Origin: Spirochaetia bacterium
GTDB taxonomy: Bacteria > Spirochaetota > Spirochaetia > DSM-2461
Reading direction: 5' to 3'
NCBI GenBank assembly: GCA_963668315.1
Contig: OY764216.1
Coordinates: 3,232,001 to 3,296,000, forward strand
DNA: 64,000 nucleotides
Numbering within the stretch: the stretch's first letter is position 1; every line of letters starts with the position of its first letter. Below the pieces are notes generated by a model. That model searched no databases. It was not told the DNA's origin and saw nothing but the letters and a program-made list of their open reading frames with translations. A program made the translations under genes and the position numbers. Shown one piece after another: positions 1 through 64,000 of the stretch.

Positions 1-563
1 TCATCCCGGGCTTCCTTGCGGTTGATCAGGCCGACGCAATTGTTCCTCAGCGGTTTACCCTTCGTATCGTAGGGAGTGTCCTTGGGCAGATACAGTTCGC
101 CTCTGATCTCGATATCGGCCTGGGTAAAACCGATGGAGGAGGGGATATCCTTCATAAAGGCGGACACATGGCTGATGTCCTGTCCCGTCGTGCCGTCTCC
201 CCGGGTCGCCGTATAGAGGAGCCTGCCGCCCCGGTACCGGCATGTGGCGCCCAGACCGTCAATCTTCGGCTGAAGACAGTACACCGTATCTTCTCCCAGG
301 GCCAGACGGTCCATCCATTTCTGCACTTCCGCCGCCGTTTTGGCTTTTCCCATGGAGAGCATGGGATGGTTATGGACGATCTTGCCGTTACCCGTCTCGC
401 TTTCGGCCGTACCGACCGACTGGAAATAATCATTATCCCCGTCCATGGACCTGAGGAGGTCTTCCAATTCATCAAAGGCGGCGTCGCTCATAAGGGGTGT
501 CCCCTCGTTGTAATAGGCCTGCCGGGCTTCTTCCAGCTGCCGGACTATCTCTTCTGCGGTCAT
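1..563 (-). CDS. ligA: NAD-dependent DNA ligase, N-terminal part (runs off left edge; absent from ORF track)
   Basis: Hand translation from ATG at 563 gives MTAEEIVRQLEEARQAYYNEGTPLMSDAAFDEL...HPMLSM...QPKIDG...ATRGDGTTGQDIS. This contains the domain Ia YY/SD/D residues, the KxDG adenylation motif and TRGDG. Confidence 0.9.
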   Translation of the reverse strand, partial: MTAEEIVRQLEEARQAYYNEGTPLMSDAAFDELEDLLRSMDGDNDYFQSVGTAESETGNGKIVHNHPMLSMGKAKTAAEVQKWMDRLALGEDTVYCLQPKIDGLGATCRYRGGRLLYTATRGDGTTGQDISHVSAFMKDIPSSIGFTQADIEIRGELYLPKDTPYDTKGKPLRNNCVGLINRKEARD

Positions 564-696
564 GGGCCCACTATAGACTATTTCCCCGCCTTCGTCCACG
601 GAACCGCCGTTGAATAAAAGGGCGATTTGGGCTAGTCTATAGCGCTGAAGAATCACCGGTCGACCGAACCGGTACTGCCTGGGAGTTTAACGCGTT

Positions 697-2370
697 TTGA
701 ATCGAATAGTGTACCTGGTTTTTCTCATGATCCCCTGCCTCGTTTACGGACTGCCCCATTTCACCGATGATGAGGATCCGGAGATCCTGGCCCGGGAACT
801 GGTGGAGGCTATGACGGCCGAGGAGAGGCTGGGCCAGACCCTGATGTTCAGCTGGACCGGGGTCAGTCCCAGCAGTGAAATCAGCGACTGGATCAAAGAG
901 AGCAATCTGGGGGGCATCAAAGTTTTCGGCTGGAACGGCTATGACATCGAAACCCTGGCTTCCACTATCGGTGAGTATCAGCGGGATGCGGTGGGGAACC
1001 GGTTCGGGATTCCCCTCCTCGTGGCAACCGACCAGGAAGGCGGCATTGTCAGGCATATTACCGATAAAACATCCCTGACCCCGGGAAACATGTCCATAGG
1101 GGCTTCCGGTCTTCCCCTGGACGCGTACAATTCGGGATACTACATCGGAAAGGAACTGGCCGCCATCGGGGTGAATATGAATTTCGCTCCCGATGTGGAC
1201 CTTTACCTGAAACCCCATACGGCGGTTGTGGGTACCAGGGCCTTTTCCGCCGATCCGGAGGATACGGCTTTCCTCTCGACCGTCTGGTACAGGGGACATG
1301 CCGATGCGGGTATCGTGGCCACGGCGAAGCACTATCCCGGCCACGGCAGGGCCGATAAGGATTCCCACGGGATACTTCCTCTGATAGACGTTTCCCTGGA
1401 GGATCTGAAAAAGGACGATCTTCTTCCCTACAGAATGCTTATGAATGAGGGGATCCCGGCCGTTATGGTGGGCCATCTGGCCTATACTCAGATAACCGGG
1501 GATACGCTTCCCGCATCCCGTTCATCCTTTTTCCTTCAGGATCTGCTCCGCGATGAGATGGGGTTTCAGGGAATGACCATCTCCGATGATATGATCATGA
1601 ACGGCGCCATCATGGGGACCATGTCGGTGGAATACGCCTGCGAAGAGTCCCTCAGGGCCGGAATGGATATGCTTCTCGTATCCCGGGGTCCCGAGACACA
1701 CAGGGCCGTATGGAACCGGCTGAGCTCGCAGATGGCCGAAGACCCCGAGCTGGCCGAAAGGGTAAGTGAGGCGGCTTACCGGGTGGTCAAAACCAAACTT
1801 CTCTGGCTGAAGGGGGATAGGGCCGTTCCCTATTTTCCCGATCCTTCCCGGGTTTACGACCTGGTTCCCGACCCCGAAATGGCCGCTCATACCCTGAATC
1901 TGGCATCCCGCTCCATCACCGTCTTCAAGGACAGGGACAATAAGCTTCCTCTCGATCCGGAGAACCCCGGAAAAGTTCTACTCGTCTCCCAGGACCGTTA
2001 CGTGAAGGAAGCCCTGAGAAAACGAATCCCCGGCGTCCATCTATTTGATATCCCCTCCGATCCGGGCAGCGGGGAGCTTTCTTCCCGGCTGAACAGTCTG
2101 ACCGGTATCATCGACCGGTACGACCGGGTTATCCTGACTTTGAGGAATGGATACGACCAGTACATAGCCGAAGGGCTTGAACGGTGGAACGATAAGCTCA
2201 TCATACTCATAACCAGCAATCCCTCCTATTCCGAAGCCGTGCTCTGGGCCGATACGGTTGTTTTCGCTTACCTCTATAACTGGGACACCACCGATGCGGC
2301 CCTGGGCGTTATCCTGGGGGATTATGAAGCGGTGGGAGAACTGCCCGCCACGCTGAAGGGGCGGGAATGA
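697..2370 (+). CDS. Secreted GH3 beta-N-acetylhexosaminidase (NagZ-like)
   Basis: Signal peptide; DQEGG, KHYPGHG-x4-DSH and ISDD motifs; TTG start. Confidence 0.85.
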   Translation: MNRIVYLVFLMIPCLVYGLPHFTDDEDPEILARELVEAMTAEERLGQTLMFSWTGVSPSSEISDWIKESNLGGIKVFGWNGYDIETLASTIGEYQRDAVGNRFGIPLLVATDQEGGIVRHITDKTSLTPGNMSIGASGLPLDAYNSGYYIGKELAAIGVNMNFAPDVDLYLKPHTAVVGTRAFSADPEDTAFLSTVWYRGHADAGIVATAKHYPGHGRADKDSHGILPLIDVSLEDLKKDDLLPYRMLMNEGIPAVMVGHLAYTQITGDTLPASRSSFFLQDLLRDEMGFQGMTISDDMIMNGAIMGTMSVEYACEESLRAGMDMLLVSRGPETHRAVWNRLSSQMAEDPELAERVSEAAYRVVKTKLLWLKGDRAVPYFPDPSRVYDLVPDPEMAAHTLNLASRSITVFKDRDNKLPLDPENPGKVLLVSQDRYVKEALRKRIPGVHLFDIPSDPGSGELSSRLNSLTGIIDRYDRVILTLRNGYDQYIAEGLERWNDKLIILITSNPSYSEAVLWADTVVFAYLYNWDTTDAALGVILGDYEAVGELPATLKGRE

Positions 2371-3212
2371 CCGGCTGGGAGAAAGCCCTTCCCCTGGACA
2401 GGGAAGCCCTGGTGAGGCTTGTCAGGCGGGAGGAGTGGAATCAGCTTCACTTCTCCTCGGTGCTCAGGGAGAAGAAAGGATTCCGCCTGGTGCACGACGG
2501 CATGGTTTACCTTCTGAGAGACCGAGGGAGGAAGCCCTTGCGGGGAGGGGTCTATATAAGCCGGGGCGGAGCTTTTCACTGCTGTTTTGAGCCGGCCGAT
2601 CTGAGGCAGGAGGACCTGGACAGACTGGAGCGGATCATGACCGAGCGATCCCTTTTTTCCCTTATCGGACGGAAGGACCGGATAGAACTGGCAGAAAAAC
2701 TCTACGGTGCCAGGGAAAGTTATGTGATTGACTACGATATGATGATAAGGGATGAACTATCCGAAAGGGAGCCTCTTCCGACGGGGCTGACTATCAGGCG
2801 GGCGGGACGGGACGATCTGGAAGCCCTTTATCCCTTGGAAGAAGCCTACCAGCTTGAAGAGGTGCTCCGGGACCCGGACAGTCTTAACAGACGCTATCTG
2901 AAAAAAAGATTCCACCGCCAGCTGGGGGAACTCCACATATGGGCCGTATACCGGGGCGACACGCCTATCGCCAAGGGCGGTACCAACGCCGAGGGATTCG
3001 CCTACTGCCAGATCGGCGGTATATATACCATCCCCCGTGAGCGGGGAAAGGGCGTCGGCCGTCATCTGATGAATCATATCGGCAGGGAATTGAAGAAAGA
3101 GAACCGGGGGACATCCCTTTTCGTCAGAAAGGACAACTTTGCCGCCAGGAAGCTCTATGAGAACTGCGGGTATCTGGAAAAAGGGGATTTTAGAATCGTC
3201 TATCCCGATTAG
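2367..3212 (+). CDS. GNAT acetyltransferase (C-terminal FR47-like domain)
   Basis: IGGIYT-x4-RGKGVG and N-x2-A-x2-LY-x3-GY motifs; ATGA overlap with the upstream gene. Confidence 0.8.
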   Translation: MTGWEKALPLDREALVRLVRREEWNQLHFSSVLREKKGFRLVHDGMVYLLRDRGRKPLRGGVYISRGGAFHCCFEPADLRQEDLDRLERIMTERSLFSLIGRKDRIELAEKLYGARESYVIDYDMMIRDELSEREPLPTGLTIRRAGRDDLEALYPLEEAYQLEEVLRDPDSLNRRYLKKRFHRQLGELHIWAVYRGDTPIAKGGTNAEGFAYCQIGGIYTIPRERGKGVGRHLMNHIGRELKKENRGTSLFVRKDNFAARKLYENCGYLEKGDFRIVYPD

Positions 3213-3244
3213 GACTGCGAAAAGGGAACTTAATAATGGGTACT

Positions 3245-4474
3245 TAATGTTCTTATTCTTTGACATCAATTCGTTCCTAGACCGCTTTTTTATTTAAAGG
3301 ATTCAGAAGAGTTCTCTTCCAGTGAGCTTTCTGAAAATCCGTAAGATACTCCATAAAATCCTCTTCTCTTTTTCTACATCCATGGAACACCTCGTTAATT
3401 ATCGCCCTGTTTTTTTCCGGTGTAAAACCGGCAGCATGACTATGTGTAAGGTATTTTCTGTTCCTTTTATTTATTCGAAAAGGTTTAAGGAAATTATGCC
3501 AGAAGCAGTAGCAGGAAAATCTGTCCATACTGTTATTCATATTTCTTCCAAACTGAACCGTCTCCCGTATATATTCGGCTAAATCCTTTCTTATCTGTCT
3601 GTCTATATAGTTGCAGGGGAATAATTTGTTTTGATAATTTCGTTCTATTCGGGAGTTCGTCCTTCTGTGGCGTATTTTGTGTGAAAGAAATTCGTATTGT
3701 TCAAACTGATAACGATAGATAGGATGTTCATCCGTATCAAGAATAACAGAGGGCAAGGAAGATTTTTCTGATTTTTCCGAAAGAAAGCGAAGTATCTCCC
3801 TGAAACTCCGGGAGGCAGCTCCCTTCTCAAACAAGGCTGACTCATAGAGTTCTGATTTCCTTTTTTTCTGTTCTTCTGTGCAGGCTCCCTTACGCTTAAA
3901 GTGGTAGGCATTGAAGGTGTAGATAAATTGGGATCGTTGACCAGCCAGGATATTTACATTGGTCGGGAAATACTGGGAGAGGATGAAATTTTCCAACCCG
4001 TCGGCGGCCACCGATTCACTGAGCTCCAAATCATGGATTTCCTTAGGACATACAGAAATTATTCTTTTCGACAGACGTTGAATGCGGTTCGTGATGATAC
4101 TGGGTGAGGAATGCATGGCCCGTGCCATATCTCTGATGCCTGAACCGCTGACAAGATGGTTCAGAAGGGTGAGGTAAGAAAGCTTCTTGTGAACATAATG
4201 GTCTATTGTGAAATAAGATAGAGAGAATGTGGATAAACAGTCCTTGCATTGATAACGTTGAACCATGCCATCCCTCTTTGTTTTTACAAAGCCCTTCTTC
4301 CGTATCCAGGAATTGCTTTCAGATGTATGAGGATGATTAACGCACTTCGGATTAGGGCAGTATATCTGATTGGACAATGTGAACCTCCTTCTTTCAAGTC
4401 ACTAATAGAAGGGAGGATTTTTTGCGGGGAAAACCCTATCTTTCAGAAAATTATGTCAAATCTTTGTGACATTA
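3245..4474. mobile_element. Putative insertion sequence (IS1-like) with bipartite terminal inverted repeats
   Basis: AT-rich 1.23-kb block between convergent core genes. TAATGT-N8-TTTGACAT at 3245-3266 is mirrored by ATGTCAAA-N8-ACATTA at 4453-4474. It holds one transposase-like ORF. No clear target duplication. Confidence 0.6.
3277..4377 (-). CDS. IS1-like transposase (Zn ribbon + HTH + RNase H-like catalytic domain)
   Basis: CPNPKC...QRYQCKDC InsA-like Zn ribbon; GIRDMAR HTH; acidic motifs ADG, TDEH and NYID; AAGGAGG SD before the TTG start. Confidence 0.7.
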   Translation of the reverse strand: MSNQIYCPNPKCVNHPHTSESNSWIRKKGFVKTKRDGMVQRYQCKDCLSTFSLSYFTIDHYVHKKLSYLTLLNHLVSGSGIRDMARAMHSSPSIITNRIQRLSKRIISVCPKEIHDLELSESVAADGLENFILSQYFPTNVNILAGQRSQFIYTFNAYHFKRKGACTEEQKKRKSELYESALFEKGAASRSFREILRFLSEKSEKSSLPSVILDTDEHPIYRYQFEQYEFLSHKIRHRRTNSRIERNYQNKLFPCNYIDRQIRKDLAEYIRETVQFGRNMNNSMDRFSCYCFWHNFLKPFRINKRNRKYLTHSHAAGFTPEKNRAIINEVFHGCRKREEDFMEYLTDFQKAHWKRTLLNPLNKKAV

Positions 4475-4475
4475 T

Positions 4476-6152
4476 CTAATTATTAAACCTCTTCTCCGCC
4501 AGCACTTTAATCGTCTCAATCTTCCCAGCAATCTTCCCGTATTCATCCGGGTAAGAATCAGCCAGACCTTCGATTTTTTCCAGCCAGTGGTAATAGGCTT
4601 TCCGGTTTTTCTTATGGGCCAGTTTTTTCAGCGTATCCGGCAGGAGCTTGAAGTAGGTGGATTTCTCCCGGGGAAAACGCTCCGCCAGCTGGATAAGCTC
4701 ATCAAGCTCATCCTCCTTCGTATGGCAGAGACAGCGGCTGAGAAGGCTGTGGAGCAGATCGGATTCCTCCATGGTTAATGCGGTCAGATCCGCGGGAGGG
4801 GAAAGGGAGAAGCCGTCCCTGCCGGGAATGAGAACGTCCCTATTCCCCAGGGAAAAGAGGAAATATCCCTCTTCCGGACTCTTTCCATAGGTTATCAGTT
4901 TCCCGTAGGCGAATTTCTGTTTAAAGAGGAGAAGCAGCTTTTTCCTATTGATAAGTTCGTCCACCCCTCGGATAGAACTCTTTCTGATTCTCCTGTCCGT
5001 ATGGACCATCAGGATGAACTCGATATTGCTGATCCGGCGGCTGTTGCTCTGTCGGCCGCCCCGATAGGTGGTGTATTCGTTGGTTACCAGGGAGATGTCT
5101 CCCCGTCTGGCGCAGAGGTCCTTCATGACTTCAAAGGGAATGATCCCGTCGGTGCTGTAACTTATCAAAATATGGCGGGCATCCAGGTTTTCAAGCAGGT
5201 CGCGGAAGGTGGAGACGGCCGGCTCGTGATAACAGTAATCGGAACGGGTCTTAATCCAGTCCTTCCTTATGGCCGCCTTCTCCTTGAGAACCCCCTTGTC
5301 GTTCAGTTCCAGGGGTGCGGGAATTCTGTCCCACAGGGCGATACTGTTGAGCATATGGTAATTGCTTCCGTACTGATGCTGATTGTAGGGCGGATCGAGA
5401 TAGGCCAGATCCATGGGACCCAGTCCGTTCTGTCTGACGAGGCGGTTCGCGTCTTCCTGAAAGATACGGATATCCTTCGGACTGTCTATCAGGGGGGGGG
5501 GGGAAAGGGCTATGGGGGTAAGTATCCTCTTCATGGCGTCCCGTCCGTGGCCGCCGAAACCCTTATGGAATGCCTTGAAAACCCCCGACGTATTGGTATG
5601 GGTCGCCGCTTCGTAGAGAAGTAGGGCCGTCAGGAGGTCCTTCTGCTCCTTCTTTTCGGGAAGGGAAAATTCATCCTCGATAAATTGACGTATCCTGTCT
5701 ATGGCCAGCCCGTTCTCCCGGGTATAGAAAAGCCTCTCCCTGCGGAAATCGGCTTCATTAATATCTCCCTTTCCGGGAGAGTAGTAGCGGGAGATATAGC
5801 GGTATTCCTCGGAAGGCGGGGGAAGAGTGTTTATATGATCAAGCAGGGCCAGAAATTTTTCCCGGCTCCCGAAGAGGCGGGGGATGTCAGAATCGTTCAC
5901 CCCCAGGTAACCGCGGTTGAGGATATAGGAGTAGTACTCCCAGTCGTTGGCGTATACTTCAAATCCCAGGTGCTTGGCTAAACGGGAGACAATGCCGCTT
6001 CCCGAGAAAACGTCAAAGAACCGGATGCCCCTGGCTGGAGGATTTGCCCCTACGCACTGTTCTATACCCCGTGATATGAGATTGAGGAGGCGGCGCTTAT
6101 TGCCGATATAGGCGATAATCTGCTGAGTCAGATAGGGAGTGTTGAGATCCAA
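4476..6152 (-). CDS. Orphan N6-adenine DNA methyltransferase (D12/FokI-like class) with C-terminal extension
   Basis: YIGNKRRL, FDVFSGSGIVS, ANDWE and YLDPPYN motifs; no adjacent endonuclease. Confidence 0.85.
   Translation of the reverse strand: MDLNTPYLTQQIIAYIGNKRRLLNLISRGIEQCVGANPPARGIRFFDVFSGSGIVSRLAKHLGFEVYANDWEYYSYILNRGYLGVNDSDIPRLFGSREKFLALLDHINTLPPPSEEYRYISRYYSPGKGDINEADFRRERLFYTRENGLAIDRIRQFIEDEFSLPEKKEQKDLLTALLLYEAATHTNTSGVFKAFHKGFGGHGRDAMKRILTPIALSPPPLIDSPKDIRIFQEDANRLVRQNGLGPMDLAYLDPPYNQHQYGSNYHMLNSIALWDRIPAPLELNDKGVLKEKAAIRKDWIKTRSDYCYHEPAVSTFRDLLENLDARHILISYSTDGIIPFEVMKDLCARRGDISLVTNEYTTYRGGRQSNSRRISNIEFILMVHTDRRIRKSSIRGVDELINRKKLLLLFKQKFAYGKLITYGKSPEEGYFLFSLGNRDVLIPGRDGFSLSPPADLTALTMEESDLLHSLLSRCLCHTKEDELDELIQLAERFPREKSTYFKLLPDTLKKLAHKKNRKAYYHWLEKIEGLADSYPDEYGKIAGKIETIKVLAEKRFNN
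5492..5503. repeat. G12/C12 homopolymer inside the methyltransferase CDS
   Basis: 12 consecutive G on the + strand; encodes S-P-P-P-L in frame. Confidence 0.9.
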
Positions 6153-6154
6153 TA

Positions 6155-6646
6155 TCAGGCCTTCTGCCCGGAATACTCCAGAACCTCATCAACTTTGTAT
6201 TCAACGGGAATACCCGCCTGGCGGAACATCTCTTCCGATTCGGCCCCCGCATGGTAGCGTCTCTCGCAGACCACCCGGGAAATACCGCAGGAAATGATGA
6301 GCATACAGCAGACACGGCAGGGTGTCATGCGGCAGTAAAGGGTCGCCCCGTCCAGGGATATGCCCCTTTTGGCGGCCTGGCATATGGCATTCTGCTCGGC
6401 ATGAATGGTGCGGACGCAGTGCTGGGTTACCGAGCCGTCCTCGTGTATTGTCTTTTTAAACTGATGGCCCGCTTCGTCGCAGTGGGGCAGCCCCGGGGGA
6501 GATCCTACATAACCGGTAACGAGAAGCTGGTTGTCCCTGGCAATGACACAGCCCGAACGGCCGCGGTCGCATGTGGCCCTTTTGGCAATGGCGTCGCAGA
6601 CTTCCATGAAATAGTCGTCCCAGGTGGGTCTGATATATTCGGACAA
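6155..6646 (-). CDS. dCMP deaminase (ComEB-like)
   Basis: RPTWDDYFM, HAEQNAI and PCxxC Zn motifs. Confidence 0.9.
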   Translation of the reverse strand: MSEYIRPTWDDYFMEVCDAIAKRATCDRGRSGCVIARDNQLLVTGYVGSPPGLPHCDEAGHQFKKTIHEDGSVTQHCVRTIHAEQNAICQAAKRGISLDGATLYCRMTPCRVCCMLIISCGISRVVCERRYHAGAESEEMFRQAGIPVEYKVDEVLEYSGQKA

Positions 6647-6706
6647 AGGGGTTCCTCCGTATTCTCCAAAGGGAGATTTCCTGTTATCATAGCATGGGTG
6701 ACAAAT

Positions 6707-7063
6707 ATGAACAATGAATTCTTAAGACAATACAAAAGAATAGGAAAGGCCTGCGGCTGGGATTTCTCCGGGAAAGAGGGAGAACTGAAGGAAGTGCTGG
6801 TCCATCTGACCGGAAAATTTCCCGAGGATATGTCGTGGGAAATCGCAGAAAATATCCTGGCCGGAGAGAATCTGGAATTGGAAGTCCAGAAGGGCGTTGA
6901 TATTCAGGATCTCCATAACGGGGAACTGAATGAATCGCAGTCCGTTCTGACTGAGAAGGACTGGCAGTTTCTCAAGGAAATCGTCAATGTCTATGCGGCG
7001 GAACTGGATATGGAATGGGTCACATACTTCATGCAGATCCTTCTGGACAGGGAGATCATATAA
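6707..7063 (+). CDS. Hypothetical acidic protein (118 aa)
   Basis: 3' part of ORF 6251..7063 from ATG 6707 (MNNEFL...); the upstream part is antisense to the deaminase. Confidence 0.6.
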   Translation: MNNEFLRQYKRIGKACGWDFSGKEGELKEVLVHLTGKFPEDMSWEIAENILAGENLELEVQKGVDIQDLHNGELNESQSVLTEKDWQFLKEIVNVYAAELDMEWVTYFMQILLDREII

Positions 7064-7085
7064 ATTAAAAAATAACAAAAATACT

Positions 7086-7114
7086 TTGACAATTTTACCA
7101 CGCCCTTCTAAACT
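7086..7114 (+). promoter_or_regulatory. Sigma70-type promoter of the glycogen operon
   Basis: TTGACA-17 nt-TAAACT. Confidence 0.7.
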
Positions 7115-7171
7115 GAAGTATAAGCCCGGGAGGGCGTGAACCATATTTATAATCCCTTCGGGAGGGAATGA

Positions 7172-8437
7172 ATGAACAAAGTGATGACTATTATTCTTGG
7201 TGGCGGAAAAGGGTCCCGTCTATATCCCCTTACTATGGAAAGGGCGAAGCCCGCCGTTCCTTTCGGAGCGAAATTCCGCTTGATCGATGTTCCCATTTCC
7301 AACAGTATCAATTCGGGGATGAATCAGATTTATATTCTGACCCAGTTTGAATCGGCTTCCCTGAATAAACACATCAGCCAGTCCTACCGTTTTGACTCAT
7401 TTTCCGGAGGATTCGTAGAGATCCTGGCTGCCTCCCAGAACTATAATAACAACGGCTGGTACGAGGGAACGGCCGATGCGGTTAGAAAAAACTTCAGCCG
7501 GTTCCATCCCCATAAGCCCGATACCTATCTTATCCTCTCCGGTGATCAGCTTTATAAAATGGATATCGTTGACTTCATGAGAAAGCATTTTGAAAGCGGG
7601 GCGGATATCAGCATCGCCGCGACGCCGGTCACACGGGGCGACGCGGAAGGACTGGGAATCCTGAAAATCGATGATAAGGGAAGAATCACCAATTTCGTGG
7701 AAAAGCCTTCCGCCGATCAGGATATATCCGATCTGCGGGTTCCCGGTAAGAATGAAGATCCCCGCAAGGAGTATCTGGCATCCATGGGTATCTATATCTT
7801 CAATGCCTCGGCGATGGAGAAGTGCCTGAATAACGACTTTACCGATTTCGGGCACCAGGTCATTCCCGAAGCGATCAATACCCACAAGGTTCAGTCCTAT
7901 GTCTACAACGGCTACTGGGAAGATATCGGTACCATACGGAACTTCTACGAAGCCAATCTGAATATGGCGTCCCCTCTGCCCAACTACAACCTGTACGATG
8001 AGGACAACCCCGTATACACCCATATGAGAAATCTCCCTCCCTCCAAAATGCTGGCCTGCAGTTTCAACAACGCCATGGCGGCCGAGGGATCCATTATCAG
8101 CAACTCTTCCATCAGCAACTCCCTCATAGGAATCAGAACCATTATCCGCCAGGGCGCTTCCCTCGACGGCGTCTACATTATGGGAGCCGATCAGTATGAA
8201 ACGGATCAGGACAAGGAAGAGAACAGGGAGAAGGGTATCCCCCATATCGGAATCGGTGCGGGGACGGTCATTAAAGGGGCCATCATAGATAAAAACGCCC
8301 GGATAGGAAGCAATTGCCGGTTGGGAATCGACTCCAACAGGGATAGAACCGATGGTGATTACGGGTACTACCACATAGTGGATAATATCATCATCATTCA
8401 TAAGGACGCGGTTATTCACGACGGCACGGTCATCTAG
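7172..8437 (+). CDS. glgC: Glucose-1-phosphate adenylyltransferase
   Basis: GGGKGSRLYPLT-x2-RAKPAVP, GTADAV, FVEKP and YWEDIGT motifs. Confidence 0.97.
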   Translation: MNKVMTIILGGGKGSRLYPLTMERAKPAVPFGAKFRLIDVPISNSINSGMNQIYILTQFESASLNKHISQSYRFDSFSGGFVEILAASQNYNNNGWYEGTADAVRKNFSRFHPHKPDTYLILSGDQLYKMDIVDFMRKHFESGADISIAATPVTRGDAEGLGILKIDDKGRITNFVEKPSADQDISDLRVPGKNEDPRKEYLASMGIYIFNASAMEKCLNNDFTDFGHQVIPEAINTHKVQSYVYNGYWEDIGTIRNFYEANLNMASPLPNYNLYDEDNPVYTHMRNLPPSKMLACSFNNAMAAEGSIISNSSISNSLIGIRTIIRQGASLDGVYIMGADQYETDQDKEENREKGIPHIGIGAGTVIKGAIIDKNARIGSNCRLGIDSNRDRTDGDYGYYHIVDNIIIIHKDAVIHDGTVI

Positions 8438-8448
8438 GCGGGTGCGGC

Positions 8449-10434
8449 GTGAAGGGAACGATGATTCATGAAGATCCTTATCTGTCCCCTTACCGGCACC
8501 AGCTTAAGGAAAGGTTCCATAGGCATTTTCACAAAAAAAAGGAATTAGCCGGAAAAGGCACCCTGGAGGAGTTCGCCAGGGGGTATGAGTGGTACGGAAT
8601 ACAGCGTAAGGCGGGGGGATGGACCCTCCGTGAGTGGCTCCCCCGGGCAACGGAGGTCTTTCTTCTATTCAACGGCAGCGGCTGGTCTCCCCTGAATGAG
8701 TGGCGCTTTTCCCGGCGTGAGAATTCGGAGGACTGGGAGCTTTTTGTATCCGACGAATTTCTTGCCCCCGGAGATCATCTGAAGCTTCTCGTGCGATGGG
8801 AAGGGGGGGAGGGTGTCCGGCTTCCCGCCTATACATTCCTTTCCCACCAGGACAGCAGGACCTATGAGTTTACCGCCCGGGCCTATGAAGCGGGGCATTT
8901 CGACTGGAAAATCAGGGATTTTCGCCCCTCCGCTCCGCTGCTTATCTATGAGACTCACATCGGAATGGCCCCCGAGGAGGGAAAGGTCGGTTCCTTTGAG
9001 GAGTTTCGCACCGATACCCTTCCGAGAATAATGAAAGCCGGCTATAACGCTGTGCAGATCATGGCTCTCATGGAACACCCCTATTACGGTTCCTTCGGGT
9101 ACCAGGTCTCCAGCTTTTTCGCTCTCTCAAGCCGCTTCGGGTCTCCGGAGAGTTTCAAAAGGCTGGTGGATGAGTGTCACGAAAAGGGTCTCGCGGTGAT
9201 AATGGATCTTGTCCATAGCCACGGGGTGAAAAACCAGATTGAAGGTTTAAGCCATCAGGACGGAACGGAATACGCCTATTTCCATTCCGGCCCCCGGGGC
9301 AACCACCCCGCCTGGGATTCCCGCTGTTTTGACTACGGGAAAAATCAGGTTCTTCATTTCCTCCTGTCCAACTGCGCCTGGTGGCTGAAAGAGTATAATC
9401 TGGACGGATTTCGTTTCGACGGCGTGACCAGCATGCTCTACTATGACCACGGGCTGGGCAACTGCTTTGATCATTATGACAAGTATTTCGGGGGCAATGT
9501 GGACGGGGAGGCTATCACCTACCTCTCCCTGGCCAACGAGCTTATCCACGAAATTAAACCCGGGGCTCTGACCATCGCGGAAGATATGAGCGGAATGCCC
9601 GGCATGGCCCGACCCCTGGAGGTGGGAGGTATCGGCTTTGATTACCGCCTGACCATGGGAATTCCCGATTACTGGATAAAGCTGCTCAAGGAGAAGGATG
9701 ACAAGTTCTGGAATGTCGATGAGCTCTGGGGCACCCTGAACAACCGGAGGTTCACCGAGAAGCACATAGCCTATGCCGAAAGCCACGACCAGGCTCTGGT
9801 GGGGGATAAGACCATAGCCTTCCGGCTGATGGACGCCGAAATGTATACCCATATGTCAAAGGATACCCCTTCCCTTGTCATTGACAGGGGAATGGCCCTG
9901 CATAAGATGATCCGTCTCCTGACCTTCTCTCTGGGGGGAGACGGCTACATGAATTTCATGGGTAACGAATTCGGCCATCCCGAATGGATCGATTTCCCCC
10001 GGGAGGGGAACGGCTGGAGCTACCACTACGCCAGAAGGCAGTGGTCTCTTGCTGAAAATGACTTCCTCCGCTACTCCCAGCTGGGTGCTTTCGACCGGAA
10101 CATGGTCTCCCTCTGCGCCCCCTCCCTCACGGATAAATATGCGAAAAAAGTGTTGAGTCATGTATCCGATCAGGTCCTGGTCTACACAAGGGGACCGCTT
10201 TTGTATATATTTAACTTGAGTCCGGAACGATCCTATCCGGATTACGCCGTGTATCCCGAAGAGGGGCGTTATCGTCTGGTCCTATCAACCGACGACGAAC
10301 AGTACGGCGGCTGGAACAGGATTCCCGGGGATTTGCAATTTGAGATAAGGATAAGGTCGGAAGGAGCGGTTCTTTACCTTCCCGCTCGTACGGCTCAGGT
10401 TTTTATAAATGACAAGGGAACTGAAGACAGATAG
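8449..10434 (+). CDS. glgB: 1,4-alpha-glucan branching enzyme (eukaryote/Bacteroidetes-like GH13_8 type)
   Basis: EHPYYGSFGYQV, GFRFDGVTSM, AEDMSG, YAESHDQALVGDKT and NFMGNEFGHPEWIDFPR motifs. Confidence 0.93.
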   Translation: MKGTMIHEDPYLSPYRHQLKERFHRHFHKKKELAGKGTLEEFARGYEWYGIQRKAGGWTLREWLPRATEVFLLFNGSGWSPLNEWRFSRRENSEDWELFVSDEFLAPGDHLKLLVRWEGGEGVRLPAYTFLSHQDSRTYEFTARAYEAGHFDWKIRDFRPSAPLLIYETHIGMAPEEGKVGSFEEFRTDTLPRIMKAGYNAVQIMALMEHPYYGSFGYQVSSFFALSSRFGSPESFKRLVDECHEKGLAVIMDLVHSHGVKNQIEGLSHQDGTEYAYFHSGPRGNHPAWDSRCFDYGKNQVLHFLLSNCAWWLKEYNLDGFRFDGVTSMLYYDHGLGNCFDHYDKYFGGNVDGEAITYLSLANELIHEIKPGALTIAEDMSGMPGMARPLEVGGIGFDYRLTMGIPDYWIKLLKEKDDKFWNVDELWGTLNNRRFTEKHIAYAESHDQALVGDKTIAFRLMDAEMYTHMSKDTPSLVIDRGMALHKMIRLLTFSLGGDGYMNFMGNEFGHPEWIDFPREGNGWSYHYARRQWSLAENDFLRYSQLGAFDRNMVSLCAPSLTDKYAKKVLSHVSDQVLVYTRGPLLYIFNLSPERSYPDYAVYPEEGRYRLVLSTDDEQYGGWNRIPGDLQFEIRIRSEGAVLYLPARTAQVFINDKGTEDR

Positions 10435-12361
10435 GGAATGGCTTGAAACGAACGGTATGGGCGGATTCGCTTCGTCCACCGAGGGGGACTGCCCCACAAG
10501 GAAGTATCACGGACTTCTGGTAACGCCCCTGGAAGGGCAGGAAGGGCGCTTCATGCTTCTGAATGAGGCGCAGATGATTCTTGATGAGGCCGACGGCCTG
10601 GCTCTGGGGAGCTTTCACTATCCCGGCGCTGTTCATCCCCGGGGGTATCTCTATCTGGAGTCATTCAGCCCCGACCCCTTTCCCACATGGATCTACGCCA
10701 AAGACGGGTACCGCATCAAAAAGGAGATCTTCATGCGCCAGGGAGATCCGGCGGTTTATGCGGCATGGACGCTTCTGGACCAGCCTGGTGGACCCGTTCT
10801 GCGCGGGGTAAAGGCGCGTATTCGCCTGCTCTGCACATTCAGGAACAGCCACCACCTGGCCAGTGAAAACGAAGATCTTTTCGATGAGGTGACGCCCGTA
10901 CCCCAGGGGTTTTCCATCAGTCCCTACTATGGTCTTCCCTTCCTGTGCTTTCAATTTTCCGAGGAGTTTAACCGGGAAGGGGAATTTTACTGGGACAGGA
11001 ATATCCAGTATCCTATGGAGAGGAGAAGGGGATTCGACTTTACCGAGGACCGCTTCGTTCCCGGTGACGTTACCTTGACCCTGAACCGTGATATCCCCTT
11101 TATTATGCAGGCCTCACTCAGCGCCCAGGACGATAAGGTTCAGGCTCTTCTTCTCAATAATTACAATGATGAGATTAAATCGCGGCGCAAGAGACTGCGC
11201 AGAGCCAAGACTCCCTGGAAGCGGCTGGAAGAGCAGTCCCGCCATTTTCTGGTGACCAACGGTGCGGGTCTGCTCTCCGTCGTGGCCGGTTATCCCTGGT
11301 TCGGCGAATGGGGCAGGGATACGATGATCGCCCTTCCCGGGCTCCTTTTCGCCACTCAGCCCGAGAAAGGGGCCCAGGTCCTCTGCGACTACGCCGCCCA
11401 TATAGAGAAAGGCCTGATCCCGAATACTCTGGGAGAGATGCAGGGGTTTACCTCCTATAACTCCCTGGACGGAAGCCTGCTCTATCTGCGGGCACTGGCC
11501 CTTCTCATGAAGGAAGGATTCGGGGAAAAGTCCGTGGAGAGGGACGTTCTGAAAAACGAGCTGTTCCCGGCGGTAAAAAAAATTGTCGACGCGTTTCTGG
11601 AGGGCAAGGTTCCCATGGCCCGTCTCACCGAAGAGGGGCTTCTCGAGGCCGGTTCGGAAAGGACGCAGTTAACCTGGATGGATGCCATGGTCGACGGTAA
11701 ACCGGTGACGCCGCGCCACGGGCTGGCCGTTGACCTCAACGCGCTCTGGTACGCCGGTCTCCGCCTCTACCAGGATATGTGCAGAACTTTCAGAAAGCCC
11801 TTTCCCCGCAAGGCCAGGCAGATACTGGAAAAGTTCCCCCTCCATTTCATGGATACCTTCTACCTGCCCGAATCGGGGTATCTGACCGATACGGTTTGCT
11901 ACGGCAGGCCCGACGGGAAACTCAGGCCCAATATGCTGTTCGCCACGGCCCTGGGACTTCTCCCCGAAAAGGAAGGGAAAGAGGTGGTGGCCATGGCCAG
12001 GAAATATCTGCTCACTCCCCTGGGAATGAGAACCCTGTCGCCCGGGGACCCCCAGTTCGCCCCTGTTTACGAAGGCGGCGGAGAGGAGAGGGACAGTGTA
12101 TACCACCAGGGAACGGTCTGGCCCTGGCCCCTCGGCATCATGATCGAATCCGCCCTGGCCTATAGTGAAGACAGGGACAAGGAAAAACTGTATTGGAAAG
12201 AGTATCTTGATAACTTTTTGGCTATTCATCTGGATCATCAGGGGATAGATTCCGTATCCGAAGTCTTCGATGGATTAAATCCCCTCGAAGGAAAAGGCTG
12301 TTTCGCCCAGGCATGGAGCGTGGGCGAACTATTGCGTTCATGGAGAATGATAAATGGATAA
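10409..12361 (+). CDS. Amylo-alpha-1,6-glucosidase (GDE_N + GDE_C, GH133)
   Basis: EWLETNGMGG, AGYPWFGEWGRDTMIALPG, TWMDA, YHQGTVWPW and QAWSVGE motifs. Confidence 0.92.
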   Translation: MTRELKTDREWLETNGMGGFASSTEGDCPTRKYHGLLVTPLEGQEGRFMLLNEAQMILDEADGLALGSFHYPGAVHPRGYLYLESFSPDPFPTWIYAKDGYRIKKEIFMRQGDPAVYAAWTLLDQPGGPVLRGVKARIRLLCTFRNSHHLASENEDLFDEVTPVPQGFSISPYYGLPFLCFQFSEEFNREGEFYWDRNIQYPMERRRGFDFTEDRFVPGDVTLTLNRDIPFIMQASLSAQDDKVQALLLNNYNDEIKSRRKRLRRAKTPWKRLEEQSRHFLVTNGAGLLSVVAGYPWFGEWGRDTMIALPGLLFATQPEKGAQVLCDYAAHIEKGLIPNTLGEMQGFTSYNSLDGSLLYLRALALLMKEGFGEKSVERDVLKNELFPAVKKIVDAFLEGKVPMARLTEEGLLEAGSERTQLTWMDAMVDGKPVTPRHGLAVDLNALWYAGLRLYQDMCRTFRKPFPRKARQILEKFPLHFMDTFYLPESGYLTDTVCYGRPDGKLRPNMLFATALGLLPEKEGKEVVAMARKYLLTPLGMRTLSPGDPQFAPVYEGGGEERDSVYHQGTVWPWPLGIMIESALAYSEDRDKEKLYWKEYLDNFLAIHLDHQGIDSVSEVFDGLNPLEGKGCFAQAWSVGELLRSWRMING

Positions 12362-14810
12362 GAAGCAGGAAGGAATGAGCGGTAAGGACAGTATTATTAA
12401 GGCCTATTGCTCGCATATGAAGTATAACCTGTCCATGGGAGTGGAAGAGTGCGACGACATCGATAAATATATATCCCTGGCCTATGCTGTCAGAGACAGA
12501 ATTATAGACCGCTGGTTTGAGACGAGAACAAAAGACAAAGAGGAGAAGGGGAAATCGGTTAACTATTTTTCCTTCGAATTCCTCATGGGCCGTGCCCTGA
12601 CCAATAACATGATCAATCTGGGCATAGCCGATGATGTCTTTCAGGCCCTGCCCGAACTGGGGATCGACTGGCAGGAGCTCCAGGATGCCATAAAGGACAG
12701 CGGCCTGGGAAACGGCGGCCTGGGAAGGCTGGCCGCCTGTTTTCTCGACTCCCTTGCTACTCTGGGATATCCGGCTTACGGCTACGGTCTCCGGTATAAG
12801 TACGGTTTTTTCAAGCAGGATATTCAGAACGGCTACCAGGTGGAAGAGGCGGACGACTGGCTCAGAAACGGTAACCCCTGGGAGATCAAGCGCTACGATC
12901 TGGGCGTAACCGTGAAATTCGGCGGCCGGGTGGCGCGGAACAAAATGGGCCGGAGCTTTTGGGTGGAGACGGAGAAGGTGGCGGGCGTGCCCTATGATAC
13001 CCCCGTCGTCGGCTACGGCGGAGACCGGGTTAATACTCTTCGCCTCTGGGATGCCCGCAGCGTGGAGGATTTCGATTTTCAGGATTTCAACAAGGGAAAT
13101 TACGACGCCTCCATTGATGACAGGGTGAAGGCGGAAACCCTGACCATGGTCCTCTATCCGAATGATGAGATCAGCGAAGGGGTGGAGCTGAGGTTCAAGC
13201 AGCAGTATTTCTTCGTCAGCTGTTCCCTGCAGGATATCTTCAGAAGGTTCAAAGCCATGGATCTTCCCCTGGACCAGTTCCCCGAAAAAATGGCTGTCCA
13301 GCTGAACGACACCCATCCGGCCATCGCCGTGGCCGAGCTCATGCGTCTTCTGATTGATATTGAGCAGCTTGAGTGGGAGGAAGCCTGGGACATCACGATA
13401 AGGACCATGGGGTACACCAACCATACCCTGATGCCCGAAGCTCTGGAGACCTGGTCGGTGGAGCTTTTCGAGAAATTCCTGCCCCGCCATCTGGAAATCA
13501 TCTATCAGATAAATCATTTCTTCATGCAGGATGTGGCGGGAAGTTTCCCCGGGGATTTCGATAAGATGGAAAGACTCAGCCTTATTTCGGAAAAGGGAGG
13601 AAAAAGGGTCAGGATGGCCCATCTGGCTATTCTCGGTTCCCACTCCGTAAACGGCGTGGCGGCCCTGCACTCCCGGCTGATCAAGGAGAATCTTGTCCCC
13701 GACTTCTACGGATATTTTCCCGAAAGGTTCAATAACAAGACGAACGGCATAACCCAGAGAAGATGGCTTTTGAAATCGAACAAACCCCTGGCCGATCTGA
13801 TTACCGGTGCCATCGGTGATAAATGGATTACCGATCTTTACGAGCTCCAGCGTTTGAAAGATTATAAGAATGACGAGGGCTTTCTCGAGGAACTGAGAAA
13901 GGTCAAGAGGGCGGGCAAGGAGACACTGGCCGTACACTGCAAGAGACAGTTCGATATTACTTTGGATCCGGACACCCTTTTCGATGTCCAGGTTAAACGA
14001 ATCCATGAGTACAAAAGGCAGCTTCTCAACCTGCTTCACGTGGTCGCCCTCTATAACCGGATACGCCAGGGTGAGGAGATCCAGCCCAGGACCGTTATTT
14101 TCAGCGGAAAAGCGGCTCCGGGATACTTCATGGCTAAACTGATAATCAAGCTGATCAATAATGTGGCCTCCGTGATTAACGGTGACAAAAAAGCCCGCCA
14201 GATGCTGCACATGCATTTTCTTCCCAATTATTCCGTCTCTCTGGCCGAGATGATTTTTCCTGCCGCCGATCTCTCCGAACAGATATCCACTGCGGGAACC
14301 GAGGCTTCCGGTACGGGAAATATGAAGTTCATACTCAACGGAGCGCTCACCATGGGAACTCTTGACGGAGCGAATATAGAGATTCTGGAGGAAGTCGGCC
14401 AGGAGAATATGTTCATATTCGGCCTGAAAGCCCATGAGGTGGAAGGATTGAAGGGCCATTATGATCCGATGGAGTATCTCCTTGAAAGCCATGAATTGAA
14501 AAGCGCCATGGAGCTCATAAACAGTAACTATTTCAATATCAGCGAGCGGGGGATATTCAAGCCCCTGACCGACAATCTGATGAATCATGACTACTATATG
14601 CACTTTGCCGATTTCGCTTCCTACGCCGAAGCCCAGAGAAAGGCCGAGGCCTATTACAGGGACAAGGACAGCTGGACCCGTTCCTCCCTTATGAATATCG
14701 CCGGATCGGGAAAATTTTCTTCCGACCGGACCATTCGGGAATACGCCGAGCAGATATGGAAAATCCAGTCCTGTCCCGTGGGGAAAGGTAAGGTGAATGG
14801 GAATTCCTGA
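12354..14810 (+). CDS. glgP: Glycogen phosphorylase
   Basis: GLGNGGLGRLAACF, QLNDTHP, KRIHEYKRQ and the EASGTGNMK PLP-lysine motif. Confidence 0.97.
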   Translation: MDKKQEGMSGKDSIIKAYCSHMKYNLSMGVEECDDIDKYISLAYAVRDRIIDRWFETRTKDKEEKGKSVNYFSFEFLMGRALTNNMINLGIADDVFQALPELGIDWQELQDAIKDSGLGNGGLGRLAACFLDSLATLGYPAYGYGLRYKYGFFKQDIQNGYQVEEADDWLRNGNPWEIKRYDLGVTVKFGGRVARNKMGRSFWVETEKVAGVPYDTPVVGYGGDRVNTLRLWDARSVEDFDFQDFNKGNYDASIDDRVKAETLTMVLYPNDEISEGVELRFKQQYFFVSCSLQDIFRRFKAMDLPLDQFPEKMAVQLNDTHPAIAVAELMRLLIDIEQLEWEEAWDITIRTMGYTNHTLMPEALETWSVELFEKFLPRHLEIIYQINHFFMQDVAGSFPGDFDKMERLSLISEKGGKRVRMAHLAILGSHSVNGVAALHSRLIKENLVPDFYGYFPERFNNKTNGITQRRWLLKSNKPLADLITGAIGDKWITDLYELQRLKDYKNDEGFLEELRKVKRAGKETLAVHCKRQFDITLDPDTLFDVQVKRIHEYKRQLLNLLHVVALYNRIRQGEEIQPRTVIFSGKAAPGYFMAKLIIKLINNVASVINGDKKARQMLHMHFLPNYSVSLAEMIFPAADLSEQISTAGTEASGTGNMKFILNGALTMGTLDGANIEILEEVGQENMFIFGLKAHEVEGLKGHYDPMEYLLESHELKSAMELINSNYFNISERGIFKPLTDNLMNHDYYMHFADFASYAEAQRKAEAYYRDKDSWTRSSLMNIAGSGKFSSDRTIREYAEQIWKIQSCPVGKGKVNGNS

Positions 14811-16407
14811 CAGAAAAGCCTTACAGCCCTTTACCGCCGTCCTGTGGGGGGATGAGGAAGAGCAGAAGCGTCTTCCCACGGAAAAGCTGACCCGCCTGGA
14901 AGGAAATCGATCGTACCGAATCCGTGTCGACGTCAATCACTCTCTGTCCAGCCGCGTCTTTCTTTCGGGGAATTTGGAGGGAGAAGAGTTCAAAAGCTAC
15001 CCCATGACCCAGTGCCAGGACAATAGGAACTGCTGGGTCTATGAAGGTATGTTTCCCGTGGGAGGTTTTCTTTCCCTGACCTTTTTCATGGAAAATGACG
15101 AAGGACGGTTCTGGGACCCCTGCGGCTACAGGAATATTCTGGTTGATCCTCCCCTGATGAATAATCTGCGCATGTACTCCTTTATTCCGGGAGTCTCGGG
15201 ACGCTATACTCACTGGATTAAAGACCTGGATCATATCCGGGAGATGGGATTCAATGCGATTCATCTTCTGCCCCTGACCGAGATGGGTTACACCAGGAGT
15301 CCCTACGCGGCAAAGGACCTTTTTTCCATAGACGAATCCTACGGTACGGAAGAGGAGTTCGAGCGCTTTGTCAACGCCTGTATAGAGAAGGAAATCGCCC
15401 TCTGCTTTGACGTCGTTCTAAACCACGTCAGCTGTGATTCCAGGATGGCCCTGACGAAAGCCAACTGGATAAAGGGAGATCTCCGCCGCCGCGACGGAAT
15501 GAAGCGGGCAGGCTGCTGGCATGAAGGGCAGTGGATCTCATGGGAGGAGCTTGTCCTTATCGATTACCAGCATCCCGATCCCCGCACCAGGCGGGAGATT
15601 TGGGACTCCATGAGGGACTACCTTTTCCACTGGGCTTCTCTGGCCGAGAAAACCGGAGGATTCATCCGCCTGGATAATCTCCACTCCTCCCATCAGGGTT
15701 TTATCCATAAAGTCCTGAGGGAGTTGCGCTATGCATATCCCCGGGTGGGCATTTTTTCCGAGTTTTTCCACTCCCTGGAAGAGCTGCACCGGGGCGTTAG
15801 TGAATGGGGCCTCAACCTGCTCCTGGCAAACAGCTGGGAATACCCCTTTGTTCCCCAGCTCATAGGATATCTCAAGGAGATCCACTCCTCTGCGGAATTG
15901 CGCTTTCTGCTGATGCCCACCACCCACGACACGGAAAGTGTCACACGATTATTCGGCGATCCCCGTTCCCTCATTCCCCGCTATTTTGTCTGCGCTCTCA
16001 TGGGAACCGGTCAGGCGGGTCTTATGATGGGCACCGAGTGGGGCGAACCGGAAAAAATCGATTTTATCAACCGTTCCGGGAGAATGCAGTTCAACCGGGC
16101 CTGGGATTTTTCCGAGACCCTGGGAAAGATCAACAAGCTGCACAGGGAGGTCCCCCTATTCCATAAAACGGGAAATATCGAGTTTCTCCCCACCACGACG
16201 GACAGCCTTATCGTCTGCCGCAGGGAAGGAGACGGGAGCAGAAGAAAATTTCTGCTGGCGGCGAATTTTGATATTTATAATGAAAGGGAATTCCACTATA
16301 ATGAACGCGTTGAGGTAATCATGGAAGCCGGGGGCCGTCTCGAAGGAAAAGAGTGGGGCTCCCGTATCATCCTCTCCCCCTGCGGAGTGGTCGTACTTGA
16401 AATTTGA
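14797..16407 (+). CDS. GH13 enzyme resembling the 4-alpha-glucanotransferase domain of eukaryotic glycogen debranching enzyme
   Basis: GFNAIHLLP, SPY, DVVLNH, IRLDNLHSS, SEFF and TTHDTE motifs. Confidence 0.7.
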   Translation: MGIPDRKALQPFTAVLWGDEEEQKRLPTEKLTRLEGNRSYRIRVDVNHSLSSRVFLSGNLEGEEFKSYPMTQCQDNRNCWVYEGMFPVGGFLSLTFFMENDEGRFWDPCGYRNILVDPPLMNNLRMYSFIPGVSGRYTHWIKDLDHIREMGFNAIHLLPLTEMGYTRSPYAAKDLFSIDESYGTEEEFERFVNACIEKEIALCFDVVLNHVSCDSRMALTKANWIKGDLRRRDGMKRAGCWHEGQWISWEELVLIDYQHPDPRTRREIWDSMRDYLFHWASLAEKTGGFIRLDNLHSSHQGFIHKVLRELRYAYPRVGIFSEFFHSLEELHRGVSEWGLNLLLANSWEYPFVPQLIGYLKEIHSSAELRFLLMPTTHDTESVTRLFGDPRSLIPRYFVCALMGTGQAGLMMGTEWGEPEKIDFINRSGRMQFNRAWDFSETLGKINKLHREVPLFHKTGNIEFLPTTTDSLIVCRREGDGSRRKFLLAANFDIYNEREFHYNERVEVIMEAGGRLEGKEWGSRIILSPCGVVVLEI

Positions 16408-16418
16408 AAGGAGATGGC

Positions 16419-17909
16419 ATGAATAAAAAGAAGATTCTCATGGTAACCAGTGAAACGGTTCCCTTCGCAAAAACCGGAGGATTGGCCGACGTGGTCAGCG
16501 CTCTGGCCCTCGAACTGTCACGGAGGGGACATGATGTGCGAATTCTTCTGCCCCGCTATTACCGGATAGACCGGAACAAGCTGAAGCTTCACCATGAGCC
16601 TCTGTCCATTTGGATAGACGGAAAGGAGGAGTGGACCGCTGTCTACGAGGGCACACTGAGCGATGAGGATACCTCCTGCCCCGTCTATTTCCTTGACCAT
16701 GAGATCTATTACGGAAGGGACGGTATTTACGGTCCCCGCCTGGACGAGGGCTTTGAAGATAATGCCGCCCGTTACGCTCTTCTCTGCCGGGGAGCCTTTC
16801 AGTTATGCCGTATGCTCCACTGGAACCCCGATGTTTTTCATTGCCATGACTGGGCCGCCGCCCCAGTCTGCTACCTTCTGCAGAGGGAAGAGGTCCACCG
16901 GGAATTTTCCCGGTCCGTTGGAGTTCTGACAATTCACAATCTGGGGTACCAGGGAATATTCGCCCTGGAGGACGCCCGCTATATTCAGAAGGAGATGGAC
17001 AGTTACCAGCTCTCCACTCTCGAATTTGAAGGGGATTTGAATTATCTGAAGGCGGGCATCATGAGCGCCCACAAGATAACGACCGTTTCTCCGACCTACG
17101 CGCAGGAGATCCAGGGGGATGAGCAGGGCTTTCGCCTGAACGGCCTTCTTCACTACCGCCGGGAGGATCTGACGGGTATCCTGAACGGGATTGATTACTC
17201 TGTGTGGAGCCCGAAAACCGATCCCTATATCGAAGGATATAATTTCACCGCCGACAATATCAAGCCTAAGGCGGCCCTGAAAAAGTCGCTTCAGAAGGAA
17301 ATGGGGCTGCCCGTTGACAGCAAAACGCCCCTCGTCGGTATCATAACGCGCCTCGTCGACCAGAAGGGTATACAGGAACTTTTTTCCCCGGTGAAGGGGG
17401 CTCTCTATAATATATGCCATGATATGGACGTGCAGTTCGTTATTCTGGGATCGGGAGATTACTGGTGCGAGGAGGAGCTCAACCGGCTGTCGGATAAACT
17501 ACCCAACCTCTCCGTCTATATAGGGTATAACAACGAGCTGGCCCATAGAATTGAAGGGGGAAGTGATTTCTTCCTCATGCCCAGCCGCTATGAACCCTGC
17601 GGCCTGAATCAGATCTATTCCCTGTCCTACGGTACTCTTCCCATTGTTCGTGCCACCGGAGGTCTTGCCGACACGGTGGAGAATTATGATCAGGAGACCG
17701 GTTCGGGAACGGGTTTTGTTTTCAACGATCTCTATCCCGAAGTCCTTTACAGCGTTATGCAGTGGGTCTGTGAAACCTGGTACGAGAGGCGTCCCCATAT
17801 CCGTAAAATGCGAAAGCAGGCCATGGAAAAGAGCTTTACCTGGAACAGGGCGGCTGAGGGTTATGAGGGGATCTATGAAAGCGCCTTGGAAAAAATGACG
17901 GGAAAATAG
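16419..17909 (+). CDS. glgA: Glycogen synthase (GT5)
   Basis: KTGGLADV, HCHDW and PSRYEPCGLNQ motifs; ATG 16419 follows AAGGAG. Confidence 0.96.
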   Translation: MNKKKILMVTSETVPFAKTGGLADVVSALALELSRRGHDVRILLPRYYRIDRNKLKLHHEPLSIWIDGKEEWTAVYEGTLSDEDTSCPVYFLDHEIYYGRDGIYGPRLDEGFEDNAARYALLCRGAFQLCRMLHWNPDVFHCHDWAAAPVCYLLQREEVHREFSRSVGVLTIHNLGYQGIFALEDARYIQKEMDSYQLSTLEFEGDLNYLKAGIMSAHKITTVSPTYAQEIQGDEQGFRLNGLLHYRREDLTGILNGIDYSVWSPKTDPYIEGYNFTADNIKPKAALKKSLQKEMGLPVDSKTPLVGIITRLVDQKGIQELFSPVKGALYNICHDMDVQFVILGSGDYWCEEELNRLSDKLPNLSVYIGYNNELAHRIEGGSDFFLMPSRYEPCGLNQIYSLSYGTLPIVRATGGLADTVENYDQETGSGTGFVFNDLYPEVLYSVMQWVCETWYERRPHIRKMRKQAMEKSFTWNRAAEGYEGIYESALEKMTGK

Positions 17910-17941
17910 AAAATACGGAATAATGAGGCTATAATTTTTCC

Positions 17942-18430
17942 ATGAAAAAGAAAGAGACGAAGGAAAGCGGCCTCAGGAAGGAGATCACGGATCTCTTGGC
18001 TCAGATAGACGAAGAGGGACTCCTTTTTTTAAAGCAGCAGGCTTCCACTATCATCTATAATACTACCGTTATGGAAATGAACAGGAAAAACCAGGAAAGC
18101 CTTCTGGAGAATTATGAAGAGAAAGGGAAAAAAACGTCAAAGAGCGGCACGGGAGTAAAAAAGAAGAAAGAAGAATCCGTGTATGTCGATATGTCCGGTA
18201 AGGCCAAGGGGTACGGTAATGTCGTATGCGGCAACATAAGAGTCTTCTTTACCCTGGATGAAATCGGAGATATGGTGTACATAGCGGAAAAATCCGCTTC
18301 ATCCGGTGACGGAGGCCTGCTTCTTTACCGCTGGCTTAAGAAGGAGAGGGGAGATTTCCTCGTGGATAACGGTATTAAAAGTTATCCCTCTCCGGTCATT
18401 GACGCCCTGGCGGCTTATCTGGCCAAGTAG
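17942..18430 (+). CDS. Hypothetical protein
   Basis: 162-aa ORF filling the gap; TATAAT 6 nt before the ATG. Confidence 0.7.
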   Translation: MKKKETKESGLRKEITDLLAQIDEEGLLFLKQQASTIIYNTTVMEMNRKNQESLLENYEEKGKKTSKSGTGVKKKKEESVYVDMSGKAKGYGNVVCGNIRVFFTLDEIGDMVYIAEKSASSGDGGLLLYRWLKKERGDFLVDNGIKSYPSPVIDALAAYLAK

Positions 18431-18433
18431 GAA

Positions 18434-20623
18434 TCACTCCTCATAGGCGGGAAGGTAAACCTTAAAAACAGAACCTTTCCCCGCCGTGCTGTCTACTCTG
18501 ATAGATCCTTCCTCCTCTTCCACAATACTGTGTACCAGAGCCAGTCCGAGTCCCGTACCCGTTCCCATCTCCTTGGTCGTGTAATAGGGATCGAAAAGGA
18601 GTTGTATATTCTCTTTTGGTATGCCTATGCCCTGATCCTCCACTTCCAGAAGCCGGTATTTCCCCAGAGACAGCCCCTTGAACTCTTTGTAATTCTGGTA
18701 ATTGATATGGAAGGGGTTTATCCTGATCGTCAGGCATCCCCCCGAGCTTTCCATCGCCTGCAGCCCATTGGAAATCAGGTTTTGTATTATCTGAGACACT
18801 TCGGCGGAATTGGCCCATATCTTACCGCTGCAGCTGAACTCTTTCTTTATTTTGATATTGTCCGGTAGGATGGCCGCTTTCTCTTCCAGGCACTGCTGTA
18901 CGAGGTCCGCCATCAGGAGAACCTGGCGTTTTTTATCCCTGTTCCGTGAATAGGTGAGGATTTTGCCGGTTAGATCCTTTGCTTTTACGGCCGATTGGAA
19001 AATCATGTCAAGCGAGTGTTTGCGGGTTTCTTCATCCAGGTCATTCATCATTAAAAGATCATAATAACCGATAATTCCGGTGAGGAGATTATTGAAATCG
19101 TGAGCAATTCCCCCGGCCAGAAATCCCAGAGCATTCATTTTCTCCCGCTGAATAAGCTCCCGTCGGAGGCGGGACTTATCGGAAATATCGTGAATGGCGC
19201 TCAGAAGGTATCTTTTTCCGTTGAGCTTGATATTCCCGGAAAAAACTTCCACATCCCTGATGGAGCCGTCCTTGAGCTGGTGGCGGAACTGGAAATAGTT
19301 CCGTTTTTCCCGTGACGCCCGGCTCATTTCCCGGTTTATCTGACTTTGATTCAGCTGATTTATGTCAAATATGGTAAGGGACAGAATTTCCTCTTCCGTG
19401 TATCCGTAAAATGAAAGGGCGGCTTTATTGGCATCAATAATCTGTCCGTCCTCCGGGTATATCAGAAGCATGATCACCGGATTCTTTCTGAAAAGCTCTT
19501 CGAAACGGTTACGGCTCTCTTCGAGAGATTTATTCGCGGCCTTCAGTTTGATATTAAGTCTGTGATAGAGCAACAGCATAAAGAGAAGTATGATGATGGC
19601 TCCGGAAAGGAGGGCGAGGACTCTGATGAAACGGGTATTGACCGGAGAGTTGATCAGGGAAGAACCCTCGGGAAGACTTCCTTTTCTTATCTCCCATTTC
19701 TTGAGTTCCCGCCAGTCGAAAAGGTAATGGTTGGGGCTTTTATTTTCCACGGGAATATTTCCGGGAGATTCTCCTTTCAGGATGCGGCGGGCAAGTTTTC
19801 CCGCTTCCAGGCCCTGAACACGGTGATCCACAATATAGCCGCCCAGTACTCCTTCGCCGAATCCGTGGGCCCAGAGATGATAGACTGGACCCTGGGCATT
19901 ACGGTAAATCCTGTCAAAGCATTCAGAAAAACCCAGCCTGTTTCCGGAGCAGTCGAGAAAGGCCGAGAGGAGAAGAAGGGGGACTCCCCGGTCCTGACTG
20001 CTTAAGAATGCTTCCATCTCTTCAAAGGTATGGAGGGAGAGATCGAATTCCACAATATCGAAGAGGCGGTTTTTTTCCAGTGCTCGGGAAAAATTCAAGT
20101 AGTCCGCTTTGCTGCTGGGAGTGGCATCATAGATAACTATGATTTTATCCGAAGCGGGAAACTGGGAATGGATCAGTTCAATATTCTTATCAAAAGAAAC
20201 AAATTCCAGGATTCCGGTGGATAGGGGATTGCTGTTTTCGGCCAGACCGGCATCAATATCATTGACCCCGAGAAAGACCCAGGGCAGGGAAGGAAAAAGT
20301 TCCTCTCCGTAATCCTTCATGAAATGGAAAGCGTTGTCATCGGCGGTAATGACGAGATCATAGGGGGGAAGATGTTTCAGTTTTTCAGAAAGATAGGTAT
20401 GGAAAACCGTGATATTCTCACTCACGCCCAACCTTTTCGTATCCATGAATTCCTCATCGAGCTCCAGTTCGTCCTTTGGGAAGGCCGACTGAATCCCCTC
20501 CAGCTGACTGTGGTATGTGGAATACGCCGGATGATAGGAACTGAGAAAAAGGACATGGTAACTCTGGGGAAAAAGACATTGAGAAGTGAGAAGCAGGGCG
20601 ACGAATAGCTTTCTTCCGATCAT
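18434..20623 (-). CDS. Membrane sensor histidine kinase (ABC substrate-binding-like sensor, PAS, HisKA, HATPase)
   Basis: AGGIAHDFNN H-box, N box, DQGIG and GTGLGL motifs. Confidence 0.9.
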   Translation of the reverse strand: MIGRKLFVALLLTSQCLFPQSYHVLFLSSYHPAYSTYHSQLEGIQSAFPKDELELDEEFMDTKRLGVSENITVFHTYLSEKLKHLPPYDLVITADDNAFHFMKDYGEELFPSLPWVFLGVNDIDAGLAENSNPLSTGILEFVSFDKNIELIHSQFPASDKIIVIYDATPSSKADYLNFSRALEKNRLFDIVEFDLSLHTFEEMEAFLSSQDRGVPLLLLSAFLDCSGNRLGFSECFDRIYRNAQGPVYHLWAHGFGEGVLGGYIVDHRVQGLEAGKLARRILKGESPGNIPVENKSPNHYLFDWRELKKWEIRKGSLPEGSSLINSPVNTRFIRVLALLSGAIIILLFMLLLYHRLNIKLKAANKSLEESRNRFEELFRKNPVIMLLIYPEDGQIIDANKAALSFYGYTEEEILSLTIFDINQLNQSQINREMSRASREKRNYFQFRHQLKDGSIRDVEVFSGNIKLNGKRYLLSAIHDISDKSRLRRELIQREKMNALGFLAGGIAHDFNNLLTGIIGYYDLLMMNDLDEETRKHSLDMIFQSAVKAKDLTGKILTYSRNRDKKRQVLLMADLVQQCLEEKAAILPDNIKIKKEFSCSGKIWANSAEVSQIIQNLISNGLQAMESSGGCLTIRINPFHINYQNYKEFKGLSLGKYRLLEVEDQGIGIPKENIQLLFDPYYTTKEMGTGTGLGLALVHSIVEEEEGSIRVDSTAGKGSVFKVYLPAYEE

Positions 20624-20723
20624 TGTTATAATTATGACATAGGTTCATTCATTTTTCAAAAGATATTTTGTCTCGAAGGGCATTTCGCTCTGTTCCGGGG
20701 GACCCAAAAGGATAAAGAAAAAA

Positions 20724-20752
20724 TTGACCTTTAAAAAAACTTTCAGTATTTT
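20724..20752 (+). promoter_or_regulatory. Sigma70-type promoter directly abutting the clpB start (leaderless geometry)
   Basis: TTGACC-17 nt-TATTTT-6 nt-ATG; no SD. Confidence 0.55.
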
Positions 20753-20758
20753 ATTCCT

Positions 20759-23329
20759 ATGTACGACAGATTAACGATTAAAGCGCAGGAATCCATTGAA
20801 GGAGCCAGCCAGGTCGCAAGAAAATACAACCATTCTCAGATCGAGCCGGAACATATTCTTTCGGCTCTGGTGAATCAGAAGGAAGGGGTCATTCCCCCTC
20901 TGCTCAATCGTTTAGGCGTTGAGCTTCCCCTTTTGCAGCAGGAGCTGGAGAAGGTTTTCAACGGAAAAAGCCGCGCCTATGGAGATACGATGCAGACCTC
21001 ACTGGCCCCGTCATCCTTTCAGGTTCTCCAGAGGGCGGAGAAGAAAGCGGATAAGCTCAAGGACGATTACGTATCAACGGAACATCTTCTTATGGCCATG
21101 CTGGAGGGCGGTGATAAGACGGCAGACCTTTTGAAAGCCCAGGGTGTAACGGAAGACGGTATCATGCAGGCCCTCAGGTCTATCCGGGGGACGGAAAGGG
21201 TTACCGACCAGAATCCCGAAGAAAAGTATCAGGCCCTGGAGAAATACTGCCGCGACCTGACCCAGCTGGCCCGTCAGGAAAAGCTGGATCCCGTTATCGG
21301 ACGGGATGAGGAGATCCGGCGCGTCATGCAGGTCCTTTCCAGACGTACGAAAAACAATCCCGTCCTCATCGGGGAACCGGGCGTGGGAAAAACCGCCATC
21401 GCCGAAGGACTGGCCCGCCGTGTGGTTTCCGGCGATGTTCCCGATTCTCTCAAGGGAAAAAAAGTCATGGCCCTTGACCTGGGCGCCCTTGTGGCGGGGG
21501 CAAAATTCCGCGGCGAATTCGAGGAGAGGCTTAAATCGGTTATTAAAGCCGTATCCGAATCGGACGGGCAGATCATTCTCTTTATTGACGAGCTTCATAC
21601 GTTGATGGGCGCCGGAGCCGCCGAAGGTTCCACCGACGCTTCCAATCTCCTGAAGCCGGCCCTGGCGCGGGGAGAGCTGAGGACCATTGGCGCCACCACC
21701 CTGGATGAATACCGGAAGCATATTGAATCGGACCCCGCCTTTGAACGCCGTTTCCAGCAGGTTTATACGGCAGAACCGTCGGTGGAAGATTCCATCACGA
21801 TTCTGCGGGGTATCAAAGACCGCTACGAGGTTCACCATGGTGTCCGTATCAGGGATGACGCCCTGATCTCAGCCGCCGTACTGTCCAACCGCTATATCAC
21901 GAACCGTTTTCTTCCCGATAAGGCTATCGATCTGGTCGATGAGGCGGCCAGCCGTCTTAAGATGGAGATCGAAAGCCAGCCCGTCGCCCTGGACAGGCTG
22001 GAAAGAAAGATCCTGCAGATACAGATTGAGAAGCAGTCCCTCTCCAGAGAGACCGACAAGGCCAGCCTGGATCGCCTGGAAAATATCAACAGGGAACTGG
22101 CTAACCTGACATCCGAAGCGGACTCCTTAAGGCTCCAGTGGCAGAACGAGAAGGGCGTTATTGAACAAATCCGTTCTCTAAAGCAGGAGATCGAGGATCT
22201 GAAAGGACAGGAAGCCATGTTTGAAAGGGAGGGAAATCTCCAGGGCGCCGCTGAGATCAAACATGGAAGGCTGCCGCAGGCGCAGATCAAACTGGAAGAG
22301 AAGTCCCGCGAGCTGGAAAGGATACAGGGAGAGCAGAGCCTGCTTCGGGAAGAAGTGGGTGAAGAGGATATCGCCCGCGTCGTATCCATGTGGACCGGTA
22401 TCCCCGTGGAAAAAATGATGGCCTCCGAAAGGGAGAAATATCTGAAGCTTGAGGATATACTGGAAAAACGTGTCATCGGGCAGAACCGGGCGGTAGAGGC
22501 CGTTTCCGACGCTATCCGCCGGAATAGGAGCGGGCTGGCCGATCCGGACAGACCCCTGGGCTCCTTCCTGTTCCTCGGCCCTACGGGTGTGGGAAAAACC
22601 GAGCTGGCCAAAACACTGGCGGAGTTCCTTTTTAACGAAGAAAAAGCCCTGACGCGGATCGACATGAGCGAATATATGGAGAAGCATGCCGTCAGCCGGC
22701 TTGTGGGAGCGCCTCCGGGATACGTGGGCTATGACCAGGGCGGTCAGCTTACCGAAGCCGTCAGGAGACGGCCCTATTCGGTCGTCCTTTTCGACGAAGT
22801 GGAGAAAGCCCATCCCGATGTTTTCAATATTCTCCTGCAGGTACTCGATGACGGCAGGTTGACGGACGGGCAGGGACGGGTTGTTGATTTCCGACAGGCC
22901 ATCATTATCATGACAAGCAATCTGGGAAGCGATCTGATTCTCACCATGGGAGACAGGCCCGATGAACTGGCTTCTGAACTGGATAAGATCATGAAAACCG
23001 CTTTTCGTCCCGAGTTTCTGAACCGTATTGACGAGAGGGTCATCTTCAACCAGCTCAAACAGGATAATCTCTTCGGTATCGTCGATATTCTCACGGGGCA
23101 GATAGCGGGACGACTCAAGGAGCAGAAAATGACACTGGTCATGACCGATGAGGCCCGTTCCTATCTGGTGAAAGTGGGTTATGATCCCCTTTTCGGAGCC
23201 AGGCCTCTGAGGAGGACCCTGCAGAATCTTGTCCAGAATCCCCTTTCCAAGGAGATCCTCTCGGGCCGGTACAGCGAAGGCGACCGTATAACCGTGGATG
23301 CCGATGACAGCGGTATAAAGTTCAGATAA
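20759..23329 (+). CDS. clpB: ATP-dependent chaperone ClpB
   Basis: Two AAA+ modules ([16 protein letters not shown]), long coiled-coil M domain, GAPPGYVGY. Confidence 0.97.
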
Positions 23330-23339
23330 GTCTTGCGGT

Positions 23340-23366
23340 AAGGTGCTCCGGTGAGGGCGCCTTTTT
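23340..23366 (+). terminator. Intrinsic terminator after clpB
   Basis: AAGGTGCTC/GGGCGCCTT stem (with G-U pairs) plus T run. Confidence 0.6.
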
Positions 23367-23394
23367 CATGATGCTATCATATCAGGAGAAATGA

Positions 23395-23601
23395 ATGGAT
23401 AATAACTGGAAATGCCCCAAATGCGGCAATATGTCCTTTGAGACGGATCAGTTCGCTGCCACGGGCAGGGGATTCGCTAAGATTTTCGACGTGCAGAACA
23501 AGGCTTTTACCACCGTTTCCTGCACTCGCTGCCGTTTTACCGAGCTCTATAAGGCGGAAACCAGTGCTCTGGGAAATCTGTTCGATTTCTTCACTTCCTG
23601 A
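23395..23601 (+). CDS. Small Zn-ribbon protein (DUF2082-like)
   Basis: CPKC...CTRC, FDVQNK and TELY motifs; AGGAG SD. Confidence 0.85.
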   Translation: MDNNWKCPKCGNMSFETDQFAATGRGFAKIFDVQNKAFTTVSCTRCRFTELYKAETSALGNLFDFFTS

Positions 23602-23723
23602 GAAATTCCTCCTCTTTTCCCTGTAAAAATATCCTCAGGCCTTTTGGCTGTGCTTGAAATTTTGCTATAATGTCTTTAAAATACTTTTATTTTCTGTAAA
23701 ATTGTTAAAGAGAGGATAGTGCA

Positions 23724-25058
23724 ATGGTTATTTTAACCCTGAACTGTGGCAGTTCATCTGCCAAATATCAGGTATACGATTGGGACAAACAGGAAGTTCT
23801 GGGAGTGGGACTGATCGAAAGAATCGGTCAGCCCATGTCCAATCTCGAGCATAAGACAAAAGGCAAGGATGAGTACGAAGCGGAAAAATCCTGCCCCACC
23901 CATAAAGAAGCCATTGAATGGGTGATCGATACTCTGGTGAATCCTGAATACGGATGTATTGCCGATCTGAGCGAAGTTAAAGCCGTTGGTCACCGGGTCC
24001 TTCACGGTGGTGAGAAATTCAAGAAGTCCGTTATTATAGACGACGACGTCCTGGAAACATTCAAGAGCCTCTATCATCTGGGGCCCCTCCACATGCCTCC
24101 CAATGTCATGGGTATCGAAGCGGCCCAGGCTGTCCTTCCCCAGGTTCCCCACTGTGCCGTCATGGACACCGCCTGGCACCAGACCATGCCCGCTTTCAGC
24201 TATATGTACGCCCTGCCTTACGAATGGTATGAAAAGTACGATGTCAGACGGTATGGTTTCCATGGTTCCAGCTATGTTTATACATCCAAGAGAGCCTCCG
24301 TTCTTCTCGGCAAGGAACCCAAAGATACCAATGTTGTGATCTGCCATATCGGAAACGGATCATCCATCTGTGCCGTAAAAGACGGATGCTGCTACGATAC
24401 GTCCATGGGTATGACCCCTCTGGAAGGACTTATCATGGGGACACGGTGCGGCGATATCGATCCCGCTATCATTCCCTACATCATGGAAGTTACCGGCATG
24501 GGCGCCAAAGAGATCGATTCGGTCATGAATAAGAAGTCCGGAGTACTGGGCATTACCGAAAAATTCATCGACAGAAGGGACGTGTACAGCGGTTACCTGG
24601 AAGGGGACGAACGCTCCGTGCTGGCCCTTGAAATGGAAGCCTACCGGGTGAAAAAATACATCGGCAGCTACATGGCCGCCCTGGGACGGACCGACGCTAT
24701 CGTATTCACCGCCGGTGTGGGAGAGATGAATCCCGTTTACCGCCAGGAGATCCTCAAGGGCCTGGAGAGCATGGGCGTCAAGCTTGATCACAAAAAGAAC
24801 CACGCCAGCATTACCAGAAACGCCGAAACCTGCATCAGCGCCGATGATTCACCCATCAAGGTTTTCGTCATCCCCACCGATGAGGAACTTGTCATGACCG
24901 AGGATACCTATGCCCTCGTTCAGGGAACCTATGATGTTCATACGAATTTCACCTACTCCTTCCAGAGCAGGGATTATGTGAACAAAGCCCGTGTAGAAGC
25001 TCTGCCCGGAAATATCAAGAAAAATCCCGCCTTGGCAGATGTTGTCGTCAAACTCTGA
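23724..25058 (+). CDS. ackA: Acetate kinase
   Basis: [25 protein letters not shown] and FTAGVGE motifs. Confidence 0.96.
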
Positions 25059-25921
25059 TGAACAGTAGAGGACGGTCCCGATTTGTTCTGTTTTTTTTAC
25101 TTGCCTTCGGGGCGGTTCACCTGCACAGCCAGACTTTCACCACCTGGAATGTCCGAATCCTCTCGAACAATTCCAGGGACGATTCCGAACTGGCCGAAAT
25201 AGCCCGGATCATTGAACGTTCCGATTTTATCGCCCTTCAGGAAGTCAGGGACAGCCGTGTTCTCGACAGGCTGATGGAAATGCTTCCGGGCTGGGATTAT
25301 GTTCTCAGTCTGCCCGTGGGGCGCGGAGTAAAGGAGTTTTACGCCTTTCTTTACCGCACCGGCGTATTTGAACTGCTGGGAGCCCCTTATACCCTGGCCG
25401 ATGGGGAGGATCTCTTCATCAGGGAGCCCTTCGTGGCTCATTTCCGTTCGGGTACCTTTGATTTTACGGTCATTACCATTCATTCCGTATACGGCGACGG
25501 TAAGGCGCCTAGACGGGCCGAAGCCGCCCTTCTCGACGATGTTATCGACTATGTCGACCGGGAAAATGGTCCGGAAGAGGATGTCATCCTTACCGGCGAT
25601 TTCAATCTTCCCTGTGACGACGAAGCATGGGAAATGGAGGGGGAACCCCTTGTCTCCCCCGATATGAAAACCACCATATCCGATGCCTCCAGCTATGATA
25701 ATATCTGGATAGGACCCGCCTCCATTGAAGTCATAAGAGAGGCTTCCGTTTATCATTTTGACGAGATTCTCTTCGGAAATGACGACAAGAGAGCCTCCCG
25801 GGAGGTTTCCGACCATCGCCCGGTCTCCGTGGAACTGAGGACGAATCTGCCCGATGACGATGAAGAGGGTAACTGGGATTATCCCCTTTCCCTCATCCCT
25901 TCCTGGTATCCCGAGCCGTGA
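25058..25921 (+). CDS. Secreted DNase I-like endonuclease/exonuclease/phosphatase
   Basis: Signal peptide; TWNV, LQEV, FIREP, GDFN, YDNI and SDHRPV motifs. Confidence 0.88.
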   Translation: MNSRGRSRFVLFFLLAFGAVHLHSQTFTTWNVRILSNNSRDDSELAEIARIIERSDFIALQEVRDSRVLDRLMEMLPGWDYVLSLPVGRGVKEFYAFLYRTGVFELLGAPYTLADGEDLFIREPFVAHFRSGTFDFTVITIHSVYGDGKAPRRAEAALLDDVIDYVDRENGPEEDVILTGDFNLPCDDEAWEMEGEPLVSPDMKTTISDASSYDNIWIGPASIEVIREASVYHFDEILFGNDDKRASREVSDHRPVSVELRTNLPDDDEEGNWDYPLSLIPSWYPEP

Positions 25922-26463
25922 AACCGGAAGATGTCATAGGCAGGTACAGGCAGTTTCTCGCCGATGTGGACAAAGAGTGCTTCCGGCTGTCACAGCTTTA
26001 TAGCCCTTTTCTGACATGCCGAAAAGGATGCGGGCACTGCTGCCTGTCTCTGACGCTTCTTCCTGTGGAATGGTACTCCCTATCCTGTGAAATTCCCGGC
26101 CTGAAGGATTGGACCCCGGAAAAGAACGGAGAAATATGTCCGTTCCTCCGGGAAAATCAATGCCTTCTATACGAGTTCCGGCCTCTCATATGCCGTACCC
26201 ACGGTCTCCCTCTGCTTTATCTGAATGAGGACGGTTCTGCATGGGAAATATCCTGGTGTGATCGGAACTTTCAGACTCTTGAGGAAGATCAAATGGAAGA
26301 TACATTCCAGACGGAAGATATTCTGAATATGGAAGACTGGAATGATCGATTATCCCGTCTGAATCGGGACTTTCTACACACTCCCCCAGGTCTTTCCTAT
26401 TCCCCGACCACAAGGCTGCCCATGGGCGCACTGACAGAAATGTATAAAGCAGGGGACCGGTAA
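25918..26463 (+). CDS. YkgJ-family cysteine-cluster (CxxxCxxCC) protein
   Basis: CRKGCGHCC, CPFL-x4-C-x2-Y-x2-RPLICRTHG. Confidence 0.85.
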   Translation: MKPEDVIGRYRQFLADVDKECFRLSQLYSPFLTCRKGCGHCCLSLTLLPVEWYSLSCEIPGLKDWTPEKNGEICPFLRENQCLLYEFRPLICRTHGLPLLYLNEDGSAWEISWCDRNFQTLEEDQMEDTFQTEDILNMEDWNDRLSRLNRDFLHTPPGLSYSPTTRLPMGALTEMYKAGDR

Positions 26464-27025
26464 TACTAATCCAGTCCGTGCCCATCAGCTGGGGAATTAT
26501 CATAATAAAGAGCCCCCAGATAAAGAGCAGTGTCCCTCCATGGAAAATATCGTTTAAACCTCTCCAGGCTCCGTCTTTCGTCAATCGGGGGCGTATCATC
26601 TCATAGACAAGAGACAAGGCGGCCAGAGCGAGTCCGGAAAGGGTAAAGGGAAGGGCACGGGAAACGGGGCGGGAGGTGAGATAGAGGGAGAAGGGGAGGA
26701 GAATGAGCCAGTTCAATGCGAAGAGCTTTGTCAGCCAGGGAACTAGGCTCATCTTTCGCGGTGGGTATATTTTTTTTCTGTAGATCTGAACCGCTTTTAG
26801 CAGGCTCCAGAAAGAGAGGGCGGTGCAGAGAACGATCTGTTCGCCGATAATGTAATATCCCGATGATTTAAGAAGGAGCGGTGCGGCGAGGGCGGTGGGA
26901 AGCAGAAATAAACCCAGGCTCCATTTGTCACGCTTAACGAATGAGAGTGATATTATAAGTACAGCCTGCAGGGCTCCCGGTAGAATTGTCGAATAAATCA
27001 GCGGTTTGTAAAGTAGGAAATTCAA
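26186..27025 (-). CDS. Hypothetical polytopic membrane protein (possibly degenerate DUF1295-like)
   Basis: Several hydrophobic segments; GAGGAG SD before the TTG start; the 3' end overlaps the convergent YkgJ gene by 278 nt. Confidence 0.5.
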   Translation of the reverse strand: MNFLLYKPLIYSTILPGALQAVLIISLSFVKRDKWSLGLFLLPTALAAPLLLKSSGYYIIGEQIVLCTALSFWSLLKAVQIYRKKIYPPRKMSLVPWLTKLFALNWLILLPFSLYLTSRPVSRALPFTLSGLALAALSLVYEMIRPRLTKDGAWRGLNDIFHGGTLLFIWGLFIMIIPQLMGTDWISITGPLLYTFLSVRPWAALWSGNRKDLGECVESPDSDGIIDHSSLPYSEYLPSGMYLPFDLPQESESSDHTRIFPMQNRPHSDKAEGDRGYGI

Positions 27026-27240
27026 AGCTTTCTCCTCTGTTTAATGTTAGGGATTCCCTGTTGCCAGGGTCTCTTTCCTAATTCTCGAAATAAAATACTC
27101 CTCTTCTGAGTCGAATCCCATGTGCGTTTCCTGTACTTTGCTTATGAAAAATGAAGAGGCGATGAAGGGTATGAAGAATCGGAATTTCCTCAATTATTTG
27201 CATTCCCTAAGAGCATAGAATAATATTTAGAGTAGGTTCT

Positions 27241-29427
27241 ATGGTTAATAAACGATCTGTTCTGTTACTATCTGTCTCTCTTCTGCTTTTGGTATCTGTA
27301 CTCCTCTTAAGCAAGGATCTGTACGAGGAGGCCGATTCTCCGGAAGGGGGAGATCTGATCCTATATCGGTACCGTCTTTCAGCATTGAAAGGGAATACGG
27401 AAGAGCTGCTTTACGCTATGAATTTATTCATGGCCCGTCCATCCGAGGCGGGGCGGGTTAGATTGAGCGAGATCCTCGAATCCGGGCTTATCCTCTCAGA
27501 GGAATTTCAGGCCCATACCGTGGATAGGGAGAAGGACTCAGATGAATGGCTCTATATCGGTACCAGGATCGATTTGTGGGGCAGAGTGACGTCCTGGGCG
27601 GAGAATTTCCAGGGAGGAGAATCTCCCGTCTTTGGTGAGCTGCTTGCTGAAGTGACAGAAATGGGTATGAGGGAGAATGGTCTGCTGGAAAAAACAGCAG
27701 GAGTCATGGAGAATATCCTGAGGGAGCGTAAATCCTCTCTGAAAAGGAAATATACAGCCCTGAAGCTCACCGTTATATTCACCCAGTTCTTTCTTGTCAT
27801 TCTGTTCCTTCTCGGTACTAAGAACAAATTAATCAATCGGAAACTCATGGTGAGTGAAAAACGATTCCGCATGATTTTTGATGAGTCCTATCATTTTATC
27901 GGTATTCTTGATGAAAGGGGCATTATCAGAGATGTCAATAAAACGGCTCTGGAACTCTTCGGACTGGAAAAGACGGCCATAATGGGAAAACCCCTGATTG
28001 ACACTTTTTGGTGGGATCATTTCGAGGAATCGAAAAAAACTATGGTCACAGCCCTCGAACTGGCCGGAAACGGCAAGACCTCCCTCTTTGAAGCAATCCA
28101 TACGGATAGTGCGGGAAACCCCATTTATGTAGACGTAGCGGTGAAACCCGTAATGACGGGGGGCGTGAATTCCGTTGAGCAGATAATCATAGAAGGGATG
28201 GATATCACCCGCCGGAAAATGACAGAGGAACGGTTGGCGCAACTGAGAAATTTTCTCAAGGATATATTCAATTCTATGCCCACCCGTCTTCTTGTTGTTG
28301 ATAAGAGTTTACGCCTGACGCTGGTGAACAGCAAAGCCCTGGATGATCTGGGATTGAGCCTGGAGGATGTTACGGAAAGGAGAGTCGGTGATGTGTATGA
28401 ATTCCTCAACGTCTATGAGGATGTTATCCTTGACTGTATAAGCTCCGGTGAATCCAGGAGTCTGAATAAACAGAAATGTAGGGAGAGGGGGAATATCAGG
28501 TATAATAATATTACGGTTTTCCCCCTGGACGGAGAGGAGTATGAGGGAGCCGCCATCAGTATTGAGGATATTACGGATAGCCGGAGAATCGAGGATCTCA
28601 TGATCCAGAGTGAGAAGATGATTTCCGTGGGAGGTCTGGCGGCAGGGATGGCCCATGAATTGAATAATCCACTGGCCGGCATGATTCAGACCGCCGAAGT
28701 GCTTCAGAATCGGCTCGGCGATCTTGACATCCCGGCGAATAAAAAAACGGCCGAAAAGAACGGAATAGATATCGCAAAGCTCAGGAAATATATGGAGGAC
28801 AGGCAGATTCTTCCTATGCTTGCTTCCATCAGGGAAGCGGGCAGCCGGGCATCGGATATCATTGAAAACATGTTGACCTTTGTGAAGCGGGAAGGAAGCG
28901 CCGTATCAACCCATAATCTTCCTGACCTTCTTGACCAGACTCTGGAGCTGGCCCGAACGGATTATGACCTGAAGAACCTTTTTGACTTTGACGACGTGAC
29001 GATTATCAGGCAGATTGAAGAAAGAATCCCATCCATTCCCTGTGAAGGGGTAAAAATCCAGCAGGTGATACTCAGCATCATTAAAAACGGAGTGGAAGCC
29101 ATGTCCGATGACAGGAAAGCAAGGGAAAGGCAGGGGCTTCCAATGGTAGGATCACGCATGATATTCCGCATAAAATATGATGACAGGGAAAAAATGGTTA
29201 TATTGGAGATAGAAGACAACGGTCCCGGGATGAAGGAAAGTGTAAGAAAAAGAGTGTTTGAACCCTTTTATACCACCAAGAGTATCGGCAAGGGAACGGG
29301 GCTTGGATTATCCGTTTCTTTTTTTATCATCCACGAGAATCACCGGGGTTCTTTAAGCGTCGAATCGGAAGAAGGGATGGGGGCGAAATTTATAATTAAA
29401 TTGCCCGCTGACCGGCAGGATACATAA
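27241..29427 (+). CDS. Membrane PAS-PAS sensor histidine kinase
   Basis: Two TM segments, two PAS domains, AAGMAHELNNP, DNGPG and GTGLGL motifs. Confidence 0.9.
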   Translation: MVNKRSVLLLSVSLLLLVSVLLLSKDLYEEADSPEGGDLILYRYRLSALKGNTEELLYAMNLFMARPSEAGRVRLSEILESGLILSEEFQAHTVDREKDSDEWLYIGTRIDLWGRVTSWAENFQGGESPVFGELLAEVTEMGMRENGLLEKTAGVMENILRERKSSLKRKYTALKLTVIFTQFFLVILFLLGTKNKLINRKLMVSEKRFRMIFDESYHFIGILDERGIIRDVNKTALELFGLEKTAIMGKPLIDTFWWDHFEESKKTMVTALELAGNGKTSLFEAIHTDSAGNPIYVDVAVKPVMTGGVNSVEQIIIEGMDITRRKMTEERLAQLRNFLKDIFNSMPTRLLVVDKSLRLTLVNSKALDDLGLSLEDVTERRVGDVYEFLNVYEDVILDCISSGESRSLNKQKCRERGNIRYNNITVFPLDGEEYEGAAISIEDITDSRRIEDLMIQSEKMISVGGLAAGMAHELNNPLAGMIQTAEVLQNRLGDLDIPANKKTAEKNGIDIAKLRKYMEDRQILPMLASIREAGSRASDIIENMLTFVKREGSAVSTHNLPDLLDQTLELARTDYDLKNLFDFDDVTIIRQIEERIPSIPCEGVKIQQVILSIIKNGVEAMSDDRKARERQGLPMVGSRMIFRIKYDDREKMVILEIEDNGPGMKESVRKRVFEPFYTTKSIGKGTGLGLSVSFFIIHENHRGSLSVESEEGMGAKFIIKLPADRQDT

Positions 29428-29434
29428 GAGAGGC

Positions 29435-30577
29435 ATGAATATGACTGAGAACCATGAAAGTGACATTACCGTTCTTGTGATTGATGATGAATCCATAATC
29501 CGGCAGGTCTTCACCTATTATCTGGAAGACAGGGAGTACAATGTGCTCTGCGCCGTCAACGGCAGGGAGGGTATGGAAGTTTTTGACAGGGAAATGCCTG
29601 ATATCGTTCTGACCGATTTGATGATGCCCGAGGCCAGCGGTCTGGAAGTTCTGAATCATATCACCAGGAAAAATCCTGAAATCCCCGTCGTTATTATCTC
29701 CGGTGCCAACAGCCTTGATGATGCCGTGCAGGCTTTGAGACTGGGGGCCTGGGATTATCTGATCAAGCCGGTACAGGATCTGAATCTCCTCGGCTATACC
29801 GTTGAGCAATGCCTGAGTAAAGCCCGCCTAATCAGGGAAAACCGTCACTACAGGGAACATCTTGAGGATCTGGTCAATGAAAGGACGGCACAGCTGGAAA
29901 GGAGAAACCGGCAGCTTGATCTTTCAAGGCGGCAGATCATCGGGATTCTTTCCCAGGCCGCGGAATATAAGGATTTTGAGACGGGGAACCATTTTCTCCG
30001 CGTATCGGAAACGGCGGCCTGCATAGCAAGAAGAATGGGGTGGGACGATGAGCAGGTCCTCAATCTTCAGCTGGCATCACCGGTGCACGATATCGGAATA
30101 ATAGGCATTCCCGACAGTATCCTCCTGAAACCAGGCCGCCTTGATGAGGATGAGTGGCGTATTATGAAGGACCACTGCTATTTCGGGAAAAATATTCTCG
30201 GTTCTGAGCAGTTTATCCGCGATATGGAAAAGGAAGGAGGGCTGGATATCGCCGAAGCAAGTTTCCGCCTGATTGAAACGGCCGCCAATATCGCCTTAAG
30301 TCATCACGAATACTGGAACGGAGAGGGGTATCCCATGGGGCTGAAGGGAAAAAACATCCCCATCGAAGCCCGAATTACCTCCGTGGCCGATGTATTTGAT
30401 GCCCTCAGCAGCAAGAGGCCCTATAAGGAACCCTGGCCGGAAGAGAAAACACTGGCCTATATCCGGGAAATGTCGGGAAAGCAGTTTGATCCCCAGGTGG
30501 TGGACAAGTTTTTCGAAGGGCTGGAAGAGGTCAGGTCTATACAGAAGAAATACAGGGAAAACAGTGAGAATCCTTAG
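29435..30577 (+). CDS. Response regulator with HD-GYP phosphodiesterase domain
   Basis: REC domain (IDDE, TDLMMP, KP); HDIG, HHEYWNGEGYP and ADVFDAL motifs. Confidence 0.9.
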   Translation: MNMTENHESDITVLVIDDESIIRQVFTYYLEDREYNVLCAVNGREGMEVFDREMPDIVLTDLMMPEASGLEVLNHITRKNPEIPVVIISGANSLDDAVQALRLGAWDYLIKPVQDLNLLGYTVEQCLSKARLIRENRHYREHLEDLVNERTAQLERRNRQLDLSRRQIIGILSQAAEYKDFETGNHFLRVSETAACIARRMGWDDEQVLNLQLASPVHDIGIIGIPDSILLKPGRLDEDEWRIMKDHCYFGKNILGSEQFIRDMEKEGGLDIAEASFRLIETAANIALSHHEYWNGEGYPMGLKGKNIPIEARITSVADVFDALSSKRPYKEPWPEEKTLAYIREMSGKQFDPQVVDKFFEGLEEVRSIQKKYRENSENP

Positions 30578-30658
30578 GATAGTTCCCAATATCCGGTTTT
30601 TTACGCCAGCTCCGTCAGGGGAAAAAGGTGTTTAAGGGGAAGAGGACGTTTATTATTG

Positions 30659-30675
30659 TTGGTATGATTATTGCT
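30659..30675 (+). promoter_or_regulatory. Putative sigma54 (-24/-12) promoter
   Basis: TTGGTATGATTATTGCT (GG-N10-GC). Confidence 0.5.
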
Positions 30676-30803
30676 TATTCCCATGCATGACTTATGGGAA
30701 GAAAGTAGTGGGAATAATCTCGGCCGTTTTTATTCAGCAAGTACTGATTATTATGCTCTTCAGGCAGCTGGAGAAAATCCTCTGTTTTCCCTGGGCTTTA
30801 TAG

Positions 30804-31877
30804 TTACTGCATACTCATATTTATCGACTTGAACTTCTCGTTAATTTTCAGAAAGAGATCGACTATCTCCGGATCAAAGGCATGACCCCTCTCTGATTTT
30901 ATAATTTTGCATGCCGATTCATGATCCAGGGCTTTTTTGTAGGGGCGGTTGTTTGTTATGGCGTCATAGGTGTCGCAGAGAGCAACGATCCTCCCGGAAA
31001 GGGGAATCTCTTTTCCTGAAAGCTGATTCGGATAGCCCTTGCCGTTCCATTTCTCGTGGTGGGTCAGGGCTATTTCCCTGCCCATGGAGAGAAAATCCTT
31101 CTTGCCCTTATACTTTTCCAGGGCTTTACCGGCGATATAAGTATGCTGCTTCATCGCATCCATTTCAAGCTCGGTGAGGTGGTCGGGCTTAAGCAGAATG
31201 GAATCGGAAATGCCTACCTTCCCTATATCATGGAGAACGGCCGACACGGCCATATCTTCCACATAGTTATGGGTTATCCATGAATCCCGGTCCCCATAGG
31301 TCACCAGGTATTCCGTCGCCAGGGCCAGTGTAAAGGCTTCCACACGCTCCAGATGCTTGCCCGTGGCATTGTCACGCAATTCGACGAGGGAGGCCAGATG
31401 GTAGATGGTTTCCTTATTGTCCAGCTTGATGTCTTCAATAAGATCCAGCAGGGACGTGATAAAAAGTTCTCTGTTGTGGAGAGCCGTCAGAATATCCGTT
31501 TTATCTTTTACAATAACGATGAAGTCCTGTTTACCGGAAATAATGAAGGGAACCAGCTTTATCTCCAGAAAAAACATATCAGCGAGATCTTCCCGGCTGA
31601 ACATGAGATCCTTGATAAAGACTCTGTGCTCCTGATGCAAAAGGTCTAATTTATCTTTACCGAGCAGTACTTCCTCAGGAATATAGGAGAAGAGGGACTC
31701 TCCCTTGATCTCTCTAGCCGATATTTTGAGAATCTGCTTGAATGAAGGATTCCAGGAATGGAAATTCCCCTCCACGTCGATTTCGGCAATTCCGTTCGTG
31801 CTTGACTCAATAATAGCTTCAAGCTTTCCATTAAGAGCACAAAGATTTTCCAGTATGTCTAACAGGTTATTTTCCAT
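30804..31877 (-). CDS. PAS + HD-GYP phosphodiesterase
   Basis: HDIGKVG and HHEKWNGKGYP motifs. Start placed at ATG 31877 because TTGTCA-17-TACAAT (31922-31894) puts +1 near 31887. Confidence 0.88.
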   Translation of the reverse strand: MENNLLDILENLCALNGKLEAIIESSTNGIAEIDVEGNFHSWNPSFKQILKISAREIKGESLFSYIPEEVLLGKDKLDLLHQEHRVFIKDLMFSREDLADMFFLEIKLVPFIISGKQDFIVIVKDKTDILTALHNRELFITSLLDLIEDIKLDNKETIYHLASLVELRDNATGKHLERVEAFTLALATEYLVTYGDRDSWITHNYVEDMAVSAVLHDIGKVGISDSILLKPDHLTELEMDAMKQHTYIAGKALEKYKGKKDFLSMGREIALTHHEKWNGKGYPNQLSGKEIPLSGRIVALCDTYDAITNNRPYKKALDHESACKIIKSERGHAFDPEIVDLFLKINEKFKSINMSMQ

Positions 31878-32096
31878 AAATCTTCCCATTTAAATTGTAA
31901 TCAATCCGGTAAAAATTGACAAACATAAAAAAAAAAATCCACCCAGGATCGCTTGGAAATAACAAATCATACATAAAATTGACATGGAGTAAAAGGTCTA
32001 ATGAGGTTTTTAGAGATGTAATAAACATAAAAAACGGGCTATAATGAATTATCGGGTAAACGTTTACCCAAGACCGGATCGATTGGGGAGATTTTT

Positions 32097-32819
32097 TTGA
32101 ATAGAATTGCTGTTATTTCGGATATTCACGGTAACATTCCGGCCTTGAATGCGGTTCTTGATGATATCGATGGCAGGGGTATTGAAAGCATTATCTGTCT
32201 GGGGGATCTGGCGGGCAAGGGACCCTCGTCTTCCCTGGCCGTTGATATAATCAGAGAACGGTGTAAATATGTAATCAAGGGTAACTGGGACTTCTTCCTT
32301 TCGGAGAAGGAATCGGATATGCTTAAATGGCATCAGACGCAACTGGGAGAAGAGCGGCTTGAGTATCTGAAAGAGCTGCCCGTGTATCATGAATTTTTCA
32401 TGAGCGGCAGATTAGTCCGCCTATGCCATGCCTCGCCGAACGATCTTTTCCACAGGACCTATATTCGAACCGACTGGGGGGAGCGGCTCAGGCTGTTTGA
32501 ACCGACGGGAACATCGGATCGGGTGGCCGATGTCATAGGCTACGGCGATATTCACGGAGCCTATATTGAAAATTTTGAAGGGAAAATGATCTTTAATGCG
32601 GGCAGTGTGGGAAATCCGCTGGATATCACCCAGTCATCCTATGCCATCATGGAAGGGGTTTGCGACGGTAAAGAGAGTGCTTCCCTGTCCGTATCCCTTG
32701 TCCGAATCCCCTATGACATAGAAGAAGCCGTAAGACATGCTTTCCAATCGGATATGCCCGAAAGGGAAGAGTACATAAAAGAGCTTCAGACGGGAATATA
32801 CCGCGGCCGACGGGTGTAG
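32097..32819 (+). CDS. Calcineurin-like metallophosphoesterase
   Basis: SDIHGN, LGD, GNWD, HASP and NAGSVG motifs. Confidence 0.88.
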   Translation: MNRIAVISDIHGNIPALNAVLDDIDGRGIESIICLGDLAGKGPSSSLAVDIIRERCKYVIKGNWDFFLSEKESDMLKWHQTQLGEERLEYLKELPVYHEFFMSGRLVRLCHASPNDLFHRTYIRTDWGERLRLFEPTGTSDRVADVIGYGDIHGAYIENFEGKMIFNAGSVGNPLDITQSSYAIMEGVCDGKESASLSVSLVRIPYDIEEAVRHAFQSDMPEREEYIKELQTGIYRGRRV

Positions 32820-32825
32820 AAAAGC

Positions 32826-33143
32826 CTAGCCGCACATGCTGCAGCTGGAGCATTTTGCGGGTGAGCAGGATGATTCTTCTTCCTCTTCTTCCAGATTCCC
32901 GTCATCCATGAGCATGTGCCACCACATACGAAGCTCATCAAGCATATCGGCCTGGCTTTCATGGGGCGATTCCGTTTTTAAGTGATGAATGGATTCATCA
33001 AAATCGGCAAACCGGAAATGGTATCCCATCTCCCGAATCGCGCCCATTATTTCCGAAGATGTATCGTACTTATACAGGGATTTTCTGATCTCCTGGTTTT
33101 TTACAATTTCCTTGATAAAATCAATTGCCTCTTGCTGTGCCAT
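32826..33143 (-). CDS. Nif11-like domain protein with acidic linker and Cys-rich tail
   Basis: A-x2-F...GYHF-x3-DF pattern of Nif11 leaders; tail CSPAKCSSCSMCG; GGAAGGAG SD. Confidence 0.65.
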   Translation of the reverse strand: MAQQEAIDFIKEIVKNQEIRKSLYKYDTSSEIMGAIREMGYHFRFADFDESIHHLKTESPHESQADMLDELRMWWHMLMDDGNLEEEEEESSCSPAKCSSCSMCG

Positions 33144-33166
33144 GTGAATCTCCTTCCTTATCTTGA

Positions 33167-33183
33167 AGCAAAAATAATGCCAA
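33167..33183 (-). promoter_or_regulatory. Sigma54 (-24/-12) promoter of the Nif11-like gene
   Basis: Minus strand TTGGCATTATTTTTGCT, near-consensus, about 24 nt before the ATG. Confidence 0.7.
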
Positions 33184-33375
33184 TATGCGGAATATTTACT
33201 AAGTGTTTATTGAAAAGAGAAATAGGAGAAAAAATAAAGGGCAGGATTCGCTTGGTTTTACACAAAAAAGTAGAAACGTAAATCCGGTATTACGAAAAAG
33301 TGAAATCCACTTTATCCCCGAACTGCTGGCAATTCCTCCTGTCCTCCCTTAAAATTTAAGTAGAGAGGTGCAGCT

Positions 33376-34200
33376 ATGGCTCTTAAGCTGATAGTCACTG
33401 TCAAACAGGTACCCGATACCGCCGATATAACCGGGCAGGCCATGAAAGAAGACGGTACGGTCAACCGGGAAGCCCTGCCGGCGATTCTCAATCCCGAAGA
33501 TCTTAATGCCCTGGAAGAGGCCTTGAAACTGAAAGAGCTCCACGGAGGGGAAATTACCGTCCTGTCCATGGGGCCCCCTTCCGCCTCGGAAGCTTTGAAG
33601 GAGTGTCTGAGCCGGGGAGCGGACCGGGCCGTATTGCTTTCGGACAGAAAATTTGCCGGAGGCGATACCCTCGCCACGTCACTGACCCTGGCCCTGGCCA
33701 TAGGACGGCTGGGAGACTGGGACATCATTTTCTGCGGCCGTCAGGCTATCGACGGCGACACAGCTCAGGTCGGCCCCCAGCTGGCCGAAAAACTGGGCCT
33801 CAACCAGGTTACCTATGTCTCGGAAGTAACGAAATGGGATCCCTCGGAAAAAAGGCTGTATCTGGAGCGTACAACGGAGTACGGAATCGAAAAAATGCGC
33901 GTCCCTCTGCCCCTGCTTATCACCGTTACGGCTGCGGCCAATACCCCCCGTCCCCCCCATGCAAAACTGGTCCTGGCCCTGAAGGAGAGGGAGTTCTCCC
34001 CCCGGGATAAGGAGATGCGCCTCTGGACCTATGAAGATATCGCCGAAGGGGAAACTCTGGGTATGGCCGGTTCTCCCACCATGGTAAAGGCAATCGAAAA
34101 TGTCGTTCTGACGGTGGGGAAATCGAGGATGATTGAACCGTCGGAAGCTTCTGTCAGGGGTCTGGTTGACGAGTTAAGGGAAGACCATATTATAGGGTAG
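33376..34200 (+). CDS. etfB: Electron transfer flavoprotein beta subunit
   Basis: VKQVPDT, NPEDLNALE and GRQAIDGDTAQVGP motifs. Confidence 0.93.
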   Translation: MALKLIVTVKQVPDTADITGQAMKEDGTVNREALPAILNPEDLNALEEALKLKELHGGEITVLSMGPPSASEALKECLSRGADRAVLLSDRKFAGGDTLATSLTLALAIGRLGDWDIIFCGRQAIDGDTAQVGPQLAEKLGLNQVTYVSEVTKWDPSEKRLYLERTTEYGIEKMRVPLPLLITVTAAANTPRPPHAKLVLALKEREFSPRDKEMRLWTYEDIAEGETLGMAGSPTMVKAIENVVLTVGKSRMIEPSEASVRGLVDELREDHIIG

Positions 34201-34204
34201 TGTA

Positions 34205-35227
34205 ATGAAAGCAGGTATTCTGGTATTTCTGGAACATAACAGCGGCCGTTTTTCTTCTTCCGTAAGGGAGCTGCTCAGTGAAGCGTCACGCCTGGCACGG
34301 CGTCTGGACGTGCCTGTCTCGGCGGCATGCATCGGGTACGGAATCGGGGAATCCCTGGAAAATCTGGGACAGTGGGGCTGCGATCAGGTTTTTGCCGTCG
34401 AAGATGAGCGTCTTGCCTTTTATACTCCCTTGCCCTTCGTCAGGGCTATGATCCACCTCATCGGCAAATACGATCCCGTGATTGTTCTTTACGGGGCCTC
34501 CTCCATGGGGCGCTCTCTGGCTCCCCGGATCGCATCCGCCCTCAGGGTGGGGCTGACGGCGGACTGCACCGCCCTGGCTATCGGAGACTATACATCCAAA
34601 GGCAGCACCTATGGGAATATTCTTATGCAGATAAGACCGGCCTTCGGCGGAAATATCATGGCGACCATCGTGACGCCCCGCAGCAAGCCCAGCATGGCGA
34701 CGGTCAGGCCGGGGGTTATGAAGGTCTGTGAACCGCTCGCGGGGAAGAAAGCCGCAGTCATAAGGGAAAGGGTGGAGTTTCGGGGGGAAGATTTTGTGAC
34801 GGAGATTCTGGAATTCATTAAAAGGGAAAAGGAGGTTAACCTGGAAGAGGCCCATGTCATCGTTTCCGCCGGCATGGGGGCGGGAAATCCTGAGTCCCTT
34901 GCCCTTGTAAAAGAGCTCTGCCGTGTCCTGGGGGGCGCCCTGGGGGCAAGCCGCGCCATAGTGGACGGGGGATTTCTCTCCAAGGATCATCAGGTAGGCC
35001 AGACGGGGACAACGGTAAGGCCCAATCTTTACGTGGCCTGCGGAATATCGGGACAGATACAGCATCGGGCGGGAATGATGGAGTCAAAACGCATTGTAGC
35101 CATCAACACGGATCCGGAGGCTCCTATCTTTAAAATCGCCCATTACGGTATCGTGGGTGATCTGAATAAGATCATCCCCATGCTGATTCGGGCCTATCAG
35201 GAACAGGCAAGGGGGAGGGCGGAATGA
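34205..35227 (+). CDS. etfA: Electron transfer flavoprotein alpha subunit
   Basis: GLTADCT, RPAFGG, QVGQTG and GISGQIQH motifs. Confidence 0.93.
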   Translation: MKAGILVFLEHNSGRFSSSVRELLSEASRLARRLDVPVSAACIGYGIGESLENLGQWGCDQVFAVEDERLAFYTPLPFVRAMIHLIGKYDPVIVLYGASSMGRSLAPRIASALRVGLTADCTALAIGDYTSKGSTYGNILMQIRPAFGGNIMATIVTPRSKPSMATVRPGVMKVCEPLAGKKAAVIRERVEFRGEDFVTEILEFIKREKEVNLEEAHVIVSAGMGAGNPESLALVKELCRVLGGALGASRAIVDGGFLSKDHQVGQTGTTVRPNLYVACGISGQIQHRAGMMESKRIVAINTDPEAPIFKIAHYGIVGDLNKIIPMLIRAYQEQARGRAE

Positions 35228-36933
35228 CCAATTTCTATCTGGACAACGGGGATATCCTTTTTCATTTACTGACGGTGGATCTGCCCGCTGTGGTTGAGTT
35301 GAAGGAGGAAGCATTTAAAGACAGGGGGCAGTACCCCGAAGCTCCCCGGAATTTCGAGGATGCCCTGGATGACTATAAAAAAGTACTGACTCTTATCGGA
35401 AAGATAGCCGGTGAGGAGATTGCCCCCCGGGCGGAAGAGGTGGATAAAACCGGTCCCGTCTGCCGGGACGGGCGGGTCGACCTGGCCGGTGAAACCCGCG
35501 AAATGCTCAAGGATTTGAAGCAGGCCGATCTTATGGGATTTACTCTGCCCCGCTCCTTCGGCGGGTTGAATTTCCCCAAGACCATCTACTGCGCGGCCAT
35601 CGAGATTGTCTCCCGGGCGGATGCATCCCTGATGACACTGTTCGGCCTCCAGGAAATCTCCGAGACTATTTACCGGTTCGGAACTCCCGAGCAGAGGGAG
35701 AAGTACCTTTCCCATTTCGCGTCGGGAGAGTATTCCGGGGCCATGGCTCTTACCGAGCCCGATGCGGGGTCCGATCTGTCGGCCGCCCGGCTGACAGCTG
35801 AGGAGATAGACGGACGATGGTATCTGAGCGGGGTGAAGCATTTCATAACCAACGGCTGCGCCGATATTATTCTGGTCATGGCCCGCAGCGAGCCGGATAT
35901 CCCCGATGCCCGGGGGCTCTCCCTCTTCATTTATGAGAAGGAGAAACACCTGAAAATACGGAGAATCGAGAGCAAAGTGGGTATCCACGGATCTCCCACC
36001 TGTGAGCTGCAGTTTGACAAAGCGCCGGCCTATCTGCTGGGACAGAGGAAACGGGGCCTGATAAAATATACCTTTTCCCTTATGAACGGCGCCCGTCTGG
36101 CCGTTTCCGCCCAGGCAGTGGGAATTATGGAGGCCGCCTATCATGAGGCGCGCCATTATGCCTCCCAGAGAATGCAGTTCGGCAGGGAAATCGAGAACTT
36201 CCCTCCCATCTACGAAATGCTTACCCGCATGAGAACCATCATCGAAGCCTCCCGGACGCTGCTGTACGAAACGGCCGTGATGGTGGATAAAAAGGAGGGG
36301 ATGGAAGAACTTATGGAAAAGGACCCTTCAAGGAAGAAGGATCTCAGGACGGATCTCAAAAAAATGGACCGCTATGTGCAGCTTTTTACTCCTCTGCTCA
36401 AATGCTTTGTCACCGAATGGGGCAATCGCCTCTGCTACGATGCCCTGCAGATTCACGGGGGAGCCGGATATACCACGGACTTTCCCATTGAAAGAATCAC
36501 CCGGGATATGCGCATCACCAGTATCTATGAGGGAACGACCCAGATGCAGGTGCTGGCGGCCATAGGCAGTATTATGAAAGGTACGCCCCTGGAGTGGATA
36601 GAGGATCTCCTGGCGGATCATGATAGTCCGGCCCCATCGGATTTGACGGAACGGGCGGGGGAGTATCTGGAGATTATGAAATCATCCATCCGGATTGTCG
36701 CCGAGAAGGCCGATGAAGAGTTCAGGGATTATCATGCCCGGAGAATCGTGGATATGACCGCCGATACGATTCTCAGTTTCCTTTTGATAAAACAGGGAGA
36801 AAAGGACGGGAGGAAGAAACTACTCGCCCGGCAGTTCATGGACGATGGGGAAGGCAGAATCCTGGCCGCTTACCGCAAGATATCCCGTGAGGAGGACGTG
36901 GTTCTTTCTGACCGCCCTTCGATCATCGGGTAA
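35224..36933 (+). CDS. Acyl-CoA dehydrogenase (long form)
   Basis: MALTEPDAGSD, FITNG, QIHGG and IYEGT motifs. Confidence 0.92.
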   Translation: MTNFYLDNGDILFHLLTVDLPAVVELKEEAFKDRGQYPEAPRNFEDALDDYKKVLTLIGKIAGEEIAPRAEEVDKTGPVCRDGRVDLAGETREMLKDLKQADLMGFTLPRSFGGLNFPKTIYCAAIEIVSRADASLMTLFGLQEISETIYRFGTPEQREKYLSHFASGEYSGAMALTEPDAGSDLSAARLTAEEIDGRWYLSGVKHFITNGCADIILVMARSEPDIPDARGLSLFIYEKEKHLKIRRIESKVGIHGSPTCELQFDKAPAYLLGQRKRGLIKYTFSLMNGARLAVSAQAVGIMEAAYHEARHYASQRMQFGREIENFPPIYEMLTRMRTIIEASRTLLYETAVMVDKKEGMEELMEKDPSRKKDLRTDLKKMDRYVQLFTPLLKCFVTEWGNRLCYDALQIHGGAGYTTDFPIERITRDMRITSIYEGTTQMQVLAAIGSIMKGTPLEWIEDLLADHDSPAPSDLTERAGEYLEIMKSSIRIVAEKADEEFRDYHARRIVDMTADTILSFLLIKQGEKDGRKKLLARQFMDDGEGRILAAYRKISREEDVVLSDRPSIIG

Positions 36934-38242
36934 AAAGAAAGGATACGCCCAATCCGCCACCGGCGCATCCGCAGGCGAGAGCCTTGAGCCGCGACTTATC
37001 TTCGTCGAAGGCGGATAGAATATTGCAGACCAGCCGTATATTGGTAGCCCCCAGGGGATGGGTATAAGCCAGGGAACCGCCGTAGATATTGGTTTTATCC
37101 TGATCCCAGGTGTATCCCAGATTCTCCCGGCTCTCCTTGTAAACCGAGAGCGCCTGGGAGGCAAAGGCCTCGTGAATTTCCCATATATCAATCTCTCCCG
37201 CGCTTTCCGCCAGGGGAGGAGGTGATAGTATCCTCGCCGTGGAATAGGCCGGCGCGATGCCCATGATGACCGGATCCACTCCCGCTTTGGCCCAGTCGGC
37301 TATTCGCAGGCGGATGGGAAGAGCCAGCTCGCAGGCTCTTTTTTCCGTGGTAAGAATCATGGCTCCCGCTCCGTCGCCGGGAATGGAGGAGGTATACATG
37401 GTCACGGTCGGCTCAATATTTGTAATTCCCAGACGGTTCATCTGTTCCTTATGTTTTTCCAGGAGTTTCGATGCCGGCAGAAAAGGGGAATCCTCGGCAA
37501 AAACCAGATCGGCCCGGCTGAAGGAATCATCCCGCCGGAGCATCCTTTTTCTGTTCAGGGGATAACTGTCGGACGGGAGGCCATCCAGGGGAAGAATATA
37601 GGTGTCCAGAATCCCCGATTCCACAGCCTTGACGGCCCGTTCGAGATTCCGCCGGGTATACTCCTCCTGCTCTTCCCTGCCGATTTGGTAGCGGTTGGCC
37701 ATAATCTCCCCGATTTCGATCATGGAAAGATCGTTATTGGTATCGGTCAGGGCTTCCGTCAGGCAATGGATGAAATCGTTCTCGCCGATAAAGCCTTCCG
37801 GATCTTCTTTTAGGGCACGGGCGATCTCTTCCCCGGATTCAAAACCGGCACCGCGGGATTCCAGGCGGTAGCCGTACCGGCTCATCATTTCCACGCCCCC
37901 GATGAGAAAGAGATCACCGTGGCCCTGAAGTATCTCTCCCATCGCCGCCGATAGGGACATGAAGGAAGAGTTGCAGTTGGCCTGGAGGGTATAGTCGATG
38001 GACGCCGGGGGAATGCCTGCCTTCTGGGAGGCCATACGGGAGATATTGGTCCAGCGCGAATCCTGCAGGACCGTTCCTGTTATCACACCGCTGACCCGTT
38101 CGGGACTGAGCTGATTTCTTTTGAGCAGTTCCCTGAACAGGGGAGAAAGGAGGTCATCGGCGGCGATATCCTTCAGTTTATTTCCCTGGCAGAACGGCGT
38201 CCTGAGGGCGTCGACGATAACAAAGCTATTTTCGTTTTTCAT
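36923..38242 (-). CDS. Thiolase family protein (HEAF type)
   Basis: RTPF, NCNSS, HEAF, THPLGAT and CAGGG motifs. Confidence 0.85.
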   Translation of the reverse strand: MKNENSFVIVDALRTPFCQGNKLKDIAADDLLSPLFRELLKRNQLSPERVSGVITGTVLQDSRWTNISRMASQKAGIPPASIDYTLQANCNSSFMSLSAAMGEILQGHGDLFLIGGVEMMSRYGYRLESRGAGFESGEEIARALKEDPEGFIGENDFIHCLTEALTDTNNDLSMIEIGEIMANRYQIGREEQEEYTRRNLERAVKAVESGILDTYILPLDGLPSDSYPLNRKRMLRRDDSFSRADLVFAEDSPFLPASKLLEKHKEQMNRLGITNIEPTVTMYTSSIPGDGAGAMILTTEKRACELALPIRLRIADWAKAGVDPVIMGIAPAYSTARILSPPPLAESAGEIDIWEIHEAFASQALSVYKESRENLGYTWDQDKTNIYGGSLAYTHPLGATNIRLVCNILSAFDEDKSRLKALACGCAGGGLGVSFLFTR

Positions 38243-38251
38243 AGGTTTCTC

Positions 38252-39481
38252 CTAAGAACATCTCTCCACGGCCAGGGCGATTCCGTTCCCCCCTCCCATG
38301 CAGATAGCCACGAGCCCCAGGGAGAGATCTTCCCTTTCCAGCCTGTGGAGAAGGGTCGTGATAAGCCTAGTCCCGGCTGCCCCTATGGGATGTCCGAGGG
38401 AGAGGCAGTCCCCCTGGATATTCACTTTTTTCATATCCGCTTTCAGGTCTTCTTCATAGAAGAGCATCTGCGAGCCGAAGGCGGGATTCAGTTCCAGGAC
38501 ATCAAAATCGTCGAGGACCATCCGGGTTTTTTCAAGGAGTTTCCGAACGGCGAGGACTGGGGCCAGAAGGAAATCCTCTTCCCGAACCCCCACCCGGGCG
38601 TAATCGAGTATTCGGGCCATAGGGGGGAGATCCCTTTTCGCCGCCTCTTCATAGGAGGAGAGCAGCACGAAGGCGGCGCCGTTAGCCAGGGGGGGGGAAT
38701 TATGGGCCGACAGATAGATTCCCCCGGGGGAGAATCCCGTTCCCCGCCTCCTTTTCAGTTTTTCCAGGCTGACATGATGGGGGAGTTCATCCTGACGGGC
38801 CCAGCCGTCGGAAAGGACCAGTTCCTTATCGAAAAGGCCCTCCTCACGGGCGGCGAGAGCCCTTTCATGACTCTCCCGGGCAAAACTGTCTATTCTTGCC
38901 TTTGTCTCATCGGGATTGAGCCCTCTCTCCCGGACCCATCTGGCCGTTGTCTCTTCGCCGTGGACGATGGTATGGGTGTCATGGATGGCGCACCAGAGAG
39001 AGTCGTATAACGCCGACTGCCTGAGTTTGGGTTCCGCCTCTCCCAGGGGCATCTCCTGCATGCCGATGATCTCCTCCCGGGAAAGGAGGTAGGGGGCCGC
39101 TGAGGGTGCTTCGATTCCCCCCGCTGCGACAAGGGAATAGCATTCGGTCAGAATGGACTGGCGGGCCAGAAGAACCGCCTCCAGACTGGAACCGCAGAGC
39201 TGATTGATGATAAAGGCCGAGGAGGGAGGCGGCAGACCGAGGGAATGGAAAACCTGTCTCGGAAGACTCTGTCCCGTACCAGCCCCGAGGGCCTGGCCGA
39301 TTATTATCTGCTCAAGGGGGCAGTCCTCTAGGGAGAGAGAAGGGAGGGAACTGATGAGGCCCTTCAGGACGGGAGCTCCCAGCTGAACTGGTTTCAATGA
39401 CGCCAGGGAGCCCGAGAGGCTTCCCAGAGGGGAACGCTTTGCTCCCAGAAAAACCACATCGGAGGAACGGTACCGGGACAT
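38252..39481 (-). CDS. Thiolase family protein (NPAF variant)
   Basis: NQLCGSS, LNPAF, GHPIGAAG and CMGGG motifs. Confidence 0.85.
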   Translation of the reverse strand: MSRYRSSDVVFLGAKRSPLGSLSGSLASLKPVQLGAPVLKGLISSLPSLSLEDCPLEQIIIGQALGAGTGQSLPRQVFHSLGLPPPSSAFIINQLCGSSLEAVLLARQSILTECYSLVAAGGIEAPSAAPYLLSREEIIGMQEMPLGEAEPKLRQSALYDSLWCAIHDTHTIVHGEETTARWVRERGLNPDETKARIDSFARESHERALAAREEGLFDKELVLSDGWARQDELPHHVSLEKLKRRRGTGFSPGGIYLSAHNSPPLANGAAFVLLSSYEEAAKRDLPPMARILDYARVGVREEDFLLAPVLAVRKLLEKTRMVLDDFDVLELNPAFGSQMLFYEEDLKADMKKVNIQGDCLSLGHPIGAAGTRLITTLLHRLEREDLSLGLVAICMGGGNGIALAVERCS

Positions 39482-39489
39482 GGAAGTTT

Positions 39490-39735
39490 CTAGCCGTTCT
39501 TAATGATGTAATCTATCGCATCCTGGGCGCTTAGAATCTTGACCGCTTCATCGATGGGAATCTTTATTCCGTAGCGATCCTCCATTTCCATAATCAGTTC
39601 CGATGCTTCAATGGAACTGATCCCGTATTCCAGGCGTAGTTTTTTGTTCAGATCGAGTTCGTCCGGATCAAGACCCACATAGTCTGCAGCCACCTCTCTG
39701 ATGTCATCGGTCACTTCATTTACATCTAAAGCCAT
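39490..39735 (-). CDS. Acyl carrier protein
   Basis: 81-aa acidic protein with YGISSIEASELIMEMEDRYGIKIP (ACP helix II; putative Ppant Ser in an S-S-I context); AAGGAGG SD. Confidence 0.8.
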   Translation of the reverse strand: MALDVNEVTDDIREVAADYVGLDPDELDLNKKLRLEYGISSIEASELIMEMEDRYGIKIPIDEAVKILSAQDAIDYIIKNG

Positions 39736-39747
39736 GATTTCCTCCTT

Positions 39748-39830
39748 TGGCTAATCCAGGTACTGGCTAATCCAACGTTATTATATAATGGCTAACACGC
39801 AACCAGGCTAAGCCGCATACATGCTAACCT
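39748..39830. repeat. Five GCTAA-core direct repeats with 16-bp spacing upstream of the ACP gene
   Basis: GCTAA at 39750, 39766, 39791, 39807 and 39823; the first two copies are identical TGGCTAATCCA. Confidence 0.75.
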
Positions 39831-39839
39831 GGTGTATCC

Positions 39840-41048
39840 TTAGTCCTCCTGCTTCCGGCCATCCTCTTCCAGAAAATTCCTTATATCACGGGGAGGATCA
39901 AGCAGAGCCCCGCTAATCGAATATCTCCGGGGTTCCGGGTTATTCCGCCCGAGCAGTTCCAGCCGACTAATGACCGAGTCCCGGCCTTTCGAACGAAGAA
40001 GGCTGAAGGGACCCTCTGTCCATCGAGTCCCCAGTTCCATCGCTCGGTCGATCGCCAGGAAATCGGGTGTCAGTCTCTCTTCGACGACACGACAGGCTTC
40101 ATTGATGATTACCGCCATCAGATCATCGGAACAAAATACGGGAGAAGGAGTGTCCTCTATTTTTTGTCCTCTCCCGTCCAGCCGCGGGTTATAATCGGGA
40201 TCAATCGCGGTATTGGCGTAATAATAAATCCCCCGGCCGGATTTTCTTCCAAAAAAGCCCTTGCGGGCGTACTCCCTCAACAGGGGGGCCGGTTCGTAGC
40301 GCCTGTCTTCATCGAACCCGTGATAAAGTCTCTCCGCTGCGGCATGGGTCGTATCAATTCCGATAAGATCGACAAGATTGAAGGGGCCCATGGGAAGAAT
40401 TCCCGAGGCGGCGACCGAAGAATCGATATCAAGTGCTCTCTGTATTAAGTCATCCCCCGAAAGACCTTCGAGCCTGTGGAAAGCTTCATTGACCACGGGT
40501 ATGAGAATGCGGTTGACGATAAACCCGGGAGAATCCCTGCAGAGAACGGCCTCTTTTTTCAGTTCTCCGATGAACTTCATTACCCTTAGCAGATTCTGCT
40601 CATCCAGCGCAGGATGGGTAATGACTTCGACAAGGCGCATAAGAAAGGCGGGATTGAAAAAATGGAGTCCTACCACTCTTTCCGGAACGGCTGAGGCATG
40701 GGCAAGGGATACCACGCTCAGGGAAGATGTATTGCTGGCAAGGATCGTACGGGACGGAGCCAGGCGGCCCATCTGAGAGAAAATCTCAGATTTTATCTCC
40801 AGATTTTCCACCGCCGCCTCTATGGCCAGATCGGCATCCTGAAGGGCTCCTGCGAGAGATTCCGATCCGCTTACCAAATCGGGATTCTGGCTTCTTCGGG
40901 CGCCCTTTTTTATCTGTTCAATAGTATCTGACAGTTTCCCGGCATCCGTATCAAACAGGATGACGGGATATCCCTGCTTGAAAATGGCCTTGGCAATTCC
41001 CATGCCCATGATGCCGGCACCGATAACGGATATCCTGTGTATTTCCAT
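39840..41048 (-). CDS. 3-hydroxyacyl-CoA dehydrogenase (duplicated C-terminal domain)
   Basis: GAGIMG, EAAVE, ASNTSSL, GLHFFNP and PGFIVNR motifs. Confidence 0.9.
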   Translation of the reverse strand: MEIHRISVIGAGIMGMGIAKAIFKQGYPVILFDTDAGKLSDTIEQIKKGARRSQNPDLVSGSESLAGALQDADLAIEAAVENLEIKSEIFSQMGRLAPSRTILASNTSSLSVVSLAHASAVPERVVGLHFFNPAFLMRLVEVITHPALDEQNLLRVMKFIGELKKEAVLCRDSPGFIVNRILIPVVNEAFHRLEGLSGDDLIQRALDIDSSVAASGILPMGPFNLVDLIGIDTTHAAAERLYHGFDEDRRYEPAPLLREYARKGFFGRKSGRGIYYYANTAIDPDYNPRLDGRGQKIEDTPSPVFCSDDLMAVIINEACRVVEERLTPDFLAIDRAMELGTRWTEGPFSLLRSKGRDSVISRLELLGRNNPEPRRYSISGALLDPPRDIRNFLEEDGRKQED

Positions 41049-41057
41049 CCTGTCCTC

Positions 41058-42026
41058 CTAGGTTCCGGAAAAAAGGGGAAGCCTCTCCTCCCTAAGCGCC
41101 CCAATTCCTTCCCGGCAGTCCTCCGTGCGGAAAAGGAGGAGGAAAAGGGCCTTCTCCATAGCCAGCCCGAAGGGGTAGTCTCCCATATCGGTATGGCGGT
41201 AGAGAAAGTCCACCGCCTCCCTGGCCATCGGCGCCGGGCCGCCTTCCAAGGGATTCCGAGGGGGACGGAACGAATCATGGAACAGTGCGGCTAAAGCCTC
41301 GGGATCCTTTTCAAAGGCCTCCGATCTGACAGGGGGATTTTTTTTTCTTTTCCAGTCCGTCCGCAAGCGGTTGAATGCCTCTCTGAGCAGATCCGGCGGT
41401 TCGCACAGGGCATCGACCAGTCCCAGGTCCAAGGCGTCTTTCGGGCCGATTTCGGCAAATCCCCTCTGAATTATATCGCGTGCCTTATCCTCGCCGATGA
41501 GTTTTCTGAGGTTCTGTGTTCCTCCCATGGCCGGAATAATACCCAGCGTGACTTCGGGAAGTCCCATCATGACATTCTCCCGGGTGGAGCTGAGGCGGTA
41601 GTCACAGGCCATGGCTGTTTCAAGTCCGCCGCCCAGAGTCAGGCCGTTAAGGGCCGCACAAACCGGCTTGGGAAAGTTCTGAATCTGTATGACTAAGGCC
41701 TGAGCCCTTTCGATAAAATCCCGGCAGGCCTTCTCATCAATTTCCAGGAGCAGCTCGATCTTCGCTCCCCGGGAAAAAGCCACACGGTGGGCGCTTGTAA
41801 GGATAACACCGCCCAATGAAGAATCAACGGCCGCTTCGGTCAGAATAAGGTTCAATTCGTTGAACATCCTCTCATCAAGGTGGTTTCCCGAGATGCGATG
41901 CTGTTTTTTGTCATCCTTGAACTTATGCAAGGCAATAAGGAGAATGTTCTCCTGACGATAGATGTCGAGATCCCTGAATGCCGTTTCCTTAAGGGTATAA
42001 CCGGCTTGTTCAAAGGGGGATATCAT
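41058..42026 (-). CDS. Enoyl-CoA hydratase/isomerase family protein
   Basis: GGGLETAMACD and GLPEVTLGIIPAMGGTQ (both catalytic Glu present). Confidence 0.88.
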   Translation of the reverse strand: MISPFEQAGYTLKETAFRDLDIYRQENILLIALHKFKDDKKQHRISGNHLDERMFNELNLILTEAAVDSSLGGVILTSAHRVAFSRGAKIELLLEIDEKACRDFIERAQALVIQIQNFPKPVCAALNGLTLGGGLETAMACDYRLSSTRENVMMGLPEVTLGIIPAMGGTQNLRKLIGEDKARDIIQRGFAEIGPKDALDLGLVDALCEPPDLLREAFNRLRTDWKRKKNPPVRSEAFEKDPEALAALFHDSFRPPRNPLEGGPAPMAREAVDFLYRHTDMGDYPFGLAMEKALFLLLFRTEDCREGIGALREERLPLFSGT

Positions 42027-43996
42027 GAAAGGCCTCCTTTTTCCTTCCCCTTTTCATGGTAGTTCTTATAGAGGGAGCGAATCAGTTTTCCGTCCCTTTT
42101 CATGACCTGATTCCGTTTGACTTTAAACGTATGGGTCAGGGTTTCGTCCTCCGTGGAAAAGGGAAGGGTAAAGGCGAAGTTGACGATGGTTTCAATCTCT
42201 TTGAAGCCGTTTTTCACAGAGATTTTTTCATCGATGATCTTTTTGAAAGCACTGTGGATTTCGGGATTGCTGCTTAAGGAGGGGATATTGTCTTTATCAA
42301 AGCGGATGTTTTTCTCAAGGCACAATTGCTTAAGCCTATCCTCTTCGGGGACTATCAGGGCGGTAAGGGTTTCCTGATCCTGGCCGCATATCATCACCTG
42401 ATCTATGGCTTCCGACTCAAGGAGTACCGCCTCCAGCGGTACCGGTTCCAGGTTTTCCCCTCCGATCAGAACGATCGTGTCTTTGATTCTTCCTATGATG
42501 CTCAGGTCTCCCGTTTTCCTGCGGATCACCAGATCGCCCGTGTTGAACCATTTCTTTCCCTGTGAATCGGTTTCCATGACCCTGTCGGTCTCTTCCTTGT
42601 TGTTATAGTAGCCCTCCATGACCTGGGGACCGCTCACCCAGAGTGTCCCCATTGAGCTGTCTTCAACGGTAAGTCCCGTCTCATCGCGGATTTGAATCTC
42701 CGTTTCCGGGACGGGAATTCCTACGGTATAGGGGATTCTGTTGTCAAAGGTACGGCAGCAGAGCACGGGAGAAGTTTCGGTCAGGCCGTACCCCTCGAGG
42801 AGGGTGACTCCGATGGTTTCGAAAAAATCGTCTATATAAACGGGGAGGGAACCGCCTCCCGATACTCCCGCCTTGAAGGAAGAGCCCAGTTTGGCCCTGA
42901 CCTTGCTGTAGATGAGCTTGTCCGCAGCAAAATGGAGGAGATGGTCGAGAAAGGAGGCCCGGGGTTCCTCCGGCGTTTCATCTATGGAAAGGCACAGGCG
43001 GTTTTGCTTAAAACGTTTCGCCCTTGTTACATTAAGGCTGTGTCTGTACAGTTTATTGAAAAGCTCCTCTTTTCCTTTCTGCCTTAACATCCGCTTGACG
43101 CCGCTGTAGACGCTGATCCAGATGCGGGGGACACTGACGAGATAGGTGGGATTTACCAGTAGAAGATCTTTGAGAATGGTAAGCTTATCGGTGTACCAGA
43201 GAGACGCACCGACGCTCAGAACCATGTACTCCAGTGTTCGTTCGAAGACATGCCAGATGGGGAGGATGGAGAGGAAACGGTCGGAGGAGTCCACATGAAG
43301 AAGGGTGGGAATATGGCGGACATTATGCATGATATTCCCGTGTTTCAAAGGGATTCCCTTGGGAATTCCCGTGGTGCCCGAGGTATACATGAGTGTCGCC
43401 CGGTCTTCCTCTTTCGTATTTCGTCTTCTTTTCTGAAACTCGTCCGAACGATTGGAGCCCTTGCCCAGGGTCAGGAGGTAATCATAGGAAAAGAGTCCTT
43501 TCTCCGGATCGATCTCCTCGAAATTCCGGTCAAGAACCACGAAGGTTTTCGTATATTCCAGTTCCCGGGAAACGGCGTGCATGCGATGCAGGACCTGGGC
43601 ATTTTCCAGAAAGGCCATTTCGCATCGGGAGTGATTCAAAATGAAGATCAACTCCCTGTCCGTGGAGGAAACGCCCCGGGGAATATCGTATCCGCCGTTT
43701 CCCAGGAGGGCCATATCGACTGTGAGCCACCGGCGGCTGTTTTCCGCAATGAGGGCGGCCCCCTGTCCCGGTTGGAAGCCCAGCTCGATAAGAGCGCAAC
43801 CCAGCGTGACTATCTCTTCTTCAACTTCTCCGTAGGTGAGGGAATGAAATGACGCCGATTCGGTAATTTTGCCGTTCGGCAGGGTTATTGTTTCCGATTG
43901 CCTGAGCCCTAATGCGGGTTTCGTCGAGTAATGATTCACGGTATGCATCCACATTTCATTAATGGAGCTGAGGCGGTGTTCCTTACTCTCTTTCAT
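42023..43996 (-). CDS. Long-chain fatty acid AMP ligase (acyl-CoA or acyl-ACP synthetase, Aas/AAE15-like)
   Basis: YTSGTTGIPKG, GYGLTE, TGD and GRIKDTIVLIGGENLEP motifs; ATG 43996 follows GAGGT. Confidence 0.88.
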   Translation of the reverse strand: MKESKEHRLSSINEMWMHTVNHYSTKPALGLRQSETITLPNGKITESASFHSLTYGEVEEEIVTLGCALIELGFQPGQGAALIAENSRRWLTVDMALLGNGGYDIPRGVSSTDRELIFILNHSRCEMAFLENAQVLHRMHAVSRELEYTKTFVVLDRNFEEIDPEKGLFSYDYLLTLGKGSNRSDEFQKRRRNTKEEDRATLMYTSGTTGIPKGIPLKHGNIMHNVRHIPTLLHVDSSDRFLSILPIWHVFERTLEYMVLSVGASLWYTDKLTILKDLLLVNPTYLVSVPRIWISVYSGVKRMLRQKGKEELFNKLYRHSLNVTRAKRFKQNRLCLSIDETPEEPRASFLDHLLHFAADKLIYSKVRAKLGSSFKAGVSGGGSLPVYIDDFFETIGVTLLEGYGLTETSPVLCCRTFDNRIPYTVGIPVPETEIQIRDETGLTVEDSSMGTLWVSGPQVMEGYYNNKEETDRVMETDSQGKKWFNTGDLVIRRKTGDLSIIGRIKDTIVLIGGENLEPVPLEAVLLESEAIDQVMICGQDQETLTALIVPEEDRLKQLCLEKNIRFDKDNIPSLSSNPEIHSAFKKIIDEKISVKNGFKEIETIVNFAFTLPFSTEDETLTHTFKVKRNQVMKRDGKLIRSLYKNYHEKGKEKGGLS

Positions 43997-44117
43997 GCTA
44001 ACTACCTCACTATTAATTTTAAGGGTACCGAAGCCCGATAGCAAATAGAAAGGCGGTTTATCTTGGATAATTTATGAACGGTCTGCTTCCGGAAGCCGCA
44101 GACTTCACTGGGAAAAT

Positions 44118-44168
44118 AAGGATAGCCTCCCTTCCTGTCTGATAGTGAGCGGGGAGGAGGCTATCCTT
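44118..44168 (-). terminator. Hairpin/terminator after the GH3 beta-glucosidase gene
   Basis: Perfect 13-bp inverted repeat AAGGATAGCCTCC/GGAGGCTATCCTT. Confidence 0.65.
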
Positions 44169-44177
44169 TCAACAGCT

Positions 44178-46211
44178 TCAGCTGAGATCTTTTTTATTTG
44201 TCAGGAATACCGATTCGGTCAGGCGGATGTCCCGGGAGGATGAGCCCAGACGGATCTCGAACTCTCCCGTTTCCCAGTGCCAGTCTCTGAACACGGTACT
44301 GTAGTAGGAGAAAGCCCTCTCATTCAGCATGAAGGTGACTTCCTTCTCCTCTCCCTTCTTCAGAAAGATCTTTTCAAATCCCTTCAGTTCCTGGAAAGGA
44401 CGGCTGACGCGGGATTCCCAATCCCTCACGTAGAGCTGAACGATCTCCTTTCCCGGCTGGCTTCCCCCGTTCCTGATACGGCAGCTTACTTCCACGGGGA
44501 AGGGAGAGTCTCCCGTATTCGGTTTTACCTTGAGGGCGGAATAGGTGAATTCCGTATAGGAAAGGCCGTGACCGAAGGGGAAGAGAACATCCTTGTTTTT
44601 CGAATCATAATGGCGGTAACCCACGAAAAGTCCCTCATCATAGGGAGCGGTAAAGCCGTTACCCGGATAAGAGGAATAGGCCGGAGTGTCTTCCAGGCGG
44701 AGGGGGAAGGTCTCGGCGGTTTTGCCCGACGGGTTGACCAGGCCGGTCAGAACTTCCGCCGCCGCCCGGCCGCTGCCTTCACCGGCGTACCAGGCAAAGA
44801 GTACCGATTTTACACCGCCGATCCAGGAACTCATATCCACGGCGGAACCGGACTGGAGAACGACGGCCGTATGGCTATTAATCCCCGCGGTTTGCTCGAT
44901 GAGCCGCTCCATGGAAAGGGGCAGTCTGATGCTTTCCCGGTCCCGGGCTTCCGTTTCGGAAGACACGTTGTCTCCCGCAAAGATTATGACCGAATCGGCC
45001 TGACGCGCCGCCGCCATGACAAGGTTGAGCTTGTCAATCTGTATCATGCCCCTTTCGTAAACGTATCCGGGGATATACTCTATCTCGCCTTCCGGTTCGA
45101 TTATATCCTTAAGAACTTCGAGGGAGCTTTCGATCTTTCCGTAATTGACTTCGGAGCTGCCTCCTCCCTGAATGCGGGGTTTTTCGGCGTTTGTACCGAC
45201 GACAAGAATTTTCTGTTTCCTTCCCGGTTTCAGGGGCAGTAGGCTGTCCTCGTTTTTCAGAAGGGTCATCGCTTCCCGTGAGGAGGCCAGTATGATTTCA
45301 CGGTGGGCCGCTTCGTCGGTGGATACGGCACGGCGGGAACGGCTGTCGGCCGCTTTCAGGATAAATGTCAGAAGGCGGGCCACGGCGTCATCCAGCTCCT
45401 CTTCGGTCAGACTGCCCTTTTCCAGTGATTCCTTGAGCTGGGGCAGGTAGTCATCGGTATAGGGCATAGCCAGTTCCAGCGACGCTTTCAGGGCCAGGCT
45501 GCGTTCGTGTACGGCCCACCAGTCGGAGATAACGATACCGTCGAATCCCCACTCCTCCCGGAGAATGGTCCTGAGAAGATAACCGTTTTCACTGCAGTAG
45601 ACACCGTTAAGGCGGTTGTAGGCGCACATGACCGTCCAGGGATCCGCCTCCTTCACGGCCTTCTCAAAGGCGGGCAGGTAAATTTCGCGAAGGGTTCTCT
45701 CATCAATTTCGCTGCTGATCTGAAAACGGTCGAATTCCTGACTGTTGGCGGCGAAATGTTTCAGACTGGTCCCCACGTGGGCTGACTGCACTCCCTTTAT
45801 GTACTCCTTACCCAGCTCACCCGCCAGAAAAGGGTCCTCCGAATAGTATTCGAAGTTTCTGCCGCAGAGAGGGGTCCTTTTGATATTGACCCCCGGTCCC
45901 AGCAGTATATCCACTCCGGCGGCGCCGGTAATCTCTCCCAGTGCCCTGGCTCCCTTGGATACGAGCTCCCTGTTCCATGTGGCCGACATGGCACAGGAGG
46001 TGGGGAAACAGAGGGCGGGCAGGGTATCCAGCTCCTTGCCCTCATCGTCCAGGCGGACCTGACGCAGTCCGTGGGGACCGTCGGATACGACAACGGAGGG
46101 AATATCCAGTCTTTTGACGGGAAGGGTCTGCCAGATATTGATTCCCGTGAGCAGGGTCATTTTCTCATCCGGGGTAAGGGCGCTGATTAATTCTGCCATT
46201 CGTTCTTCCAT
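44178..46211 (-). CDS. GH3 beta-glucosidase with C-terminal Fn3-like domain
   Basis: SDGPHGLR, GRNFEYYSEDP, KHFAAN, ISDW and FPFGHGLSYT motifs. Confidence 0.92.
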   Translation of the reverse strand: MEERMAELISALTPDEKMTLLTGINIWQTLPVKRLDIPSVVVSDGPHGLRQVRLDDEGKELDTLPALCFPTSCAMSATWNRELVSKGARALGEITGAAGVDILLGPGVNIKRTPLCGRNFEYYSEDPFLAGELGKEYIKGVQSAHVGTSLKHFAANSQEFDRFQISSEIDERTLREIYLPAFEKAVKEADPWTVMCAYNRLNGVYCSENGYLLRTILREEWGFDGIVISDWWAVHERSLALKASLELAMPYTDDYLPQLKESLEKGSLTEEELDDAVARLLTFILKAADSRSRRAVSTDEAAHREIILASSREAMTLLKNEDSLLPLKPGRKQKILVVGTNAEKPRIQGGGSSEVNYGKIESSLEVLKDIIEPEGEIEYIPGYVYERGMIQIDKLNLVMAAARQADSVIIFAGDNVSSETEARDRESIRLPLSMERLIEQTAGINSHTAVVLQSGSAVDMSSWIGGVKSVLFAWYAGEGSGRAAAEVLTGLVNPSGKTAETFPLRLEDTPAYSSYPGNGFTAPYDEGLFVGYRHYDSKNKDVLFPFGHGLSYTEFTYSALKVKPNTGDSPFPVEVSCRIRNGGSQPGKEIVQLYVRDWESRVSRPFQELKGFEKIFLKKGEEKEVTFMLNERAFSYYSTVFRDWHWETGEFEIRLGSSSRDIRLTESVFLTNKKDLS

Positions 46212-46274
46212 TTTTTTTGCACTCCCGTTTTTCTATAATTCTGACCATGAAATCTACAGGAAGTCTCAATATTT

Positions 46275-46306
46275 GACTGGCCATATTTTTTTCTAGGACT
46301 GGTCAT
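46275..46306. promoter_or_regulatory. Putative AraC-type direct-repeat operator
   Basis: GACTGGCCAT (46275) and GACTGGTCAT (46297), 22 bp apart, between the divergent GH3 and AraC genes. Confidence 0.5.
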
Positions 46307-46334
46307 TTTTTGCACTTTTTGATATTTTTCCCCC

Positions 46335-47171
46335 ATGGAACCCTTTCATGAACAGAGACTTTACGACACGGATCTTCCCGTCTACGCCCAGAAGGTTGAA
46401 GATAACAATTATCTGGCCCATTGGCACAGGGACGGAGAGCTGGCCTATGTCCTCAGCGGTAAAATCCGCCTGGGCGCCGACAGGGAGAGCCGTGTGCTTG
46501 AAGCCGGGGGGCTGGCCCTTTTCCCCAGCGACAGGATTCATCATTACGACAGCGGAAGCCTCTCTTCGGAAATCATTATCATTGTTTTCAAGCCATCCGC
46601 CATAGGGCCGGACCATGGCTGGCCCGGAAAGGGGATTCTGAATCAGAGTCTTTTTTCCCGGGAGGAACTGGATTCTTTTCGGACCGGCCTCAGCGGTCAG
46701 CTGAGAGATCTATTCATGAAAATATGGGAGGAACAGGAGAATGGGGAGAAGGGTACCGACCTCATTATCAAAGCCTCCCTACTGGAACTGACAGGTCTTT
46801 TCTACCGTTATCTTCCGGACGGGGAAATCCCGGGGAAGGGTATGAGCAAAGGAGTCCGCCATATCAGGAAAGCCCTGGATTATCTGGAGACGCATTTCGA
46901 TCAGAGTGTGAATCTGGACAGTATGGCCCGGTCTCTGGAACTGAGCCCCTGTCACCTTTCCCGGCTGTTTCAGCGGTACACGGGAATGGGGTACAGGGAG
47001 TATCTCAACCGCATTCGGGTGGAGAAGGCCCGGGAGAGACTCTCCTCCTGTGAGGACAGCCTCACGTCCATTCTGTATGACTGCGGGTTCAGCAGCGTCC
47101 GCACCTTCAACCGGGTCTATAAAAATCTTCGCGGTGAAGCCCCGAGCCTCAGCAGAAAAAAACTGACCTGA
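46335..47171 (+). CDS. AraC family transcriptional regulator
   Basis: Cupin HWH-x3-E motif; C-terminal double HTH with CGFSSVRTFNR. Confidence 0.9.
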   Translation: MEPFHEQRLYDTDLPVYAQKVEDNNYLAHWHRDGELAYVLSGKIRLGADRESRVLEAGGLALFPSDRIHHYDSGSLSSEIIIIVFKPSAIGPDHGWPGKGILNQSLFSREELDSFRTGLSGQLRDLFMKIWEEQENGEKGTDLIIKASLLELTGLFYRYLPDGEIPGKGMSKGVRHIRKALDYLETHFDQSVNLDSMARSLELSPCHLSRLFQRYTGMGYREYLNRIRVEKARERLSSCEDSLTSILYDCGFSSVRTFNRVYKNLRGEAPSLSRKKLT

Positions 47172-47182
47172 CTGCGGAATCT

Positions 47183-48328
47183 TTACTTTCTGGCTGATCC
47201 CGATCGTTTTTTATCTTCATACATCAGCTCATCCATTCTCTTGATGAAACCGTCGATCCCCCTGTCAAGGGAAGGATCATAGATGGCATAGCCTATGCTG
47301 ATGGACAGGGGATATTCCTCATTCGCCTCGGAAAAATTCCTGAACTCCTGGTGTATCCTGTCGATAATCATTTTTATTTCCACTTCCGAACAGTCGGGGA
47401 AGATCGCCACGAACTCGTCTCCCGCGTATCGGGCAAGAATATCAATATTTCTTATCCCCTTTCTAATCGTTTTCGCCACCTGCACCAGGGCTCTATCCCC
47501 TTCCGTATGGCCATAGGTATCATTTATATATTTAAATTTATTCACATCGGCGAGGAAGGCCGCCAGGGGGGCGCCGCTGCTCCGGGATGAGGCTATCAGG
47601 AGCTCAAGATACTCCTCCATCTTTTTCCTGTTGAATATTCCCGTCAGATGGTCGAATGAGAAGCGCCTTTCCAGAATATTCGTGTACAGAAGCAGCAGGG
47701 ATATGATGAGGGAAGGGATGAAAAGGGGCAGCTTCTGGAAAAAGCTCTGAAGGGTTCCGCAGACGATCAGGGGGCTGGAAAAGATCATCAGGCTTTCGAA
47801 TTCCCACAGGGACATATATTTTCTGTTTCTCATTACCCTGAAGACAGAGTAGAGGATATAACCGAACCCGATGACGATGGGAGCGTAGAGATAGGGGCCG
47901 TTCTGGTAATACCCCTGATCATCGATATGGAAAAAGTATCCCCCCCGGAGGGAAAGGAGTACGAACAGGATACTGACCGAAACGGGCAGGGTGATGAGGG
48001 AAACATTCCTCTTCGTCCGGGCGGTTTTATAGATTACCGCATCTACGTAAAAGAAATAGAGAAGAGGGATAATCTGAATCAAGGTGAATGTGAGGACCGA
48101 ACTTAAGAGGAGAAGCCTTCTTCCCGTCAGATCCGTTCTTCCGTTGGTGATGACGAAAAGAGAGTGGGAAAGGAGAATGGCAATGACCAGTTTGAGGTAA
48201 ATGAGAAATAACCGGTATTCCGTATTATTGTGTTCCTTCTCGCTTTTAATATTGGCATACATGATCAAGGCATACTGGGAACAGAAAAAGTTTATGACCA
48301 ATCTCAGCCACATTTCAGGATTATTCAT
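47183..48328 (-). CDS. Membrane diguanylate cyclase (AGDEF variant)
   Basis: Multi-TM N-terminus; DHLTG, FKYINDTYGH and RNID-x4-YAGDEF motifs. Confidence 0.85.
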   Translation of the reverse strand: MNNPEMWLRLVINFFCSQYALIMYANIKSEKEHNNTEYRLFLIYLKLVIAILLSHSLFVITNGRTDLTGRRLLLLSSVLTFTLIQIIPLLYFFYVDAVIYKTARTKRNVSLITLPVSVSILFVLLSLRGGYFFHIDDQGYYQNGPYLYAPIVIGFGYILYSVFRVMRNRKYMSLWEFESLMIFSSPLIVCGTLQSFFQKLPLFIPSLIISLLLLYTNILERRFSFDHLTGIFNRKKMEEYLELLIASSRSSGAPLAAFLADVNKFKYINDTYGHTEGDRALVQVAKTIRKGIRNIDILARYAGDEFVAIFPDCSEVEIKMIIDRIHQEFRNFSEANEEYPLSISIGYAIYDPSLDRGIDGFIKRMDELMYEDKKRSGSARK

Positions 48329-48502
48329 AGGAAAATTATAAGCCCCGATCAGGAGAGATGCAAACCAATTGTTCCTGATCCGTTACTTTATGATTCGGGA
48401 AAAAAGCCCATACCCATGACAGAAGGGGGAAAAAGCGATAAAATGTACCTTTACTACGTCATTTATCGGTAGACTGATTATTATCTGCTGAAGGAGATTT
48501 TT

Positions 48503-49888
48503 ATGCATGAAATTATTTGTCCCCACTGTAAGAAAGCTTTCAAAGTGGATGAAGCCGGTTATGCCGATATTCTGAAGCAGGTCCGGGACAGTGAGTTTGA
48601 AAAGCAGCTGCATGAACGGCTTGAACTGGCCGAGAAGGATAAGCTGAATGCGGTGGCCCTTGCAACGGAGAAAGCCGGAAGTGAAATGCAGAAGACCGCC
48701 GCCGTCAAGGACAGGGAAATTCAGGAACTGAAGTCATTACTGGCCGCCGAGGAAACGGCACGGAAACTGGCCGTGTCACAGGCTGTCAGCAGGGCGGAGA
48801 AAGAGCGGGACGAGCTGGCCGGCAGTCTCAGGCAGGAAAAACAGGAAAAAGAGGCGGCAGAGAGACTGGCCGAAGCCCGGCTGGCAAAGGAGCTGCAGGA
48901 AACGGCTTCGAAGAAGGAAGCTGAGATCCTGGAATTGAAAGCAAAGCTCACCTCCTATGAAATAGAGAAGAAACTGGCCGTATCCACGGCTGTCAGTGTG
49001 GTAGAGAAAGAGAGGGATGAGTTGAGGAACGGGCTCAGGCAGGCCGAGCTGGAAAAGCAGATCTCCGAGAAATCCCTGAAAGACAAATACGAAACCCAGA
49101 TAAAAGACAGGGATGACGCCATTGAGCGGCTTCGGGATATGAAAGCACGCCTCTCCACAAAAATGGTGGGAGAGAGCCTTGAACAGCATTGTGAGACCGA
49201 GTTCAACAGAATTCGGGCGACGGCATTTCCGAGGGCCTATTTTGAGAAGGATAACGATGCCAGCAGCGGCAGCAAGGGGGACTACATCTTCCGTGATTTT
49301 GATGACAGCGGAATCGAGATCGTTTCCATCATGTTTGAGATGAAGAATGAAAACGATACCACGGCGACGAAAAAAAAGAACGAAGATTTTCTCAAAGAAC
49401 TTGATAAGGACCGTAATGAGAAAGGCTGCGAGTTCGCCGTTCTCGTCTCTCTGCTGGAAGCGGACAGTGAGTTGTATAATTCCGGCATTGTTGACGTTTT
49501 TCACCGTTATCCGAAGATGTATGTTATCCGGCCTCAATTCTTTATCCCTATTATTACACTGATGCGCAACGCCGCCATGAAGTCCCTGGAGTATAAGACG
49601 GAGCTTGCCCTTGTAAAAGCGCAAAATATTGATGTCACGAATTTTGAAAGCGACCTTGATAGCTTCAAGACCGCCTTTGCCAAGAACTATGACCTGGCTT
49701 CCCGGAAGTTCCAGACGGCGGTCGATGAAATCGACAAATCCATTACCCATCTTCAGAAAACCAAGGAAGCTCTTCTAAGTACGGATAAGAATCTTCGCCT
49801 TGCCAATGATAAGGCCCAGAATGTAACCGTAAAGAAACTGACGCGGCATAATCCCACCATGGCGGCAAAATTTGACGAACTGAGGTGA
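48503..49888 (+). CDS. DUF2130 coiled-coil protein
   Basis: CPHC N-terminus, coiled coil, [17 protein letters not shown] and FEMKNE motifs. Confidence 0.8.
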
Positions 49889-49934
49889 AAAACAATTTGA
49901 CAGTGCCTATCTAATTATATATCCTCCATGGCAT

Positions 49935-50870
49935 ATGAATAATGTAAAAATGAAACAGGAAGCTGAGCTGGAATTATTAAGGTCCGTTGTAGCCAATACG
50001 CCGGATCAGATTTATATCGTCTATGCATCGGGCGAGGTGATAGATGTTTACCTGGGAAATGAAAGGCTTTTCAATGCCGGGTATGACCGGATGAAGGGGA
50101 AAAACTACGGGGAGTTCTTTTCTGCCCGGGTTTGCGGGATAACCCAGAGTATCATCGGAAAAGCCCTGGAAACCGGAGAACCACAATTTGTCACCTACTC
50201 AATCAAGCCGTCGGAAATATACATAGAAGGGAATGATCATCCCGATGATGTGTTCTGGTTTGAGGCAAGAGTCATTCCCCTGTTCCTTCCGAGTTTCCCT
50301 GAACCGCTTATTATGTGGAATGCACGGGATATCACAGAAAAAGTGAAGCTAGGGAAGGAGATTAAAATTCTTGTCGATCATGATGAGCTGACGGGAACAT
50401 ACAATAGAAGATTTTTCATGTCCTACCTCGGAGCCTGTTATTCCCGATTCAAGCGGTACAAGGACCAGACAAGCCTTCTCATGCTGGATATTGACAACTT
50501 CAAAGAGTGCAACGATACCTACGGACACGGTGCGGGTGACAGGGTCATTCAGAAAGTCGCTGAAAATTGTGCCGGAAAACTGCGGGAGAGTGATATCTTC
50601 GGCAGGATAGGGGGAGAGGAATTCGCTGCCATTCTGCCCCATACCGATTTGGAGAGCGCCTCAGTTCTCGCCGAAAGACTGCGCAAAGCCGTTGAATCGG
50701 AAGAGTGCCTGGTAAGCGATGAGGATTCCATACGGGTCACCATCAGCATCGGGATTTCCCAATTCCTTGAATCGGACAGTAAGGAAGTCACCCTATTGAG
50801 CCGAGCCGATAAAGCCATGTATGCATCCAAAAGGAACGGCAAGAACAGGGTTACCCTTTTTGAAACCTGA
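49935..50870 (+). CDS. PAS-GGDEF diguanylate cyclase
   Basis: RESD I-site and GGEEF. Confidence 0.9.
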   Translation: MNNVKMKQEAELELLRSVVANTPDQIYIVYASGEVIDVYLGNERLFNAGYDRMKGKNYGEFFSARVCGITQSIIGKALETGEPQFVTYSIKPSEIYIEGNDHPDDVFWFEARVIPLFLPSFPEPLIMWNARDITEKVKLGKEIKILVDHDELTGTYNRRFFMSYLGACYSRFKRYKDQTSLLMLDIDNFKECNDTYGHGAGDRVIQKVAENCAGKLRESDIFGRIGGEEFAAILPHTDLESASVLAERLRKAVESEECLVSDEDSIRVTISIGISQFLESDSKEVTLLSRADKAMYASKRNGKNRVTLFET

Positions 50871-50961
50871 TTTTTTTTATGAAATGCTAAAAGATTTATG
50901 AAATAACGGCTCTGATAAAATCGACTTTGAAACATTGAACTATCTGTGTTAAAATTGAATC

Positions 50962-52539
50962 ATGGTTCTCCAATTTCAATATCTGCAGCTTCTCTACTAT
51001 CTGGCAGGCGGACTGTCCCTCTCTCTGATGGTCTTGACAAAAAAAATGCCTCCCTTCCACGGAAGCCGTATCTGGAGGGCCACCCTGCTTTTCGTCGCCC
51101 TCTGGGCGGTATGCGACGGCCTTTTGAAATTCTTCGCGGACATCACGGCAAAGGAGATACTCCTGAGGTTTTCTTATCTGGGGGTAATGGGTACCACTAT
51201 TTCCTGGTCTTACTTCATACTTGTCTATGGGAATTGCGGCCACCTTATCGGAAAAAAGCTGAAAGTTCTTCTCCTGGTGATTCCGACCATCTCTTTCTTG
51301 GGGGTCATGACATTTTCCCGGCATCCCTGGTTTTATACCTCCTTCAGCATTACCTTTAAGAACGGGTTGTGGGCACTTGAGCGCAGTTACGGCCCCCTTT
51401 TCTGGATATGGGCCCTATATGCCTACCTAATCACCCTGTTCAGCAGCATTTTGCTGATTCGGGCAATGGTGCGTTTTCCCAAGCAATACAAAGCCCAGAT
51501 TTCCCTGCTGCTGACGGCGGCCCTGCTCCCCATGATCCCCAACATTCTCTATCTGGCGGGTATCAGTTTCATGAAACCCTACGACCCATCCTCCTTGTTT
51601 TTTACCATAAGCGCGATGATGATTGGCCTGAGCATTATCCGGTCCCGTTCTTTTGCCGTTGTTCCCGTGGCATACCATTCGGTCTTTCAGAACATGAGAA
51701 GTGGGGTTTTGGTACTGGACCACAGCAGGAAAGTACTTGATCTTAATCCGGAAGCGGAGAAAATCTTCTGTATCAGCCATATAAAAGCCATTGGGCAGGC
51801 ACTGGATCAGCTCTACGAAGGGGCGGGGGAGCTGAATAATCTGGAAGATTTAGCCGAGAAACGGGTAAACGGACGACTGTATGAAATCAGTGCCGCGCCG
51901 CTGTTGTCACCGGGCAGTACGGATATTGGTTTGATCCTCCATTTCCATGATATTACGGTATTAAAGGATACCGAGAACAAGCTTTACGAAGCCTATGAGC
52001 AGCTCAAGGAAATCGCCGGCTCCGATCCTCTTACTGGTCTGCTGAACCGGAGAACCTTCTTTGAGCAGGCGGCCAGGGAATTAACCAGGTCCCTGAGAGA
52101 CGGATCTCCCTTTTCTCTGATGCTGATCGATTTGGATAACTTCAAGGCCGTAAACGACAACAGGGGGCATTTGCAGGGCGATAACGTACTGAAAGTCTGT
52201 GCCGAAAGCCTGGTTGATCTTTCCCGCGGTGGAGATATCATCGGCCGCTACGGCGGTGACGAGTTCATCGTCATGCCCTTTCAAACCGGCGAGCTTCATG
52301 CTTTGGATCTCGCAAAACGTTACGTATCGGCTATCTCCCGGCGAATCAGGGAGGACACCGATATTTCTATGACCCTGAGCATCGGGATCATAATTTACGA
52401 CGGCAGTGACGATACTACCCTGGAGGATTTGATCGACCGGGCCGACAAAGCCATGTATGCCTCAAAAACAGCCGGAAAGAACCGGGTGACTCTGTGGAAC
52501 ACGGAAATGGATACATCTATCAAGGTGGGATGCAGCTGA
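50962..52539 (+). CDS. 7TM (HisKA_7TM-like)-PAS-GGDEF diguanylate cyclase
   Basis: About 7 TM segments, PAS domain, GGDEF; promoter TTGAAA-17-TAAAAT at 50927-50955. Confidence 0.88.
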   Translation: MVLQFQYLQLLYYLAGGLSLSLMVLTKKMPPFHGSRIWRATLLFVALWAVCDGLLKFFADITAKEILLRFSYLGVMGTTISWSYFILVYGNCGHLIGKKLKVLLLVIPTISFLGVMTFSRHPWFYTSFSITFKNGLWALERSYGPLFWIWALYAYLITLFSSILLIRAMVRFPKQYKAQISLLLTAALLPMIPNILYLAGISFMKPYDPSSLFFTISAMMIGLSIIRSRSFAVVPVAYHSVFQNMRSGVLVLDHSRKVLDLNPEAEKIFCISHIKAIGQALDQLYEGAGELNNLEDLAEKRVNGRLYEISAAPLLSPGSTDIGLILHFHDITVLKDTENKLYEAYEQLKEIAGSDPLTGLLNRRTFFEQAARELTRSLRDGSPFSLMLIDLDNFKAVNDNRGHLQGDNVLKVCAESLVDLSRGGDIIGRYGGDEFIVMPFQTGELHALDLAKRYVSAISRRIREDTDISMTLSIGIIIYDGSDDTTLEDLIDRADKAMYASKTAGKNRVTLWNTEMDTSIKVGCS

Positions 52540-52638
52540 GTCTGCCGGCTCCTTTTTTAAAGTTTTATCGCTGAATCAGAAAAGGTTAAAGTTCCTGTTT
52601 TCCGGGAAATGATATGGACAGGAGTCTCTATTCTTCTA

Positions 52639-52659
52639 TATATTTACGGTGTAAATATA
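52639..52659. promoter_or_regulatory. Palindromic operator, probably TetR
   Basis: TATATTTAC-GGT-GTAAATATA perfect 9-bp arms just upstream of the flavoprotein SD. Confidence 0.65.
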
Positions 52660-52672
52660 ATTAGGAGGAATT

Positions 52673-54130
52673 ATGAACAAATTTATAAGGAGAGACATTC
52701 CCCTTGCCCTTATCGCCTGGGTTTTGTCAGGCTGCTCGGGGGATAACCCGACTGTCATCGTGGTCGGCTCCGGCCTTTCCGGTCACGCGGCGGCTTATAA
52801 TGCCCTGGCGGAAGGGGCCGATGTGAGGTGGATCGAGAAGAATGAGACCCTCGGCGGGTCCGCGGTGATCGCTTCGGGAACTTTCAGCGCTCCGGGCACG
52901 AGGCTTCAGAAAGAGAAGGGGATAGAGGATTCCGTCGAGGACTTCATGGCCGATATGGACAGAATCGGCAAAGGCCGAGCGGATAGGGATATCATGAGGA
53001 CGTACGCTGAAACTTCTACGGAAGTCTGGGAATGGCTCGTTGATAACGGCCTTGAACCCAGCGAGAGAAGCCCCTTCATCGATCCCGTTCATAGTCCTTA
53101 CTCGATTAAAAGGACCTACACCCCGGTGAAGAATTCCGCCTTTGAGTATTGCCGATTATACCAGGACAGGATGAAAAAATATAAAAAGCACCTTACCACC
53201 ATGACTTCCACCGAAGTCGTTTCCCTTATAAGGGAAGTGGGCATCGTTACAGGCGTTACTTGCTCTGACGGAAATGAATACAGGGCGGATAGCGTGATTC
53301 TCTGTACCGGCGGATTCGGGTCCAACCATGATTTCATCGCGGAGCGAATGCCTGAATACAAAGAACTCATGACGGTTTCCATGCCCCAGAGTACGGGAAG
53401 CGGCTTAATCATGGCGGAAGAGATCGGTGCGCAGCTTGTCAATATGGATTATCTGGTGGCCTACTTCGGCGCCATAAGCCAGAAGGATACGAAAGCGGCC
53501 AGCTTCTCGACTCTGACATCGGGCTTCGCCGATAGATGGCATGGAGATATCTGGGTCGGCCGGGATGGTAATCGCTTTATTAATGAGGACGGATTCGACG
53601 AGGATCCCAGGGAAACAGCCATTGATGACCTGCCTGATCAGACTTCCTACATCATCTTCGACCAGGGAATGATTGAGGCTAACGACGGAAAAACGCCCCT
53701 CAGGAATTTCGAGGAGCTGGTCGCGGAAAATTTCGGGGTAAGAAAAGCCGATTCCCTTGAGGAACTGGCTGAAGCTTTCCATATCAACTACGGGAACCTG
53801 GAAAAAACTATCGAGAAAGTTAATCTTGCCGCGGAGACGGGGGTGGATGAGGAATTCGGCCGGGAAATCAATATGCCCCTTAATAAAGCGCCCTACTACT
53901 GCATAGAAGCCAGGGGAACCATCTTCCTCACCCAGGGGGGAGTAAAGGTGAATACCACATCGCAGGCGATTGACCGCGAGGGTAGAGTCATTCCCGGTTT
54001 ATATGCTGCGGGCGAAGTCATCGGTTCCGTGCAGTGGAGCGGAAAGGGATACTCGGGAGGAGCCGGTACTACCGGGGCTCTTGTGTTCGGTACGATAGCG
54101 GGAAAGAATGCCGTCATAAGCCGGAAATAG
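52673..54130 (+). CDS. Lipoprotein FAD-dependent oxidoreductase (flavocytochrome c / fumarate reductase superfamily)
   Basis: LSGC lipobox; VGSGLSG, CTGGF, GNRFINE and GLYAAGE motifs. Confidence 0.85.
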   Translation: MNKFIRRDIPLALIAWVLSGCSGDNPTVIVVGSGLSGHAAAYNALAEGADVRWIEKNETLGGSAVIASGTFSAPGTRLQKEKGIEDSVEDFMADMDRIGKGRADRDIMRTYAETSTEVWEWLVDNGLEPSERSPFIDPVHSPYSIKRTYTPVKNSAFEYCRLYQDRMKKYKKHLTTMTSTEVVSLIREVGIVTGVTCSDGNEYRADSVILCTGGFGSNHDFIAERMPEYKELMTVSMPQSTGSGLIMAEEIGAQLVNMDYLVAYFGAISQKDTKAASFSTLTSGFADRWHGDIWVGRDGNRFINEDGFDEDPRETAIDDLPDQTSYIIFDQGMIEANDGKTPLRNFEELVAENFGVRKADSLEELAEAFHINYGNLEKTIEKVNLAAETGVDEEFGREINMPLNKAPYYCIEARGTIFLTQGGVKVNTTSQAIDREGRVIPGLYAAGEVIGSVQWSGKGYSGGAGTTGALVFGTIAGKNAVISRK

Positions 54131-54146
54131 TCCAAATCTTTCAAAT

Positions 54147-54181
54147 AGGGGGGACGGCACAGGTTGTCCCTCTTTTTTTTT
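54147..54181 (+). terminator. Intrinsic terminator
   Basis: GGGGGACGGC/GTTGTCCCTC stem followed by a long T run. Confidence 0.7.
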
Positions 54182-54197
54182 CATCATAATATGTGCC

Positions 54198-54788
54198 ATG
54201 CCCCGAAAGAAAGTAATCATCGAGCCCCGGCTCATAATTGAAACAGCCTTCGAACTCATAGACAGGGAAGGGTTCACCCGTTTCTCGTCCCGTAATCTCG
54301 CGTCGAAACTGGGAGTCTCCCACATGACGATATACAACTACTTCAGCCGGGAAGAGATTCTGCACGCCGCCATTGATCATGGATTTCAAATCCTCCATAA
54401 CGATATGGACAGCAGAATCCAGGCCCACATCGAGTCCCGTGCCCATGCCGTGGAAATCTATAAGATCGCCGCGGAAAGCATGCTCGTTTTCGCCGGACAG
54501 CACAAGCATATCTACCGCTTTATGTTTGGAAAGGAACTAAAGGGAAATCAGCTTCCCGCAGAGATCAGCAGCAGATATCAAGGCATGGAGAAGATTATGA
54601 AACCTCTGCTCTCCGAAGATATATATTCCGATTTCAGAAAAGACAGCAGCCTTTTCCTGCGGCTGATAAACTCCATAATTCTGACCTATATTGACGGGGG
54701 CTATGAAAAAACGGAGGAATCCTGCCGGGAAGATATTGCAAGGAGTTTTGACAAGCTTCTCGGTTGCTATCTGGACATCTCCCTTTAA
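54198..54788 (+). CDS. TetR family transcriptional regulator
   Basis: N-terminal HTH SRNLASKLGVSHMTIYNYF. Confidence 0.9.
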   Translation: MPRKKVIIEPRLIIETAFELIDREGFTRFSSRNLASKLGVSHMTIYNYFSREEILHAAIDHGFQILHNDMDSRIQAHIESRAHAVEIYKIAAESMLVFAGQHKHIYRFMFGKELKGNQLPAEISSRYQGMEKIMKPLLSEDIYSDFRKDSSLFLRLINSIILTYIDGGYEKTEESCREDIARSFDKLLGCYLDISL

Positions 54789-54888
54789 TCTTCCCTTGCA
54801 GAGATTCGGAAGCGGCTGGGTTTTATATGAAGTCCTCGGACTAATGAACATGTGTATTGGCGTGTGGTTGATTGGCCTGGGCTTTTAC

Positions 54889-55239
54889 TCAGGCTTTTTT
54901 TTTCAGGTGATTCAAAGGAGCCCACCCAAGAAGATCTGGTTCGTTTTCCTTATACCCCCAGATCCAGCCATTCAATTCCTTCAATTGGATGAGAACTTCT
55001 CCTTTTATCAGGTTATGCTCTCTTGCCGTATAGTCCTGAACGGTGATGGCTTTTGATCCATCGACTGCAAGTATCTGTTTCGGAATCCAGCCTTCTTTCC
55101 CTTCTCCTTTACAGAATACCCAGTTTGGCCAATCTCCAGTTGGATCAGATTCCTCAATCAACACAAGGGCTTCTCCCTTTTTAATGGAAATAGGGGAGAG
55201 TGGGGCATCTGTATATTCTTTTATTACAATGTATCTCAT
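54889..55239 (-). CDS. Tandem variant-SH3 domain protein
   Basis: Two SH3-like repeats (WPNW...EGWIP; DYTAREH...GWAP); GGAG SD. Confidence 0.75.
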   Translation of the reverse strand: MRYIVIKEYTDAPLSPISIKKGEALVLIEESDPTGDWPNWVFCKGEGKEGWIPKQILAVDGSKAITVQDYTAREHNLIKGEVLIQLKELNGWIWGYKENEPDLLGWAPLNHLKKKA

Positions 55240-55266
55240 GCTTGCTCCTTCGGGAGAATGAATGGG

Positions 55267-55403
55267 TTATTCTATAAATATCCCCATCAGGACAGAATCA
55301 TAATATATTCCATCTATCTTTAAATCTCTTCTATTTCAAATCCAAATTTCTTATATAAGTCAATCGCTTTTTTATTATCTTCCTTTACCTTTAAGGTTTC
55401 ACT
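55267..55403 (-). pseudogene. C-terminal remnant of a GNAT acetyltransferase
   Basis: LKVKEDNKKAIDLYKKFGFEIE, then in another frame RDLKIDGIYYDSVLMGIFIE*; no N-terminus. Confidence 0.65.
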
Positions 55404-56012
55404 CTATGAAAGAGTCATCGTATCCCTTTCAATAGAAAATCGTTTTCCCATTTTTTCTTTCAGATAGGGGAGAGCTGCCTCATAATCATTCTGGTACTTT
55501 CCGAATGTCCCATCCCTGAGGATCTTATACCCTGCTTGTAGATAGATTCCGACGGCATGGTAGCTCCAGGTTTGAGTATGAAGAAAGCTGTCTTTATCGC
55601 CATCCAATTCTATTGAGGTTTTAATTACCTTACTCACAATTGATTTGCCTAATCCCATATTTTGATAATCTGGCTTGATGGAAACCCAATGAATTGAGGG
55701 GACTCTTATTTCATTTCTAGTGTTCCACCATGCCGTTGCGGTTCCTACTTTCTGACCTTCTTCAGTGGTGATAAAAATGCAGCGTTCCGAGAGTTCTTTT
55801 TTATATTTCAAGTATTCCCTGTCAAAATACTTCATTGCTTCGCTTTCTTCTGAGAATTCAAGCACACTGGTTTCTATTTCTGCCCAATGAACTTCATCTC
55901 CAGACTTAAAGGATTCATAGTGAAACCATTTCGGCAATCTTTCTTCGCAGTATTTAGTATTATATTTCCTTATGAGTATTATATTGAAATATGGTATGGA
56001 TTTATCCAACAT
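55404..56012 (-). CDS. GNAT acetyltransferase
   Basis: IHWVSI-x4-QNMGLG and LHTQTWS motifs; start taken as ATG 56012 (MLDKS), overlapping the upstream stop. Confidence 0.8.
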   Translation of the reverse strand: MLDKSIPYFNIILIRKYNTKYCEERLPKWFHYESFKSGDEVHWAEIETSVLEFSEESEAMKYFDREYLKYKKELSERCIFITTEEGQKVGTATAWWNTRNEIRVPSIHWVSIKPDYQNMGLGKSIVSKVIKTSIELDGDKDSFLHTQTWSYHAVGIYLQAGYKILRDGTFGKYQNDYEAALPYLKEKMGKRFSIERDTMTLS

Positions 56013-56535
56013 TACCCAAAATCCCATATGCATAACAATCATGCCATAACGGATTCCCGTCTTTGTCCGTTCTAAAGAATCCTTTCTGTTTGAAGAAGCC
56101 TTCTCTCTCCATTCCAATTTTCTCCATTACTTTCCATGAAGGAATATTCAGGGGATTGCAGAAAGCTTCAACTTTATGAGCATGCAATTCGTTGAAGGCA
56201 TATTGTATTATTGCTTGAGAAGCCTCTGTGCAATAACCCTGATTATGAAATCGGGGATTGAATATGTAGCCAAGTTCCCAAGTCATAAAAGTTTCTGGAT
56301 CGGAATGATGAAAATAGAGATGTCCAATCATTTTCCTATTGTCTTTCCGAACTACCGCAAGAAAGTCATTGCCGGTAGATCTTTTAGCAATCATAGTTTT
56401 GGCTTCTTCAACAGAAATCGGTTTCCCCGGTTCATAATCATAGATTTCTGAAAGAGACAAATATTCATAGAGGAATTTCCAATCGGCCTCAATGTGATTT
56501 CTAATAATTAATCTATCTGTTTTGAGTTCTATCAA
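56002..56535 (-). CDS. RimJ/RimL-type GNAT acetyltransferase
   Basis: LKTDRLIIR, WELGY, NQGYCTE and N-x2-S-x2-VMEKIGM-x2-EG motifs. Confidence 0.85.
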   Translation of the reverse strand: MIELKTDRLIIRNHIEADWKFLYEYLSLSEIYDYEPGKPISVEEAKTMIAKRSTGNDFLAVVRKDNRKMIGHLYFHHSDPETFMTWELGYIFNPRFHNQGYCTEASQAIIQYAFNELHAHKVEAFCNPLNIPSWKVMEKIGMEREGFFKQKGFFRTDKDGNPLWHDCYAYGILGNVG

Positions 56536-56782
56536 GTGCTACCTCACTTTGACTAGCGGGATCATTCATTGATTATTAAATCATACTATCATTTGATATT
56601 TCTATTGGAAAGTGGAATCTTCTTTTCTACTAATTTATTATCACATAAATAGTATTTAAATTGAACTGCCCCTTGGTATGACGGAGAATATTTTATTTAA
56701 GTCAGACTTCTTAAGTCGATAATTCCACTATTATAATAAAACGGATACTTTATTTTATGTATTTAATCCGAGTGATTATACT

Positions 56783-57117
56783 ATGAGATATCCAGACTGT
56801 ATTTACAACAGACTTTCGGATGCAGGAGAATACTCCGAAAGTGATAAAGAGTCCATCATAATATAGAAACAATGGTACATCTTCTCTGTCGTCTGGGAAT
56901 GCTGCTGGTGGTGGAAGGAACAGATCCGGAAATCCTCTTCCAGATTATGACCAATATTCTCCTCTCATGGCGGAACGAAAAAGAACTCCTTGAAGGTATT
57001 GTCCTGACTGATGGAATCATTGGTATACAGGCAGGAATGAACCCCATAGTTCTGAAATCTCAGCTTCTTTCGTATCTGGGGGCAAAGACCGCTCTGGAAG
57101 CTTTTAGGAACAACTAA
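56783..57117 (+). pseudogene. Degraded gene for a MotA-cytoplasmic-domain-like protein
   Basis: LVVEGTDPE and DGIIGIQAGMNP-x2-L motifs. The upstream frame MRYPDCIYNRL...DKESII ends in TAG before the downstream frame begins. Confidence 0.45.
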
Positions 57118-57174
57118 ACGCATGGGGTAGTGCCATATAACACAGTGTATTCCATCCGTTGAAAATTAAGTGGG

Positions 57175-58155
57175 CTAATTGTAATTTTCCAGACAAAGCT
57201 GCCATTCCTTAAGGATTTCTTCCTTTAACTCAACCGGTTCAATCACTTGTGCTTCTGAACCGTAGGACATAATCCATTTCTTTACATCGTACCAGCCGGA
57301 TGTGGTCATTGTCAGGAGGAGCCTTCCGTCATTCTGGGTTTTTATTTTCTGGTCGGAAGCCCATTTCCTTTCCCGGATATATCGGGCTTGATTCCTTGAG
57401 AAGAGGATTTTGTATTCGCGCGGTTCTTCGAATGTCAGGTTGAAAGCCGTGTCCAGAAGTTCTTGGGGATCAAAACCATTAGGCCGAATAAATGTTTCAT
57501 CCATAATTTCAAGAGTCTTAATCCTCTCAAGGGCCAGAGTTCGTATATCGGTATGTTCGTTAATCTGAGTGAAAAAATAGAAGCCCCCGTCTCTCTGGAA
57601 CAGGTGAAGGGGATGGATATTATAGGTTTTAATCTTGTCATCCCAAAAGGAGTGGTAGATTACCCGGCAGACCTTATGGGAAAGCATGGCGGAGATAAGA
57701 TCTTCCAGTATTTCTTCCTTATCGGAATAATCCTTATTCTGAGTATCACCCATTAGCATGATTTCCGAGAGTGTTCGAAATTGCTGAAGATGATTTCTGT
57801 CTATGGTAAATATTTTATTAAAAGCCCTGTTGATGTATTCGCTGAATTGGGTATTCTTAAAAATTTCAGAACGGCTCCAGAGGAACATGAGAGCTGTTGC
57901 TTCACCTGCATCAAGGTCCAGATAGGGAACTTTTACTCTATTGTCCTGACGTATGTAGTTAAGAGAAAGATAAAATCGTTTCTTTCCCTCCCCATCATTT
58001 TTTTCCTGAAGAGGAAAAATCATTCTGATACCATCAATCTCTCTCTGTGCCGTGCGGTAGGAACATTCATATATATCCATTATTTCCTCATAGGAAGCCC
58101 CATTGTAACGTGCGAGGAGAGTAATAATTTCTAAAAAATCTCGTATTTTTTTCAT
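57175..58155 (-). CDS. HTH-WYL-WCX transcriptional regulator
   Basis: CSYRTAQREI HTH; Y-x-S, HPLHL and IRTLALERI WYL core; WIMSYGSEAQVIEP WCX. Confidence 0.9.
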   Translation of the reverse strand: MKKIRDFLEIITLLARYNGASYEEIMDIYECSYRTAQREIDGIRMIFPLQEKNDGEGKKRFYLSLNYIRQDNRVKVPYLDLDAGEATALMFLWSRSEIFKNTQFSEYINRAFNKIFTIDRNHLQQFRTLSEIMLMGDTQNKDYSDKEEILEDLISAMLSHKVCRVIYHSFWDDKIKTYNIHPLHLFQRDGGFYFFTQINEHTDIRTLALERIKTLEIMDETFIRPNGFDPQELLDTAFNLTFEEPREYKILFSRNQARYIRERKWASDQKIKTQNDGRLLLTMTTSGWYDVKKWIMSYGSEAQVIEPVELKEEILKEWQLCLENYN

Positions 58156-58166
58156 GATTATTTATT

Positions 58167-58187
58167 ATAGGACACTTTTTGTCCTAT
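58167..58187. promoter_or_regulatory. Palindromic WYL-type operator
   Basis: ATAGGACA-CTTTT-TGTCCTAT in the divergent intergenic region, overlapping the WYL gene's TATAAT. Confidence 0.7.
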
Positions 58188-58237
58188 GACTATTCTACCT
58201 TGTTGTCAAGGAGATTCATAAATGGGAGGATTATATA

Positions 58238-58681
58238 ATGTCAGATAAGGATATCATGAAAAATGAAGTGAAGAGAATTGCTGAAGCTCTCGGTAAATTT
58301 TTGGATTGTGAGCTTTTAGCAGGTGATGTTTCTGCTTCTGAAAAAATAGACAGTGAGGAATATGTATATTATCCGCTATTTTTGGATAAGAAAGAGGGAG
58401 TAACCGTTTCTATTGATTTCTACTTTAATACAAAAGAACCACACCGGATATCCCGTATCCATTTTTATTCCAGCATTGAATGCCAATCTCCGTGCATATT
58501 ACTTGTTGACAGGGGATATGATGAAGCCCTGGCGAATGATATGAAAATGATGTTGGATGGGATTCAGGGCAAGCCTCCGGTAAATGGTTTTTTTCTTGGG
58601 GAAGAGATTGTTTATGAGATTGACGATTCCATTAGAAAGACAGCGGAAGCTATCTGTGATGCTTTAGGTTATATGGACTAA
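58238..58681 (+). CDS. Hypothetical protein
   Basis: 147-aa ORF with GGAGG SD. Confidence 0.7.
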   Translation: MSDKDIMKNEVKRIAEALGKFLDCELLAGDVSASEKIDSEEYVYYPLFLDKKEGVTVSIDFYFNTKEPHRISRIHFYSSIECQSPCILLVDRGYDEALANDMKMMLDGIQGKPPVNGFFLGEEIVYEIDDSIRKTAEAICDALGYMD

Positions 58682-58708
58682 TTCTCATAAGGAAAGGGAG
58701 AGCTATCT

Positions 58709-58957
58709 ATGGATGAGCAATTAAGAATAACCGTTCATGAGAAGGAGTTCCTGGTAGATTGTAGTTCTATGACCCCTTATGACGGGTACTGCATCATATT
58801 GGAACCTAAGGAGTGGGCGGAGGAGATTATTTCGATCCCTCATATCTTTTATCTGGCCAGACCCTATATGGCGTTCAGGGATAAGGGAGAGATTAATGCC
58901 AGGGGGATTCAGGCCATCGAGAGGTCTCTGCAAAGATTGATAGGAAAGGATATATGA
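58709..58957 (+). CDS. Hypothetical protein (paralogous to the N-terminus of 60657..61307)
   Basis: GGGAG SD; shared K-x-F-x2-DCS-x4-Y-x-G-x-C pattern. Confidence 0.65.
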   Translation: MDEQLRITVHEKEFLVDCSSMTPYDGYCIILEPKEWAEEIISIPHIFYLARPYMAFRDKGEINARGIQAIERSLQRLIGKDI

Positions 58958-60141
58958 AAGATATAGAGAAAATACCCAACTGGATAACTGATAAGGTTGA
59001 GCTGGCCGAATCATGCTGGCCCAGGGCGGGAGGAGACAGGGCAAATCGTTCCCATGTTTCTATTCCCGGGCCGGATAAGGGAGAAATAATAAAAGAGATT
59101 GAACTGCCCATAGAGGAGAACGAGGACTTTTTCAGAGGAGTGTGGGGCTGCGTTGTCACGGATCACAATGACTTAAGGGTGCTTTACCGTGGCGTTTTAA
59201 CTGCGTTGACTATGGAGGGAGATCTCCTGTGGTATGTCAGGTTGAGTGATATTCCCGATATGGTTCCCGGTTACCAATTATGTCCTGTTGCCATAAAGGA
59301 TGGAGGTTGTCTCGTTCCATTAGAGAATGGAATCGTTATCCTGGATAATCAGGGGAAAATGTTTTCCAGATCGATTTTCGAAAAATCTCCATAGCCGATG
59401 ATATTCCCATTATCATTCTTGATGCTGATAATGACTCCGATGATGTTATGCACAACCATCGCTTTATATTGGAGGATACTCCGAATATTACAGAAGGGGG
59501 GGATATTATTGTCTCCGGTTGTTTTTTGGGTAATGTATTGCGGATTAATCAATCGGGAGTAAAAAATCTTGGCAATTTCGGCTATGACATTCCTTCGGTC
59601 GCCATTTATCCCGATAATTCGATGGCAATTTCCGGTTATTACCGTGCCGGTTTCTGCCGGGTAGACCGAGAGGGTAAAAAAGTATGGTCTACTCCTTTAG
59701 CGTATGCCGATTGTCTCCCGACAATCAATCGGAATAATGTAGCCGTCGTTGGCTCTCTTAATGATGGACTTTCTTCTTTTTTTACTGCAGAGGGATCACA
59801 AATCGGCAGCTATCATCGAACGGCTGTTTTCTCTGAGTATTCTCAGGATTTCTGGATTGCCCGGTCTGAGGAATATTGCAAAACTTTCTATTGACGGACA
59901 GGAGATCTGGGGGGGAGAACTCAGTGATGATGTGTCATTCAAAAATTACAAACCTATTGTCGACGGGACCGGTCGTATCTATGTCTTGGATAGTGATCAG
60001 CTTCTTTGTCTTTCTGGAGAAGGTGAGATTGTCTTTTCGCTTGCCTTTACGGAGCAGGAGAAATCCGTGAGAAGTCTCAGTTGTATATCTCCGGGAAGAA
60101 TGGCTCTCATTAATCATGGGAAATTGTTAATTATCGGGTAG
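58954..60141 (+). pseudogene. Doubly frameshifted PQQ/BamB-like beta-propeller gene
   Basis: Three consecutive frames with W-P-x2-GGD-x2-N and repeated G-x3-W blade motifs; frame changes near 59385 and 59876. Confidence 0.6.
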
Positions 60142-60180
60142 TGTTAAGAAGCCGGCAGGCGAACAGGATAAGGGGTATTT

Positions 60181-60516
60181 ATGAATAGGATGAATGAGGA
60201 AACAATAGACAATTTAAGCACTTATTATCATCTTCAATATTTCTTTTTTAACGGTATTGAATTCGTTCTGGATTCCCATAATCGGAAAAATTTTCTTGTT
60301 TATGAGTCATCCGGGGAAGAGAGGGATTTGGGAACAATAACTGCTGATTCCGATGAAGAGCTTCGTGAGAAAACAAGTGCTTTGGTGAAGAAAATGAAAC
60401 ATGACAAGTTTTCAACAGACCGGTGTTGGAGTGAAGAGTGGAGGGATTTATTTGAAGCTGAATCAATGGTTAAATCTGATAATTTATCGAGTCATCATAG
60501 ACAGGGCGGATTCTAG
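60181..60516 (+). CDS. Hypothetical protein
   Basis: 111-aa ORF with AAGGGG SD. Confidence 0.6.
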   Translation: MNRMNEETIDNLSTYYHLQYFFFNGIEFVLDSHNRKNFLVYESSGEERDLGTITADSDEELREKTSALVKKMKHDKFSTDRCWSEEWRDLFEAESMVKSDNLSSHHRQGGF

Positions 60517-60656
60517 TAGATCACCTTTCCGTATGTATAGTATATAACGAATTAAATCCATATAAACGTATTTCTTTACTCCCTGTCGTTGCTGTATCTG
60601 CAACGTTATGAAATCAGAGTATTTATGTCTGAATGTGATTTCGGCGGGAGGCTATT

Positions 60657-61307
60657 ATGAATGAACGGGTTGAAATATTGGTAAATGGTAAGACTTTTAT
60701 CCTGGATTGCAGCGGGCTGGAATCTTACGGGGGAAAATGCGTCGTTATGAAACCGGAGTGGATGGCGGGAGAGGATATCTGGTTGTTCCAGGATGATGAT
60801 CCGGATAATCCCGAATTGTATTATGTAAAAGGGACAGAAATCACATCGATAGGTTATTCTGCCCTGAACGTTGAACTGGAAAGAAGGCTTCATTTCAGAA
60901 CACATCTTGAAGGCGTTTCAAAGGAGGACTTTCTGGAGGAGCTGATTCTTTCAGCAGGGACTTTCTTTATTGAGGAGTGGAAGAGTACTCTGAAGTCAAA
61001 AACATGTGCCGATAAAATGGAAAAATCCCTTGAGGAGCGGGACTCCGAATTTTCTTCCGGTGAATTGATTTTCTTAAAAAGGGTTGTCCGTGAAGAAAAT
61101 GAAAGGCTGGAAGAGAAGATGGAGGAGCACAGTCTGCGCTTTCACAGAATTATTACTTCACTATTTAAAGAAAATACGGGTTTTACCCTGGAAGAGAAAG
61201 AAGTGAAGGCATTGATTCGTCATTGGAATATATACAGGGAATGGGGGATGGAAGAGCTGGTTTCTGATTATGTTTTTCCTCTAAAGATCAACTATGCGGG
61301 ATATTAA
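60657..61307 (+). CDS. Hypothetical protein
   Basis: 216-aa ORF with GGAGG SD; followed by a terminator. Confidence 0.7.
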   Translation: MNERVEILVNGKTFILDCSGLESYGGKCVVMKPEWMAGEDIWLFQDDDPDNPELYYVKGTEITSIGYSALNVELERRLHFRTHLEGVSKEDFLEELILSAGTFFIEEWKSTLKSKTCADKMEKSLEERDSEFSSGELIFLKRVVREENERLEEKMEEHSLRFHRIITSLFKENTGFTLEEKEVKALIRHWNIYREWGMEELVSDYVFPLKINYAGY

Positions 61308-61328
61308 GGTTAATATCCGTTTTTTTTT
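61299..61328 (+). terminator. Intrinsic terminator
   Basis: GGATATTAA-GG-TTAATATCC followed by T9. Confidence 0.65.
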
Positions 61329-61390
61329 AGTTTTTTTACATGACAGACTGGGATGAGTCTTGTAAAATGGTTAAAAAGAATATTAAAAAA

Positions 61391-62317
61391 ATGGATAGAT
61401 TGGAGCGGATAAAACAGATAGAAGAGATTCTCCTGGCCAATAACAAGGGCTGGACCCGGGCGGAACTGGCAAAGCGGTTCGGCGTGGACCGATCCACTGT
61501 AAAGCGGGATATCGACCGCATCCAGGAGAAGGACCTTTTGCCCCTGAGACTGGAGGGAGAGAAAATCTATCTGAACTGTTCCGCTTCGTTGAGCCATATT
61601 CCCATGGACATGCACGAGATGCTGGCCCTTCATCTGGCCACCCGCCTGCTTGTGAGAAAGAGCAGTTTTGCCTCTGAACATTTTATTTCCCTTCTCAGAA
61701 AGATATCCTCTTCCTTTGCGGATCATTCCGAGTTGATAAGCCGGTATATCGGCGATACAGCCGATGGGTTTGAAGAGCTGAATCGGGGGCGGGTGAACCA
61801 CAGGCGCACGGAGAACCTGGAACTGCTGAACCGGGCCTGGGCTGAGCAGAAGAAGGTGAAAATCCAGTACAAGGTTAAGGATACGGTTAAATCCTATACC
61901 TGCGGAATTTACTGCTTTGAACCCTATGCGGACGGAGTTTCGCTTTATGTGATCGCCCAGTGCGACGGGAAGGAACGGCTGAGCCATTTTAAGCTGGAAC
62001 GGATCCAAAACGTTAAGATAACCCGTGAGGGGTATGAGATACCCGTTGATTTTAATCCCCACCGGTATTTCCGGGATTCCTGGGGCATCTGGGTATCCCA
62101 TGAACAGCCGGTACGGGTGCGGCTTAAGTTTAATGCGGACGCGGCTGAGCGGATACGGGAAAACCGGTGGCATGTGTCCGAGGAAATAGAGGAGCTGGGG
62201 GACGGCGGCCTGGTATGGAGCGCCTGGATCAGCGAACCGAAGGAGATGGTGCCCTGGGTGCGGAGCTGGGGGGATCAGGTCGAGGTGCTGGAAGGTATTA
62301 ATATTAAGGTAGATTGA
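61391..62317 (+). CDS. HTH-WYL-WCX transcriptional regulator (last helix apparently replaced)
   Basis: RAELAKRFGVDRSTVKRDI HTH, FKLERI and PWVRSWGDQVEVLE motifs; ATG 61391 preferred over 61340. Confidence 0.88.
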   Translation: MDRLERIKQIEEILLANNKGWTRAELAKRFGVDRSTVKRDIDRIQEKDLLPLRLEGEKIYLNCSASLSHIPMDMHEMLALHLATRLLVRKSSFASEHFISLLRKISSSFADHSELISRYIGDTADGFEELNRGRVNHRRTENLELLNRAWAEQKKVKIQYKVKDTVKSYTCGIYCFEPYADGVSLYVIAQCDGKERLSHFKLERIQNVKITREGYEIPVDFNPHRYFRDSWGIWVSHEQPVRVRLKFNADAAERIRENRWHVSEEIEELGDGGLVWSAWISEPKEMVPWVRSWGDQVEVLEGINIKVD

Positions 62318-63270
62318 CAGTGTTTTTTACAAGTGATTCACAATCGATTTTCAATTATAGAAATTTTATCATGTCTATGGATAAGATCGTTATATTCTCT
62401 CCCTACATAAAAGAGTCAGCCATAAAAACTTTATTAGAGGGTTCTGAAAGTAAGGTAGAGACAATTATTACTACTTGGAAACCTATGGATTTAGCCATAG
62501 GAGTTACTGATCTTAGTATTTATCCCTATTGTAAAAAGTACAATATTCAACTTCTGATAAATAATCGGATCCATTTGAAAAGTATAGTATCAAGAAATTT
62601 TGGAAGTTGTACTATTTCTTCTGCAAATCTAACCAATAAAGGATTAGCATTATCTAATAATTATAATTTTGAACTTGGAACAATTAAGGATAATCTTTCC
62701 ATTGAGGAGAAGTGTTATTTTGATTCGATTATAGATAATTCGATTCTTGTTACAGATGACTATTATATGAGGATTAAAGAACAGGTTGAAAACATACCAG
62801 AAAAGATTCTTGACGTTCCTGAAGAGTTTGTACAACCACCAAAGGAGGAGAGATGTCTATCATCTGAATTGCCATATTTTGATAAACCACAAGATTTATT
62901 TGATGTCATTACTAACAGAGAAAATTACAGTGAAGAAGAAATCCGAAGTGCAATACATGATCTTAGGTTATATAATGTCATTAACGTAAATAATCAACAA
63001 CAGCTAATCACAGTACTGAGGAAAGAATTTAGGAATCATTTCTTTATTAAAGAATTTCTTAAGTTTAATTCTGATGGTAAACGATTTGGAGAATTAACAG
63101 CATGGCTTCATGATAAGATTGAAAACGTCCCTTCCCCAAAACGATATGAAGTGAAAGAATATTTACAGAGAATATATACATATATTGGATATTTACTTGA
63201 GGATGAATTCCAAATAACTATTCCGGGACGTCATTCTCAGGTTTTACAGAGGATAAGTAAATATGAGTGA
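62314..63270 (+). CDS. Phospholipase D-family (single HxK) putative nuclease
   Basis: SPYI, HLK, SSANLT-x2-GL and NFELG motifs; very AT-rich; true start may be ATG 62371. Confidence 0.8.
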   Translation: MTVFFTSDSQSIFNYRNFIMSMDKIVIFSPYIKESAIKTLLEGSESKVETIITTWKPMDLAIGVTDLSIYPYCKKYNIQLLINNRIHLKSIVSRNFGSCTISSANLTNKGLALSNNYNFELGTIKDNLSIEEKCYFDSIIDNSILVTDDYYMRIKEQVENIPEKILDVPEEFVQPPKEERCLSSELPYFDKPQDLFDVITNRENYSEEEIRSAIHDLRLYNVINVNNQQQLITVLRKEFRNHFFIKEFLKFNSDGKRFGELTAWLHDKIENVPSPKRYEVKEYLQRIYTYIGYLLEDEFQITIPGRHSQVLQRISKYE

Positions 63271-64000
63271 TAATATAGGGCAGTATATAAAGAATATCTC
63301 AGTTGGTATATCTGTTGGGATTAGTACAAGAGAAAGAAGAAATGAAATTTATAAAGGTATTGTTAAAAAGTTACTAACAAAAAGTGAGTTTCATACACAT
63401 GGGATAATGGTTGAATTAGTGGATGGAACGATTGGAAGAGTAAAAGAGATTTATTCTTCTAGCGATAAGAATAACGATAACAATAACCCTGAAAAAAAAA
63501 TACCTGAAGAAGAGCTCAATACAAATGAAAAGTTAAATAGTAATAGAACGCCCCAAATGGATTCAATCTCAATAGAAGAGGATGATACAGGTTATTCGTA
63601 TAGAAATTTATTTTACCCTTATATAAAGAATGCAACGGAAGTTGTTCTTGAAGATGCATATATTCGTATGGAACATCAAATAAAAAACCTTGGTTTCTTT
63701 TGTACTTTGTTTAGTGATCAGGATAATAAAATCAAGTTCCATCTTAAGACTAATTCAGATAATTCATTCAAAGAGCAGGAGCAAAAAAGAAAACTTGAAG
63801 AATTAAGAAAAAACCTTGATGAACTGAATATTCTCTTTACTTATGAATTTGATGAGACACTACATGATCGAATTATTCGGACAAATACTGGATGGAAAAT
63901 TATTCTTGGCCGGGGACTAGATATTTATAAAGATCCAGGTTCGTATTATTCTCCAGCAAATTTTGATCAGACAAAGCGGAAGTGTAAAAAAACAGAAATA
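63263..64000 (+). CDS. YwbE(DUF2196)-like + MIT_C (PLD-like) fusion protein, runs off right edge (absent from ORF track)
   Basis: 246 open codons by hand translation. N-terminus: GIVKKLLTKSEFHTHGIMVELVDGTIGRVKEI. Asn-rich linker. C-terminus: TGYSY-x2-LF, EDAYIR-x2-HQIKNL, LHDR-x-I-x-TNTGWKIILGRGLDIY. Confidence 0.8.
   Translation, partial: MSDNIGQYIKNISVGISVGISTRERRNEIYKGIVKKLLTKSEFHTHGIMVELVDGTIGRVKEIYSSSDKNNDNNNPEKKIPEEELNTNEKLNSNRTPQMDSISIEEDDTGYSYRNLFYPYIKNATEVVLEDAYIRMEHQIKNLGFFCTLFSDQDNKIKFHLKTNSDNSFKEQEQKRKLEELRKNLDELNILFTYEFDETLHDRIIRTNTGWKIILGRGLDIYKDPGSYYSPANFDQTKRKCKKTEI

What the first reader, a model, noticed from the sequence alone, without database searches (positions are those of the whole stretch)
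61334..64000. Candidate undescribed defence module: WYL regulator + PLD nuclease + YwbE-MIT_C fusion
Seen: three co-oriented, overlapping genes (TTGA overlap at 62314-62317, ATGAGTGA at 63263-63270), with an imperfect inverted repeat upstream. The last two genes are very AT-rich (hand counts: 15/60 GC in line 62641 versus 37/60 in line 62161). Known: WYL proteins (BrxR, CapW) regulate anti-phage operons. Single-HxK PLD proteins act as dimeric nucleases (BfiI, Nuc, DISARM DrmC). MIT_C is a PLD-like fold found on some BREX BrxL proteins and human MITD1. Inference: two different PLD-fold proteins, one with HxK and one with an HDR motif, under WYL control could form a heteromeric nuclease or a stand-alone anti-phage system. 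No BREX, DISARM or RM core genes are visible within the window.
Basis: partly seen in the sequence, partly recalled or inferred. Interest (0 to 1): 0.78.

Follow-up and report, generated by a model that had tools for sequence, protein, structure and literature searches.

The report
Extra nuclease arm of sulfur-marking defence
The three genes are the front end of a ten-gene locus for putting sulfur marks on the cell's own DNA; the nuclease gene belongs to a widespread but unnamed helicase-ATPase-nuclease set that likely cuts unmarked phage DNA, joined here by a rare second predicted nuclease and a swappable repressor that likely controls the operon.

Summary
The genes, overlaps, GC drop and domains are real, but the trio is not a stand-alone system. 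Past the window edge, on the same strand, follow an SF2 helicase, a MORC-like GHKL ATPase, sspABCD and an IS-broken sspE: an Ssp phosphorothioate locus. The PLD gene belongs to a helicase-GHKL-nuclease cassette. In 16 other loci, 14 have the PLD, 14 are linked to sspB/sspC, and none has YwbE-MIT_C. The PLD keeps its catalytic residues in 31 of 31 homologues, and its C-terminal half weakly resembles FokI/SspB/BrxA recognition domains (Z 6-7). Best reading: a phosphorothioate-guarded, ATP-driven restriction arm, not found in the papers searched; this scan has noted the cassette before on other DNA (15 findings). Particular to this locus: YwbE-MIT_C is a plug-in gene that precedes helicases of other restriction-like systems and appears tied to this PLD subclade (four shared contig lengths, indirect). 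The WYL gene is a host-GC regulator whose relatives head a type I-C CRISPR and a type IV restriction gene. Nothing shows anti-phage activity. New variant of a known kind; interest 0.58.

The parts
61334..61368 (+). Predicted promoter (-35 ATGACA 61340-61345, -10 TAAAAT 61363-61368) straddled by an 11-bp imperfect inverted repeat; candidate WYL operator
   Evidence: 28 of 500 shuffles give such a repeat; BrxR binds an 11-bp one-mismatch repeat (PMC9122601, passages)
61340..62317 (+). HTH-WYL-WCX regulator (BrxR/CapW-like architecture); likely start 61391; GC 0.52, like the genome (0.51)
62314..63270 (+). PLD-family nuclease (res 1-160; H87, K89, S103, N105, E120) plus C-terminal tandem HTH/wHTH region (res 176-318); GC 0.30
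63263..64000 (+). YwbE (DUF2196) beta-barrel, disordered linker, MIT_C PLD-like domain (D131, H201-D202-R203); the gene ends 27 bases past the window (L001 3263-4027)
64000..64000 (+). Marker for the continuation beyond the window, in L001 coordinates (L001 = window position minus 60000): SF2 helicase 4020-5633; MORC-like GHKL ATPase 5649-7451; sspA 7552-8730; sspB 8727-9647; sspC 9644-12934; sspD 12934-13746; sspE in two pieces (L001 13959-15530 and L002 4520-5320) around a 9,022-bp IS3-bounded block
   Evidence: (SspA 7e-122, SspB 3.5e-98, SspC 2.8e-138, SspD 4.6e-95, SspE 4.7e-247)

Best explanation
The three genes are the first of ten co-oriented genes that include sspABCD, and the PLD gene, with the downstream helicase and MORC-like ATPase, likely forms an ATP-driven restriction complex that would cut DNA lacking the Ssp sulfur mark. 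Steps: (1) shown: the locus, its domains, intact catalytic motifs and the cassette's linkage to ssp genes in other genomes. (2) From established knowledge: SspABCD place phosphorothioates on one strand, mainly at CCA motifs. (3) Inferred: a PLD homodimer builds one Nuc/BfiI-type active site, and its FokI/SspB/BrxA-like C-terminal half reads the target motif. (4) Inferred: the helicase translocates and the GHKL clamp couples ATP to cutting, a SauUSI-like job split over three proteins; sulfur at the motif blocks cutting of self DNA. (5) Inferred: WYL represses the operon from the promoter repeat until single-stranded DNA appears. (6) Inferred: YwbE-MIT_C is an optional back-up or auxiliary phosphodiesterase derived from the BrxL tail domain, not an obligate partner of the PLD.
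For: Locus. Linkage: of 16 other loci found through the PLD or GHKL protein, all have helicase+GHKL and at least one ssp-type gene, 14 have sspB or sspC in the locus or within about 17 kb on the same replicon, 14 have the PLD. In one sample of 401 genomes of the phylum, DUF4007 occurs in 10, the GHKL in 3 and the full-length PLD in the same 3, each beside sspBC. Published raw data: HATPase_c_3 lies near sspD in 221 of 1056 neighbourhoods of one cluster, Helicase_C-ResIII in 99 of 237 of another (PMC12914056 supplement file 8). Catalytic residues H87, K89, N105, E120 in 31 of 31 rows. Fold: SauUSI Z 16.2, Nuc 14.5, BfiI 14.0; C-terminal half 3bhw 7.1, N.BspD6I 7.1, FokI 6.1, SspB 6.1, BrxA 5.7 over 128-137 residues. 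In 2 loci the third gene is a Cap4-like endonuclease instead (family name recalled), so the slot takes nucleases. sspE is broken and no second sspE or sspF/sspG was found in the genome, while cassette and sspABCD are intact. SspFGH precedent, with 83.9% of sspBCD lacking a known partner (PMC8092258 passages).
Against: No activity, toxicity or expression data. The C-terminal match is in the range the tool calls possibly a common arrangement (Z under 8), and profile comparison with SspB gave probability 0.2%. Two archaeal MAGs carry the cassette beside a cysteine desulfurase, yet no SspC or DUF4007 was found in them (completeness not given). Seven of the 10 DUF4007 genomes lack the cassette, so Ssp does not need it. 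Two of the three phylum hits are of one genus, so they are not independent. The G000 PLD has Arg at the HKD aspartate position (Asp in 17 of 31 rows). The strict MORC motif was not met. Direction of the sulfur read-out (protects or activates) is untested.
Confidence: 0.55

Rival explanations
1. The cassette is tied to Ssp but the sulfur mark switches it on rather than protecting (SspE-like sensing), or it kills the cell when a phage disables the Ssp proteins.
For: Same linkage data. SspE is active only when the mark is present (PMC8092258 passages). The closest solved fold, SauUSI, cuts modified DNA (PMC12707154 passage). A suicide mode is proposed for PbeA-type HKD-helicases (PMC10853773 passages).
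Against: No SRA or other known modified-base reader was detected in any cassette protein; the C-terminal resemblance is to sequence-recognition domains.
Confidence: 0.2
2. The cassette is an independent defence system that merely shares islands with ssp genes.
For: Two archaeal MAGs with no sspB/sspC found; gene order and orientation relative to ssp vary.
Against: 14 of 16 loci linked to sspB/sspC although DUF4007 is in only 10 of 401 sampled genomes; no methylase annotated inside any of the 12 annotated cassettes seen.
Confidence: 0.1
3. The cassette serves the modification side: it processes or repairs SspB nicks or oxidised phosphorothioate sites.
For: Helicase resembles the repair helicase RadD; GHKL ATPases include MutL; the cassette is often co-oriented with sspA.
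Against: IscS+SspBCD suffice for the system tested in E. coli; most sspD neighbourhoods lack the ATPase (835 of 1056); swapping in another endonuclease fits attack better than repair.
Confidence: 0.08
4. One reading: WYL, PLD and YwbE-MIT_C are a stand-alone system in which PLD and MIT_C form a heterodimeric nuclease.
For: The genes overlap; four PLD and four YwbE-MIT_C homologues share longest-contig lengths (3513, 2945, 4971, 2740) and their pairwise identities track each other; these PLDs lie with the G000 protein in a 7-member clade (100/98); in L015 the next gene also has a PLD domain.
Against: All 14 other full-length PLD homologues with fetched context sit with helicase+GHKL and none with MIT_C; YwbE-MIT_C in L014 has no hit to this PLD family nearby, G082 had no match to the PLD profile and has no DUF4007; the WYL differs in GC and its relatives head other systems.
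Confidence: 0.07

Closest known systems
SspABCD-SspE and SspABCD-SspFGH (PMC8092258, passages; Xiong 2020 seen only as cited)
   Same: Complete sspABCD and an sspE; an extra multi-gene ATPase-bearing module beside them; two restriction arms can share one modifier.
   Different: sspE is broken here; the cassette has no PADLOC hit to SspF, G or H (these models do score on true SspFGH in L063); it has PLD, SF2 and GHKL domains instead.
PbeA of PbeABCD (HKD nuclease fused to SF2 helicase; PMC10853773, passages)
   Same: PLD nuclease plus SF2 helicase beside phosphorothioate genes; PbeA is the helicase's best PADLOC hit (8e-30, helicase core only).
   Different: Nuclease and helicase are separate; partner ATPase is GHKL, not CxC-ABC; linked to ssp, not dnd; no PbeB/C/D hits.
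Prokaryotic MORC/paraMORC + Rad25-like helicase operons (PMC2292703, parts 1-2 of 4 read, main text term-searched)
   Same: GHKL ATPase with a type III-like SF2 helicase and a nuclease, sometimes HKD.
   Different: Described with methylases; the text has no mention of desulfurase, PAPS, phosphorothioate or dnd; here the PLD is a separate gene with its own HTH region.
SauUSI, BfiI, Nuc (solved PLD nucleases)
   Same: Single-HxK PLD fold, Z 14-16.
   Different: SauUSI is one chain with helicase and SRA and cuts methylated DNA; BfiI pairs with methylases (recalled).
BrxL-HKD tail, human MITD1 and Menshen PB-PLD1 (PMC12839542, PMC12065111, passages)
   Same: MIT_C fold (Z 21, 37% identity to MITD1), acidic residue plus HDR motif; 50% identical to the tail of a 683-aa BrxL-sized protein.
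   Different: Free of the AAA+ body and fused to YwbE; enzymatic activity of this domain is only a published hypothesis.
BrxR/CapW WYL regulators (PMC9122601, passages; PMC11662680, listing only)
   Same: HTH-WYL-WCX, first gene of a defence operon, 11-bp one-mismatch repeat at the promoter.
   Different: 12-bp rather than 5-bp spacer; that paper's main text does not mention Ssp or phosphorothioate; no NCBIfam BrxR/CapW hit.
TdpABC (An 2025; recalled, paper not held)
   Same: Recalled as a phosphorothioate system whose restriction half is an ATPase translocase plus a nuclease.
   Different: One-gene modifier tdpC against four-gene sspABCD here; not compared by sequence.

Membership tests
SspABCD modification module | Clustered cysteine desulfurase, DUF4007, ORC-type ATPase and PAPS-reductase genes | tested here: met
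   (SspA/B/C/D models, near full length)
SspABCD modification module | Single-strand phosphorothioate at CCA in the genome | not testable with these tools
   needs LC-MS or PT-seq
SspABCD-SspE | Intact DUF262-DUF1524 sspE | tested here: not met
   two pieces around a 9,022-bp insert; no second copy in the genome
SspFGH | SspF, SspG and FtsK-like SspH homologues | tested here: not met
   no PADLOC hits in the locus; tblastn of L063 SspF/G finds nothing in the genome, SspH only a C-terminal partial hit elsewhere
BREX type 1/4 | pglZ and full-length brxL with brxC | tested here: not met
DISARM | drmA, drmB (DUF1998) and a methylase beside drmC | tested here: not met
   only weak DrmC hits on the PLD (1e-6); no DrmA/DrmB/DrmM hits in the locus
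PbeABCD | HKD-helicase fusion with CxC ABC-ATPase and DndE cognate | tested here: not met
   PbeA hit covers profile 248-629 only; no PbeB/C/D hits
Prokaryotic MORC family | Four GHKL ATP-binding motifs | tested here: met
   ELIDNS, DNACGM, GKFGMG, GTL (motif labels recalled); HATPase_c_3 7e-16
Prokaryotic MORC family | GhXhhpXXRhl motif in the S5 domain (PMC2292703) | tested here: not met
   strict pattern 0 of 17; with Glu allowed at position 10, 16 of 17 and also 1 of 2 control ATPases: MORC-like or paraMORC, not filed as MORC
Nuc/BfiI-type PLD nuclease | PLD fold with H-x-K, S-x-N and downstream Glu | tested here: met
   (equivalence to Nuc's catalytic set is recalled, not superposed residue by residue)
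Nuc/BfiI-type PLD nuclease | DNase activity as a homodimer | not testable with these tools
   needs biochemistry
FokI/SspB/BrxA tandem-HTH recognition module | Structural match of PLD residues 176-318 | tested here: inconclusive
   Z 5.7-7.1, rmsd 3.1-3.9, 128-137 aligned; no profile match; domain not folded alone
BrxR/CapW regulators | HTH-WYL-WCX architecture at the head of a defence operon | tested here: met
BrxR/CapW regulators | Binding to an upstream inverted repeat and repression | tested here: inconclusive
   repeat present but 28 of 500 shuffles match it; no such repeat found upstream of the two relatives

The most novel reading that the evidence does not exclude
The helicase-MORC-PLD cassette is the missing restriction arm of about a fifth of ssp loci and reads the same motif as SspB through a related HTH module, and in this subclade the YwbE-MIT_C protein is a working second nuclease of the complex: the first tractable proof that the MITD1/BrxL MIT_C domain is an enzyme, with YwbE as a portable adaptor that plugs effectors (MIT_C, Schlafen) onto helicase-driven defence systems.
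Probability: 0.2. Interest if true: 0.82.

Novelty: new variant of a known kind. Interest (0 to 1): 0.58.

Why it matters
Most sspBCD clusters have no known restriction partner (83.9% in PMC8092258), and this cassette is a concrete, clonable candidate whose domains are common in published neighbourhood tables yet not discussed there. It would also give a MORC-like ATPase a role in reading a backbone mark. The small free-standing MIT_C protein is a convenient subject for testing whether the domain shared by BrxL tails and human MITD1 has catalytic activity. Tempering this, the cassette has been noted repeatedly by this scan and nothing here is shown at the bench.

Tried and rejected
Complex prediction of PLD (1-170) with MIT_C (92-254): no answer, score 0.00 against a mark of 0.32; it is neither support nor evidence against. 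Viral contigs: no relative of the PLD or of YwbE-MIT_C; no PLD match in GenBank phages. PLD not found in 60 relatives or the 37 other genomes of the order. Helicase search: none of the 120 listed hits (of 4075) shares a contig length with the four PLD/YwbE-MIT_C pairs, so a helicase on those short contigs is unconfirmed. Profile comparison of the PLD C-terminal half with SspB, and of the PLD with the 359-aa replacement gene: nothing. Sequence searches of PDB with the PLD profile and the GHKL: nothing meaningful. Atlas: PLD tail best score 0.78, YwbE only its own family. YwbE fold: only a weak match to a HERC2 domain, Z 4.6, not used. Sequencing runs: no RNA holder listed; contigs confirm the assembly from WYL to sspE with no differing letters, but probably come from the source sample. 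Promoter scan overall finds fewer sites than shuffles (40 against 57.6), so the site rests on conservation. The cluster look-up and the sensitive 1.84-billion-protein search could not be made, so the contexts of most YwbE-MIT_C homologues and the full family size remain open. Rejected: WYL as a Cas3 fragment (its best PADLOC hit is the WYL part of a Cas3c model, but its closest relatives are separate genes ahead of cas3 or a type IV enzyme); BREX and DISARM membership.
Full report
1. Observation. The third gene is complete at 254 aa, 27 bases past the window. Pfam gives HTH_11+WYL+WCX, DUF2196+MIT_C, and a sub-threshold PLDc_2 (E 2e-4). An AlphaFold model of the second protein (mean pLDDT 88, 17-row alignment) matches SauUSI (Z 16.2, rmsd 2.1, 146 aligned), Nuc (14.5), NucT and BfiI (14.0) over residues 1-160. 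The third protein (pLDDT 83) matches MITD1 at Z 21, 37% identity. The inverted repeat is real but marginal alone (28 of 500 shuffles); it covers a -35/-10 pair also present upstream of two WYL relatives.

2. The locus continues. Right of the window, on the same strand, lie an SF2 helicase (8-base overlap with YwbE-MIT_C), a GHKL ATPase (15-base gap), and after 100 bases sspA, sspB, sspC, sspD (overlapping) and sspE. sspE is split by a 9,022-bp block bounded by IS3-type ends and a 3-bp direct repeat; an earlier scan note holds that this block arrived by recombination rather than as a composite transposon, which I did not test. All nine genes after the WYL have GC 0.30-0.39 (sspE measured on its first piece) against 0.51 for the genome and 0.52 for the WYL gene. 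One 71-kb contig in each of two runs of one sample covers the stretch from the WYL to sspE without differing letters (probably the source sample).

3. What travels with the PLD. tblastn in plasmids gave 8 records for the PLD and 24 for the GHKL, 13 of them near full length. I fetched 7 of the 8 and 12 of the 13 (the one left out has scores identical to a fetched record), plus 2 of the 11 partial GHKL hits as controls. Genome collections added three loci and two more, one a near-duplicate counted once. Of the 16 distinct loci, all carry helicase+GHKL and at least one ssp-type gene; 14 have sspB or sspC in the locus or within about 17 kb on the replicon; 14 carry the PLD; 0 carry YwbE-MIT_C; 1 has a WYL gene, about 11 kb away on the other strand; the two controls have no hit to helicase, PLD or Ssp queries. 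The named hosts include cyanobacteria, alphaproteobacteria, Bacteroidota, a spirochaete, Verrucomicrobiota and archaea. Against linkage: in the two archaeal MAGs neither SspC nor DUF4007 was found. In one sample of 401 genomes of the phylum, the GHKL scored in 3, the full-length PLD in the same 3 (36 further genomes gave only short or weak matches), and DUF4007 in 10; two of the three are congeneric. The order PLD-(YwbE-MIT_C)-helicase-GHKL-sspA is seen only in G000; elsewhere the nuclease comes last.

4. Anatomy. H87, K89, N105, N118 and E120 are invariant in 31 of 31 PLD rows, S103 in 30; the HKD aspartate position varies (Asp in 17, Arg in G000). The C-terminal half aligns with 3bhw and N.BspD6I (Z 7.1), FokI and SspB (6.1) and BrxA (5.7) over 128-137 residues; these rank among single winged helices at Z 5.4-6.4 and below the tool's caution line of 8, and no profile similarity to SspB was found, so this is a lead. 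Helicase Walker A and DEAH are intact in 15 of 17 loci; the two exceptions are the loci whose third gene is a 359-aa protein with a CBASS-effector endonuclease hit (E 2e-10 and 7e-10). The GHKL has its ATP motifs; the MORC signature of PMC2292703 fails at one position in the strict form (0 of 17) and is met in 16 of 17 if Glu is allowed.

5. YwbE-MIT_C. Of 29 hits, 19 carry both domains (these 19 were aligned); HDR is present in 28 of 29. In plasmids only the MIT_C part matches, 17 of 22 records being annotated brxL. Of 15 metagenome loci, 3 hold the fusion (one cut off) and 12 only MIT_C, 8 of them in 672-685-aa frames. In 401 genomes the full fusion occurs in G000 and G082; the other 76 genomes match through YwbE alone or, once, a BrxL-like tail. 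Contexts: L015, two bases ahead of a PLD-SNF2 helicase and an Eco57I-type methylase; G082 (same upstream neighbours as L027), 251 bases ahead of a SNF2-NOV_C helicase in a BR-type-1-like operon (methylase label recalled), in a genome with no DUF4007; L014, overlapping a similar helicase (by inspection). So in 4 of 4 contexts with a visible downstream gene, G000 included, it precedes an SF2 helicase, of at least two families. This is indirect: the contigs could not be fetched. A YwbE-Schlafen fusion lies beside the cassette in L012 but not in L011.

6. WYL. The closest relatives are in G001 (65%), ahead of a NUDIX gene and a PLD-helicase-DUF3427 type IV enzyme, and in G000 itself (61%), ahead of cas3 of a type I-C CRISPR locus (cas labels by inspection). 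With its host-like GC, it is best read as a resident, reusable defence regulator under which the low-GC island has been placed (inference).

7. Mechanism and rivals. I commit to a phosphorothioate-guarded restriction arm (0.55): linkage and intact motifs are shown; marking chemistry is established knowledge (CCA preference: PMC12914056 passage); site reading by the HTH region, ATP coupling, protection by sulfur, WYL control and the auxiliary role of MIT_C are inferred. Rivals: mark-activated or suicide action (0.2), independent island neighbour (0.1), repair or modification helper (0.08), stand-alone PLD-MIT_C heterodimer (0.07).

8. Literature. Seen: PMC8092258, PMC10853773, PMC12065111, PMC9122601, PMC12707154, PMC12137116, PMC13712998 (passages); PMC2292703 (parts 1-2 of 4 and a term search); PMC12839542 (abstract, passages, section 29); PMC12914056 (passages; term searches of its supplements, one file not searched); PMC11662680 (listing only); Xiong 2020 and An 2025 (not read; cited or recalled). 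Nine searches surfaced no paper describing a helicase-GHKL-PLD partner of Ssp, judged from listings and the passages above, and none of the 30 papers listed (of 287) mentions YwbE or DUF2196. The 2025 review lists only DndFGH/SspFGH, SspE and PbeABCD as restriction branches. PMC12914056 has the association in its supplement (221 of 1056; 99 of 237) while its main text has no 'helicase', 'PLD' or 'HATPase'; I did not check that those Pfam neighbours are all this family. Subscription papers, bioRxiv supplements and the supplements of the two Rakesh papers were not seen and could name the cassette. PADLOC 2023 gave no full-length model hit for its three proteins.

9. Verdict. Observation confirmed; interpretation partly supported. 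The object is an Ssp locus with an unnamed cassette that this scan has reported before on other DNA, here in a variant with a plug-in YwbE-MIT_C gene, a borrowed WYL regulator and a broken sspE. New variant of a known kind; interest 0.58.

Noticed in passing
L063 5627-10107 and L064 10424-14877 (Agrobacterium and Aminobacter plasmids): Second cassette subtype: same GHKL, but the helicase has lost Walker A GKT and DEAH, and the PLD is replaced by a 359-aa protein with a CBASS-effector endonuclease hit; L063 also carries sspFGH.
   Followed up: partly
L001 15497 to L002 4518: 9,022-bp IS3-bounded block inside sspE, holding IS256, a nucleoside-deoxyribosyltransferase-like gene, two Fic-like genes (one scanned) and an AIPR gene.
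   Followed up: partly
L002 5431-7248 (-): Gene matching TIGR04096, 'DNA phosphorothioation-associated putative methyltransferase' (5e-145), about 110 bases past the sspE C-terminal piece, on the opposite strand.
   Followed up: no
window 57175-58155 (-): A second HTH-WYL-WCX gene, 3 kb upstream and divergent, facing a run of genes (58238-61307) with no Pfam hit (6 of 6 scanned).
   Followed up: no
L110 3717-16001 (G000 C1 about 4,845,700-4,858,000): WYL paralogue (61%) directly ahead of cas3 and a type I-C cas operon with a CRISPR array (labels by inspection).
   Followed up: partly
L012 5835-6542 (-): YwbE-Schlafen AlbA_2 fusion divergent from the archaeal GHKL-helicase-PLD cassette; not at that place in L011.
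   Followed up: partly
L006/L059 and L060: In these loci sspB-sspC-sspA lead straight into the cassette and no sspD hit was seen in the fetched stretch; the desulfurase is a distant match (E about 1e-15).
   Followed up: no
L010 5971-8277, L066 14722-15975, L005 6051-8387: DndB/DGQHR-type genes recur between sspD and the cassette in cyanobacterial and Roseobacter loci.
   Followed up: no
G000 C1 5,407,912-5,408,118 and 75 other genomes of the sample: Stand-alone YwbE genes are common in the phylum sample, unlike the MIT_C fusion.
   Followed up: no
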